From: Cenarchaeum symbiosum A
GTDB taxonomy: Archaea; Thermoproteota; Nitrososphaeria; Nitrososphaerales; Nitrosopumilaceae
Reading direction: 5' to 3'
Length of the DNA stretch: 24,000 bases
Assembly: GCA_000200715.1 (NCBI GenBank)
Contig: DP000238.1
Location: forward strand, 1,574,849 to 1,598,848
Shown here: piece by piece, positions 1 through 24,000 of the stretch
Layout of the letters: the number at the start of each line of letters is the position of its first letter
How positions within the stretch are numbered: position 1 is the first letter of the stretch
Notes under the pieces: model-generated
The model's input: only the letters and a program-made list of their open reading frames with translations
What the model was told of the DNA's origin: nothing
Database searches by the model: none
Translations under genes and position numbers: made by a program

Positions 1-2666
1 TTTGCGAGTATGCCGAGTACGCCCTTCTGGCCGTGCCGGGCGGCAAACTTGTCGCCTATCTCGGGTACCCTCATGTCACGGACCCTTATCTTGTACATTT
101 TTCCGCCCTCGTTGGACTGGGTCATTACCACAGTGTCGACGACCCCCGTCTCTGAGGGCCGCACGCCAATAGACGTGTCGCGCCTGTAGGGCCCCGAGGG
201 CTCAAACTCCTTGTACTCCTCCATGAACCGCGGCGGGCTCGTCTTGCCAATCAGTATGTCCCCGCCGAGAACGGTAGACTCGGATGCTATCACGCCGTCA
301 TCCTCGAGCAAACGGTACGACTTTTCGCCCTTGTACCCCCTTATGTTGTCCTCTGCGCCCGGGATCTCAAAGTTGTCGCGCATTCCTCCCGGGTACTGCT
401 TGGCCTCTGCGTCGTATATCCGGTAAAAGAACGTCCTTGCAAGGCCCCTGTCGACGGAAGACTTGCTGAGCACTATGGCGTCTTCGATGTTGTATCCGTC
501 AAACGGGAGCACCGCCACGACACAGTTCTGCCCCGCCGGCCGGTCCTCCAGTCCGAGCAGGCCCATGGCCCGGGTATTCACTATGGGCGTCTGCGGGTAC
601 AGCATAAAGTGCTGCCTCACGTACGTGCTCGTGTTCATCATCGGGGTGGAGAAGCCCAAGCTCTGCTTTGCCATGGCGGATTCATAGGTGTTCCTCGGCG
701 ACTGGTTGTGCTCTGGATATGGTATTATCGAGGCGCCCGCGCCCAGTATCGCTGATGGGAATATCTCGAGGTGTGTGTGCCCCTTGGCCTCTTTCTCGTC
801 GAGTGTCACATAGCAGTTCTCTTCTTCGTTTGCGTCTATCAGCTCGATGACTCCCATCCTCAGCAGGTCGTTCCACGAGAGCAGCTTGCTTGATATCTTG
901 TCCAACAGATCCTGGGTAAGCAGCGGCTTGCCGTCCTTTATTATTATCATGGGCCTAAGGACGCGCCCCGCGCTGCAGTTGACGTAGAGGCGCCTCGTCG
1001 CGCCGTCTTCGGCAGGCCTGTTGAATGATATGCTCACGTGGGGGTGTATCTTGGAGGACCTCCTGAGATCCCTCAGCGAATCTGCCAGGCCGCCGCCGTC
1101 CTTGTAGTATCCGATGAGCCTGCCGTCGACGAATATCCTCGTCCCTGTGGCCCTTGCGTCCTCCTTGGCGTCTGTAAAGTGGACGGTGCCCATGTCAAAG
1201 AGCTTTTCCGTTATCTCCTGGGAGGGCACGTGGACCGAGATTATCGCGGATAATGCCAGGTTCTTGACCAGCCCGCAGTTGGAGCCCTCCGGGGTCTCGC
1301 TTGGGCATATCCTCCCAAAGTGGGTGGCATGAAGGTCCCTTGCCTCAAAGTTTGGCTGCGTCCTGCTCAGGGGCGACTGGACCCTCCGAAGATGGCTTAT
1401 TGTCGATAGGTAGTTGGTCCTGTCAAGCAGCTGCGTCACCCCTACCCTGCCGCGGCCCCAGTTGCCTGTGGCTATTGCATTGTTGAGCTTGTCGGTTACG
1501 ATGCCGGGCCGTATGGCTGCCGCCACCGCGTGTATTCCCCGCTTCTGCCCGGACCTCTCCAGCTGGTACTTCATGTCGCGGACCAGGTTCCTAAACGCGG
1601 TCCGGAACAGGTCGGCTAGCATCTGGCCTGCGAACTTTATCACCTTGTTCCCATAGTGGTCCTTGTCGTCTGCAGGTATCCAGACAAGCTTGAGCTCCAG
1701 CAGCTTGCAAGTGGCCTCGCCGAGGAACTGCGCCTTTTCCTTTCTGTTCTCCGGATGCTTGCCAAGATGGGGCAGCAGCGACCAGTCAAGAAGGGTCTCG
1801 GCGCGCTTTATCTGGAATTCTTCGAGCATGCCCGGGGCTATCCTCTTGCTGATGTACACTATTGCATCCTTGGAGGTCTTTACCTCGCCTGCCTTCTCGA
1901 ATGATCCCTCCAGCTCGTTCTGTATGTCGTCGTTGAGCGACGCAGACGAGGCTATCTCCCTGTCGGATTCAAGTCCGAGCGCCTTCATTAGAGTAACCAC
2001 GGGGATATCGACGGGCGAGCCCGGTATCCTGACCACGATCAGCCCGTCGTTCTTCATTATCAGTTCGAGTTTTGCGCGGTAGCCCACTATCGACGAGTAG
2101 ACCTTGGCCTTGTAGACGGGGTTGCCGCCGACAGTCTCCTTGTCTACGATTATCTTGTTGTATGAAAGGTCCTCGAGGCCGACGACCACCCTCTCGGAGC
2201 CGTTTATGATAAAGTACCCGCCGGGGTCGTTGGGATCCTCCCCCTGCTCGATCAGCTTCTGGTCCGGCAGGTTGTGCAGAACACATGCGCTGGACTTTAT
2301 CATCGTCGGGATATCGCCTATATGCACAAACTTGGACTCTAGCGTCTTGCCGTCCTCGACGACGCTCGCCTCCATCATTACAGGCGCGGAATACGAGACG
2401 TTACGGAGCCTCCCCTCGGCCGGGGTTATGTACGTGATTGAGCCGTCGAGCTCCATCATCCGGGGCTTTTGCAGCTTGACCTTTCCCAGCTGGATCTTGT
2501 AGGGGTACTCTGCATTCTCTATCTCTATCTGGCCCTGCTCGTCTATGATGCTCTGCAGGCCGCGCTCGAGGAACTCGTCAAACGAGTTGAGGTGCTGCCT
2601 GGCTATGCCCTCCCTCCGCAGTATGTCCTGGATGACGGGCCAGCGCTTGTTTGCAGGATGTGCCAA
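1..2666 (-). CDS. rpoB: DNA-directed RNA polymerase subunit B, N-terminal ~888 codons (gene runs off the window start)
   Basis: The minus-strand frame is open from 2666 to the window edge. It is absent from the ORF track because it is truncated. My translation starts (TTG)AHPANKRWPVIQDILRREGIARQHLNSFDEFLERGLQSIIDE and reads ...RVPEIGDKFAARHGQKGVLGILA near position 1, both classic RpoB/Rpb2 motifs. The TTG at 2666-2664 abuts the rpoH stop (2669-2667), and no ATG or GTG lies before the conserved N-terminus. The 888 contiguous codons indicate an unsplit B subunit. Confidence 0.95.
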   Translation of the reverse strand, partial: MAHPANKRWPVIQDILRREGIARQHLNSFDEFLERGLQSIIDEQGQIEIENAEYPYKIQLGKVKLQKPRMMELDGSITYITPAEGRLRNVSYSAPVMMEASVVEDGKTLESKFVHIGDIPTMIKSSACVLHNLPDQKLIEQGEDPNDPGGYFIINGSERVVVGLEDLSYNKIIVDKETVGGNPVYKAKVYSSIVGYRAKLELIMKNDGLIVVRIPGSPVDIPVVTLMKALGLESDREIASSASLNDDIQNELEGSFEKAGEVKTSKDAIVYISKRIAPGMLEEFQIKRAETLLDWSLLPHLGKHPENRKEKAQFLGEATCKLLELKLVWIPADDKDHYGNKVIKFAGQMLADLFRTAFRNLVRDMKYQLERSGQKRGIHAVAAAIRPGIVTDKLNNAIATGNWGRGRVGVTQLLDRTNYLSTISHLRRVQSPLSRTQPNFEARDLHATHFGRICPSETPEGSNCGLVKNLALSAIISVHVPSQEITEKLFDMGTVHFTDAKEDARATGTRIFVDGRLIGYYKDGGGLADSLRDLRRSSKIHPHVSISFNRPAEDGATRRLYVNCSAGRVLRPMIIIKDGKPLLTQDLLDKISSKLLSWNDLLRMGVIELIDANEEENCYVTLDEKEAKGHTHLEIFPSAILGAGASIIPYPEHNQSPRNTYESAMAKQSLGFSTPMMNTSTYVRQHFMLYPQTPIVNTRAMGLLGLEDRPAGQNCVVAVLPFDGYNIEDAIVLSKSSVDRGLARTFFYRIYDAEAKQYPGGMRDNFEIPGAEDNIRGYKGEKSYRLLEDDGVIASESTVLGGDILIGKTSPPRFMEEYKEFEPSGPYRRDTSIGVRPSETGVVDTVVMTQSNEGGKMYKIRVRDMRVPEIGDKFAARHGQKGVLGILA

Positions 2667-2918
2667 TTATACCTCCACCACGTACCGGTAGTAGATGCTC
2701 TCGCCGGCCGTGCTGCTCTTTCTGGTTATCCTTATCATGTCGCCGGGCTTGACCCCCAGCCCTATGATCGCTGGGTCCTCGACCAGTATCAGGGGCAGTT
2801 CAGTCGGCTTGCAGTTGAATTTTTCCAGCACCTCCTCGGCCTCGGCCTTGGTGATGATCTCGTGCAGAGGCACATACACGTGATCGGGTACTAGTATTGG
2901 CACCTTTTTAGTAGCCAT
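2667..2918 (-). CDS. rpoH: DNA-directed RNA polymerase subunit H (Rpo5/Rpb5-like)
   Basis: The track ORF 2667..2939 starts at a GTG. The ATG at 2918 gives MATKKVPILVPDHVYVPLHEIITKAEAEEVLEKFNCKPTELPLILVEDPAIIGLGVKPGDMIRITRKS..IYYRYVVEV, a typical RpoH sequence. A GAGG lies 7-10 nt upstream of this ATG. Position directly upstream of rpoB is the canonical archaeal order. Confidence 0.9.
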   Translation of the reverse strand: MATKKVPILVPDHVYVPLHEIITKAEAEEVLEKFNCKPTELPLILVEDPAIIGLGVKPGDMIRITRKSSTAGESIYYRYVVEV

Positions 2919-2987
2919 CTGCGGCCTCACATGAAGCACTAACTACAGATGACGAGATAATGCACAACTGAGTAAGGCCCCGCGGGG

Positions 2988-2998
2988 TTAATATATAT
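2988..2998 (-). promoter_or_regulatory. Putative TATA box of the rpoH-rpoB operon (implies a ~48-nt leader)
   Basis: TTAATATATAT is the only strongly AT-rich box upstream of rpoH. Unlike most genes here, it is too far from the ATG for a leaderless mRNA. A 10-nt palindrome CCCCGCGGGG (2978-2987) lies immediately downstream of it on the transcribed strand. Confidence 0.3.
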
Positions 2999-3139
2999 GT
3001 AGTCAGTTTCGGGACATGACCCTTCTTTTTCGACGGGAACCTGCAGTGTACACCGTCCTGTCCGGAGTGCAGCAGGGGCCCCTGTATCTGCCGCCCCGCA
3101 TCCATGCTGCCCCTTTTGTCAACATTATTTTTTATAACC

Positions 3140-3147
3140 TTAAATAG
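3140..3147 (+). promoter_or_regulatory. TATA box (TTAAATAG) for the first PEFG-tail gene
   Basis: The box centre is 26.5 nt upstream of the ATG at 3170. A T-rich tract lies just upstream (3128-3137). The TAAATAG core is shared with the promoter at 4009-4016. Confidence 0.5.
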
Positions 3148-3169
3148 CGGCCGTTAAGGCGTAATTCCT

Positions 3170-3973
3170 ATGAATACACGTCTTTCGGCGCTTGCCTTGT
3201 CCGCGGTCTTGGTTGCGGGCTTGGGCATTTCGCCGATTTTCGCACAGCTGACAACGCCCATCTCGGTCTCGACGAGCATGCCTGTCTATGGCGCCGGCGA
3301 AACCGTTGTGGTGACTGGCGAGGTCAGGGAACTCCTGTCCGGATACCCGGTCTCGATTCAGGTCTTTGCACCAAACGGCAACCTGGTTAATGTAAACCAG
3401 ATCAACGTGGAGCCCGACAGGACTTTCACTGCTGAGATCTCAACAGGCGCAGGCTGGAAAGAAGGTTCGTACATGATCAAGGTAGTCTATGGAGGCGATG
3501 CCAGGTCTGCCGAGACCACGTTCGAGCTGGGAGCATCGGGCATCATTACGCCCAGCACACCTTCCGGACTGACCCAGAGGGTTGAAGGCACCGACTTCTC
3601 GCTAAGCTACACGATCACCGGCGGGAGCATTGTAAGCATAACACCCGATGTTGATGCCGCGTCCCTGATCATCGAGATCGACTCGACTGACGACGGCGTG
3701 CTGACGATCACCCTCCCGAGGGCGCTCATAGAGGCCGACAACGGCTTCCTGGTGCTGGTGGACGGGACGCAGGTGGAGTTTGATGAGAGCGAAACCGCAA
3801 CCGACAGCACCCTGACGATCGCGTTCCCGAATGGAGCAGAGACGATCGAGATCATCGGCACCATGGTGGTGCCAGAGTTCGGCACCATAGCGGTTCTGGT
3901 CTTGGCAGCGGCAATAGTCTCGATTATAGCCGTCTCGGCTAGGTCCAGACTCGGCATCATGCGTACATACTAG
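3170..3973 (+). CDS. Secreted protein with PEFG-type C-terminal sorting signal (paralog 1)
   Basis: Signal peptide MNTRLSALALSAVLVAGLGISPIFA/Q. C-terminus GTMVVPEFGTIAVLVLAAAIVSIIAVSARSRLGIMRTY, i.e. PEFG motif, hydrophobic helix and basic tail. It has its own TATA box and a downstream T-tract. Confidence 0.9.
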   Translation: MNTRLSALALSAVLVAGLGISPIFAQLTTPISVSTSMPVYGAGETVVVTGEVRELLSGYPVSIQVFAPNGNLVNVNQINVEPDRTFTAEISTGAGWKEGSYMIKVVYGGDARSAETTFELGASGIITPSTPSGLTQRVEGTDFSLSYTITGGSIVSITPDVDAASLIIEIDSTDDGVLTITLPRALIEADNGFLVLVDGTQVEFDESETATDSTLTIAFPNGAETIEIIGTMVVPEFGTIAVLVLAAAIVSIIAVSARSRLGIMRTY

Positions 3974-3979
3974 AGAGAG

Positions 3980-4000
3980 TTTCTTTTCTTTCATTTTTTT
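3980..4000 (+). terminator. Oligo-T archaeal terminator candidate
   Basis: TTTCTTTTCTTTCATTTTTTT follows the stop at 3971-3973 and includes a T7 run at 3994-4000. Confidence 0.5.
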
Positions 4001-4008
4001 ATATATAC

Positions 4009-4016
4009 ATAAATAG
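4009..4016 (+). promoter_or_regulatory. TATA box (ATAAATAG) for the second PEFG-tail gene
   Basis: The box centre is 25.5 nt upstream of the ATG at 4038. ACATAAATA (4007-4015) recurs upstream of the (PE)22 gene at 14383-14391 on the minus strand. Confidence 0.5.
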
Positions 4017-4037
4017 CCATGTGTTTTCCGTTGCTGT

Positions 4038-4901
4038 ATGAACGTACGCAACATGTACGCACTGGCAGCCCTTGTGGCGCTCGCCGGGACAGCATCAGTC
4101 CCGGTGCTGGCGCAGTTCGAGGAGCTGCCCCCCGCATGTCCTGACTGTGAAGGAGACGTCAGGGATCTGGCGCTGATGGACCGGCTAAGAGACGTTCCCA
4201 TCACCGTCTGGAGCGACAAGACAATGTACGGCCATGATTCTACAATCACTGTCAACGGACAGGTGGCCCATGTAAAGCCCGGCACCCCCGTCACACTGAG
4301 GGTGATAAGCCCCCTGAACAACTTGGTCAGTGTGGAGCAGATTGACGTCAACAGCGACGGCAGCTTCGCAACCGACCTTAGGGCGTCAGGTGATCTGTGG
4401 AAGTACGACGGCACCTATACCATAAGGGTCCAGTACGGCCAGGGCATAGACGACAAGCTTTTGATCAGCCTTGACGGCGGCATAACCGGCGATGGAGATT
4501 CACGCTCGGCATGCAGCAGTTCCGAGGTGGCGGCTGGAGACCAGTGCATACCGTTCCGCATAATGGGCGGCGATGTAACCGGCGCAGACATCAACGTAGA
4601 AGACAGGTCCGTTACCATCAGGATATCATCCAGCACGGGAGGCGAACTGATACTAAGCCCCTCCAGTGATACGATAGACGGGATCTACCTTGTGCTGGTT
4701 GACGGGCAGGAAGAAGATGCAGACATAGACGGCAACCGGGTCACAGTGACATTTCCAGCAGGCGCGACAGAAGTCGAGCTGGTCGGCACCTTTGTGATAC
4801 CCGAGTTTGGCACCGTGGCGGTTCTGGTCCTGGCTGTATCAATAGTCTCGATTATAGCCGTATCCGCGAGGTCGCGGTTTGGCATCATGCGGACATACTA
4901 G
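4038..4901 (+). CDS. Secreted protein with PEFG-type C-terminal sorting signal (paralog 2)
   Basis: Signal peptide MNVRNMYALAALVALAGTASVPVLA/Q. C-terminus GTFVIPEFGTVAVLVLAVSIVSIIAVSARSRFGIMRTY. Same two-domain layout as paralog 1. Confidence 0.9.
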   Translation: MNVRNMYALAALVALAGTASVPVLAQFEELPPACPDCEGDVRDLALMDRLRDVPITVWSDKTMYGHDSTITVNGQVAHVKPGTPVTLRVISPLNNLVSVEQIDVNSDGSFATDLRASGDLWKYDGTYTIRVQYGQGIDDKLLISLDGGITGDGDSRSACSSSEVAAGDQCIPFRIMGGDVTGADINVEDRSVTIRISSSTGGELILSPSSDTIDGIYLVLVDGQEEDADIDGNRVTVTFPAGATEVELVGTFVIPEFGTVAVLVLAVSIVSIIAVSARSRFGIMRTY

Positions 4902-4907
4902 TCCACA

Positions 4908-4920
4908 TTTCAGATTTTTT
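4908..4920 (+). terminator. Oligo-T terminator candidate
   Basis: TTTCAGATTTTTT lies just after the stop at 4899-4901, with a T6 run at 4915-4920. Confidence 0.4.
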
Positions 4921-4977
4921 CACATGCACACAAAACCGTGCCGCCGTGGCCCCGTCTGTAGCAAGGGAAATATACGA

Positions 4978-5823
4978 ATGATCAACAGGTGCAGTGTGCG
5001 GGTGATCCCATTCGTAATAGCCGCGGCGGTGCTGCTTGCGGTATTGTATGCACAGCCGCCCCAGTACGCGGAGGCGCAGGTGCAGGACTTTCGGCCGCCC
5101 CCTCCCCCCACCATGACCGTGAGGACGTCGGAGGGCATGTACGAGCAGGGCGACGTGGTGGTGATATCTGGCAGGGTGAGCACAGTCTTTGAGGGCGAGG
5201 TCACCATACAGGTATTTCTCGACACCACGCTAGTCGAGATAGACCAGCTGCCAGTGGCGCAGGACGGCAGTTATTCTGTCACGATAAACGCCGAGGGGAA
5301 CCGGTGGTCCAAGCCGGGCACCTACACGGTAAGGGCCACATACGGGGAGGACACCATCGAGACCACCTTCGAGTACGCGACAGCGCTAGTCATGACAGAG
5401 ACGACCAAGAGCTTTGAGGTCGGCGCCGGCGATTCCGGCACGTTTGATGTCCCGTACACGATAGTCGGGGGGACTGTCCAAAACATGTACATCGACCCGC
5501 CAAACCTCTCGCTTATTGTCATCATAGAGGCCGAGGGCAACGGCGCGCTGACAGTGGACCTTCCCAGGGATTGGATCGACTCCAAGGACCCCGGCGGGGC
5601 GGACGAGGAGTACATAGTGCTTGTGGACGGATCCGAGATCATCCACACGCAGGTGGTCCAGGACTCGGAGATCCGCAAGGTCAGGGCGGACTTTACAGAG
5701 GAGAGCACCGAGATCATCATAATAGGAACGGAGATAATCCCCGAGTTTGGCGCGGCCCTGCCGGCGCTCGCGGCAGCAGTTGCGGCAGCGGCTGCAATCT
5801 CAAGGCGCAAGCTAACAGTCTAG
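4978..5823 (+). CDS. Secreted protein with PEFG-type C-terminal sorting signal (paralog 3, divergent tail)
   Basis: The track start at 4879 overlaps the previous gene. The ATG at 4978 gives signal peptide MINRCSVRVIPFVIAAAVLLAVLYAQPPQYAEA/Q. The GTG at 4996 is an alternative start, since it lies ~25 nt from an AAATATAC box at 4968-4975. C-terminus IIPEFGAALPALAAAVAAAAAISRRKLTV. Confidence 0.85.
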   Translation: MINRCSVRVIPFVIAAAVLLAVLYAQPPQYAEAQVQDFRPPPPPTMTVRTSEGMYEQGDVVVISGRVSTVFEGEVTIQVFLDTTLVEIDQLPVAQDGSYSVTINAEGNRWSKPGTYTVRATYGEDTIETTFEYATALVMTETTKSFEVGAGDSGTFDVPYTIVGGTVQNMYIDPPNLSLIVIIEAEGNGALTVDLPRDWIDSKDPGGADEEYIVLVDGSEIIHTQVVQDSEIRKVRADFTEESTEIIIIGTEIIPEFGAALPALAAAVAAAAAISRRKLTV

Positions 5824-6977
5824 AATCCGTACTTTGCCCGGTACGGGGAGACCCGCCTGAGCTCGGCCACCGCCCGGGTCAGCGCGTCGACTGCCCCGTC
5901 GATCTCCTCGTCGGTATTGAATATGCCCACGCTGAGCCTCAGCGAGCCGTTGATCCGCTCCCGTGCAAAGCCCATCGCACGCAATACATGGGATTCCTTT
6001 TGTGTGCGGACCGAGCAGGCAGAGCCGGTCGATGCGGCTAACCCATACTCGTCGAGCTTGATGAGGAGATCCTCCCCGCTCACACCGTAAAAAGTAAAGT
6101 GAGCGTTGCCGGGCAGCCGCGATTCTTTGCTGCCGTTGTACTCTACATGGGTTATCTCGCCGAGTATTCTCTCGGCCAGGCGGTCCCTCATGCGGCGCAC
6201 GCGCGCCGCATCCTCCGTGAGCCTCTCGCGCGCCATCTCGCACGCCCTGCCAAAGCCCGCAATGGCCGCCACGTTCTCTGTGCCCGAGCGCATCCCCCGC
6301 TCCTGGCCCCCGCCGAGTATCAGCGGGTCGAGCTCCACCCCTTTGCGGACGTACAGGGCCCCCGCGCCCTTGGGCCCGTTGATCTTGTGCGATGAAAACG
6401 ACAGCATGTCCACGCCGAGCTCCGAGACGTCAAGTGGAACCTTGCCCGCGGCCTGTACAGCGTCCGTGTGAAATACGGCCCCCCGTTCGCGGCATATCCC
6501 GGCAATCTCAGAGATGGGCTGGATTGTGCCCACTTCATTGTTGGCAGTCATTACGGATGCATGGGATGTTCCGGGGCCCACGGCTTTTGCCATCTCGGCC
6601 GCGCGTACGATGCCGTCGTCGCCGGGGCCCACCGTGCTTGTCTCAAAGCCGCGGTCGCGGAGCCTGGCGCACGGCTCGAGGACCGCGTCGTGCTCTATCG
6701 AGGTGGTGACAAACCCGTTCCGGCCAGGCTCCCCCCGCGCGCCAAGAACGGCCATGTTGTTTGATTCTGTGCCCCCCGAGGTCAGGATGATCTCTTTTGG
6801 CGAGGCGCCGATTAGCGCGGCGGCCTGCTCCCTCGCATCATCGACCGCCCTCTCGGCGGTCCTGCCCTGGCGGTGTATCGACGACGGGTTGCCATAATCC
6901 CCCTCAAGATACGGCAGCATCGCCTCGAGCACCTCGGGCCTCATGCGCGTCGAGGCCGCATTATCCAGGTAGATCAA
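5820..6977 (-). CDS. Cysteine desulfurase, NifS/IscS-like (PLP-dependent, class V aminotransferase fold)
   Basis: N-terminus (TTG)IYLDNAAST, PLP-lysine motif SFSSHKINGPKGAG, catalytic Cys loop ASTGSACS. The 478-aa track ORF (to 7256) is an extension running through larE. The TTG at 6977 overlaps the larE stop (TTGA) and yields 385 aa, the normal size for this family. Confidence 0.88.
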   Translation of the reverse strand: MIYLDNAASTRMRPEVLEAMLPYLEGDYGNPSSIHRQGRTAERAVDDAREQAAALIGASPKEIILTSGGTESNNMAVLGARGEPGRNGFVTTSIEHDAVLEPCARLRDRGFETSTVGPGDDGIVRAAEMAKAVGPGTSHASVMTANNEVGTIQPISEIAGICRERGAVFHTDAVQAAGKVPLDVSELGVDMLSFSSHKINGPKGAGALYVRKGVELDPLILGGGQERGMRSGTENVAAIAGFGRACEMARERLTEDAARVRRMRDRLAERILGEITHVEYNGSKESRLPGNAHFTFYGVSGEDLLIKLDEYGLAASTGSACSVRTQKESHVLRAMGFARERINGSLRLSVGIFNTDEEIDGAVDALTRAVAELRRVSPYRAKYGF

Positions 6978-7768
6978 TCCGCCGCCACGTTGATCCCGCC
7001 GGGGCGGTATCCGAGCGGATCTACCGTCGCCGACTTGAAGCCTATCATGCGAAGCTTGGCATCTAGCTCGGCCAGCATACCGGAGAGCCTCGCCACATCG
7101 CCCGGCTCCACCTCTATGCTGGCCGCCCCGTCCATGTCGCGCACCCTGACCTGGGCCACGCCGGCCTCGCTCTTTACAAGGGATTCGCCCATCTCTATCC
7201 GTGCCAGCTTCTCGGCAGTCACCCTCTGGCCCCACGGCACGCGCGACGCAAGGCACGAATTGGACGGCTTGTCGTGGACGGAGATGCCCGCCAGCCGGGC
7301 CTCCCTTCTCACGTCTTCCTTGCGGAAGCCCGCATCGGCCAGCGGGCTGAGTATGCCACCGTCGCGCATCGCCGCTATGCCGGGCCTGTATTCCGACAGG
7401 TCGTCAAGGTTTGTCCCGTCAACTATCACCTTTACCCCGTGCTCTGCCGCGAGTCCTGCCATCCTGCCTGCCAGCTCCGTCTTGCAGTAAAAGCACCTGC
7501 GGCTGTCGTTGCGCACAAAGTCCGCGTTCTCCAGCTCGTCGTATGTAATCAGCATGTGCTGCATGCCTATCTCGCTGCAGACCCTCTTCGCGTCGGCCAG
7601 CTCGTCCTGTGCTAATGTCTTGTAGTCTGCTGTAACAGCAATCGCGCCGTCGCCGAGAGCCCTGTGTGCCGCGTACGCCACCAGCGCCGAATCCACGCCG
7701 CCGGAGAGCGCCACCATGACGCGGCCGCGGCCGGCAAACCATTCCAAGAGACCGTCCAGGCCGGTCAT
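6974..7768 (-). CDS. larE: LarE-like PP-loop ATP pyrophosphatase (sulfur insertase of nickel-pincer cofactor synthesis)
   Basis: PP-loop VALSGGVDSALV, RRCFYCK (C92-x-x-C95), DGTNLDD, and SNSCLASRVPWG (C172, corresponding to the LarE active-site Cys region). Its start overlaps the larC stop (ATGA) and its stop overlaps the desulfurase start. Confidence 0.8.
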   Translation of the reverse strand: MTGLDGLLEWFAGRGRVMVALSGGVDSALVAYAAHRALGDGAIAVTADYKTLAQDELADAKRVCSEIGMQHMLITYDELENADFVRNDSRRCFYCKTELAGRMAGLAAEHGVKVIVDGTNLDDLSEYRPGIAAMRDGGILSPLADAGFRKEDVRREARLAGISVHDKPSNSCLASRVPWGQRVTAEKLARIEMGESLVKSEAGVAQVRVRDMDGAASIEVEPGDVARLSGMLAELDAKLRMIGFKSATVDPLGYRPGGINVAAD

Positions 7769-8982
7769 TGTTTTTCCGCCCCGTCTATGCCGGCCCTTAT
7801 CATCTCATCTGCCTCCCGGAATGGCACGCCAAGCGACCGGGCCACCCTTCCCACTTCGTCGGATTCCACCTTGTAGGTGCCAGTGGCATCGTTTGTCTTG
7901 AACCTTACGGAGAACTTTCTGCCCCCGATATCCAGCTCGGCGCTGCGGTCCGAGCGCGGGGCGGTGAGCCTCCGCGACGAGCCCATCCTCACCCCGAGGG
8001 TGCCCGATTCTGCGACCAGCAGGCCCGCCAGGCGCTCTGCCAGCCGGTGCTCGCATATCACAGATACAAGGTGCGCCGGCCTCCCTTTCTTGGTCACCGC
8101 GGGCGAGACCGTAACGTCTAGCGCGCCCTTCTCCATGACAGAGTCTATCACATGGGCCATCAGCTCGCCCGAGGCGTCGTCTATGTTGGTCTCCAGGACT
8201 GCCACGCTGTCATGAAGCAGCCCTTCTGCAGCAGGACCGCGCACCACCTTTAGCACATTGGAGAACCCGTCAGGATCTGCGCTGCCGGCGCCGTATCCCA
8301 CGCCCTCCACCTCCATGGCCGGATAGAACCCGCTGCACGAGCCCGCAAGGCACCGCAGCATGCATGCTCCCGTCGGGGTCGCCAGCTCCACGCCCGCGGG
8401 CCCCCCGCAGATTGTTATCCCGGTCCCCCGGAGGATCTCCAGTATTGCGCCAGCAGGGTTCGAGGTGGTCCCGTGCGAGAACGTTACAGTGCCGCCCCCC
8501 ACCGCAACAGGCGTGCAGACAACCTCCTCGTCAAACGCGCTCAAGTCCTCGAGTGCTATTGCTGTGCCCAGTATGTCGACGACAGTGTCAAGGCTGGCCG
8601 CCTCGTGCAAGTGCACAGAGTCCTCCGGCTCGCCGTGTATGCGCGATTCTGCCGATATCAGCGCGTCAACAGACGACTCTGCGAACCCTGCCGCGCGCCC
8701 CGGCAGGCCTATCTTTTTGCACGCATTTGTTATGCATTCGCGCACCTCCGACGCGCGGCGCGCGTGCACTCCCCCTTCCAGGCGCAGGACCATGCCGGTC
8801 GCCTCGGTGCCGTGCCGCCGCGTCTTCTCAAAGCTGATCTCTACTATGCGCTCGCCCCCCAGGGGCCCCGCCGACCTGACGCCGTCTGATACGGCCGTCG
8901 CGCTTGCGCCCATGTCGACAAGTGACGAGAGCATCATGTCGCCGGATATGCCCGCGACCTGGCAGTCTATAACCAGAACCAT
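7765..8982 (-). CDS. larC: LarC-like nickel insertase (DUF111 family)
   Basis: The ATG at 8982 gives MVLVIDCQVAGISGDMMLSSLVDMG, the family's N-terminal motif. Further motifs: VHLHEAASLDTVVDILG, ELATPTGACML, LETNIDDASGE, VTKKGRPAHLVSV, ESGTLGVR. The track ORF start at 9069 adds 29 Pro/Arg-rich residues and is rejected. Confidence 0.85.
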   Translation of the reverse strand: MVLVIDCQVAGISGDMMLSSLVDMGASATAVSDGVRSAGPLGGERIVEISFEKTRRHGTEATGMVLRLEGGVHARRASEVRECITNACKKIGLPGRAAGFAESSVDALISAESRIHGEPEDSVHLHEAASLDTVVDILGTAIALEDLSAFDEEVVCTPVAVGGGTVTFSHGTTSNPAGAILEILRGTGITICGGPAGVELATPTGACMLRCLAGSCSGFYPAMEVEGVGYGAGSADPDGFSNVLKVVRGPAAEGLLHDSVAVLETNIDDASGELMAHVIDSVMEKGALDVTVSPAVTKKGRPAHLVSVICEHRLAERLAGLLVAESGTLGVRMGSSRRLTAPRSDRSAELDIGGRKFSVRFKTNDATGTYKVESDEVGRVARSLGVPFREADEMIRAGIDGAEKQ

Positions 8983-9004
8983 GCGCCATCGGCGGCCCAA
9001 AATG

Positions 9005-9014
9005 CATATAAATT
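9005..9014 (-). promoter_or_regulatory. TATA box for larC-larE-desulfurase operon
   Basis: The minus strand reads AATTTATATG. The box centre is 27.5 nt upstream of the larC ATG at 8982, implying a leaderless transcript. Confidence 0.5.
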
Positions 9015-9076
9015 GTCGCGGGCGGCCGCGCGGAGACAGCGGTCCCGGCGGGGGCGGATTCCGGTGCATGCACTAC

Positions 9077-9090
9077 ACTAGATTTAATTA
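9077..9090 (+). promoter_or_regulatory. BRE/TATA region of mdh (ACTAGATTTAATTA)
   Basis: The TTTAATTA centre is 26.5 nt upstream of the ATG at 9113. The 9-mer ACTAGATTT starts exactly 36 nt before the start codon, the same as at larB. Confidence 0.55.
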
Positions 9091-9112
9091 CTGATTGCCG
9101 CGGCCGCGCGGC

Positions 9113-10021
9113 ATGATAACCATAATAGGGGCCGGAAAGGTCGGCGGCGACGCAGCCATGTTCTGCGCGCTAAGGAGGCTCGACAGCGAGATTCTACTGC
9201 TCGACATAGTAGAGGGGCTGCCGCAGGGCGAGGCCATGGACATAAACCACATGCTCGCAGAGCAGGGGATAGACACGGAGGTCCGGGGCTCCAACGACTA
9301 TTCCGACATGGAGGGATCCGACATAGTGGTGGTGGTCGCCGGCGCCGGCAGAAAGCCGGGCATGACCAGGATGGACCTGCTCAAGATAAACGCAGGGATA
9401 GTAAAGGGGGTCGTCGAAAAGGTAAAAGAGCACGCCAAGGATTCCATGATAATCCCAGTTACAAACCCCCTTGATCCCATAACCTACATAGCATACAAGA
9501 CGTCCGGGTTTGAAAAAAACCGCGTCTTTGGCATGGGAGGAATGCTGGACCTGTCGAGGTTCAGGCAGTTCATACACGAGGCGACGGGCTACTCCCGGGA
9601 TTCCATCAGGGCTCTAGTCATGGGCGAGCACGGCGAGAACATGCTGCCCCTGCCGAGGTTCTCGACGGTCTCGGGGATACCCCTGCTGTCCCTTATATCC
9701 GCGGAAAAGGCAGCCGAGCTGGTCCGGGATACCAAGAAGGTTGCCGCCAAGGTGATAGAGCTCAAAGGGGCGACGGTCCACGCCCCGGGCAACTCCATAT
9801 CGGCCATGGTGGAATCCATAGTGCGGGACAAAAAGCAGGTGATCCCTGTATCTGCATACCTTGAGGGGGAGTACGGGCACTCTGGCGTTACCATAGGCGT
9901 GCCTGCAGTCATAGGCAGAAAAGGTGTCGAAAAGATAGTGGAGCTTGACCTTGACGGGGCCGAGAAGGAGGCGTTTGACAAGGGCGTTGCAAGCGTCAGG
10001 GACGCGGTATCCGGCGTCTGA
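9113..10021 (+). CDS. mdh: Malate dehydrogenase, LDH-like family
   Basis: [12 protein letters not shown] Rossmann motif. [14 protein letters not shown] has Arg at the substrate-discriminating position, which is Gln in LDHs. [20 protein letters not shown] and the MGEHGENM catalytic His are present. The TTG at 9095 in the track is a 6-codon over-extension. Confidence 0.9.
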
Positions 10022-10033
10022 CTAGATTTTTAT
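10021..10033 (+). promoter_or_regulatory. BRE/TATA region of larB (ACTAGATTTTTAT)
   Basis: The ATTTTTAT centre is 27.5 nt upstream of the TTG at 10057. ACTAGATTT starts exactly 36 nt before the start codon. The box directly follows the mdh stop (10019-10021), and its T5 run could also terminate mdh transcription. Confidence 0.5.
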
Positions 10034-10056
10034 CGGAAAATACAGGTGGCCAAATA

Positions 10057-10860
10057 TTGGAGCTCGACGAGATCCTCGAATCGCTTGCGGCAGGAAGGAT
10101 GGATTCAGCAGAGGCCAGGAGGCTGCTCTCGCTGTATTCCATAGAGAAGATGGGCGAGTTTGCAAAGTTCGACGCGGGCAGAAAGAACCGCAGGGGGATA
10201 CCCGAGGTGGTATACGCAGGCGGCAAGCAGCCAGTAGAGATAAGGGAGATAATCACGGGAGCCCTGAACAGCTCGGATTCTGTCCTGGTATCCAGGATAC
10301 GCGCAGACGACCTGCCTGATATAATGAAATTTGCAGGGGAGGCAGGCCTGCGCACTGACGAGGGAAGAAACTCGTCGTCTGTGCTGTTCTTTAGGAATCC
10401 GCCGCCAGAATACCCCGGAAAGGTGGGGATCATCTGCGCAGGAACCTCGGATATCGGCATAGCAGAAGAGGCCCGCCTCATGTGCAGGGCGATGAACTGC
10501 GGGAGCATCTGCAGCTATGATGTCGGGGTGGCCGGCATGCACAGGCTGTTCCCCGTCCTAAAGGAGATGGTGGCAGGCGATGTGGACGTGATAGTAGCGG
10601 TGGCCGGGATGGAGGGGGCGCTCGCCACGATAGTCTCGTCGATGGTGGACCTGCCGGTGATCGGGGTGCCAAGCTCCGCCGGCTACGGGTACGGAGGTGA
10701 TGGAATAGGGGCCCTTGCGGCCATGCTGCAAAGCTGCACCCTCGGGGTATCAGTAGTCAACATAGATAACGGGATAGGGGCGGGCGCTGTGGCTGCAAGC
10801 ATATGCCGCCGGGTCCGGCTCAGGGGCGGCGCGGAGCCGAGCGCAGATCCGCGCCCGTAA
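10057..10860 (+). CDS. larB: LarB-like (PurE/AIR-carboxylase-related) pyridinium-3,5-biscarboxylic acid mononucleotide synthase
   Basis: Motifs RRGIPEVVYAGGK, IICAGTSDIGIAEEA, DVGVAGMHRL, VAGMEGALATIVSSMVDLPVIGVPSSAGYGYGG. The TTG start is supported by the conserved N-terminal helix ILESLAAGRMDSAEARRLL and by promoter spacing. Confidence 0.85.
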   Translation: MELDEILESLAAGRMDSAEARRLLSLYSIEKMGEFAKFDAGRKNRRGIPEVVYAGGKQPVEIREIITGALNSSDSVLVSRIRADDLPDIMKFAGEAGLRTDEGRNSSSVLFFRNPPPEYPGKVGIICAGTSDIGIAEEARLMCRAMNCGSICSYDVGVAGMHRLFPVLKEMVAGDVDVIVAVAGMEGALATIVSSMVDLPVIGVPSSAGYGYGGDGIGALAAMLQSCTLGVSVVNIDNGIGAGAVAASICRRVRLRGGAEPSADPRP

Positions 10861-11079
10861 TGCCGGTCCGGCCGCTCGCAGGCCGCAAAAGCGCGGCTGT
10901 CCGTATATGGCCTTGTAGGGGGGCGCCCTGCCGTTTTCGACCTTTTCAGTCGTGTAGATGATGTTCTTGGTCTTGTGGTCGATCTTGACCCTGCGGACCC
11001 ACGAGGCCTTTTCCCTGGTCGCACGCTTGAAATTCTCATCCATCCACGTGCCCAGGTCATCTATGTTATAGCCTGCCAT
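10750..11079 (-). CDS. Hypothetical small protein (uncertain); its 3' third overlaps the larB 3' end antisense
   Basis: From the ATG at 11079: MAGYNIDDLGTWMDENFKRATREKASWVRRVKIDHKTKNIIYTTEKVENGRAPPYKAIY. This part has genome-typical codon usage (AAG, GAC, ATC, AGG). The last ~37 codons run antisense through larB and look like junk (R/A/P-rich). No family recognised, and no well-placed TATA box. Confidence 0.3.
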   Translation of the reverse strand: MAGYNIDDLGTWMDENFKRATREKASWVRRVKIDHKTKNIIYTTEKVENGRAPPYKAIYGQPRFCGLRAAGPALRARICARLRAAPEPDPAAYACSHSARPYPVIYVDY

Positions 11080-11247
11080 GCAAGGGGAGGCCGGTAGGAT
11101 ATTCAGGCCTTGGATGGCGCCGGATCCCGCGCCTGCAGGCCACAAAGACCCGTTTTCAGGCGTAACCGGGCAAACCGCCACATCATTTTGGCGGCACAGC
11201 CTGCGATAAAGTGCCAAAGTACGGGGAAGCATGCCATCTCGTAAGCG

Positions 11248-11255
11248 ATATATAG
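11248..11255 (+). promoter_or_regulatory. TATA box (ATATATAG) of the radical-SAM gene
   Basis: The box centre is 28.5 nt upstream of the TTG at 11280. Confidence 0.5.
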
Positions 11256-11261
11256 ACTGAA

Positions 11262-11275
11262 AGATGGCGCCATCT
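11262..11275. promoter_or_regulatory. Perfect 14-bp palindrome AGATGGC/GCCATCT between TATA box and start codon (candidate operator)
   Basis: Read directly from the sequence. It is flanked by a CTGAAA direct repeat (11257-11262 and 11274-11279) and overlaps the predicted transcription start. Confidence 0.35.
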
Positions 11276-11279
11276 GAAA

Positions 11280-12857
11280 TTGGCCGGCAAACGCGTGGTC
11301 CTCACAGCTGATCGCAGTCTGATGACGAACTACAGGGGGAACTTTCTCTATGGGTTTATCGCATGCGGCCCCTACGAGGTGCTGCCCGAGTGGGTCTTTG
11401 ACAAGGTCTTCTGCCCCGCAGTCGAGACGGACCCCCAGACAGGCGAGGCCAAGGTCGCCCAGGTGGGCCTGAGAAGGGTCCAGGGGGCCCTCCGCCAGGG
11501 CTACAAAAAGGAGGAGGTCTTTGTCGCCAACCCGGATTACATAGACAAGCCGATAGGCCCCGACACAAAGGTTGTCGGGATAAACGTGATGGACCCGCTG
11601 GGAATGGCGCCGGTCACCACGACCATGTCGCCTGAAAAGCTCTCCTATGTGGCCATGAAGTTCAAGAGGCTCTGCGCCAGGCTGATACAGCTGAAGAAAA
11701 AGTACGACTTCAAGGTGGTCATAGGCGGCAACGGCGCCTGGGAGCTGGCAAAGCCCGACAGGATGAAGATCCACGGGATAGACACTGTCGTCATAGGCGA
11801 GGCCGACGAGCTGGCAATGGACCTGTTTACCGACCTTGAAAAGGGCGACGCGCCGGAGCTGATGCACTGCTTTGTAAAGAACATACAGAACATACCGGTA
11901 ATAGACGAGCCGACGGTAAACTCGCTGATAGAGGCGATGAGGGGCTGCGGCAGGGGCTGTGACTTTTGCGACGTGAACAAGCGCTCAAAGAAAGACCTCC
12001 CCCCGGACAGGCTGCAAAAAGAGGCCAAGGTCAACCTCGACTATGGATTTGATTCAATCTGGCTCCACTCTGACGAGATGCTTTTGTACGGGTGCGACAA
12101 CCGCGACTTTATACCAAACAGGGACGCCATCACCGATCTCTGGAAGGGCCTCAAGGGGCTTGGCGCCAACTTTATCGGGACCACCCACATGACATTCTCT
12201 GCGGTGGCGGCGGACCCGGAACTGATGCACAACATAGCCACCATCAACCGGCAGCACGAGAACAACAGGTGGCTATCAACCAACCTTGGAATAGAGACCG
12301 TCGCGCCGGACTTGGTAAAAAAGCACCTCGGCGTCAAGACAAGGCCGTTTGCGCCGGAGGAATGGGGCAGCGTGGTCAGGAAGGGCGCCGAGATAATGAA
12401 CGAGAACCACTGGTTCCCTGCTGCGACAATAATCATCGGGTGGCCCGACGAATCCCCGGCGGACGTGCAGTACACGCTCGACATGGTGACAGATTTCAGG
12501 GCCATGGATTTCAGGGGCCTGGTGGCGCCGCTGCTCTACCAGGACTTTAGCGAAAAGAACTCTATGCACTTTGGCAACCTCAACGAGGCGCAGTTTACCT
12601 TGTTCTGGAAGTGCTGGGAGAACAACCTCAAGGTGATAAACGACATCATACCGATAATACTCCGGAACAAGACCTACGGCCCGCCGATGAAGCTCTTCAT
12701 GTACGGGATAATCAAGGCTGGCACCTGGGCGATAATGAGATACCTCAGGGGCCTCTGCAAGGACCTATTCAACGGCAAGATGCCCGACGAGATAGTCGAG
12801 AAATACGCAAGGAGCAGGTCGGTATCCGCCCCCAAGATAGAGACCAAAAAGCTCTGA
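11280..12857 (+). CDS. Radical SAM enzyme with N-terminal Rossmann-like (B12-binding-like) domain
   Basis: CGRGCDFC is the CxxxCxxC radical-SAM cluster motif, in EAMRGCGRGCDFCDV. The N-terminal ~200 aa (VVLTADRSLM..VVGINVMDPLG..KVVIGGNGAWELA..IDTVVIGEAD) resemble the accessory domain of class-B-type radical SAM enzymes. TTG start; the nearby ATG at 11263 is out of frame. Confidence 0.8.
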   Translation: MAGKRVVLTADRSLMTNYRGNFLYGFIACGPYEVLPEWVFDKVFCPAVETDPQTGEAKVAQVGLRRVQGALRQGYKKEEVFVANPDYIDKPIGPDTKVVGINVMDPLGMAPVTTTMSPEKLSYVAMKFKRLCARLIQLKKKYDFKVVIGGNGAWELAKPDRMKIHGIDTVVIGEADELAMDLFTDLEKGDAPELMHCFVKNIQNIPVIDEPTVNSLIEAMRGCGRGCDFCDVNKRSKKDLPPDRLQKEAKVNLDYGFDSIWLHSDEMLLYGCDNRDFIPNRDAITDLWKGLKGLGANFIGTTHMTFSAVAADPELMHNIATINRQHENNRWLSTNLGIETVAPDLVKKHLGVKTRPFAPEEWGSVVRKGAEIMNENHWFPAATIIIGWPDESPADVQYTLDMVTDFRAMDFRGLVAPLLYQDFSEKNSMHFGNLNEAQFTLFWKCWENNLKVINDIIPIILRNKTYGPPMKLFMYGIIKAGTWAIMRYLRGLCKDLFNGKMPDEIVEKYARSRSVSAPKIETKKL

Positions 12858-12858
12858 G

Positions 12859-12957
12859 TTTTGGGATATTCAGGACAGTGTGTCTAGAGGCCAGTCCGGC
12901 CTTTGGGATATTCAGCACCATACATCCAGGCCAGTCCGGCCTTTGGGATATTCAGCA
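12859..12957. repeat. Three copies of TTTGGGATATTCAG (12860, 12902, 12942); the last two lie within an exact 30-nt repeat AGGCCAGTCCGGCCTTTGGGATATTCAGCA (12888-12917 and 12928-12957)
   Basis: Read directly. Spacing is 42 and 40 nt. Each long copy starts with a short hairpin (AGGCC-AGTCC-GGCCT) followed by TTT. The repeats fill the convergent gap between the radical-SAM gene and the 107-aa gene. Confidence 0.85.
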
Positions 12958-12978
12958 TGAAATGAGCCGGCATTCTGC

Positions 12979-13302
12979 CTAGAGCTTTTCTATGGCGATG
13001 TCCGCTATTGTATTGCGCGTGGGCGTGAGTGATACAAAGTAGCTCTTGTCCGCCCTCTCGATCGTCTCCACCTTTTTGTGGCTCATGGTGGCCAGGTCGA
13101 ACTCGTATATGCCGGGCGCAAGCTCCCCCTTTGCGTATATCATCAGGTAGGATTCCCCCGTGCTCGGGCTGAGCGGTATGAACGACATCACATAGCCCTT
13201 GTACGAGCCGACCGGCATGGTATTCTTCATGGGCGGCGCGGCCGAGGCCAGGAACATAAAGACCTCGTCGATGGTGGCGAACTCTTCATACTCTATATGC
13301 AT
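12979..13302 (-). CDS. Hypothetical cytoplasmic protein (107 aa)
   Basis: Clean ORF with genome-typical composition (MHIEYEEFATIDEVFMFLASAAPP...). It has its own TATA box with the centre 25.5 nt upstream of the ATG. No signal peptide and no recognised family. Confidence 0.6.
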   Translation of the reverse strand: MHIEYEEFATIDEVFMFLASAAPPMKNTMPVGSYKGYVMSFIPLSPSTGESYLMIYAKGELAPGIYEFDLATMSHKKVETIERADKSYFVSLTPTRNTIADIAIEKL

Positions 13303-13323
13303 GGCCGGGGTCGGCTCTGTCGG

Positions 13324-13331
13324 TATAATAA
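13324..13331 (-). promoter_or_regulatory. TATA box (minus strand TTATTATA) for the 107-aa gene
   Basis: The box centre is 25.5 nt upstream of the ATG at 13302. It lies in the 59-nt gap after the upstream gene's stop. Confidence 0.5.
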
Positions 13332-13361
13332 GCTAGGGGATTCTGCGCGATGGTGGTACGA

Positions 13362-14354
13362 TCAGGCGCGGCGGACGGCCCTTGACCGGAGGTAGCCACC
13401 GGTCTTTATGCCCACCAGTGCGGGCGCCGCCACGTACATCCCAAGGTTGAGGGCTATAACGGCCATGCCGAGTCCCAGCACCTGCTGCTCCGAGCCGTCC
13501 TCGGCCAGTGTCATTATTGATAGCGTGGCCAGCATCGGCGTAACTGCCGCCCTGACCATCTCGCGGAATATTGGGCTCTCCCTCTCAAGGTCCGCCACTG
13601 CGGGCGAGAATGCATAGTATACGGTGCTAAACGCGCCCATGAAGGACGAGCCTGATTCTGTCGACATCAGCGTGTTGTCCCTTATCTCCCGGAGGTACTG
13701 CACCTGCGGTGCAAGCTCCGAGCCGTACGCTGCAGTTGCGATCAGGCACCCGCCTCCGCGTCCTGAGTCACGCTCGGGGACGCAGCTGCCGTCCTGCAGA
13801 ATGGTGCCGGCCCCGCATTGTACCTCAGGTTCAGGCTCCGGTTCTGGCTCGGGCTCTGGTTCAGGTTCTGGCTCGGGTTCGGGCTCCGGCTCGGGCTCTG
13901 GTTCAGGTTCTGGCTCGGGTTCCGGCTCTGGCTCGGGCTCTGGTTCTGGTTCCGGCTGTGCAGCCGCCCCGCCCAGATATTCAAAGAAGCCCACATGGCT
14001 CTGGGCTCCATATTGGACCTTGATCTCATAGTCACCACCCTGCTTCCACTGCGGGCCCCCGGCCACCAGGGTCTTCTCATACGAGCCGTCCGACCCCGGT
14101 ACGATCTGGTCGATGCCCACTATTGTGCCGAGGGGATCGACGATTATTATGGTGACGGCCTGGCTATAGTCGCCCAGGGTCTTTATCTGTCCTGATATTG
14201 TAACCGTATCCTTGTCAGAGTAGATGGGCTTGTCCGTTATAATCGAGATGGGCAGCCCGGAAGCGCCGGTCTGTGCGGCCACCGGCGCGGCCATGCCGTA
14301 TGATAGTATCGATGCGGCCAGAATAGCCAATGCCAGCCTACCGGACGTTTTCAT
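13362..14354 (-). CDS. Secreted/anchored protein: shared N-module + (PE)22 linker + Cys-motif C-terminal domain with hydrophobic tail
   Basis: Signal peptide [28 protein letters not shown]. The N-module is homologous to the PEFG-paralog N-modules. Next come 22 Pro-Glu repeats, then [12 protein letters not shown], then [28 protein letters not shown]...YYAFSP. The C-terminus has two hydrophobic stretches and an RSRAVRRA tail. Confidence 0.88.
13824..13955 (-). repeat. Hexanucleotide-periodic coding repeat, 22 x (CCN GAR) = (Pro-Glu)22
   Basis: Counted unit by unit from the sequence. Synonymous codons vary between units. There is a 35-nt exact internal duplicate at 42-nt offset (13846-13880 = 13888-13922). 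Confidence 0.95.
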
Positions 14355-14382
14355 TATTCTAGAGTTTACGAAAGTACGATAG

Positions 14383-14391
14383 TATTTATGT
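14383..14391 (-). promoter_or_regulatory. TATA region (minus strand ACATAAATA) for the (PE)22 gene
   Basis: Same 9-mer as upstream of PEFG paralog 2. It ends 29 nt upstream of the ATG at 14354, implying a leader of a few nt. Confidence 0.4.
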
Positions 14392-14415
14392 ATTCAGCAG
14401 GGAAAAGCCTGATTC

Positions 14416-17400
14416 TCATGTGCGGATCAATCCCCTTCCGGCAAGAAACTCCATCGACTGCAAAAACTCGTCGTCTGTGATCATCCCGTCAGCCCACCAG
14501 CGGGCGCTGTCCCTTGTCCAGTCCGGCACGCGCTGCAGCCCCTCCCCCGCGGGCACATCCACCACCCCGGTCCTGGCAAGGTATTCCAGCCCGTCGAGAA
14601 ACTCGCCGTCTGATATGATGCCGCCGGACCACCACCGGGCGCTGTCCCGCACCCACCCGGGTATCCGCGGTGCATCCAGTGTAAACGAGGCGGAGCCCAC
14701 GTGCTCCCCGAGATACTCTACATCGGCAGTGTATTCCCCGGGGGGCGACTCGTGGCCGAGCATTAGCACGGCCCTGTACCTGCCCGAGTCCGTTACGGAG
14801 ATGCCAAACGTGCTGACGGAACCATCAGGCGAGTTTAGAAATATGGAGACAGGCTCGCCCCTTCTCTGCCCCGCAAGCGAGCCCTCTACTGTAACCTCCG
14901 CGGTTCCCCCGTATGCAGGCTGCAGCAGCGTCCGGGGGTCGGCAGCAGGGGGCACCTCGCCGGACCTGGGCTCCGGGGATGCGCCTGCCTGCTGGGATGC
15001 GCCGGCCTGCGGCGGTGCGCCAAGCCCGAATATGTTGGGGTTGCCCGATGAATCCCTTGCGTCGTGATACCTTGCATCAATGTTGCCGCCGGCAGGCGAG
15101 ATCAGCCTGTCCCCGTCCTTGCTGCATATCCATGACGGCATCTTGAAGCTGCCCTCGAATATCCCGGTGCCGGGCCCAGTCTCCACCAGCGAGAAGCCGC
15201 TTGCCGCAAGCCCCCCGTGCTCTACACCATCGACAGTGCAGCGCCTGTACCTTTCGCCGTTGATTATAACCTCCAGCAGGATCCCGCCGTCTGGCGACCC
15301 CACCGTGTCCACATACGGGGACGCGGGATCGTTTACAGTCCCATAGACCTCCAGCGTATCGTGGCTCCTGTTCAGGTCCGGATCCTCGAGTATTATGGTG
15401 ACCGGCCTGCCGAACCCGTAGCTGTTAGAGTCGGTCCTGACGCTGCCCGAGTGCACTTCGGCCTCGCGCGCCTCCGACTGCCCGGTGGATATGCCCGTCC
15501 TGTCAAGATCAGAGTAAGTTATCACCACGTCGTCCATGGCCCTGCCGCCGCCCAGGAACCTGACGTCCTCGTCTATCGTGCGCAGCGAAGATACAAGGCC
15601 TGGGTCGCCCGTGCCGCCGGGCCCCGGCACGACATACTCGAGCGTCCCCGTGAATACGCCCGGCGAGTCCCGCTCCTCTTCAAGCTCAAACCTGTACACT
15701 GCGTTGTTGACATCCCTGCCGTTTTGTTCCCCAAAGGAGAAGAGATCCAGGATGATAGGCAGCGGCCCCTCCAGCCCCGATGGAGCGGCCCCCCCAAAGT
15801 CCACCACCATATAGGCAGTCCCCGACGAATCGGCGGCTGATGCTGCAGCATCCTCATCTATCTGTACAAGGCCGCGCGGGGACCCAAGGCCTTCTGCCAG
15901 CAGTACACCCGACGGGTCCGCGGGATCCCCAAAGGCCAGGTGGACAGAGGCCCTGCCCAGTGCCCTCCCCATCGAGGTAAAATCATAGTTGAGCCAGTTG
16001 CTCCCTTGGTTATCGGATACCAGCAGGGACCGCAGTGCGCCTGAAGAATACCCCGTCTTTATCGAGAGCCCCTCTGTCCCCGCGGGGACGCCGTCTACAA
16101 CAAGCCGCCCCGAGCCGTCTTTCGCCTGTCCGTGCCCTGCCCGCTCGCCGGTGGCCGGCCCCCGGGAGCCAAAGAACGATACATCCGAGGCCCGCTCGAG
16201 TGTAAGCGGGCTGCCGATGTACATTGTTGGTAGGACGGACGATGCGCGGTCGGCCCCGAGGCTGTCCCGCTCCCTGGAGCTGGCGTCCTGGTCCGCGTCT
16301 GTTACTATAACGTCCGCCCTCGTGCCGGGCCGCGGCACGCCATCCCGGTATTCAACAGAAATAGACGCATCGGTCGGGCCCGTGGGCACCGAGGCTGCCT
16401 CGTCGTTGTACCGTATGGATCCCGCGAGGCCCCTGGGCGCGTCGGGGCCCGTCCCTATTACGGATGTTGACGACGAATCATAGCTGACAAAGACGCCCGA
16501 GCTTGGGCGCGTCTCGACCAGTGTGACTATCCCCCCGAACTCGTTAATCCCGTCGGTAACCGAGACATCCGGCTGGTGGCGGTTTGTCTTTAGGACCAGC
16601 ACCCCGCCGGGGTCCACCTCGAGCCGGCCGTTGTCCTCAAAGCCTAACCGCCCGAGGCTCCCCTCAAGGTCGACCAATCCCGGGCCCCCGTTGCCGGCGT
16701 CCGAGCCCCTGTCAGTATAGGCCTGGTAGAACACCCCGCTGGATGCAAACGTCCACGAGTCCTCGTCTGTAGGATCCTGGTTGAGCTGCATGTCGTGCAC
16801 AGTAACAAAGACCTCCGCCCCCGCCGGATACGTGGCCCTGTCAAGCTCGACGGATATTCCCTCCATCTCGCCGTACTCGATATCCTCCTGCTGAACGCCG
16901 CCCGCCCTGTTGTACTTTACCTCCACGTCGCGAAACGAGAAGAGCTGTATAATCGGCCACATATCCGGATCAATTCCTATCTGGCCCGGCGGTGCGCCCG
17001 ACGCCGAGCTCGGGGAGCTGGCCCTTCTGACCACATTGTTGATGACAGGGCCGTCAGCTGATCCCGTGCACTCGCCCAGCGGGCCCTGCCCGTCGGAGGC
17101 GCCCTCCAGGCCCCCCCGGGGGACGGCAACAGCCTCCGTGTCAGAAAAGTCCGCGCCCAGAACGCCTGCTGCAGTATCGGGCCCGCAGAACTCGCCAAAG
17201 TCCAGGCTCTCGCCTGCCGCTCCGATTGCGGCCTGGTCTGCCGCCCTTGCAGCCCCCGCATGCGCAAAGTACGCATACCAGGCTCCGTCAGAAGACTGCA
17301 CCATCCGCAGGTCCCGGCCGTTTACCGTCACGTCAGGCTCCCCCACGGTGCCGCTAGTATCCGATATTTCAGTATCCCGCACGACCACCTCGATTACCAT

Positions 17401-17535
17401 GGATCCTGAGAATATCCCGTCGGCCGACACATGCAGGTTCTCGGCCAGCGCCTCGCCTACCGCGGGCGCGGCAAGCAGCAGCATAACGGCCAGTATCTTG
17501 GCATCCAACAGAACAGTTCCGTCTGCGGCGCTCAA
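14416..17535 (-). CDS. Large secreted surface protein (1039 aa) with repeated acidic beta-domain motifs, one copy of the shared module and two C-terminal Trp-rich repeats
   Basis: Single uninterrupted ORF with an N-terminal hydrophobic signal (..LLDAKILAVMLLLAAPAVGEALA/E). Starts are a TTG at 17535 (weak TCATAATC box at 17561-17568) or a TTG at 17508. The protein is rich in D/S/G/T and has no cytoplasmic-enzyme motifs. Confidence 0.85.
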   Translation of the reverse strand: MSAADGTVLLDAKILAVMLLLAAPAVGEALAENLHVSADGIFSGSMVIEVVVRDTEISDTSGTVGEPDVTVNGRDLRMVQSSDGAWYAYFAHAGAARAADQAAIGAAGESLDFGEFCGPDTAAGVLGADFSDTEAVAVPRGGLEGASDGQGPLGECTGSADGPVINNVVRRASSPSSASGAPPGQIGIDPDMWPIIQLFSFRDVEVKYNRAGGVQQEDIEYGEMEGISVELDRATYPAGAEVFVTVHDMQLNQDPTDEDSWTFASSGVFYQAYTDRGSDAGNGGPGLVDLEGSLGRLGFEDNGRLEVDPGGVLVLKTNRHQPDVSVTDGINEFGGIVTLVETRPSSGVFVSYDSSSTSVIGTGPDAPRGLAGSIRYNDEAASVPTGPTDASISVEYRDGVPRPGTRADVIVTDADQDASSRERDSLGADRASSVLPTMYIGSPLTLERASDVSFFGSRGPATGERAGHGQAKDGSGRLVVDGVPAGTEGLSIKTGYSSGALRSLLVSDNQGSNWLNYDFTSMGRALGRASVHLAFGDPADPSGVLLAEGLGSPRGLVQIDEDAAASAADSSGTAYMVVDFGGAAPSGLEGPLPIILDLFSFGEQNGRDVNNAVYRFELEEERDSPGVFTGTLEYVVPGPGGTGDPGLVSSLRTIDEDVRFLGGGRAMDDVVITYSDLDRTGISTGQSEAREAEVHSGSVRTDSNSYGFGRPVTIILEDPDLNRSHDTLEVYGTVNDPASPYVDTVGSPDGGILLEVIINGERYRRCTVDGVEHGGLAASGFSLVETGPGTGIFEGSFKMPSWICSKDGDRLISPAGGNIDARYHDARDSSGNPNIFGLGAPPQAGASQQAGASPEPRSGEVPPAADPRTLLQPAYGGTAEVTVEGSLAGQRRGEPVSIFLNSPDGSVSTFGISVTDSGRYRAVLMLGHESPPGEYTADVEYLGEHVGSASFTLDAPRIPGWVRDSARWWSGGIISDGEFLDGLEYLARTGVVDVPAGEGLQRVPDWTRDSARWWADGMITDDEFLQSMEFLAGRGLIRT
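14419..14664 (-). repeat. Two tandem 37-aa repeats at the C-terminus of the 1039-aa protein
   Basis: IPGWVRDSARWWSGGIISDGEFLDGLEYLARTGVVDV, then PAGEGLQR, then VPDWTRDSARWWADGMITDDEFLQSMEFLAGRGLIRT. The repeat is also visible in the DNA (CCACCAGCGGGCGCTGTCCC vs CCACCACCGGGCGCTGTCCC). Confidence 0.9.
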
Positions 17536-17557
17536 ATAGTTGTCGCAGGAATTGCAC

Positions 17558-18742
17558 TCAGATTATGATGCTAGTCAGGTACATGACGGCCATCCCCGTG
17601 GCTATGCCCGCCGCCACGGGGGCCCCCGAGAGACCCACCCCGTCCTGGCCGCGGATCCACCGGAGCACCACCACCATCACCTGGAGTATGGCCCCCGCCC
17701 CCACGGATAAAAAGATCACCGCCGAAAACGGCGAGTAGAAAAAGCCCCCTATCCACGCGCCAAGTATCGCAGGGGCGCCCGCCATCAGCCCCAGGGCGGC
17801 AAGCATCGGCACCGTGGCTCCCGCCCTGGACGCGGGCGCAGCTATCGCCATTCCTTCGGTCGTATTATGCAGGGCAAAGCCGACTATCAGAAAGGCCCCC
17901 AGCGCGGCCTGCCCGAGGCCGATTGCCGCCCCTATGGCCAGCCCCTCGCCGAGATTGTGCAATCCTATCCCTACTGCGATCATCAGGCCTACGGCCATCG
18001 GCTTTTGCAGCCCCGACTTGCCTGCAGCAGCAAGCCTGCCCCCTGCATAGTACAGGGCCAAAAACGAGAGCGTAGTCACTGTAGCTATCAGCAATAACCC
18101 GTTAAAGCTCTCCGATAGGTTCTCATCGGCGACCTCGGCCGCCTCCTCTATCGCGTCTATCCCCAGGAACAAGAGCAGGCCCACCGTAATGGATAGAAAG
18201 AACGCATAGTGCCGCCCGCTGATCCTCCGTATGAACGGCAGCCACGCCAGCCCCAGCATGACGGGGACTATCCCCACGTAGGTCCCTATGAGAGCAAGCG
18301 AGCCCAGCAGCTCCAAGCCCGCCTCCGGGGCGGGGGCCGCCGCCTCGACCTCCCTCTCAAAGCGCGTGCCGTCATCTATTGTAAGGCCTATCCGGTACGG
18401 CTCGGCCTCGTTCCACGGAAACGGTATCCTCACCACTGCTGTCTCGAACCTTTCGAGATGCTTGTCCGGCTCTATCGCGGCAGGCTGTATCCTGTCGTTG
18501 ACATCAGCTATCACCACGTCGACGGGCATGGGCCCCGTATTCCTTACTGTCGCGCGTATCTCGCCATCTACAAAGTCGACCTGCTCGATCGTAATCTCCG
18601 GGAGGGGCGTGCCGAGGCCCGCAAGGCCCGAGCCGGGCCCCGCAAGGTAGGCAATTACGACCGCCACCGCGGCAAACGGCACCAGCCCGCTGGCGGCGGT
18701 CCTTGCCCTACGCGCCCTGACGGACTCCATATCCGACGCCAT
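17558..18742 (-). CDS. ZIP-family (ZupT-like) divalent metal permease with N-terminal extracytoplasmic domain
   Basis: Signature motifs GIGLHNLGEGLAIG and GFALHNTTEGMAIA sit in a polytopic hydrophobic C-terminal ~260 aa. The N-terminus has one TM segment followed by a ~120-aa beta-rich domain. The start (ATG at 18742, or at 18730) overlaps the MCO 3' end by 35 or 23 nt. Confidence 0.85.
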   Translation of the reverse strand: MASDMESVRARRARTAASGLVPFAAVAVVIAYLAGPGSGLAGLGTPLPEITIEQVDFVDGEIRATVRNTGPMPVDVVIADVNDRIQPAAIEPDKHLERFETAVVRIPFPWNEAEPYRIGLTIDDGTRFEREVEAAAPAPEAGLELLGSLALIGTYVGIVPVMLGLAWLPFIRRISGRHYAFFLSITVGLLLFLGIDAIEEAAEVADENLSESFNGLLLIATVTTLSFLALYYAGGRLAAAGKSGLQKPMAVGLMIAVGIGLHNLGEGLAIGAAIGLGQAALGAFLIVGFALHNTTEGMAIAAPASRAGATVPMLAALGLMAGAPAILGAWIGGFFYSPFSAVIFLSVGAGAILQVMVVVLRWIRGQDGVGLSGAPVAAGIATGMAVMYLTSIII

Positions 18743-19766
18743 CGTCCGGGTCGGGCCCCTCGGCCAGGAATATCCCCGACCAGCCCTTCTCGGAGAACTC
18801 TACCTTGTGCGCGTGAAAGAGGTACTTGCCGGGAAAATCATAGCTAAACTCCATTATCCCCCTTTCCGTCTGGGATAGCGTTATCATGTCGGTGTAAAAT
18901 GAAGGGACGGTGTCGGTCCCCGTCGGGTAATAGTGGAACAGGTTCCCGTGCAGGTGGAAGTTGTTTATCGGGTCGAACTCCAGCATGTTGACCACGTAGA
19001 GCCGTATCTTTTCGCCGACTGCTATCTGTATCGGGTGGTGCTGGTAGTAAAATGGAATCGTGTTGGCGCCGTAAAGGTTGTTCTCCGTGTCAAAGTCTGT
19101 ATCCAGGCCGTTGAGCACCATCACCATTTCGTCTGCTGGCGGCCTCTCCTCCTTGGGGTCCACTATGTACACGCCGTACAGGCCGTGCACTATGTGCTCC
19201 TCGAGCGGCATGACATGGCAGTGGTACGGGTGCACGCCCACGGGCTCTGCCCTCCATTCGTATGTAAAGCGCCCGCCCCCGGGCCCCACGGGCTCAAAGA
19301 CACCGTCGAACTCGGGCCTGTGTATTCCATGGAAATGCATCGTGTGCTCCTTCTCGCCGTTGTTGATGAAATGAATCCTGACCAGATCGCCCTGGGTGGC
19401 CCGGATGGTGGGCCCGGGCACGGTCCCGTTGAATGTCCAGACGTTGTAGAAGACCCCCGGTGCCACCTCCATCACGCCGTCGTCCTCGGCTATTATCGTA
19501 AACTCGCGCAGTGTCGTCCCGTCTGGCAGCATCGAGGTGCGCCCGTAATTGAACTCCCGCAGAAACTCCATCGGGTCAAACTCTACTGTGCTCTCCGTGT
19601 ACAGCGGGTCAAGGACGTCTCCTGCCGTCCGGACCACCGCCCCCGTGTGTGTAACGAATACCGTCTCTTCTTTCTGGGCGCTCGACATGCCGGGCGCGGC
19701 CAGCAAAAGCCCCCCGGCAAGGCCGATCGCCGTCAACGACAGCAGCATGGCCCGTGATCTATACAA
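18708..19766 (-). CDS. Two-domain multicopper oxidase (cupredoxin x2), secreted
   Basis: Four HxH copper motifs: HFH in EHTMHFHG, HCH in PYHCHVMPLEEHIVHGLYG, HLH in NFHLHG, HAH in YLFHAHK. The T1 Cys is present. Signal peptide (TTG)YRSRAMLLSLTAIGLAGGLLLAAPGMSSA/Q. The TTG start at 19766 is supported by a TATA box 26 nt upstream; the ATG at 19748 is the alternative. Confidence 0.85.
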   Translation of the reverse strand: MYRSRAMLLSLTAIGLAGGLLLAAPGMSSAQKEETVFVTHTGAVVRTAGDVLDPLYTESTVEFDPMEFLREFNYGRTSMLPDGTTLREFTIIAEDDGVMEVAPGVFYNVWTFNGTVPGPTIRATQGDLVRIHFINNGEKEHTMHFHGIHRPEFDGVFEPVGPGGGRFTYEWRAEPVGVHPYHCHVMPLEEHIVHGLYGVYIVDPKEERPPADEMVMVLNGLDTDFDTENNLYGANTIPFYYQHHPIQIAVGEKIRLYVVNMLEFDPINNFHLHGNLFHYYPTGTDTVPSFYTDMITLSQTERGIMEFSYDFPGKYLFHAHKVEFSEKGWSGIFLAEGPDPDDGVGYGVRQGA

Positions 19767-19787
19767 TATGGTACGGCGTGCGGGGCC

Positions 19788-19796
19788 AAATATAAG
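19788..19796 (-). promoter_or_regulatory. TATA box (minus strand CTTATATTT) of the MCO-ZIP(-giant) operon
   Basis: The box centre is 26 nt upstream of the TTG at 19766. Confidence 0.5.
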
Positions 19797-19851
19797 ATTT
19801 AGCCTAGGCTAACTTTTTTGCCCTGTGCTAAATTTCCTGCCACCCGGCAAG

Positions 19852-19859
19852 TTTTAACT
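19852..19859 (+). promoter_or_regulatory. TATA box (TTTTAACT) of the divergent membrane-protein gene
   Basis: The box centre is 27.5 nt upstream of the ATG at 19883. Confidence 0.45.
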
Positions 19860-19882
19860 AGCTGAGAGGGGCCAGCTGCCCC

Positions 19883-20383
19883 ATGCGCAAGGCCGCCCTC
19901 ATGCTGACGGTCGTGGGAGGGATCATGGTAGCCGGGATAGCACTCTCGTTCTTCGGCTCCTCGATAGTCGTGGACAGCCTAGTGCAGGCCACCGCGAACA
20001 TAGGCGGGGGGGACGAGATGGAGGTCAGCGCAAGGCTAGACCCCGGCGTAAGCGGGGAGGGCTTTTACGTCGTCCAGACGATGCAGTTTGAAGAGGGCAT
20101 GGTCCGGGCCTCCGTCAAGGACCCCTCGGGGGCGGAAGTGGCAGGCGGAATGGTCGGATCCGATTCCCACCAGGAGCAGTTCGATCTGAGGGGCGGCGGA
20201 AACTATACCCTGGTAATAGAGAACGGAGGGGGCCAGTCTGATGTGGTGGGCGCCATCGGGCACGTGCCCGGCGAGGCCATTGTGGCAGTCGGGGTGACGG
20301 GATCCTACCTGTTGATAGCGGGCCTCGTGGGAATGGCGGGCCTGGCAGTATACATAGTAAAGAGCAGGAACCGCCCTAGTTGA
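19883..20383 (+). CDS. Hypothetical bitopic/hairpin membrane protein (N- and C-terminal TM helices, ~110-aa external domain)
   Basis: MRKAALMLTVVGGIMVAGIALSFFG (TM1), then a Gly-rich beta-like domain, then AIVAVGVTGSYLLIAGLVGMAGLAVYIV (TM2) and KSRNRPS. It has its own promoter. No family recognised. Confidence 0.65.
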   Translation: MRKAALMLTVVGGIMVAGIALSFFGSSIVVDSLVQATANIGGGDEMEVSARLDPGVSGEGFYVVQTMQFEEGMVRASVKDPSGAEVAGGMVGSDSHQEQFDLRGGGNYTLVIENGGGQSDVVGAIGHVPGEAIVAVGVTGSYLLIAGLVGMAGLAVYIVKSRNRPS

Positions 20384-20678
20384 GGTAGCTGTCCATCTTT
20401 GTCAGGCCGTCTATCGCGGACTGGAAGTTCTTGTCGTCCTCGACTATTCCGGCTATCTTCTCCTTGTCGACAGAATAGGCAACCGGGTCTTTTGTCTCTG
20501 TGACAAAGCCGTGCTGTATCAGAAATTCAAGCCTGTTCTTTATCTCGGCGGGCTCAAGATCAAGCTCCTTTGAGAGATGGGCCTCGTCCCGGGGCCCGTC
20601 CTCGAGCTCCGCCAGTATCGGCGCCACATCAGGGTCGAATAGCTGCTCGAATGCCTTTTCAGTATCTGCCGGATCCAT
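20376..20678 (-). CDS. Small, strongly acidic winged-helix (wHTH) protein
   Basis: ILAELEDGPRDEAHLSKELDLEPAEIKNRLEFLIQHGFVTETKDPVAYSV fits a helix-turn-helix plus wing pattern. I count ~25 Asp/Glu against ~10 Lys/Arg. The start lies 3 nt after the vWA stop (TAA-AAC-ATG). Confidence 0.65.
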   Translation of the reverse strand: MDPADTEKAFEQLFDPDVAPILAELEDGPRDEAHLSKELDLEPAEIKNRLEFLIQHGFVTETKDPVAYSVDKEKIAGIVEDDKNFQSAIDGLTKMDSYLN

Positions 20679-20681
20679 GTT

Positions 20682-22109
20682 TTACCACGAATGCCTTTTG
20701 GTAAATACCTTTCTCAGGCCGGATACATAATCTGCCACGAGCACCCTGTCCATGTCGCCGCGCCTTACGTGGTATGACCGCCCGCCCATCTGCCTTTCAA
20801 GTCTTGCCACGTATTCGAGCAGCTCGTCTTCGTCGCTGACCACTATAGAATCAACGGCAACGCCCTCCCTTGAGCACGCGGCCGCCTCTGCCGCTGTGCG
20901 CCGCTCTATTATCTGGTCGATCTTTTTGTACCTGTAGCACAGGTAGACCAGCCTGTCGGGGTCCGCGTCGAGACGCAGGTTCCTCTCTTCTTTGATCCTC
21001 CCTATTACCTCCCGCTGGGGCGAGTAGAATGTAGAGTACGGCTTGACTGATATTATCTCCGCCTTCTGGGCTTCGTCTCCGACAAAACATGCGCTCGGCT
21101 GGCCGTCGGTTATCAGGACTATCCTCCTGTTCTGGGCCCCGCTCCTCCGGAGGAGGCGGCGTGCGAGCCCCAGCGCGGCCTGGTAGTTTGTATAATGTAA
21201 AAGGCCGTCGTTTGCGTCGTATGTGCGGAGAAACGGTATGTCCCGCGGGTCGACCTCTGATGCCAGCGACGCAAAGCCGACGACAAATACAGGGTCGTCG
21301 GGAAAGAACCTGCTGTTCAACATGTACAATACCCACAGGGCCCTCTTTGCGGCCTCGATCCTGCTCGTGCCGTCCTGCAGCTTTGTCTTCATTGTCGAGC
21401 TGAGGTCTATACAGTATGCGACAGCAGTCCTGACGTCATCAAGGGACTCGAATTCCTCGAGGTCCTGACGCTCCAGTTCCAGGGGAAAGCCCACGGGCCC
21501 CTCCCGGGAGAGCCGCAATACCGCGTTGAGCACGGTCTGCGGGACGCACAGGTTCCCCGCGTCCCCGCCGGGCTCGATCATGCGGGTGCCATCGGAGAGT
21601 ATCGAGCCCTCGCCGGGGCGCACAGTCCCGTGCAGGCCCCCCTCCCCGGCGCCCAGCCTTGACATCACGTCGCGGAGCATGCGGTCGCCTATCTCAAGAA
21701 ACGCCTTGCGCGTAAGCCAGTTCTTTGAATCGCGCAGGTATCCAGCCTCCCGGAGCATCTCCGTATAGGCTGCACCGCCGGCTGACTCCCCGGCATCCGG
21801 CCCGGACTCTGCATCGTCGGCGGCATCCGCGCCCGGCTCTTCTGTGCCCTGTTTTCCGTCGGCGGCATCCTGTCCGCCAGACTGGCCGTCCTGTTGAACG
21901 TCCGCGCCCGCGGGGGCCCCGAGTTTTCCTCGCATTATGGATTCAAGGTCCTCCACGGGGACCGACCTCTCCTTGAGTGCCTGCGCGCCAAGCACGCCGA
22001 GCGCCTCCTGGAGATCGTCGGCAGCACGCCCGCCCCGGCCGGGGCCCTCCCCGCCGCTGCTCGCTGAATAGACCGAGCGCCTGGTGTCACGCGGGCGAGT
22101 ATCCGGCAT
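20682..22109 (-). CDS. von Willebrand factor type A (vWA) domain protein with acidic low-complexity N-terminal linker
   Basis: MIDAS-type motif AYCIDLSSTMKT. vWA core FVVGFASLASEV ... RRIVLITDGQPSA. The N-terminal Gly/Asp/Ala/Gln-rich tract resembles ChlD/CobT-type linkers. The start overlaps the ATPase gene by 23 nt. Confidence 0.85.
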   Translation of the reverse strand: MPDTRPRDTRRSVYSASSGGEGPGRGGRAADDLQEALGVLGAQALKERSVPVEDLESIMRGKLGAPAGADVQQDGQSGGQDAADGKQGTEEPGADAADDAESGPDAGESAGGAAYTEMLREAGYLRDSKNWLTRKAFLEIGDRMLRDVMSRLGAGEGGLHGTVRPGEGSILSDGTRMIEPGGDAGNLCVPQTVLNAVLRLSREGPVGFPLELERQDLEEFESLDDVRTAVAYCIDLSSTMKTKLQDGTSRIEAAKRALWVLYMLNSRFFPDDPVFVVGFASLASEVDPRDIPFLRTYDANDGLLHYTNYQAALGLARRLLRRSGAQNRRIVLITDGQPSACFVGDEAQKAEIISVKPYSTFYSPQREVIGRIKEERNLRLDADPDRLVYLCYRYKKIDQIIERRTAAEAAACSREGVAVDSIVVSDEDELLEYVARLERQMGGRSYHVRRGDMDRVLVADYVSGLRKVFTKRHSW

Positions 22110-23703
22110 CGCGCCTCTCCAGCATGCGGGGCTTTGTATGGCAGAGGCCCTCGAGGAGCCCCTCTAGAAGCACGGCGCGCAGCCCGTCGTGATCCTGTCC
22201 TATGTCGGCCGCCTTGGCCTGTATGCCGTGCTCTCCGAGATCCGCCACCAGCTTTGCCTGCGCTTCTAGCGCCATCTCGAGGCGGGATTCGAGCAGCTTG
22301 GACAGGAGCGGGTGGTCTGCCATCTGGCGTTCATACGGGTCTGCCCCGCCGGACCACTGCATCTCCTGCGAGGACCTGAACGTCCCGGCGCCAAACTCGT
22401 CCTTGATCAGCTGCAGCTCTTCATCTACTGTTCCCTCGAGCAGCCCGAGGCACGCATCCCCAACTGCGGCATCCATTATCTCGGCAAATACGCGCGCCCT
22501 GTTCTCTACGGTATCGTCGAGCTCGGTGAGCTCAAACTTGGCCACCTGTTCTAGCGCATGAAAGTCGGACAGGCGGGGCGCCGGCAGGGCGCCGGCCGCG
22601 GTAGGCCTTGTCCGCTCCGCCTCGGATACGAGTATCTCGAGCCCGTGTATGCCGGTACGTGCGCTCACCCCCCTCTCCTGGTTTATCTGCCCGCTGTTTC
22701 GCATCCCGGCTATCACCCCAGCCAGCGCCCTGAGCGGCAACTCTGCAACCGCGGCAGGCGGCAGGCGGGCCTCCTGCATTATGATCATCATCTCGTCGTG
22801 GATGGTGGGGGGATAGTGCGTGTGGACGTGGCTTGCCAGGCGGTCAAGGAGCGGCTCTATCACCCTGCCCGAGTGGGTATAGTCGACGGGGTTTGCCGTC
22901 GCAAAGAGCATGGTCCTCGGCTCAAAGTACACGGGGTACGGGCCGGTGGTAAACCTGCCCTCCTGGAGCACCGAGAGCAGGGCGACCTGCTTGCGCGGAT
23001 CAAGGACGGGCAGCTCGTCTATGCAGAATATGCCGTGCTTTGCCTGCATCAGCTGGCCCGGCGAGTACGAGTCTATCCTGTACATTTCAGTGCCCTTTTT
23101 TGCAACCTTGACTGCGTCTATGCTGCCGACAAGGTCCCTCACTGTTGTATCGGGGGTGGCAAGCACGTACCGGAACCTGCGCGCGCCGCCGAGCCACTCG
23201 ACGGGAGTCTCGAGTCCCCTCTCACGCAGCACCTCCAGGCTCTCGGGGCTAACATGGAAGACCGGGCGGGAGGATCCTCCGGTTCCTTCCAATGCGTCCG
23301 CAAGGTCGGCTGCCGGCAGGTCCATGGGGCAGTCGTTGGTTGCGCTGTTTCGAATCACGGGGATGGGCGAGAGGAGGTTCTCGGCTATCGAGCGGACCAG
23401 CCTTGTCTTTGCCTGGCCCATCTGCCCTATGAGGAAGGTGTCGTGCCCCGACAGCAGGGCCCTGTCAAGCGCGGGTATTACATCGTCATCAAAGCCGATT
23501 ATCCCGGGGTACGCGCCCCTGCCCATGGATAACAGGTTGCGCCGGACCTGCTCCCGGGAGGAGGGCAGCTTGTAGTTTGCATCCAGCAGGCCGCCGAGTG
23601 TAGTGATATCGCCATATTCCTCGGGGGTGCCCGCCCGGACCTCCTTGTATGCAGGCTCTGCAGAGTAGCTACTCTCCACCATGGATCGCACATCGGGGGC
23701 CAA
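22087..23703 (-). CDS. AAA+ ATPase of the MoxR / ChlI (Mg-chelatase-like) class
   Basis: Walker A FLIGQMGQAKTRL, Walker B GIFCIDELPVLD, sensor region QVALLSVLQEGRF, MLFATANP, EPLLDRL. Two starts are possible. The TTG at 23703 fits the TATA box at 23727-23734 (27.5 nt). The ATG at 23682 (MVESSYSAEP) is the conservative alternative. The track start at 23994 adds ~100 implausible Pro/Cys-rich residues. Confidence 0.82.
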   Translation of the reverse strand: MAPDVRSMVESSYSAEPAYKEVRAGTPEEYGDITTLGGLLDANYKLPSSREQVRRNLLSMGRGAYPGIIGFDDDVIPALDRALLSGHDTFLIGQMGQAKTRLVRSIAENLLSPIPVIRNSATNDCPMDLPAADLADALEGTGGSSRPVFHVSPESLEVLRERGLETPVEWLGGARRFRYVLATPDTTVRDLVGSIDAVKVAKKGTEMYRIDSYSPGQLMQAKHGIFCIDELPVLDPRKQVALLSVLQEGRFTTGPYPVYFEPRTMLFATANPVDYTHSGRVIEPLLDRLASHVHTHYPPTIHDEMMIIMQEARLPPAAVAELPLRALAGVIAGMRNSGQINQERGVSARTGIHGLEILVSEAERTRPTAAGALPAPRLSDFHALEQVAKFELTELDDTVENRARVFAEIMDAAVGDACLGLLEGTVDEELQLIKDEFGAGTFRSSQEMQWSGGADPYERQMADHPLLSKLLESRLEMALEAQAKLVADLGEHGIQAKAADIGQDHDGLRAVLLEGLLEGLCHTKPRMLERRDAGYSPA

Positions 23704-23726
23704 CAGGCACACCCGCCAGTACGGGA

Positions 23727-23734
23727 ATTTATAA
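23727..23734 (-). promoter_or_regulatory. TATA box (minus strand TTATAAAT) of the ATPase-vWA-wHTH operon
   Basis: This is the only strong AT box upstream of the operon. Two GC hairpins (GGCCC..GGGCC at ~23741-23756 and GGGCC-TGTGTGT-GGCCC at ~23766-23782) lie further upstream. Confidence 0.45.
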
Positions 23735-24000
23735 CATTGCGGCCCCCTTGCGGGCCTGTACGGGGGGCCTGTGTGTGGCCCGGGGGGCGGAAGTTGCGTT
23801 GATGGCCGCAAAATGTTAAATTCATGCATGGGTGCCTGTATCATATGCAGACAGAAGGGGCAAGGGAGGAACGGATAGAGGTATTCCAGTGTATGCACTG
23901 TTTTACCTATGTAGCTGCAAGGGACGATCCCATCATGAGCATAGAATATGACAATCTGTCCAGCGACCACACTGCGGTTGTGCCCTGCAAACACTGTGAC

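Follow-up and report, generated by a model that had tools for sequence, protein, structure and literature searches.

Gene content and layout of the locus

The DNA analysed here, a 24,000-nt window of the Cenarchaeum symbiosum A genome (GCA_000200715.1 DP000238.1:1574849-1598848), contains five ORFs that Pfam and NCBIfam scans identify as larB, larC, larE, mdh, and a cysteine desulfurase gene (nifS in what follows):

5820..6977, minus strand: class-I (NifS/IscS-like) PLP cysteine desulfurase, 385 aa (Aminotran_5, 265 bits)
6974..7768, minus strand: LarE, PP-loop ATP-dependent sulfur insertase, predicted [4Fe-4S] CXXC-C type (TIGR00268, 258.8 bits; cut-off, 150)
7765..8982, minus strand: LarC, with fused LarC1 and LarC2 domains, 405 aa (PF01969, 342.7 bits)
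9113..10021, plus strand: NAD-dependent LDH-like L-malate dehydrogenase (Mdh), 302 aa (NF004863, 386.8 bits; cut-off, 283)
10057..10860, plus strand: LarB, 267 aa, TTG start (NF033503, 227.4 bits; cut-off, 175)

The scores of LarB, LarC1, LarC2, LarE, and Mdh all exceed the curated cut-offs of their families, and the catalytic residues are intact. The layout is that of two divergent units, with larC-larE-nifS read from the minus strand and larB from the plus strand, and with mdh (plus strand) lying between larC and larB. The original prediction, which had recognized genuine larB, larC, and larE genes with a desulfurase, divergently arranged around an LDH-like mdh, is thus borne out by the family models (Aminotran_5 in the case of the desulfurase) and by coordinates and strands. 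Overlaps of 4 nt join both larC to larE (the larE ATG overlaps the larC stop codon, ATGA) and larE to nifS (the desulfurase TTG start at 6977 overlaps the larE stop codon, TTGA, as read directly from the sequence). The starts of the desulfurase and LarC were refined, the 478-aa and 434-aa ORFs of the mechanical list being over-extended. In sum, the window holds an intact larB/larC/larE set for synthesis of the nickel-pincer nucleotide (NPN), with catalytic activities that are predicted from homology.

Conservation of the cluster and its promoter-like boxes

We compared the window with 87 related loci (88 sequences in all). An mdh gene adjoins larC in 63 of the 68 informative loci overall, equivalent to 63 of the 65 informative loci from ammonia oxidizers (AOA), and the same 63 AOA loci, Nitrososphaera-type loci included, keep the full order, in which mdh leads into larB and, on the other side, larC is followed by larE (and then nifS). 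In two Nitrososphaera-type loci (L079 and L081), the core cluster is kept beside ribosomal protein genes, with wholly different flanks. The adjacency of mdh and the lar genes, which the original prediction had singled out, is therefore no strain-level coincidence, and the layout is probably at least as old as the common ancestor of the Nitrosopumilales and the Nitrososphaera-type AOA. Three Bathyarchaeia loci (L083 to L085) have larB and larC-larE without mdh. A purely "frozen neighborhood" reading does not account for such deep conservation of mdh within the cluster. The neighboring radical SAM gene illustrates how adjacency at the level of an order can be incidental.

Three promoter-like elements occupy the spacers on either side of mdh:

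8999..9014, minus strand: TATA-like box TTTATATG, putative larC-larE-nifS promoter, ~30 nt upstream of the larC ATG
9078..9090, plus strand: TATA-like box CTAGATTTAATTA, putative mdh promoter, 33-35 nt upstream of the mdh ATG
10022..10036, plus strand: CTAGATTTTTATCGG, putative larB promoter and possibly also an oligo-T terminator of mdh, directly 3' of the mdh stop codon

An equivalent of the first box (GAATTTATAAGCA / CATATAAATT) is conserved in the larC-mdh spacers of relatives, and 71 of 74 loci have the motif RRRTTTAATTA ahead of mdh (in 57 of them, exactly 33 nt away). Matches to CTAGATTT number just two in the whole window, one (9078) preceding the mdh start codon and the other (10022) the larB start codon, by 35 nt in both cases (chance expectation, 0.27 matches; 1 of 100 shuffles reached two). 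The box that had suggested a promoter architecture common to mdh and larB is thus real and present twice, but its two copies are best understood as independent TATA-like boxes of a kind generic to archaea, set at a constant spacing from leaderless starts, and as such they provide no evidence of co-regulation; with a box of its own before each gene, co-transcription is not required. The T-run in CTAGATTTTTATCGG begins 30 nt before the larB start. Among relatives, 58 of 66 loci have a T-run of at least 5 no more than 25 nt from the mdh stop codon, and in 56 of the scored loci the run begins 30 to 31 nt ahead of the larB start; the mdh-larB spacer has a median length of 34 nt.

A predicted route to the nickel-pincer nucleotide

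LarB has a PurE-like AIRC domain (PF00731, 62.6 bits) and aligns with LarB of Lactiplantibacillus plantarum (PDB 7MJ0, E=5e-44), the MLQSC of the window standing opposite MLNSC; the Cys motif MLxSC recurs in 67 of 69 related LarB sequences. We take the cysteine of MLNSC to be Cys221 of L. plantarum LarB, the active-site residue that adds to C4 of nicotinic acid adenine dinucleotide (NaAD).

Both halves of LarC pass their NCBIfam models (LarC1, 145 bits with a cut-off of 90; LarC2, 102 bits with a cut-off of 50). Its start is the ATG at 8982, which gives the N-terminus MVLVID common to homologues, and the protein is 100% identical to a C. symbiosum A protein; NCBI already names AOA homologues LarC. 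LarC aligns with the M. thermoacetica LarC structure 12BI (E=4e-45), and its H116, H124, H126, and H170 are invariant in 10 AOA sequences and fall opposite histidines in 12BI. We read these residues as likely counterparts of M. thermoacetica H108, H116, H118, and H160, which are essential for activity (PMC13510736), the correspondence being derived, since the numbering of the PDB chain is offset, via the IHG, HxHE, and SHG motifs.

LarE aligns with L. plantarum LarE (PDB 5UDQ/6B2O, E=3e-29) and carries SGGVDS, CFYC, and SNSCLASR, all conserved in relatives, with the PP-loop ATP-binding motif SGGxDS present in 84 of 85 homologues.

From these assignments, a pathway can be proposed. LarB, a predicted NaAD carboxylase/hydrolase, would carboxylate and hydrolyze NaAD to give P2CMN; LarE would activate P2CMN with ATP and insert two sulfurs, yielding P2TMN; the persulfide of the desulfurase would recharge LarE, to which it is translationally coupled; and LarC, a predicted CTP-dependent nickel insertase, would insert nickel in the final step. 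Relative to the L. plantarum system, larA(MN)BCDE, the window has the same LarB, LarE, and LarC families with conserved catalytic residues (the LarB MLxSC Cys, the LarE PP-loop, and the LarC His cluster plus LarC2 CTP domain), but its cluster is without larA, larD, and nickel transporter genes. Further differences are that LarC is a single fused ORF in the window but frameshifted LarC1/LarC2 in L. plantarum, that LarE is by motif of the cluster-binding CXXC-C type as opposed to the sacrificial single-Cys type, and that the genes lie on both sides of mdh as a pair of divergent units instead of forming one operon.

Distribution of LarA and the malate racemase proposal

The L. plantarum LarA sequence, verified as identical to PDB 5HUQ, has no tblastn match at E≤1 in the window or in the 87 loci (within ~10 kb), and Lar_N/LarA is absent from the Pfam and NCBIfam scans of window ORFs, in agreement with the claim that no larA is in view in these 24 kb. 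COG3875 (LarA; Pfam PF09861) occurs in 3 of 13 Nitrososphaerota. Within AOA, LarA is reported only from the sediment clades NP-theta, NP-delta, and NP-iota, in a data set that includes C. symbiosum A (PMC8397731). On the strength of this published comparative genomics, LarA appears to be absent from the rest of the C. symbiosum genome. These sediment AOA share the larB-mdh, larC-larE layout of the window but also carry an unlinked LarA-family gene, which C. symbiosum and most AOA are reported to be without (PMC8397731). One of our loci, L006, belongs to such a genome (MAG NPMR_NP_theta_1), where the tags of larC (NPMRTH1_1580009) and larB (NPMRTH1_1580011) are two apart.

The original prediction had proposed that a LarA-family 2-hydroxyacid racemase (acting, for example, on D/L-malate), encoded elsewhere in the genome, uses NPN and partners the adjacent Mdh. 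Several observations favor this: nearly all informative AOA loci, across two orders and different flanks, have mdh inside the lar cluster; malate racemases make up the largest group within LarA and are known from archaea too (PMC11770544); and some sediment AOA, L006 among them, combine an unlinked LarA with the same larB-mdh-larC layout. Nevertheless, we consider the proposal quite unlikely. Outside a few clades, all AOA are reported to be without LarA families, in a data set that included C. symbiosum A (PMC8397731), and no LarA-like sequence lies within ~10 kb of the cluster in any of the 88 sequences, which together leave a racemase working with Mdh unsupported here. The promoter-like boxes of mdh and larB are separate, with a T-run after the mdh stop codon. 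Moreover, Mdh looks like a canonical, NAD-dependent housekeeping enzyme of the TCA cycle: its best PDB matches are all malate dehydrogenases (7AOB, E=7e-90), the dinucleotide-binding motif GAGKVGG is present, and RKPGMTR, which we read as the oxaloacetate-specifying Arg102 position, is found in 68 of 69 homologues.

Overall, the original prediction holds for gene identities, layout, the lack of larA in view, and the mdh adjacency, and fails for the LarA-type racemase, the shared promoter, and the notion that NPN metabolism had gone unexamined in this group, given that Kerou et al. 2021 list larA, larB, and larC for sediment AOA genomes (PMC8397731) and that NCBI names AOA LarC. It had itself named the absence of any LarA-family gene from the genome as a finding that would count against it, and this, according to Kerou et al. 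2021 (PMC8397731), appears to be the situation.

A probable orphan NPN system

LarA is the one enzyme family so far known to depend on NPN. With no LarA linked to the cluster and LarA reported absent from the lineage, the NPN system can be called an "orphan." We hold it to be very probable that the window encodes a complete NPN synthesis set, in two divergent units around an ordinary mdh, as an orphan system with no LarA client. The locus is a further case of a recognized problem: larBCE without larA is a published open question (PMC11796402; PMC8305020), affects ~15% of surveyed genomes (PMC11796402), and has a precedent in AOA, whose lar genes were noted earlier (Kerou 2021, PMC8397731). Cyanobacterial and haloarchaeal larB-larE-larC sets likewise comprise the full NPN genes without larA and imply a non-LarA client (PMC11796402; PMC8305020). 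Differences are that the window belongs to the Nitrososphaeria, that a housekeeping mdh is conserved within its cluster, and that NPN synthesis by the AOA set is predicted from its genes, whereas for the cyanobacterial larBCE set the production of functional NPN has been demonstrated (PMC11796402).

Could the lar genes be leftovers, or have been recruited beyond NPN (e.g., for a different thiocarboxylated pyridinium product), after loss of LarA? The patchy distribution of LarA against widespread larBCE in AOA would fit the presence of LarA in an ancestor and its loss thereafter, but the catalytic motifs of LarB, LarE, and LarC are kept in nearly all of the ~70 to 85 homologues, at 45 to 65% identity, and are intact in the Nitrosopelagicus loci too. 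The Nitrosopelagicus genome is highly streamlined, and dead genes would not persist there. We regard this explanation as very improbable.

More specific is the possibility that NPN goes to a non-LarA protein tied to the malate/oxaloacetate node, which would explain why mdh has been kept since the AOA ancestor. The larB-mdh, larC-larE core is retained even though all flanks differ between the Nitrosopumilales and the Nitrososphaera-type loci; the Bathyarchaeia, the nearest non-AOA relatives, have the cluster without mdh, suggesting that mdh was gained once and then kept; and non-LarA NPN clients have been independently postulated for cyanobacteria (PMC11796402). Set against this, no candidate client was found, adjacency says little about a functional link if the genes are not co-transcribed (the radical SAM gene being an example of incidental adjacency), and inertia can keep gene order in compact genomes with spacers as tight as that between mdh and larB. 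As a full account of the locus, a dedicated malate-node client is unlikely.

A broader reading would have AOA make NPN for a non-LarA enzyme: retention of the lar set even in Nitrosopelagicus, and its association with mdh since the AOA ancestor, suggest that this client may act at or near malate/oxaloacetate. We advance this tentatively, as having somewhat less than an even chance of being right. If true, it would point to an unrecognized nickel-dependent hydride-transfer step in AOA core metabolism. AOA are among the most abundant archaea of ocean and soil; if they truly need NPN, marine nitrifiers would require nickel as a trace metal for more than urease. The identity of non-LarA NPN users is a question raised by groups studying the cofactor, and AOA would be a useful system in which to search for the client, with small genomes, cultured strains, and a lar set that is apparently near-universal and highly syntenic.

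A conserved LarE-desulfurase pair

The [4Fe-4S] subclass of LarE has a CXXC plus a distal Cys (CXXC-C) that is offset by one residue from L. plantarum Cys176, and it is supplied by IscS (PMC9283937). In the alignment, the third Cys of the window LarE falls at +1 relative to L. plantarum Cys176, with a Ser opposite residue 176 itself; the protein belongs to this subclass by motif, and cluster binding is predicted. The same traits, including a class-I desulfurase available as sulfane-sulfur donor, characterize LarE of Thermotoga maritima (PMC9283937).

The desulfurase is class-I by fold and motifs: all 68 homologues contain S.HK, the PLP-lysine motif, along with the catalytic GSAC. Its best NCBIfam model is NifS (TIGR03402, 469 bits), under the equivalog cut-off of 530.75, and it also scores under the cut-offs of the IscS equivalog models (379 versus 548 and 367 versus 643), such that it is assignable to neither; it could be a general-purpose sulfur donor.

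The CXXC-C form of LarE, together with the overlap of the larE stop codon and the desulfurase start, fits the published scheme of IscS-fed, nonsacrificial sulfur insertion, so far demonstrated solely in vitro with heterologous E. coli IscS (PMC9283937). The desulfurase genes of T. maritima are distant from its larE (PMC9283937), whereas nifS directly follows larE in the window and relatives (63 of 72 informative loci). This conserved pairing is genomic support for a sulfur relay, new relative to that study (PMC9283937), and the translational coupling across ~60 species supports the nonsacrificial mechanism independently. Loci with no desulfurase beside larE include three from Nitrosopelagicus (L018, L022, and L032), the NP-theta locus L006, and L079.

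Gene content and intactness of the lar locus

The cluster of nickel-pincer nucleotide (NPN) biosynthesis genes in Cenarchaeum symbiosum A lies between an array of PEFG-CTERM surface proteins and a radical SAM gene, in a window with a GC content of ~60%. Features, with positions counted within the window, are as follows.

Features of the window (coordinates, strand, description)
3-2666 (-): rpoB, partial
3170-5823 (+): three tandem paralogous PEFG-CTERM surface proteins, each ending in a PEFG-CTERM sorting signal (TIGR04296)
5820-6977 (-): nifS-like desulfurase
6974-7768 (-): larE
7765-8982 (-): larC
9113-10021 (+): mdh
10057-10860 (+): larB
11280-12857 (+): B12-binding-type radical SAM gene, 525 aa
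12979-13302 (-): small ORF, convergent with the radical SAM gene
13362-14354 (-): secreted protein with a ~50-residue (EP)n linker and a CFI-box-CTERM domain (NF041770, 78.7 bits)
14416-17535: 1039-aa surface protein following the CFI-box-CTERM protein, no family match
17558-19766 (-): ZIP-like metal transporter (weak ZupT match) and two-domain multicopper oxidase (weak NirK-like similarity)
20376-23994 (-): co-directional trio of a small winged-helix regulator-like ORF, a VWA-domain protein, and an AAA (MoxR/chelatase-like) ATPase

All five lar-locus genes had been correctly named in the original prediction, as judged by Pfam and NCBIfam model scores of the window ORFs: LarE scores 258.8 bits against TIGR00268 (cut-off, 150), LarB 227.4 bits against NF033503 (cut-off, 175), Mdh 386.8 bits against NF004863 (cut-off, 283), and LarC 342.7 bits against PF01969, with both NCBIfam LarC domain models also exceeding their cut-offs. 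The desulfurase has the class-V aminotransferase fold, and its top model is NifS (469 bits, under the equivalog cut-off). Start codons were refined to ATG at 8982 for larC and TTG at 6977 for the desulfurase, and mdh begins with ATG at 9113. Because the larC stop codon is overlapped by the larE ATG and the TGA stop of larE by the desulfurase start, the three minus-strand genes larC, larE, and nifS are predicted to be translationally coupled.

Each Lar protein carries the residues expected of a working enzyme. The alignment of LarB with Lactobacillus plantarum LarB (PDB 7MJ0; E=5e-44) is full-length and includes the MLxSC cysteine. Aligned with its L. plantarum counterpart, LarE has SGGVDS, CFYC, and a third cysteine one position past Cys176 of the latter; this CXXC-C signature is that of Thermotoga maritima LarE, which Chatterjee et al. 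found to bind a [4Fe-4S] cluster and which turns over catalytically when sulfane sulfur is supplied by IscS (PMC9283937). LarC aligns with the cryo-EM structure of the Moorella thermoacetica protein (E=4e-45), in which H108, H116, H118, and H160 are essential (PMC13510736), and the histidines that we read as their counterparts are invariant among homologs from ammonia-oxidizing archaea (AOA). Among homologs from related loci, the LarB, LarE, and LarC motifs are kept almost universally despite overall identities of only 45 to 65%, which points to purifying selection on Lar protein function.

Conservation of gene order and the placement of mdh

Scanning the genome collection with a single LarC protein as the query recovered zero relatives, whereas a LarC alignment recovered 80 species-level loci, which were annotated by using the window proteins as tblastn queries. 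In Nitrosopumilales, the order rSAM<-larB<-mdh / larC->larE->nifS is near-universal; it was also seen independently on four long contigs through gene calls with Pfam labels. The adjacency of mdh to the lar genes is thus no peculiarity of one strain: mdh immediately adjoins larC in 63 of the 68 loci having enough upstream sequence, the five others being two rearranged Nitrosopumilus genomes (L040 and L051) and three Bathyarchaeia. The core larB<-mdh / larC->larE is also retained in two Nitrososphaera-type loci (L079 and L081), where Mdh is 64 to 65% identical and the flanks are ribosomal protein genes (L18, S5, L30, L15), unlike the neighbors in Nitrosopumilales. Bathyarchaeia have larB / larC->larE without mdh. 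This distribution, in which Nitrososphaera-type loci share the AOA adjacency and the bathyarchaeal cluster is free of mdh, argues for a single insertion of mdh into the larB-larC interval in the AOA lineage, where it has remained.

Directly after larE, nifS is found in 63/72 informative loci; it is missing from that position in three Nitrosopelagicus loci (L018, L022, and L032), the NP-theta sediment MAG (L006), L075, L079, and Bathyarchaeia. The Nitrosopelagicus and NP-theta loci keep larB-mdh / larC-larE yet have no desulfurase after larE, so that a cis-encoded desulfurase is dispensable in some lineages.

Some loci depart from this arrangement in other ways. L040 and L051, both from Nitrosopumilus sp. 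chromosomes, are the only AOA loci with larC-larE-nifS but without upstream mdh and larB; in L051, a distant radical SAM paralog (32% identity) stands upstream of larC-larE-nifS, where mdh and larB are usually located. The divergent larC-mdh spacer carries lineage-specific small ORFs: in the Nitrososphaera-type loci, one of ~190 aa with no Pfam match (L079, 5133-5705, +; L081, 9384-9947, +), and in a Nitrosotenuis locus a DUF1059 protein (L004, 9759-9962, +).

Promoter-like boxes at mdh and larB

In archaeal leaderless mRNAs, TATA boxes appear as AT-rich boxes at a fixed distance from the start codon, and archaeal transcription is terminated by oligo-T tracts. The sequence CTAGATTT occurs at only two places in the window, 9078 and 10022, both of them 35 nt upstream of a start codon, and a TTTATATG box lies ~30 nt ahead of larC. 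Across relatives, an RRRTTTAATTA box precedes the mdh ATG in 71/74 loci, 57 of which have a spacing of exactly 33 nt. A T-rich box follows directly after the mdh stop and begins 30 to 31 nt before the larB start, with a T-run of at least 5 at the mdh-larB junction in 58/66 loci. Read against the archaeal background, the fixed-distance boxes and the oligo-T tract suggest that mdh and larB, arranged head to tail, are probably transcribed as two separate units. A co-transcribed mdh-larB operon is probably not required, given the conserved T-run and TATA-like box at a fixed 30 to 31 nt before larB. The promoter architecture said to be shared by mdh and larB is therefore real as a repeated box but probably does not amount to one regulatory signal.

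An NPN-biosynthesis set without LarA

LarA (COG3875/PF09861) is the known NPN-using enzyme family, and the original prediction, which saw no larA in the window, proposed an NPN-dependent 2-hydroxyacid racemase (for example of malate) working with Mdh. The absence holds: L. plantarum LarA (query identical to PDB 5HUQ) has no match at E<=1 in either the window or the 87 related loci. Together with the occurrence of COG3875 in only 3/13 Nitrososphaerota (PMC11770544, Table S1), this makes a LarA-type racemase partner unlikely in C. symbiosum. The lar identities and the conserved mdh adjacency stand. NPN metabolism in AOA had also been thought unexamined, which is only partly true. Our searches found no literature on LarC or LarE in Nitrosopumilus or on LarC and nickel in AOA, but Kerou et al. 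2021, whose data set took in C. symbiosum A, report LarA from the NP-theta, NP-delta, and NP-iota clades only and already list larB and larC in AOA as the maturation system; their tables record a COG3875 protein also in two NP-alpha genomes (PMC8397731).

Sets lacking larA have been reported before: Gatreddi et al. 2024 count ~15% of genomes with larB, larE, and larC but without larA and postulate non-LarA NPN-binding proteins (PMC11796402), and Haloferax has likewise been flagged (PMC8305020). The C. symbiosum locus is thus a further, well-conserved case of a recognized puzzle, best read as an orphan NPN-biosynthesis set with a predicted IscS-fed [4Fe-4S] LarE. What it adds, a conserved larE-desulfurase coupling and an AOA-wide mdh insertion, is of modest novelty.

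Mdh itself is unsupported as the NPN user, since it is a canonical LDH-like malate dehydrogenase that carries the dinucleotide-binding motif GAGKVGG and has only ordinary MDHs as its best structural relatives; the RKPGMTR motif (Arg102 position) is present in 68/69 homologs. The deep retention of mdh inside the lar cluster is the only feature left partly unexplained if the arrangement is taken as purely incidental. One possible history, offered as speculation, is an ancestral hydroxyacid dehydrogenase/racemase module from which LarA was later lost.

Neighboring genes

The radical SAM gene was considered as part of the lar system and rejected because it adjoins larB only in Nitrosopumilales and lies elsewhere in Nitrososphaerales. 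Its B12-binding-type product, with a CGRGCDFC motif, shows much stronger conservation than LarB, LarC, and LarE do (80 to 89% identity across Nitrosopumilales and still 74 to 76% in Nitrososphaeraceae and Nitrosocosmicus). Among solved structures it has no meaningful relative, the sole PDB match being RimO (E=0.004). A convergent ORF of ~107 to 112 aa accompanies the gene in both orders (also L086, 10001-12024, and L087, 2941-4945), and ORFs within the 420-bp gap between larB and the radical SAM gene have no family matches.

The window contains no tRNA genes, and an Rfam scan gave zero matches. In related Nitrosopumilales, the PEFG-CTERM array occupies the same place, with nifS on one side and rpoH/rpoB on the other. 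A cation-efflux (CDF) gene lies near the ZIP-like transporter and multicopper oxidase pair in relatives; none of the three is nickel-specific. The winged-helix/VWA/AAA trio is also present in a Nitrosotalea locus (L003).

Follow-up and report, generated by a model that had tools for sequence, protein, structure and literature searches.

The lar genes of Cenarchaeum symbiosum

In the window, which is the whole stretch of 24,000 nucleotides of Cenarchaeum symbiosum A DNA that was analysed, larC, larE and a nifS-like gene follow each other on the minus strand and are chained by overlaps of stop and start codons. While larC overlaps larE, larB is found 2.3 kb away from larE on the divergent arm of the cluster, directly preceded by a gene for a malate dehydrogenase. 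The features are the following:

5820..6977, minus strand: nifS-like gene, 385 aa, group-I (NifS/IscS-type) PLP cysteine desulfurase
6974..6977, minus strand: TTGA overlap of the nifS start TTG (6977-6975) with the larE stop TGA (6976-6974), read from the sequence
6974..7768, minus strand: larE, 264 aa, ATP-dependent sulfur insertase with PP-loop, [4Fe-4S] (CxxC+C) class
7253..7255, minus strand: C172 of LarE, third predicted cluster ligand
7484..7495, minus strand: C92-F-Y-C95 of LarE, first two predicted cluster ligands, aligning with rCynCk of Methanococcus maripaludis LarE
7688..7705, minus strand: PP-loop SGGVDS (S22-S27) of LarE, ATP-binding/adenylylation motif
7765..7768, minus strand: ATGA overlap of the larC stop (TGA) with the larE start (ATG), read from the sequence
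7765..8982, minus strand: larC, nickel-inserting cyclometallase, fused LarC1+LarC2
9095..10021, plus strand: LDH-like malate dehydrogenase gene, likely start at 9113, directly upstream of larB, a context gene
10057..10860, plus strand: larB, enzyme of the first step in nickel-pincer cofactor synthesis, in the divergent arm

In profile searches, the larC product matches PF01969 (E=3.6e-102) and scores above the cut-offs of both NCBIfam models, LarC1 and LarC2; its longest reading frame extends to 9069, and the conserved N-terminus MVLVIDC..GISGDM begins with the Met at 8982. LarB reaches 227 bits on NF033503 (cut-off 175), and the malate dehydrogenase reaches 387 bits on PRK06223, with malate dehydrogenases as nearest PDB entries. 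The mdh-larB pair is kept in both orders of ammonia-oxidizing archaea (AOA).

LarE is of the cluster-type class by its sequence

LarE scores 258.8 bits on TIGR00268, compared to a curated equivalog cut-off of 150, and the match covers residues 7-260 of 264. An AF2 model, for which the input alignment consisted of database proteins only, has a pLDDT of 89.4 and superimposes on M. maripaludis LarE (PDB 8cnz) with a TM score of 0.87 and an rmsd of 2.0 in Foldseek. The PP-loop SGGVDS is invariant in 120 LarE homologues, and the phosphate-binding residues S180, R212 and R214 of Lactiplantibacillus plantarum LarE correspond to S175, R208 and R210, which are likewise invariant, bacterial sequences included.

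LarE contains four cysteines, namely C64 (KRVCSEI), C92 and C95 (RRCFYCK), and C172 (SNSCLAS), exactly those that an earlier note on this DNA had listed. No exchange of C92, C95 or C172 occurs among 120 AOA homologues or in an alignment of 52 sequences, 16 of them bacterial LarEs of 33-45% identity, and judged from this conservation the triad is not a chance occurrence. The published [4Fe-4S] ligands of Thermotoga maritima LarE are Cys92, Cys95 and Cys172 (PMC9283937), which equal the C. symbiosum residues even in their numbers, as the earlier note had suspected, and the same three positions align with the ligand cysteines of M. maripaludis LarE, the structure of which was solved with the cluster (PDB 8cnz). 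It is thus supported by the alignments that C92, C95 and C172 constitute the predicted [4Fe-4S] ligand set. In the model, C92 and C95 are found at the N-terminus of a helix, and C172 just precedes helix 173-176. C64 is conserved only in LarE of Nitrosopumilales and is positioned toward the C-terminus of helix 54-67, which in the model probably faces away from the active site. As alignments found no equivalent of C64 in LarE of Nitrososphaerales, L. plantarum or M. maripaludis, a role as fourth ligand or persulfide relay was rejected as a general feature.

L. plantarum LarE (PDB 5udq) is of the same family (E=5e-29) and has the same fold, but it lacks the CxxC motif and uses its Cys176 as a sulfur source that is consumed; in a HMMER alignment, C172 of C. 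symbiosum lies one residue past the position of this sacrificial Cys176. The NCBIfam label 'sacrificial sulfur transferase' therefore misleads in the case of the C. symbiosum enzyme, which has CxxC+C. T. maritima LarE shares the PP-loop and the triad at 92/95/172, and the same shift of its third cysteine by one residue relative to Cys176 has been stated for that protein (PMC9283937); the identity to C. symbiosum LarE should be about 40% or lower, as judged from bacterial homologues. M. maripaludis LarE ([4Fe-4S]-bound in PDB 8cnz, 8cp3 and 8cp4; 2e-24 for 8cnz) has the same fold and all three ligand cysteines in aligned positions at an identity of 27-28%. A three-Cys cluster, a free iron with transferable sulfide and the adenylylation of the substrate are also common to PP-loop tRNA thiolases of the TtuA/NcsA type, which differ in their substrate, a tRNA uridine, and are only weakly similar in sequence (E=7e-4 for TtuA PH0300). 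The sulfur donor of these thiolases is often a thiocarboxylated carrier protein.

The adjacent desulfurase

The desulfurase has the class-V aminotransferase fold (PF00266, Aminotran_5, E=6.4e-79). Its PLP-binding lysine K198 in SSHK (6384-6386) and its catalytic cysteine C321 in GSAC (6015-6017) are invariant in 121 sequences, the window's own and 120 homologues, and both are intact as the earlier note had said. The profile scores are 470.1 bits for NifS (TIGR03402), 380 for IscS, 367 for DndA (TIGR03235), 161 for SufS and 90 for CsdA, the best PDB matches are A. fulgidus IscS2, human NFS1 and E. coli IscS, and the DndA structure 3vax is matched with 5e-67. With 470.1 versus 530.75 bits, the protein remains below the NifS equivalog cut-off, and it is also below those of IscS and DndA. 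By length and sequence, it is NifS-like, yet it is not classed as a nitrogen-fixation NifS.

GenBank annotates a 374-aa product that begins with Met12. As the motif IYLDNAAST, which is N-terminal of Met12, is conserved in 119 of the 121 sequences and starts there at the same position, the TTG that overlaps the larE stop must be regarded as the real start.

Published AOA reconstructions list a SUF system with its own sufS and nifU, count the group-I iscS as an additional gene acquired by the ancestor of the AOA, and read it as a capacity for Fe-S synthesis or repair (Abby et al., PMC7554672 supplement). The presence of SufS in C. symbiosum, like the absence of LarA, is drawn from such AOA-wide tables. 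Because of the separate SufS, the group-I enzyme is by these reconstructions accessory and not the sole housekeeping desulfurase that, in the earlier note, would have spoken against a specific link to LarE.

Conservation of the larE-nifS pair

A nifS gene lies immediately 3' of larE in 61 of 87 LarE-anchored AOA loci, in Nitrosopumilales as well as in Nitrososphaerales, and larE lies immediately 5' of nifS in all three NifS-anchored loci. Within Nitrosopumilales, synteny covers the entire lar neighbourhood (among others rpoH/rpoB, PEFG-CTERM genes, mdh, larB and a radical SAM gene), which is why the adjacency in this order alone is weak evidence. The trio larC-larE-nifS is, however, also kept where the flanks are rearranged or wholly different (loci L083, L085 and L167-L169), and it is kept in Nitrososphaerales, the flanks of which are unrelated to those of Nitrosopumilales. 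That the genes stay in this order merely as a frozen accident from the ancestor of the AOA, without functional coupling, is hardly credible, for although the Nitrosopumilales neighbourhood is syntenic as a whole, the trio persists amid completely different flanks, its junctions overlap or abut throughout in differing sequence forms, and there is a biochemical rationale for a pair of LarE and desulfurase (PMC9283937).

Both four-nucleotide overlaps that the earlier note had reported, TTGA at larE/nifS and ATGA at larC/larE, are present. Overlaps of this length are frequent in compact prokaryotic operons, and the larE-nifS overlap by itself therefore says little. Among the AOA, a 4-nt overlap (TTGA or ATGA) is found in 55 of 58 larE-nifS junctions and the start codon of nifS is TTG in 54 of the 58, whereas the Nitrososphaerales junctions read ATGACTGA or TGATG, with overlaps of 8 nt or 1 nt. 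As the weak TTG start is positioned inside the larE stop, translation of nifS is probably tied to the ribosomes that finish larE, as far as can be judged from the sequence. The stoichiometric sulfur supply that the earlier note had also proposed cannot be deduced from an overlap of 4 nt at which a weak TTG serves as start.

In 26 of the 87 AOA loci, no nifS follows larE. With 25 of these, one pelagic, Nitrosopelagicus-like clade accounts for nearly all cases; it retains larBCE but not the adjacent nifS, a pattern that a single loss would explain. The 26th is L098, where larC-larE is kept. In these organisms, the adjacent gene must be dispensable, or another desulfurase substitutes for it. Of the 'dedicated' supply, as the earlier note had put it, the tight and conserved coupling of the gene to larE is supported, and exclusivity stays a conjecture. 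No desulfurase gene adjoins larE in any of 77 bacterial CxxC-LarE loci, an outgroup sample biased toward RCFYCKTE-like sequences that came from a contig scan with the C. symbiosum LarE as single query; the scan relied on exact peptide words and gave 3 AOA and 77 bacterial loci. Since the desulfurase genes of T. maritima are likewise far from larE (PMC9283937), a private partner is not a general requirement of LarE, and the AOA, with a nifS-type gene that overlaps larE in a conserved pair, differ in this respect. Literature searches in open-access text found no report of a larE-desulfurase gene pair, in agreement with the earlier note, according to which no such arrangement is known to have been described, and the pairing is less expected than the LarE chemistry, which is already known.

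Sulfur supply for LarE

Cluster-type LarE has been described as the majority class, comprising 'most LarE homologs' (Chatterjee et al. 2022, PMC9283937). T. maritima LarE acts in multiple turnovers once IscS and cysteine are supplied, and the persulfide of IscS is discharged only onto the cluster-loaded protein (PMC9283937). As the class was thus shown to be catalytic with IscS and cysteine in 2022, the C. symbiosum LarE itself is not new. The assignment of the triad to a cluster class in the earlier note is supported, but the catalytic, cluster-type LarE that it had offered as a prediction had already been published.

Together with the gene identities, the conserved motifs, the fold and the conserved gene order and junction, this makes it rather probable that larC, larE and nifS form one operon with which an aerobic archaeon carries out the final steps of nickel-pincer nucleotide (NPN) synthesis, and that NifS recharges the cluster of LarE with sulfur. 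By analogy to the T. maritima homologue, from which cluster binding and IscS-dependent catalytic turnover would be transferred, LarE would bind a [4Fe-4S] cluster via C92, C95 and C172, with one iron staying free. The PP-loop would adenylylate a carboxylate of P2CMN, and a sulfide outside the core, bound to the free iron ([4Fe-5S] state), would attack the activated carboxylate, by which the cysteines of the protein are spared. NifS, with PLP on K198, would take sulfur from free cysteine to form a persulfide at C321 and then reload the LarE cluster, so that LarE could undergo two turnovers for each cofactor and further ones thereafter. The AOA NifS is most likely the in vivo sulfur donor to LarE. 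Such a desulfurase-fed route makes physiological sense, as there should be little free sulfide in aerobic AOA. In anaerobic methanogens, cysteine desulfurases are often missing, and sulfide may be used directly. A minimal two-protein SufBC system has been described for methanogens (PMC12584684).

Group-I desulfurases are usually promiscuous sulfur hubs. The AOA enzyme may accordingly serve many acceptors, in tRNA thiolation, thiamine and molybdopterin synthesis or Fe-S repair, and merely ride in the lar operon, with LarE being one client or none. The profile scores leave room for this, as those on the IscS and DndA models are near the NifS score and all equivalog cut-offs are missed, and the reading of the AOA iscS by Abby et al. 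as well as the loss of nifS in a clade that retains larBCE point in the same direction. A general hub is nevertheless unlikely: adjacency and tight junctions are held in two AOA orders with unrelated flanks, a housekeeping enzyme has no obvious reason to start with a weak TTG within the larE stop, and SUF has its own SufS (PMC7554672 supplement).

Less likely still, the sulfide from NifS may mainly build or repair the [4Fe-4S] cluster of LarE and not be the source of the cofactor sulfur. The resemblance to DndA (TIGR03235, PDB 3vax) would fit, since DndA for the PP-loop protein DndC and NifS for nitrogenase are precedents of such assembly partners, and aerobic cells should have to keep repairing exposed three-Cys clusters. 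However, AOA already possess SUF for assembly, and T. maritima LarE that is already loaded with its cluster consumes the persulfide of IscS, with an increase in product yield (PMC9283937). Assembly of the cluster and supply of the cofactor sulfur are not mutually exclusive roles.

There are parallels to this gene arrangement. A NifS-like group-I desulfurase (DndA) is likewise encoded beside the PP-loop enzyme that it serves (DndC), and in Bacillus the group-I desulfurase genes of the pairs YrvO-MnmA and NifZ-ThiI lie beside those of their PP-loop clients; acceptors and products differ from LarE in all these systems.

Implications

Which protein physiologically donates sulfur to cluster-type LarE has so far been inferred solely from an experiment with the heterologous IscS of E. 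coli (PMC9283937). The conserved, overlapping larE-nifS genes of AOA are natural genetic evidence for a partnership of LarE and a desulfurase, point to the natural donor, and offer a matched enzyme pair for biochemistry. The group-I 'iscS' of AOA, which has been filed under oxidative stress and Fe-S repair, now looks like a part of nickel-pincer cofactor synthesis.

These globally abundant nitrifiers invest in a nickel-pincer cofactor. A LarA homologue is listed for only 3 of 13 surveyed Nitrososphaerota in a published AOA-wide table, and as a complete and self-supplied pathway with larB, larC, larE and a presumably private desulfurase is nevertheless kept, a cofactor user other than LarA is possible. 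It is a long shot that the AOA cofactor serves an undiscovered non-LarA enzyme for which the LDH/MDH-family enzyme encoded upstream of larB is the best-placed candidate; this enzyme might use a nickel-pincer cofactor (NPMN/NPAD) instead of, or besides, NAD. NAD-type folds are able to do so, as exemplified by the AKR-fold NphT (PMC13524815) and by an ornithine cyclodeaminase with nickel-pincer cofactor that is cited in that source. The malate dehydrogenase has the usual GAGKVGG/Asp dinucleotide motif and the catalytic GEHG, and with such ordinary motifs and ordinary malate dehydrogenases as nearest PDB relatives, it was rejected as a non-canonical enzyme and stays a low-probability lead. If a non-LarA user does exist, it would be an undiscovered enzyme in one of Earth's most abundant microbial groups.

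The lar gene cluster of C. symbiosum A

Cenarchaeum symbiosum A is a sponge-associated ammonia-oxidizing archaeon (AOA), in which larC, larE and a cysteine desulfurase gene (nifS) are arranged head to tail, all on the minus strand. No LarA is encoded within the window.

Genes of the lar region (coordinates, strand, assignment)
7765-8982, minus: larC (PF01969, E=3.6e-102; NCBIfam LarC1 and LarC2 both matched)
6974-7768, minus: larE (TIGR00268, 258.8 bits, cut-off 150)
5820-6977, minus: nifS, NifS-like class-V aminotransferase, 385 aa (NifS model best, 470 bits)
9095-10021, plus: mdh, LDH-like malate dehydrogenase, diverging from larC
10057-10860, plus: larB (227 bits, cut-off 175)
11280-12857, plus: radical SAM protein, 525 aa, 3' of larB

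As the earlier note had stated, and as is read directly in the sequence, the larC stop and the larE start share ATGA (7768-7765), and the larE stop TGA (6976-6974) is overlapped by a TTG (6977-6975), giving TTGA at 6977-6974. The longest larC ORF (434 aa) has a 29-residue Pro/Arg-rich N-terminal extension (8983-9069, minus) before the conserved MVLVIDC start; it is probably not translated, and orthologue calls are shorter (402-415 aa).

LarE is assigned by sequence to the cluster-dependent majority class

The LarE of the window is 100% identical to a C. symbiosum A protein annotated as "ATP-utilizing enzyme of the PP-loop superfamily". Its residues 22-27 read SGGVDS, and its cysteines are C64, C92, C95 and C172, as the earlier note gave them, the last three in the contexts quoted there. 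A HMMER search against the PDB matched the LarE of L. plantarum (E=5e-29), which unlike the window LarE has no CxxC and whose sacrificial Cys176 lies one residue before the position of C172, and the LarE of M. maripaludis (8cnz, E=2e-24), annotated as "mmLarE-[4Fe-4S]", in which rCynCk pairs with rCfyCk and dtCmatR with nsClasR of the window protein. The AlphaFold model (pLDDT 89.4) superposes on 8cnz with a TM of 0.87 and an rmsd of 2.0 Å. In T. maritima LarE, the [4Fe-4S] cluster is bound by Cys92, Cys95 and Cys172, the very residue numbers of the window LarE, and the third cysteine shows the same one-position shift relative to Cys176 (JBC 2022, PMC9283937). That enzyme gives up no cysteine sulfur; E. 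coli IscS and cysteine make it catalytic, with persulfide sulfur being passed to the cluster-loaded protein, and the CxxC-C motif is present in most LarE homologues (PMC9283937). None of C92, C95 and C172 varies among 120 AOA homologues or in an alignment including 16 bacterial LarEs (33-45% identity), where S175, R208 and R210, which correspond to the residues that bind phosphate in L. plantarum LarE, are likewise invariant. Judged by its sequence, the window LarE is correctly assigned to the characterized majority class of cluster-dependent, non-sacrificial enzymes, as had been predicted, but as this motif is that of the majority and catalysis by the T. maritima enzyme is published, the prediction is not a new idea.

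The fourth cysteine, C64 (7577-7579), lies towards the end of helix 54-67. Of 120 LarE sequences from Nitrosopumilales, 119 keep it; sequence comparison found no equivalent in the LarEs of Nitrososphaerales, L. plantarum and M. maripaludis.

The desulfurase and its junction with larE

The PLP lysine (SSHK, K198) and the catalytic cysteine loop (GSAC, C321) are intact, as previously noted. The protein remains below every equivalog cut-off, and its scores with NifS (470 bits), IscS (380) and DndA (367) are far above those with SufS (161) and CsdA (90); among proteins of known structure, it is closest to A. fulgidus IscS2, human NFS1 and E. coli IscS. GenBank starts the protein at Met12 (374 aa), but the eleven residues ahead of it, (M/L)IYLDNAAST.., are conserved, and 119 of 121 sequences (that of the window and 120 homologues) begin exactly there, which identifies the TTG as the true start on comparative grounds. 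The public start (region 6944-6977) trims the conserved IYLDNAAST N-terminus and conceals the larE overlap.

Overlaps of 4 nt are frequent in compact operons. Among 58 AOA larE/nifS junctions, 55 have such an overlap, nifS starts with TTG in 54, and larE ends with TGA in 56. As Nitrososphaerales junctions read ATGACTGA (8-nt overlap) or TGATG instead, tight coupling appears to be kept although the junction sequence differs. To find a weak start inside the upstream stop is expected for termination-reinitiation and argues for linked expression, but not for a 1:1 stoichiometry.

Conservation of the larE-nifS pair

Loci were sampled in four ways: by a LarE genome scan, named-genome look-ups, a metagenome scan and a search in Nitrososphaerales. 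The LarE-anchored genome scan yielded 3 AOA loci, two with nifS straight after larE, and 77 bacterial loci with a CxxC-type LarE, none with an adjoining desulfurase gene and one with such a gene at 7 kb distance. The named-genome look-ups added N. koreensis AR1 and four further AOA contigs with larC-larE-nifS; two of these loci (L083, L085) keep this order despite a rearranged mdh-larB arm or rearranged flanks. Of the 78 loci that could be evaluated in the metagenome scan, for which an AOA LarE alignment was the anchor, 53 have nifS immediately 3' of larE and 25 lack it there. The Nitrososphaerales were reached from the most divergent locus (L165) via LarEs labelled "Nitrososphaera sp." by NCBI, and three contigs (GC 0.43-0.52) again had larC-larE-nifS, in wholly different surroundings (ribosomal proteins and SecY, or acetyl-CoA carboxylase). 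Overall, nifS follows larE in 61 of 87 LarE-anchored AOA loci, and the pair is found in all three NifS-anchored loci.

The exception of the genome scan, L002 from Nitrosopelagicus, has a convergent PEFG-CTERM gene directly 3' of larE. In a neighbour-joining LarE tree, L002 and 24 of the 25 nifS-less metagenome loci form a single clade, sister to the nifS-bearing L003 and L125, a pattern that agrees with a single deletion in the ancestor of a pelagic, Nitrosopelagicus-like lineage; L098 is a separate, independent loss. As this clade (L002 6390-7229; metagenome loci such as L146 and L151) keeps larB, mdh, larC and larE with nifS cleanly gone after larE, an adjacent nifS is not indispensable.

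In Nitrososphaerales, the next gene after nifS on the same strand (L167/L168 9013-9511, L169 9063-9596) encodes a thioredoxin-fold peroxiredoxin (PrxQ/Tpx-like; PRK09437 at 88 bits, below cut-off) that has no counterpart in the window. The protein might provide reducing equivalents for persulfide cleavage, or merely protect the cluster. An extra ORF of 187-188 aa between mdh and larC (L167/L168 5146-5712, plus) has no match in Pfam or NCBIfam.

Cofactor use and neighbouring genes

Whereas the lar genes are near-universal among the AOA loci sampled, LarA (COG3875) is present in just 3 of the 13 Nitrososphaerota of a published survey (supplement of PMC11770544). In a 2026 study, NAD-type folds were found able to use nickel-pincer cofactors, and co-occurrence with larBCE was reported for oxidoreductases annotated with NAD(P) (PMC13524815). 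The malate dehydrogenase is for that reason a candidate NPN/NPAD user, but a low-probability one, as its motifs look entirely canonical. mdh and larB lie on one strand, 35 nt apart (window 9095-10860, plus; also L083 12646-14382 and L167/L168 3322-5055), a pairing that is kept in Nitrosopumilales and two of three Nitrososphaerales loci, also where it is detached from larC-larE-nifS.

The 525-aa radical SAM protein, weakly similar to the B12-binding/radical SAM family TIGR04013 and to MiaB-like families, is also encoded 3' of larB in N. koreensis AR1 (L081/L082) and L084; L086 has a shorter, weakly matching gene two genes from larB, and the Nitrososphaerales loci have none next to larB. Three tandem paralogous secreted proteins with a PEFG-CTERM archaeal sorting signal (TIGR04296, 27-47 bits, cut-off 25) are encoded at 3170-3973, 4038-4901 and 4879-5823 (plus), a position that in several other Nitrosopumilales loci is taken by genes without annotation, alike in size and orientation. 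The last of them ends in a palindromic CTAG that gives the nifS stop on the opposite strand. Another secreted protein (13362-14354, minus) combines a long (EP)n repeat (roughly 26 units) with a CFI-box-CTERM domain (78.7 bits, cut-off 40).

A proposed desulfurase-fed sulfur insertion

By homology to characterized enzymes, LarB would produce P2CMN, the PP-loop of LarE would adenylylate a carboxylate, and AMP would be displaced by a sulfide that sits on the free iron of the cluster held by C92, C95 and C172; after two rounds, LarC would insert nickel. NifS probably remakes the cluster sulfide from cysteine via a C321 persulfide, a step suggested by the conserved gene coupling and known in vitro for T. 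maritima LarE when it is supplied by E. coli IscS. AOA LarE and NifS would work like that pair and like TtuA and other PP-loop/[4Fe-4S] sulfur insertases, and they resemble the dedicated desulfurase/PP-loop pairs DndA-DndC and, in Bacillus, YrvO-MnmA and NifZ-ThiI. NifS could also be mainly a cluster-assembly partner, as DndA is for DndC. In T. maritima the desulfurase genes are far from larE (PMC9283937), and linkage of a desulfurase gene to larE is undescribed in open-access full text mentioning both LarE and cysteine desulfurase, which is in line with the earlier note. The chemistry is known, and what is new is its lineage-specific, conserved genetic packaging.

NifS could alternatively be a general sulfur hub. 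The reconstructed AOA ancestor had a SUF system with sufS (group II, arCOG00065, multicopy), nifU and sufBCD/A, and the group-I iscS (arCOG00066), which is the desulfurase of the window, is listed apart from it and scored as gained by the last common AOA ancestor (Abby et al. 2020 supplement, PMC7554672); by this reconstruction, with its separate sufS, the desulfurase would not be the sole housekeeping enzyme, and the finding survives this refuting condition of the earlier note. The pairing could also be inherited synteny without function. For the preferred reading, that NifS recharges LarE, a desulfurase-fed sulfur route would be sensible in aerobes with little free sulfide. AOA iscS has been interpreted as an aid against ROS damage to Fe-S clusters (PMC7554672), and this reading can be sharpened, as the gene is physically located within the lar cluster.

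Follow-up and report, generated by a model that had tools for sequence, protein, structure and literature searches.

A multicopper oxidase–ZIP pair of Cenarchaeum symbiosum A adjoins an S-layer-protein relative and its likely membrane stalk

In ammonia-oxidizing archaea (AOA), a two-domain multicopper oxidase of the MCO1 type is encoded immediately upstream of, and overlapping, a ZIP-family permease. The definition of this pair is credited to Kerou et al. 2016 in PMC7785015, PMC5817080 and PMC5767755, which describe it as conserved in AOA and present in two copies in some genomes. An analogy with Fet3p–Ftr1 iron uptake has been drawn (PMC7785015): in both, an extracellular multicopper oxidase would work with a membrane permease, although here the permease is ZIP rather than Ftr1, and the likeness does not imply a physical complex. 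The closest described relatives of two neighbouring genes belong to the cell envelope. One is the S-layer protein NmSLP (Nmar_1547; PDB 8C8K–8C8R; PMC11153153), from an AOA S-layer known to concentrate cations; the other is SlaB, together with its AOA homologue (A0RXH0/ABK78037.1).

The window analysed here is a 24,000-nt stretch of C. symbiosum A DNA, and its ZIP gene product is 100% identical to a protein of this organism. An initial annotation placed five open reading frames in one same-strand block; all five are real and lie on the minus strand at the coordinates proposed.

12979–13302, minus strand: 107-aa acidic protein (p107), conserved at ~74% identity
13362–14354, minus strand: 330-aa predicted membrane-anchored stalk protein (PE330) with a signal peptide (NCBIfam, hhalign, transmembrane (TM) prediction)
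14416–17535, minus strand: secreted S-layer-protein paralog, the 'giant' (phmmer, AF2, Foldseek)
17558–18742, minus strand: ZIP-family divalent-metal permease (alignment, motifs, AF2 model)
18708–19766, minus strand: two-domain multicopper oxidase (MCO) of the AOA MCO1 type with a signal peptide (Pfam)

The block had been interpreted as a possible extracellular assembly for Cu capture, oxidation and uptake. Conservation across related loci suggests that the five genes make up at least four transcription units and not one assembly. We favour, with moderate confidence, a reading in which they lie side by side in a region whose gene order is frozen, forming four separately controlled units and not one machine; promoters, operator function and absence of read-through are all read from sequence conservation. 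What is new is a corrected annotation for the giant and a new operator.

The MCO starts at TTG 19766 or ATG 19748 and is present in 79 of 80 loci at about 75% identity. As proposed, it is a two-domain enzyme, matching Cu-oxidase_3 (1e-22) and Cu-oxidase_2 (4.5e-21) in Pfam and carrying four HxH motifs (HFH, HCH, HLH and HAH). The permease assignment holds as well: two HNxxEG motifs are present and the fold resembles that of BbZIP (Foldseek against 5tsa, E 7.7e-6, TMt 0.67), so that both the core fold and the binuclear-site motifs match BbZIP. Its likely start is ATG 18730, judged from the alignment and a conserved 'ME' start, and the reported MCO overlap is 23 nt from this codon and 35 nt from ATG 18742. 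The ZIP start overlaps the MCO stop in 82 of 82 loci (median −14 nt), which suggests translational coupling, and the two genes are probably co-transcribed as a tight pair. The pairing, placed initially in AOA comparative genomics, is indeed already published in the papers cited above, and the pair itself shows no difference from it; additional here are a palindromic operator pair, an ancestral convergent CDF partner and the occurrence of the cassette in bacteria, where a cupredoxin and a DtxR-like regulator accompany it.

The ZIP protein has an extra N-terminal TM helix (residues 2–30) and a β-sandwich at residues 46–128 (AF2, pLDDT 85). This extracytoplasmic domain, thought unusual by the initial annotation, is real, but thousands of homologues from AOA and bacteria have conserved it. 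It weakly resembles PCuAC- and CopC-type Cu chaperones in fold (E 0.06–0.2), and no conserved His, Met or Cys ligands were found in its alignment. Second-copy MCO–ZIP pairs without other block genes occur in some loci, and bacteria carry the same cassette as MCO>ZIP>cupredoxin(>DtxR-like), also on a mobile element. The pair would constitute a metal-homeostasis module, a bicistron driven from the TATA box at 19788–19796, in which, following the literature, the secreted MCO may alter the redox state of a pseudoperiplasmic metal and the ZIP protein, with its β-sandwich, would then import the divalent cation. The literature proposes Cu as substrate, but the bacterial cassettes adjoin DtxR-type Fe/Mn regulators.

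Upstream of the MCO lie four further features.

19788–19796, minus strand: TATA-like box CTTATATTT of the MCO–ZIP unit, with equivalents in relatives
19799–19831, no strand assigned: two tandem operator-like sites (motif counts across loci)
19883–20383, plus strand: 166-aa bitopic membrane protein, divergent from the MCO (TM prediction)
20376–20678, minus strand: 100-aa winged-helix protein (weak ArsR/SmtB, Lrs14 and DUF4423 similarity)

The TATA box named initially is present, and relatives carry TTTAAATA or TTTATATT in the same place. Adjoining it are a perfect palindrome, TTAGCCTAGGCTAA (19799–19812), and a degenerate copy, TTAGCACAGGGCAA (19818–19831), with centres 19 nt apart. Within −170 to +20 of the MCO start, the motif TTAGN6SYWAA was counted 137 times, in 66 of 73 loci, where 2.3 occurrences were expected, a ~60-fold enrichment, and it also marks second-copy MCO–ZIP pairs that lack the other block genes. 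It was not found at the promoters of the giant (0/48) or PE330 (0/49) and was at background level at that of p107 (2/39). The two sites may control MCO–ZIP, and the winged-helix protein, encoded upstream of the pair in 58 of 80 loci, is their likely binder and a candidate regulator; its ortholog in locus L081 weakly matches PF01022. The 166-aa protein, with TM segments at both ends (3–34 and 130–161) and a β-rich middle, is likewise conserved (58 of 80 loci), though its identity there is only ~29%.

The giant is named 'secreted periplasmic Zn-dependent protease' or 'peptidase' in GenBank and RefSeq. Its longest open reading frame encodes 1039 aa, and the probable true start is ATG 17484 (1022 aa) or TTG 17508. 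Residues ~20–833 (window 15037–17478) are homologous to roughly the first 1000 residues of NmSLP, aligning to its residues 24–1000 with 34% identity over the first ~420 (phmmer against 8c8k_A, E 6.6e-75). The best Foldseek matches of the AF2 model (pLDDT 71) are 8c8l, 8c8m and 8c8r (E ~1e-59), and its superposition on 8c8n gives TMt 0.73 at 34% identity. Like NmSLP, the giant combines a signal peptide with a chain of Ig-like domains and is strongly acidic (net charge −83), its sole hydrophobic segment being N-terminal. Unlike NmSLP (1734 aa), it lacks the C-terminal, membrane-proximal domains and an N-to-C charge gradient, and has one N-X-S/T sequon where 17 glycans are resolved in NmSLP. It is absent from the SlaA, SlaA1 and SlaA2 accessions given in PMC11153153. 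Its C terminus also departs from that of NmSLP and contains two modules.

14695–14922, minus strand: MG2/Ig-like β-sandwich module, residues ~872–947 (hhalign, model)
14419–14661, minus strand: two helical 'WW' repeats, P.W.rdsArWW..g.I.D.eF (helix hairpins in the model)

The MG2-like module matches the PE330 head (hhalign probability 95%, E 3e-8), PF01835 MG2 is precomputed on several giant orthologs, and the model places strands at 861–954. Homology between the two modules is therefore genuine, as the initial annotation held, although in the giant the module sits near the C terminus and is not a head. With far better scores, the module is also present in three other proteins of the window, PEFG-CTERM (TIGR04296) proteins that have the same domain as the PE330 head. 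Because the domain is common in AOA envelope proteins, it cannot alone pair the giant with PE330. The WW repeats (residues 959–990 and 1004–1039) have no Pfam or NCBIfam match and recur in unrelated open reading frames of loci L021, L037 and L074; they form a cassette, without a curated family, that recurs at the C terminus of secreted AOA proteins.

Could the giant nevertheless be a secreted peptidase, as its database names say, or a generic adhesin with no relation to the S-layer? WW repeats also occur in other secreted proteins, which may include enzymes, and AOA biofilm studies report large adhesins (PMC12448741). Against this, no peptidase domain (Pfam, NCBIfam) and no HExxH motif are present, ~800 residues align to NmSLP and S-layer structures dominate the fold search. 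We rejected the protease annotation and consider the reading as a whole extremely unlikely. Giant orthologs share no conserved His, and their conserved Cys and Met form no obvious metal-site motif; the giant is not a protease and cannot be recognised as a metal binder. Most likely, it is a minor or alternative S-layer-associated subunit, a ~1020-aa secreted paralog that would keep the N-terminal, outward-facing Ig-like domains of NmSLP and in which an MG2-like domain and two WW repeats would replace the membrane-proximal ones.

PE330 consists of a signal peptide, one MG2-like head (residues ~42–119, window 13998–14231), an exact (PE)22 run as initially described (residues 134–177, window 13824–13955), a Cys-loop, a CFI-box-CTERM domain (residues 203–274) and a predicted C-terminal TM helix (291–317) with a basic tail. 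It passes the NCBIfam cut-off for CFI-box-CTERM (NF041770; 78.7 bits, cut-off 40), a class from which it differs by adding a proline-rich spacer and for whose function we found no description in the searchable literature. The head is homologous to the N-terminal MG2-like β-sandwich of the C. symbiosum SlaB homologue (A0RXH0; hhalign 91%, E 1e-6). As in SlaB, an extended stalk is combined with a membrane anchor at the C terminus, and the gene adjoins an SLP-type gene; SlaB, by comparison, has several head domains, a coiled-coil stalk in place of the low-complexity (PE)n or poly-P spacer, and a simple TM helix in place of the CFI-box-CTERM domain. Across 43 orthologs the linker varies between PE, PT, PK and poly-P and from 12 to 56 aa; the net charge of PE330 is −27, and no conserved His, Met or Cys was found in the head among orthologs. 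With its MG2-like head, proline-rich rigid spacer and CFI-box-CTERM anchor, PE330 is most likely a SlaB-like stalk or spacer anchored in the membrane and lying in the pseudoperiplasm. The giant and PE330, whose genes have separate conserved promoters, would form a cell-envelope pair that by analogy would mirror the canopy-and-anchor logic of SlaA/SlaB.

Three conserved elements precede the downstream genes.

17533–17551, minus strand: promoter-like element TTCCTGCGACAACTATTTG of the giant, BRE/TATA-like CGACAAC..TATTTG, conserved in relatives
14382–14395, minus strand: promoter box GAATACATAAATAC of the PE330 gene, near-invariant across 49 loci
13323–13336, minus strand: promoter box CTAGCTTATTATAC of the 107-aa gene, conserved in relatives

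Separate promoters for the last two genes had been proposed, and AT-rich promoter-like boxes conserved in relatives do lie upstream of both; the p107 box reads CTAGGTTATTATAC in relatives, ~25–30 nt before the ATG. The giant–PE330 spacer is constant across loci (median 61 nt). The proposal that MCO, ZIP and giant share one transcript, based on a 22-nt ZIP–giant gap, was not supported. That gap exists only for the longest reading frame, from TTG 17535, a codon that falls within the 19-nt element; the closest relatives start translation about 55 nt further downstream, and the GenBank giant (1022 aa) starts at ATG 17484, so the spacer is more likely 50–73 nt with a promoter-like element, and the 22-nt junction is misleading. 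The 19-nt element is identical upstream of the giants of L081 and L082 and has one mismatch in L083, and in Nitrosopumilus and Nitrosotenuis a related CGACAACATTATTTG precedes the giant gene. Of 39 informative loci in which downstream block genes are retained, 32 have a CDF gene on the opposite strand between ZIP and the giant (32 of 47 informative loci overall); those of the closest relatives L081 and L083 are among them, so its loss here is derived. Ancestrally, a convergent CDF metal exporter would have directly followed ZIP, its deletion in C. symbiosum A would have brought ZIP and the giant close, and the element appears to be a remnant of the divergent CDF/giant intergenic region. The giant's own element, the intervening CDF gene and the absence of the MCO operator from its promoter argue for a separate unit.

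Since the deletion, the giant might still be expressed largely by read-through from MCO–ZIP, as a lineage-specific de facto three-gene operon with no ancestral functional meaning. The derived CDF loss fits this, as does a distance of only 22–73 nt from the ZIP stop to the giant start, where no archaeal terminator-like T-run was found; the spacer is GC-rich, and its TATA-like element falls short of the usual AOA boxes in strength. Yet the element is perfectly conserved with relatives whose proteins are only ~50–72% identical, implying that selection still acts on a promoter or regulatory site belonging to the giant itself, and among sampled loci the CDF-less relatives L071 and L075 keep spacers of ~100–300 nt. 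We regard predominant read-through as possible but rather unlikely; some may occur, and would then be a by-product of the CDF deletion.

In a locus set that excludes Nitrososphaerales and Nitrosotalea, the order MCO–ZIP–(CDF)–giant–PE–p107 is kept in Nitrosopumilus, Nitrosarchaeum, Nitrosotenuis and Cenarchaeum. As all five genes are syntenic in most Nitrosopumilaceae loci examined, the downstream genes do not vary freely around a fixed MCO–ZIP adjacency. Such synteny would suit one co-transcribed or co-regulated extracellular metal (Cu) assembly of MCO1, ZIP N-domain, giant and PE330, in which the surface proteins would gather the metal or pass it on, as would the acidity of both surface proteins, the cation-concentrating AOA S-layer (PMC11153153) and the weak fold resemblance of the ZIP N-domain to Cu chaperones. 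Unrelated flanking genes (ribosomal proteins, GlmS, rSAM, LarB/C and Mdh), however, are equally syntenic, and the giant has been deleted in at least eight lineages that keep MCO–ZIP (L034, L048, L050, L061, L069, L070, L077 and L084); remnants of it persist in L023 and L034, and PE330 also stays where the giant is deleted. Together with the separate conserved promoters, the MCO-restricted operator, the CDF gene between ZIP and giant, MCO–ZIP second copies and bacterial cassettes without such surface proteins, a ZIP N-domain that is not unusual, the absence of conserved His, Met or Cys from both that domain and the head of PE330, and the lack of conserved His in the giant, these losses make a single assembly very unlikely. 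One rearranged locus, L084, keeps MCO>ZIP>PE330>p107<rSAM despite a completely different upstream flank, which could reflect a functional tie between MCO–ZIP and PE330/p107.

The p107 gene would form a unit of its own, encoding a cytoplasmic protein from its own promoter. The protein has neither a signal peptide nor a TM segment and no match in Pfam, NCBIfam or PDB. Its gene is convergent with the radical-SAM gene and overlaps its stop, by 6 nt (−6 nt) in nearly all loci.

The initial annotation had proposed that a block of five minus-strand genes might represent an extracellular assembly for metal (copper) capture, oxidation and uptake. All five open reading frames (ORFs) were recovered:

18708–19766, minus strand: MCO, a two-domain multicopper oxidase (Cu-oxidase_3 and Cu-oxidase_2) with four HxH motifs and a signal peptide
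17558–18742, minus strand: ZIP, a metal permease with two HNxxEG motifs and a BbZIP-like core
14416–17535, minus strand: giant, a 1039-aa protein homologous to NmSLP, the S-layer protein of Nitrosopumilus maritimus
13362–14354, minus strand: PE330, a 330-aa protein with an exact (PE)22 run
12979–13302, minus strand: p107, a 107-aa protein without a signal peptide or transmembrane (TM) segment

We consider it rather probable that these genes form four adjacent units and not one assembly: a metal module, an S-layer-protein paralog (giant), a stalk protein resembling the S-layer anchor SlaB (PE330) and the cytoplasmic p107. Homologies, synteny statistics and the conservation and specificity of motifs were computed directly. 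The metal module would comprise a helix-turn-helix (HTH) regulator, an operator and the MCO1–ZIP bicistron, which would work by an oxidase–permease mechanism, with, ancestrally, a convergent exporter of the cation-diffusion-facilitator (CDF) type. The giant and PE330 are predicted to reside in the envelope and to be paired there, probably as a minor canopy-and-anchor structure.

The giant corresponds at 100% identity to ABK78200.1 and matched no family in Pfam or NCBIfam. Comparison with phmmer aligned it with NmSLP (PDB 8c8k_A) at E 6.6e-75 over three stretches, in which residues 20–459, 588–748 and 769–833 of the giant pair with residues 24–527, 712–879 and 927–1000 of NmSLP. Its AlphaFold model (pLDDT 71) is mostly beta, and the top Foldseek matches of the model were NmSLP structures (8c8l, 8c8m and 8c8r, E ~1e-59; 8c8n, TMt 0.73 at 34% identity). 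Homologous in sequence and fold, the two proteins differ in build: NmSLP has ~1700 aa, ten domains and a steep gradient of negative charge towards its C terminus, whereas the 1039-aa giant carries a net charge of −83 spread evenly and has another C-terminal end. Here, an MG2/Ig-like module (residues ~872–947) follows the SLP-like body, and two helical ‘WW’ repeats (959–990 and 1004–1039) close the protein. No curated family was found for these repeats, which also end unrelated secreted ORFs in other loci. The only hydrophobic segment of the giant is its signal peptide.

Database entries call such proteins ‘Zn-dependent protease’ or ‘peptidase’, but no peptidase family matched the giant even at E ≤ 10 and it contains no HExxH motif, so these names are unsupported; that the giant is a protease or an adhesin, as annotated, strikes us as scarcely credible. 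Judged by sequence and modelled fold, it is an S-layer-protein paralog whose family has been mis-annotated as peptidase, and it represents a new member group. The annotation to be corrected is spread over Nitrosopumilaceae genomes, where these names would denote S-layer-protein paralogs. Should the paralog turn out to lie in or beneath the lattice, it would be relevant to how the cation-sieving S-layer is anchored and varied. The S-layer paper of von Kugelgen et al. contains, in Supplementary Table 1, ‘SlaA1’ entries for several Nitrosopumilus species (charge about −65 to −70); in the searchable part of that source, their accessions differ from those of the giant group, and we rejected the identity. 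AFS80209.1 (N. koreensis, also WP_014962598.1), AJM91949.1 (N. piranensis) and ABK78200.1 were absent from its supplements, the largest file of which is searchable only in part, and to that extent the mismatch of accessions indicates that the giant ortholog group is apparently uncatalogued there. The supplements of the glycoproteomics paper contain no data on the giant ortholog, and a search for proteomic or imaging records that might place this ortholog group in the abundant, paracrystalline S-layer lattice gave no match.

From its signal peptide, PE330 runs through an MG2-like head and the (PE)22 spacer to a small Cys loop and a CFI-box-CTERM domain, and ends with a TM helix (291–317) and a basic tail. 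With 78.7 bits, the CFI-box-CTERM domain (NF041770, residues 203–274) clears the cut-off of 40; searching the literature for ‘CFI-box’ gave no match. Conservation among 43 orthologs is highest in the C-terminal domain; the spacer is 12–56 residues of low-complexity, proline-rich sequence of whatever kind (PE, PT, PK or poly-P), and in the head neither His nor Met nor Cys is conserved. The head matched MG2 weakly (E 0.0015) and, in hhalign, residues 23–101 of A0RXH0, the ‘SlaB homologue’ of C. symbiosum (91%, E 1.1e-6). SlaB homologues thus have an N-terminal beta-sandwich homologous to the PE330 head, but the remainder differs: SlaB has a coiled-coil stalk with one TM helix at its C terminus, PE330 a proline-rich linker, the CFI-box domain and a TM helix. 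On this sequence evidence, PE330 is a SlaB-like neighbour of the S-layer paralog and a new member of the SlaB-like anchors.

The proposal that both surface proteins carry the same head module was right as to the module but not as to its place: profile–profile comparison, and only this method, related the PE330 head to residues 872–945 of the giant (95%, E 3e-8; BLASTP of the two proteins was not significant, E 2.6), where it is C-terminal and not a head. A hidden Markov model (HMM) of the PE330 head also matched, at E 1e-19 to 1e-24, three tandem PEFG-CTERM (TIGR04296) proteins of the window:

3170–3973, plus strand: PEFG-CTERM surface protein with an MG2-like head
4038–4901, plus strand: PEFG-CTERM surface protein with an MG2-like head
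4879–5823, plus strand: PEFG-CTERM surface protein with an MG2-like head

Its presence in these further proteins points to a common N-terminal domain of envelope proteins in ammonia-oxidising archaea (AOA) and to no specific tie between the giant and PE330. The second and third of the PEFG-CTERM ORFs overlap by 23 nt.

MCO exceeds the Pfam cut-offs for both Cu-oxidase_3 and Cu-oxidase_2, and its T1 and trinuclear copper ligands lie in the motifs HFH, HCH, HLH and HAH. From its 72–79% identity to Nitrosopumilaceae orthologs that adjoin ZIP, we infer that it belongs to the MCO1 lineage of these oxidases. ZIP is 100% identical to the ‘divalent heavy-metal cation transporter’ of C. symbiosum A on a 2.05-Mb contig. 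ZIP transporters of the ZupT/GufA type have an eight-helix core whose binuclear metal centre carries HNxxEG in two adjacent helices, and the window ZIP has these motifs as GLHNLGEG (residue 262) and ALHNTTEG (residue 292). The core of its AlphaFold model matched BbZIP (5tsa; Foldseek E 7.7e-6, TMt 0.67); its scores are under the cut-offs for Pfam PF02535 and NCBIfam ZupT, and its homologues carry PF02535 records. The reported overlap of the two genes is real, amounting to 23–35 nt on the same strand in the window, with gaps of −32 to 0 nt over 82 loci. When 20 orthologs are aligned, a conserved ‘ME’ puts the beginning of ZIP at ATG 18730, for an overlap of 23 nt, and databases give ZIP a later start than that of the 394-aa ORF.

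The extracytoplasmic N-terminal domain ascribed to ZIP is borne out by the model (pLDDT 85), in which a TM helix (2–30) precedes a beta-sandwich (46–128), but it is not unusual. It is ~65% conserved across thousands of Nitrosopumilaceae proteins and recurs in full-length homologues of 35–45% identity, many of them bacterial, and so is not peculiar to this locus. Its invariant residues in the 20-ortholog alignment are Asp, Glu, Asn, Arg and Trp, and the same alignment has no conserved His, Met or Cys in the domain. An identity as a copper chaperone (PCuAC/CopC) was rejected, the fold matches being weak (E 0.06–0.2; the best, 6p16 and 6tpb, both at E 0.058 in Foldseek) and lacking a ligand motif.

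MCO1–ZIP has long been a candidate for how AOA acquire copper. As the initial annotation suspected, the adjacency is already known, and there is nothing new in the pairing itself. Nitrosotalea genomes reportedly lack MCO1 and the native ZIP. Copper was proposed as its metal in a study of N. viennensis (PMC7785015), where copper limitation changed expression of the pair by log2FC 0.81 and 1.33, an induction that we grade as modest.

When upstream regions were aligned at the start codons, each unit had its own conserved AT-rich box, and a palindrome was found upstream of the MCO promoter in two, sometimes three, tandem copies:

19799–19812: perfect palindrome, TTAGCCTAGGCTAA
19818–19831: degenerate copy of the palindrome
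upstream of MCO: AT-rich box, CTTATATTT
upstream of PE330: AT-rich box, GAATACATAAATAC
upstream of p107: AT-rich box, CTAG(G/C)TTATTATAC

In 66 of 73 loci, the pattern TTAGN6SYWAA lies between −170 and +20 of the MCO start, 137 times in all where 2.3 would be expected, an enrichment of ~60-fold; second-copy MCO–ZIP pairs carry it too. Neither the 48 giant promoters nor the 49 PE330 promoters contain it, and two of the 39 p107 promoters do; a search for an operator common to the MCO promoter and those of the giant, PE330 and p107 found none. The palindrome is a small new observation, a putative operator of MCO1–ZIP, and the adjacent 100-aa winged-helix protein (100-aa HTH; weak matches to ArsR/SmtB, Lrs14 and HTH_5) is probably its binder. 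Together they offer a directly testable handle on MCO1–ZIP regulation. PE330 and p107 had been credited with promoters of their own, in agreement with the distinct box upstream of each, and the conservation of the boxes suggests that they function as promoters.

The 100-aa HTH gene follows, after 3 nt, a gene for a VWA-domain protein (20682–22109, minus strand), which is overlapped by that for a MoxR-like AAA_5 ATPase (22087–23994, minus strand). This AAA/VWA pair occurs in Cenarchaeum-like, Nitrosotenuis and some other loci; most Nitrosopumilus lack it upstream of their HTH gene.

Synteny was scanned with one genome per species, in the best 80 loci, all from Nitrosopumilaceae, and in five loci from contig look-ups. 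By tblastn across the 80 loci, MCO was present in 79, the 100-aa HTH and a 166-aa membrane protein in 58, the giant in 50, PE330 in 49, and p107 with the radical-SAM gene in 37, most missing cases being contig ends. Among the 47 loci with at least 6 kb downstream of ZIP, the downstream genes did not vary freely: 32 have CDF, the giant and PE330. Three have the giant and PE330 without CDF, three CDF and PE330 without the giant, one CDF alone, and eight none of these genes, the last being mostly second, paralogous MCO–ZIP pairs. The CDF gene (450 aa; PF01545, Cation_efflux, and ZT_dimer), on the opposite strand, separates ZIP from the giant in most genomes, including the closest relatives, L081 and L083, whose ZIP proteins are 70–72% identical to that of C. 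symbiosum:

L003 (a relative’s locus) 11179–12558, minus strand: CDF gene
L081 11156–12514, minus strand: CDF gene
L083 11152–12501, minus strand: CDF gene

In most Nitrosopumilaceae, CDF is convergent with ZIP and overlaps its stop by ~4 nt, so that importer and exporter stand tail to tail; C. symbiosum A lacks CDF, as do L024, L053, L066, L071, L075 and L084.

The initial annotation had taken MCO, ZIP and the giant to be probably one transcript, citing a 22-nt gap between the last two. The gap exists for the longest ORF, which starts at TTG 17535, but this TTG lies inside a conserved promoter-like element:

17533–17551: promoter-like element of the giant, TTCCTGCGACAACTATTTG, containing TTG 17535

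Upstream of the giant, the relatives’ loci L081 and L082 have the identical element, and L083 differs from it at one position; all three carry it between CDF and the giant, ~55 nt ahead of the start codon. Nitrosopumilus and Nitrosotenuis have a related CGACAACATTATTTG ~20–40 nt before the giant start codon. By its conservation, the element looks like the BRE/TATA region of the giant, whose true start is probably ATG 17484 (the 1022-aa GenBank product) or TTG 17508. Since CDF stands between ZIP and the giant in relatives and the element has been kept, C. symbiosum appears to have deleted CDF and retained the proximal promoter of the giant. The element and the intervening CDF of most relatives argue against a single MCO–ZIP–giant operon; genes that stand close together in a single genome may have been brought there by a deletion and need not form an operon. 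A lineage-specific read-through operon born of the CDF deletion, to which the 22-nt gap would lend itself and the retained element would not, is unlikely, though to be taken seriously, and it is compatible with four adjacent units.

The giant has been deleted, with MCO–ZIP and PE330 kept, in L034, L048, L050, L061, L069, L070, L077 and L084. Short remnants survive in two loci, pointing to recent, independent losses:

L034 5568–5831: C-terminal WW repeat of the giant
L023 12602–12865: N-terminal 80 residues of the giant

Second-copy MCO–ZIP pairs stand alone in some loci, and second copies are likewise reported in PMC5817080. Moreover, collinearity with L081 and L083 extends over all 24 kb of the window, unrelated genes included (S13, S4, GlmS, MoxR-AAA/VWA, radical SAM, LarB, Mdh and LarC). 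The intervening CDF, the losses of the giant, the stand-alone pairs and the whole-window collinearity weaken a functional reading of the synteny; L084 points the other way, as it keeps the order MCO>ZIP>PE330>p107<rSAM despite a wholly different upstream flank. On balance, we regard the integrated copper-capture assembly as very improbable. We also give only slight credence to the giant and PE330 being a specialised minor envelope structure that cooperates with MCO1, ZIP and CDF to gather trace-metal cations and pass them through the pseudoperiplasm, a linkage functional despite separate transcription and possibly taking the form of an acidic funnel that is inserted in the S-layer and carried above the membrane by a ~13-nm proline-rich stalk.

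In L084, a 1.2-Mb circular genome, ZIP (10001–11170) is 44% identical to the window ZIP, and its neighbours are much closer (MCO 72%, p107 67%, rSAM 83%), suggesting that ZIP alone diverged rapidly or was replaced.

In distant archaea or bacteria, MCO–ZIP is found in the order MCO>ZIP>cupredoxin, sometimes joined by a DtxR-like regulator but never by such surface proteins, which likewise weakens a functional reading of the synteny. A profile built from distant ZIP representatives matched mostly bacterial (Gemmatimonadales-type) proteins. Bacterial or mobile-element cassettes were found in three loci:

L086 1955–4639: MCO > ZIP (same N-domain) > small cupredoxin
L091 4870–8414: MCO > ZIP (same N-domain) > small cupredoxin
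L092 4761–8779: MCO > ZIP (same N-domain) > small cupredoxin

A DtxR-family regulator (Fe_dep_repress and FeoA), of the Fe/Mn type, comes next in L091 and L092; L091 has VIT1 nearby, and upstream in L092 are an HMA P-type ATPase and an HTH of the ArsR type. These cassettes and their neighbours suggest that MCO–ZIP is old and autonomous as a module and that it may transport Fe or Mn instead of Cu, and they caution against assuming copper.

The last unit, p107, has no homolog of known function in Pfam, NCBIfam or the PDB and, at 74% conservation, is among the most conserved proteins of the region. It is convergent with the radical-SAM gene; the two genes share 6 nt at their 3′ ends in almost every relative’s locus but are ~120 nt apart in the window. 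Beside the radical-SAM gene (11280–12857), this AOA window holds an apparent nickel-pincer-cofactor cluster (5820–10860):

5820–7256: class-V aminotransferase
6974–7768: LarE-like PP-loop ATPase
7765–9069: LarC Ni_insertion
9095–10021: malate/lactate dehydrogenase
10057–10860: LarB-like AIRC gene
11280–12857: B12-binding-type radical-SAM gene, 86% conserved
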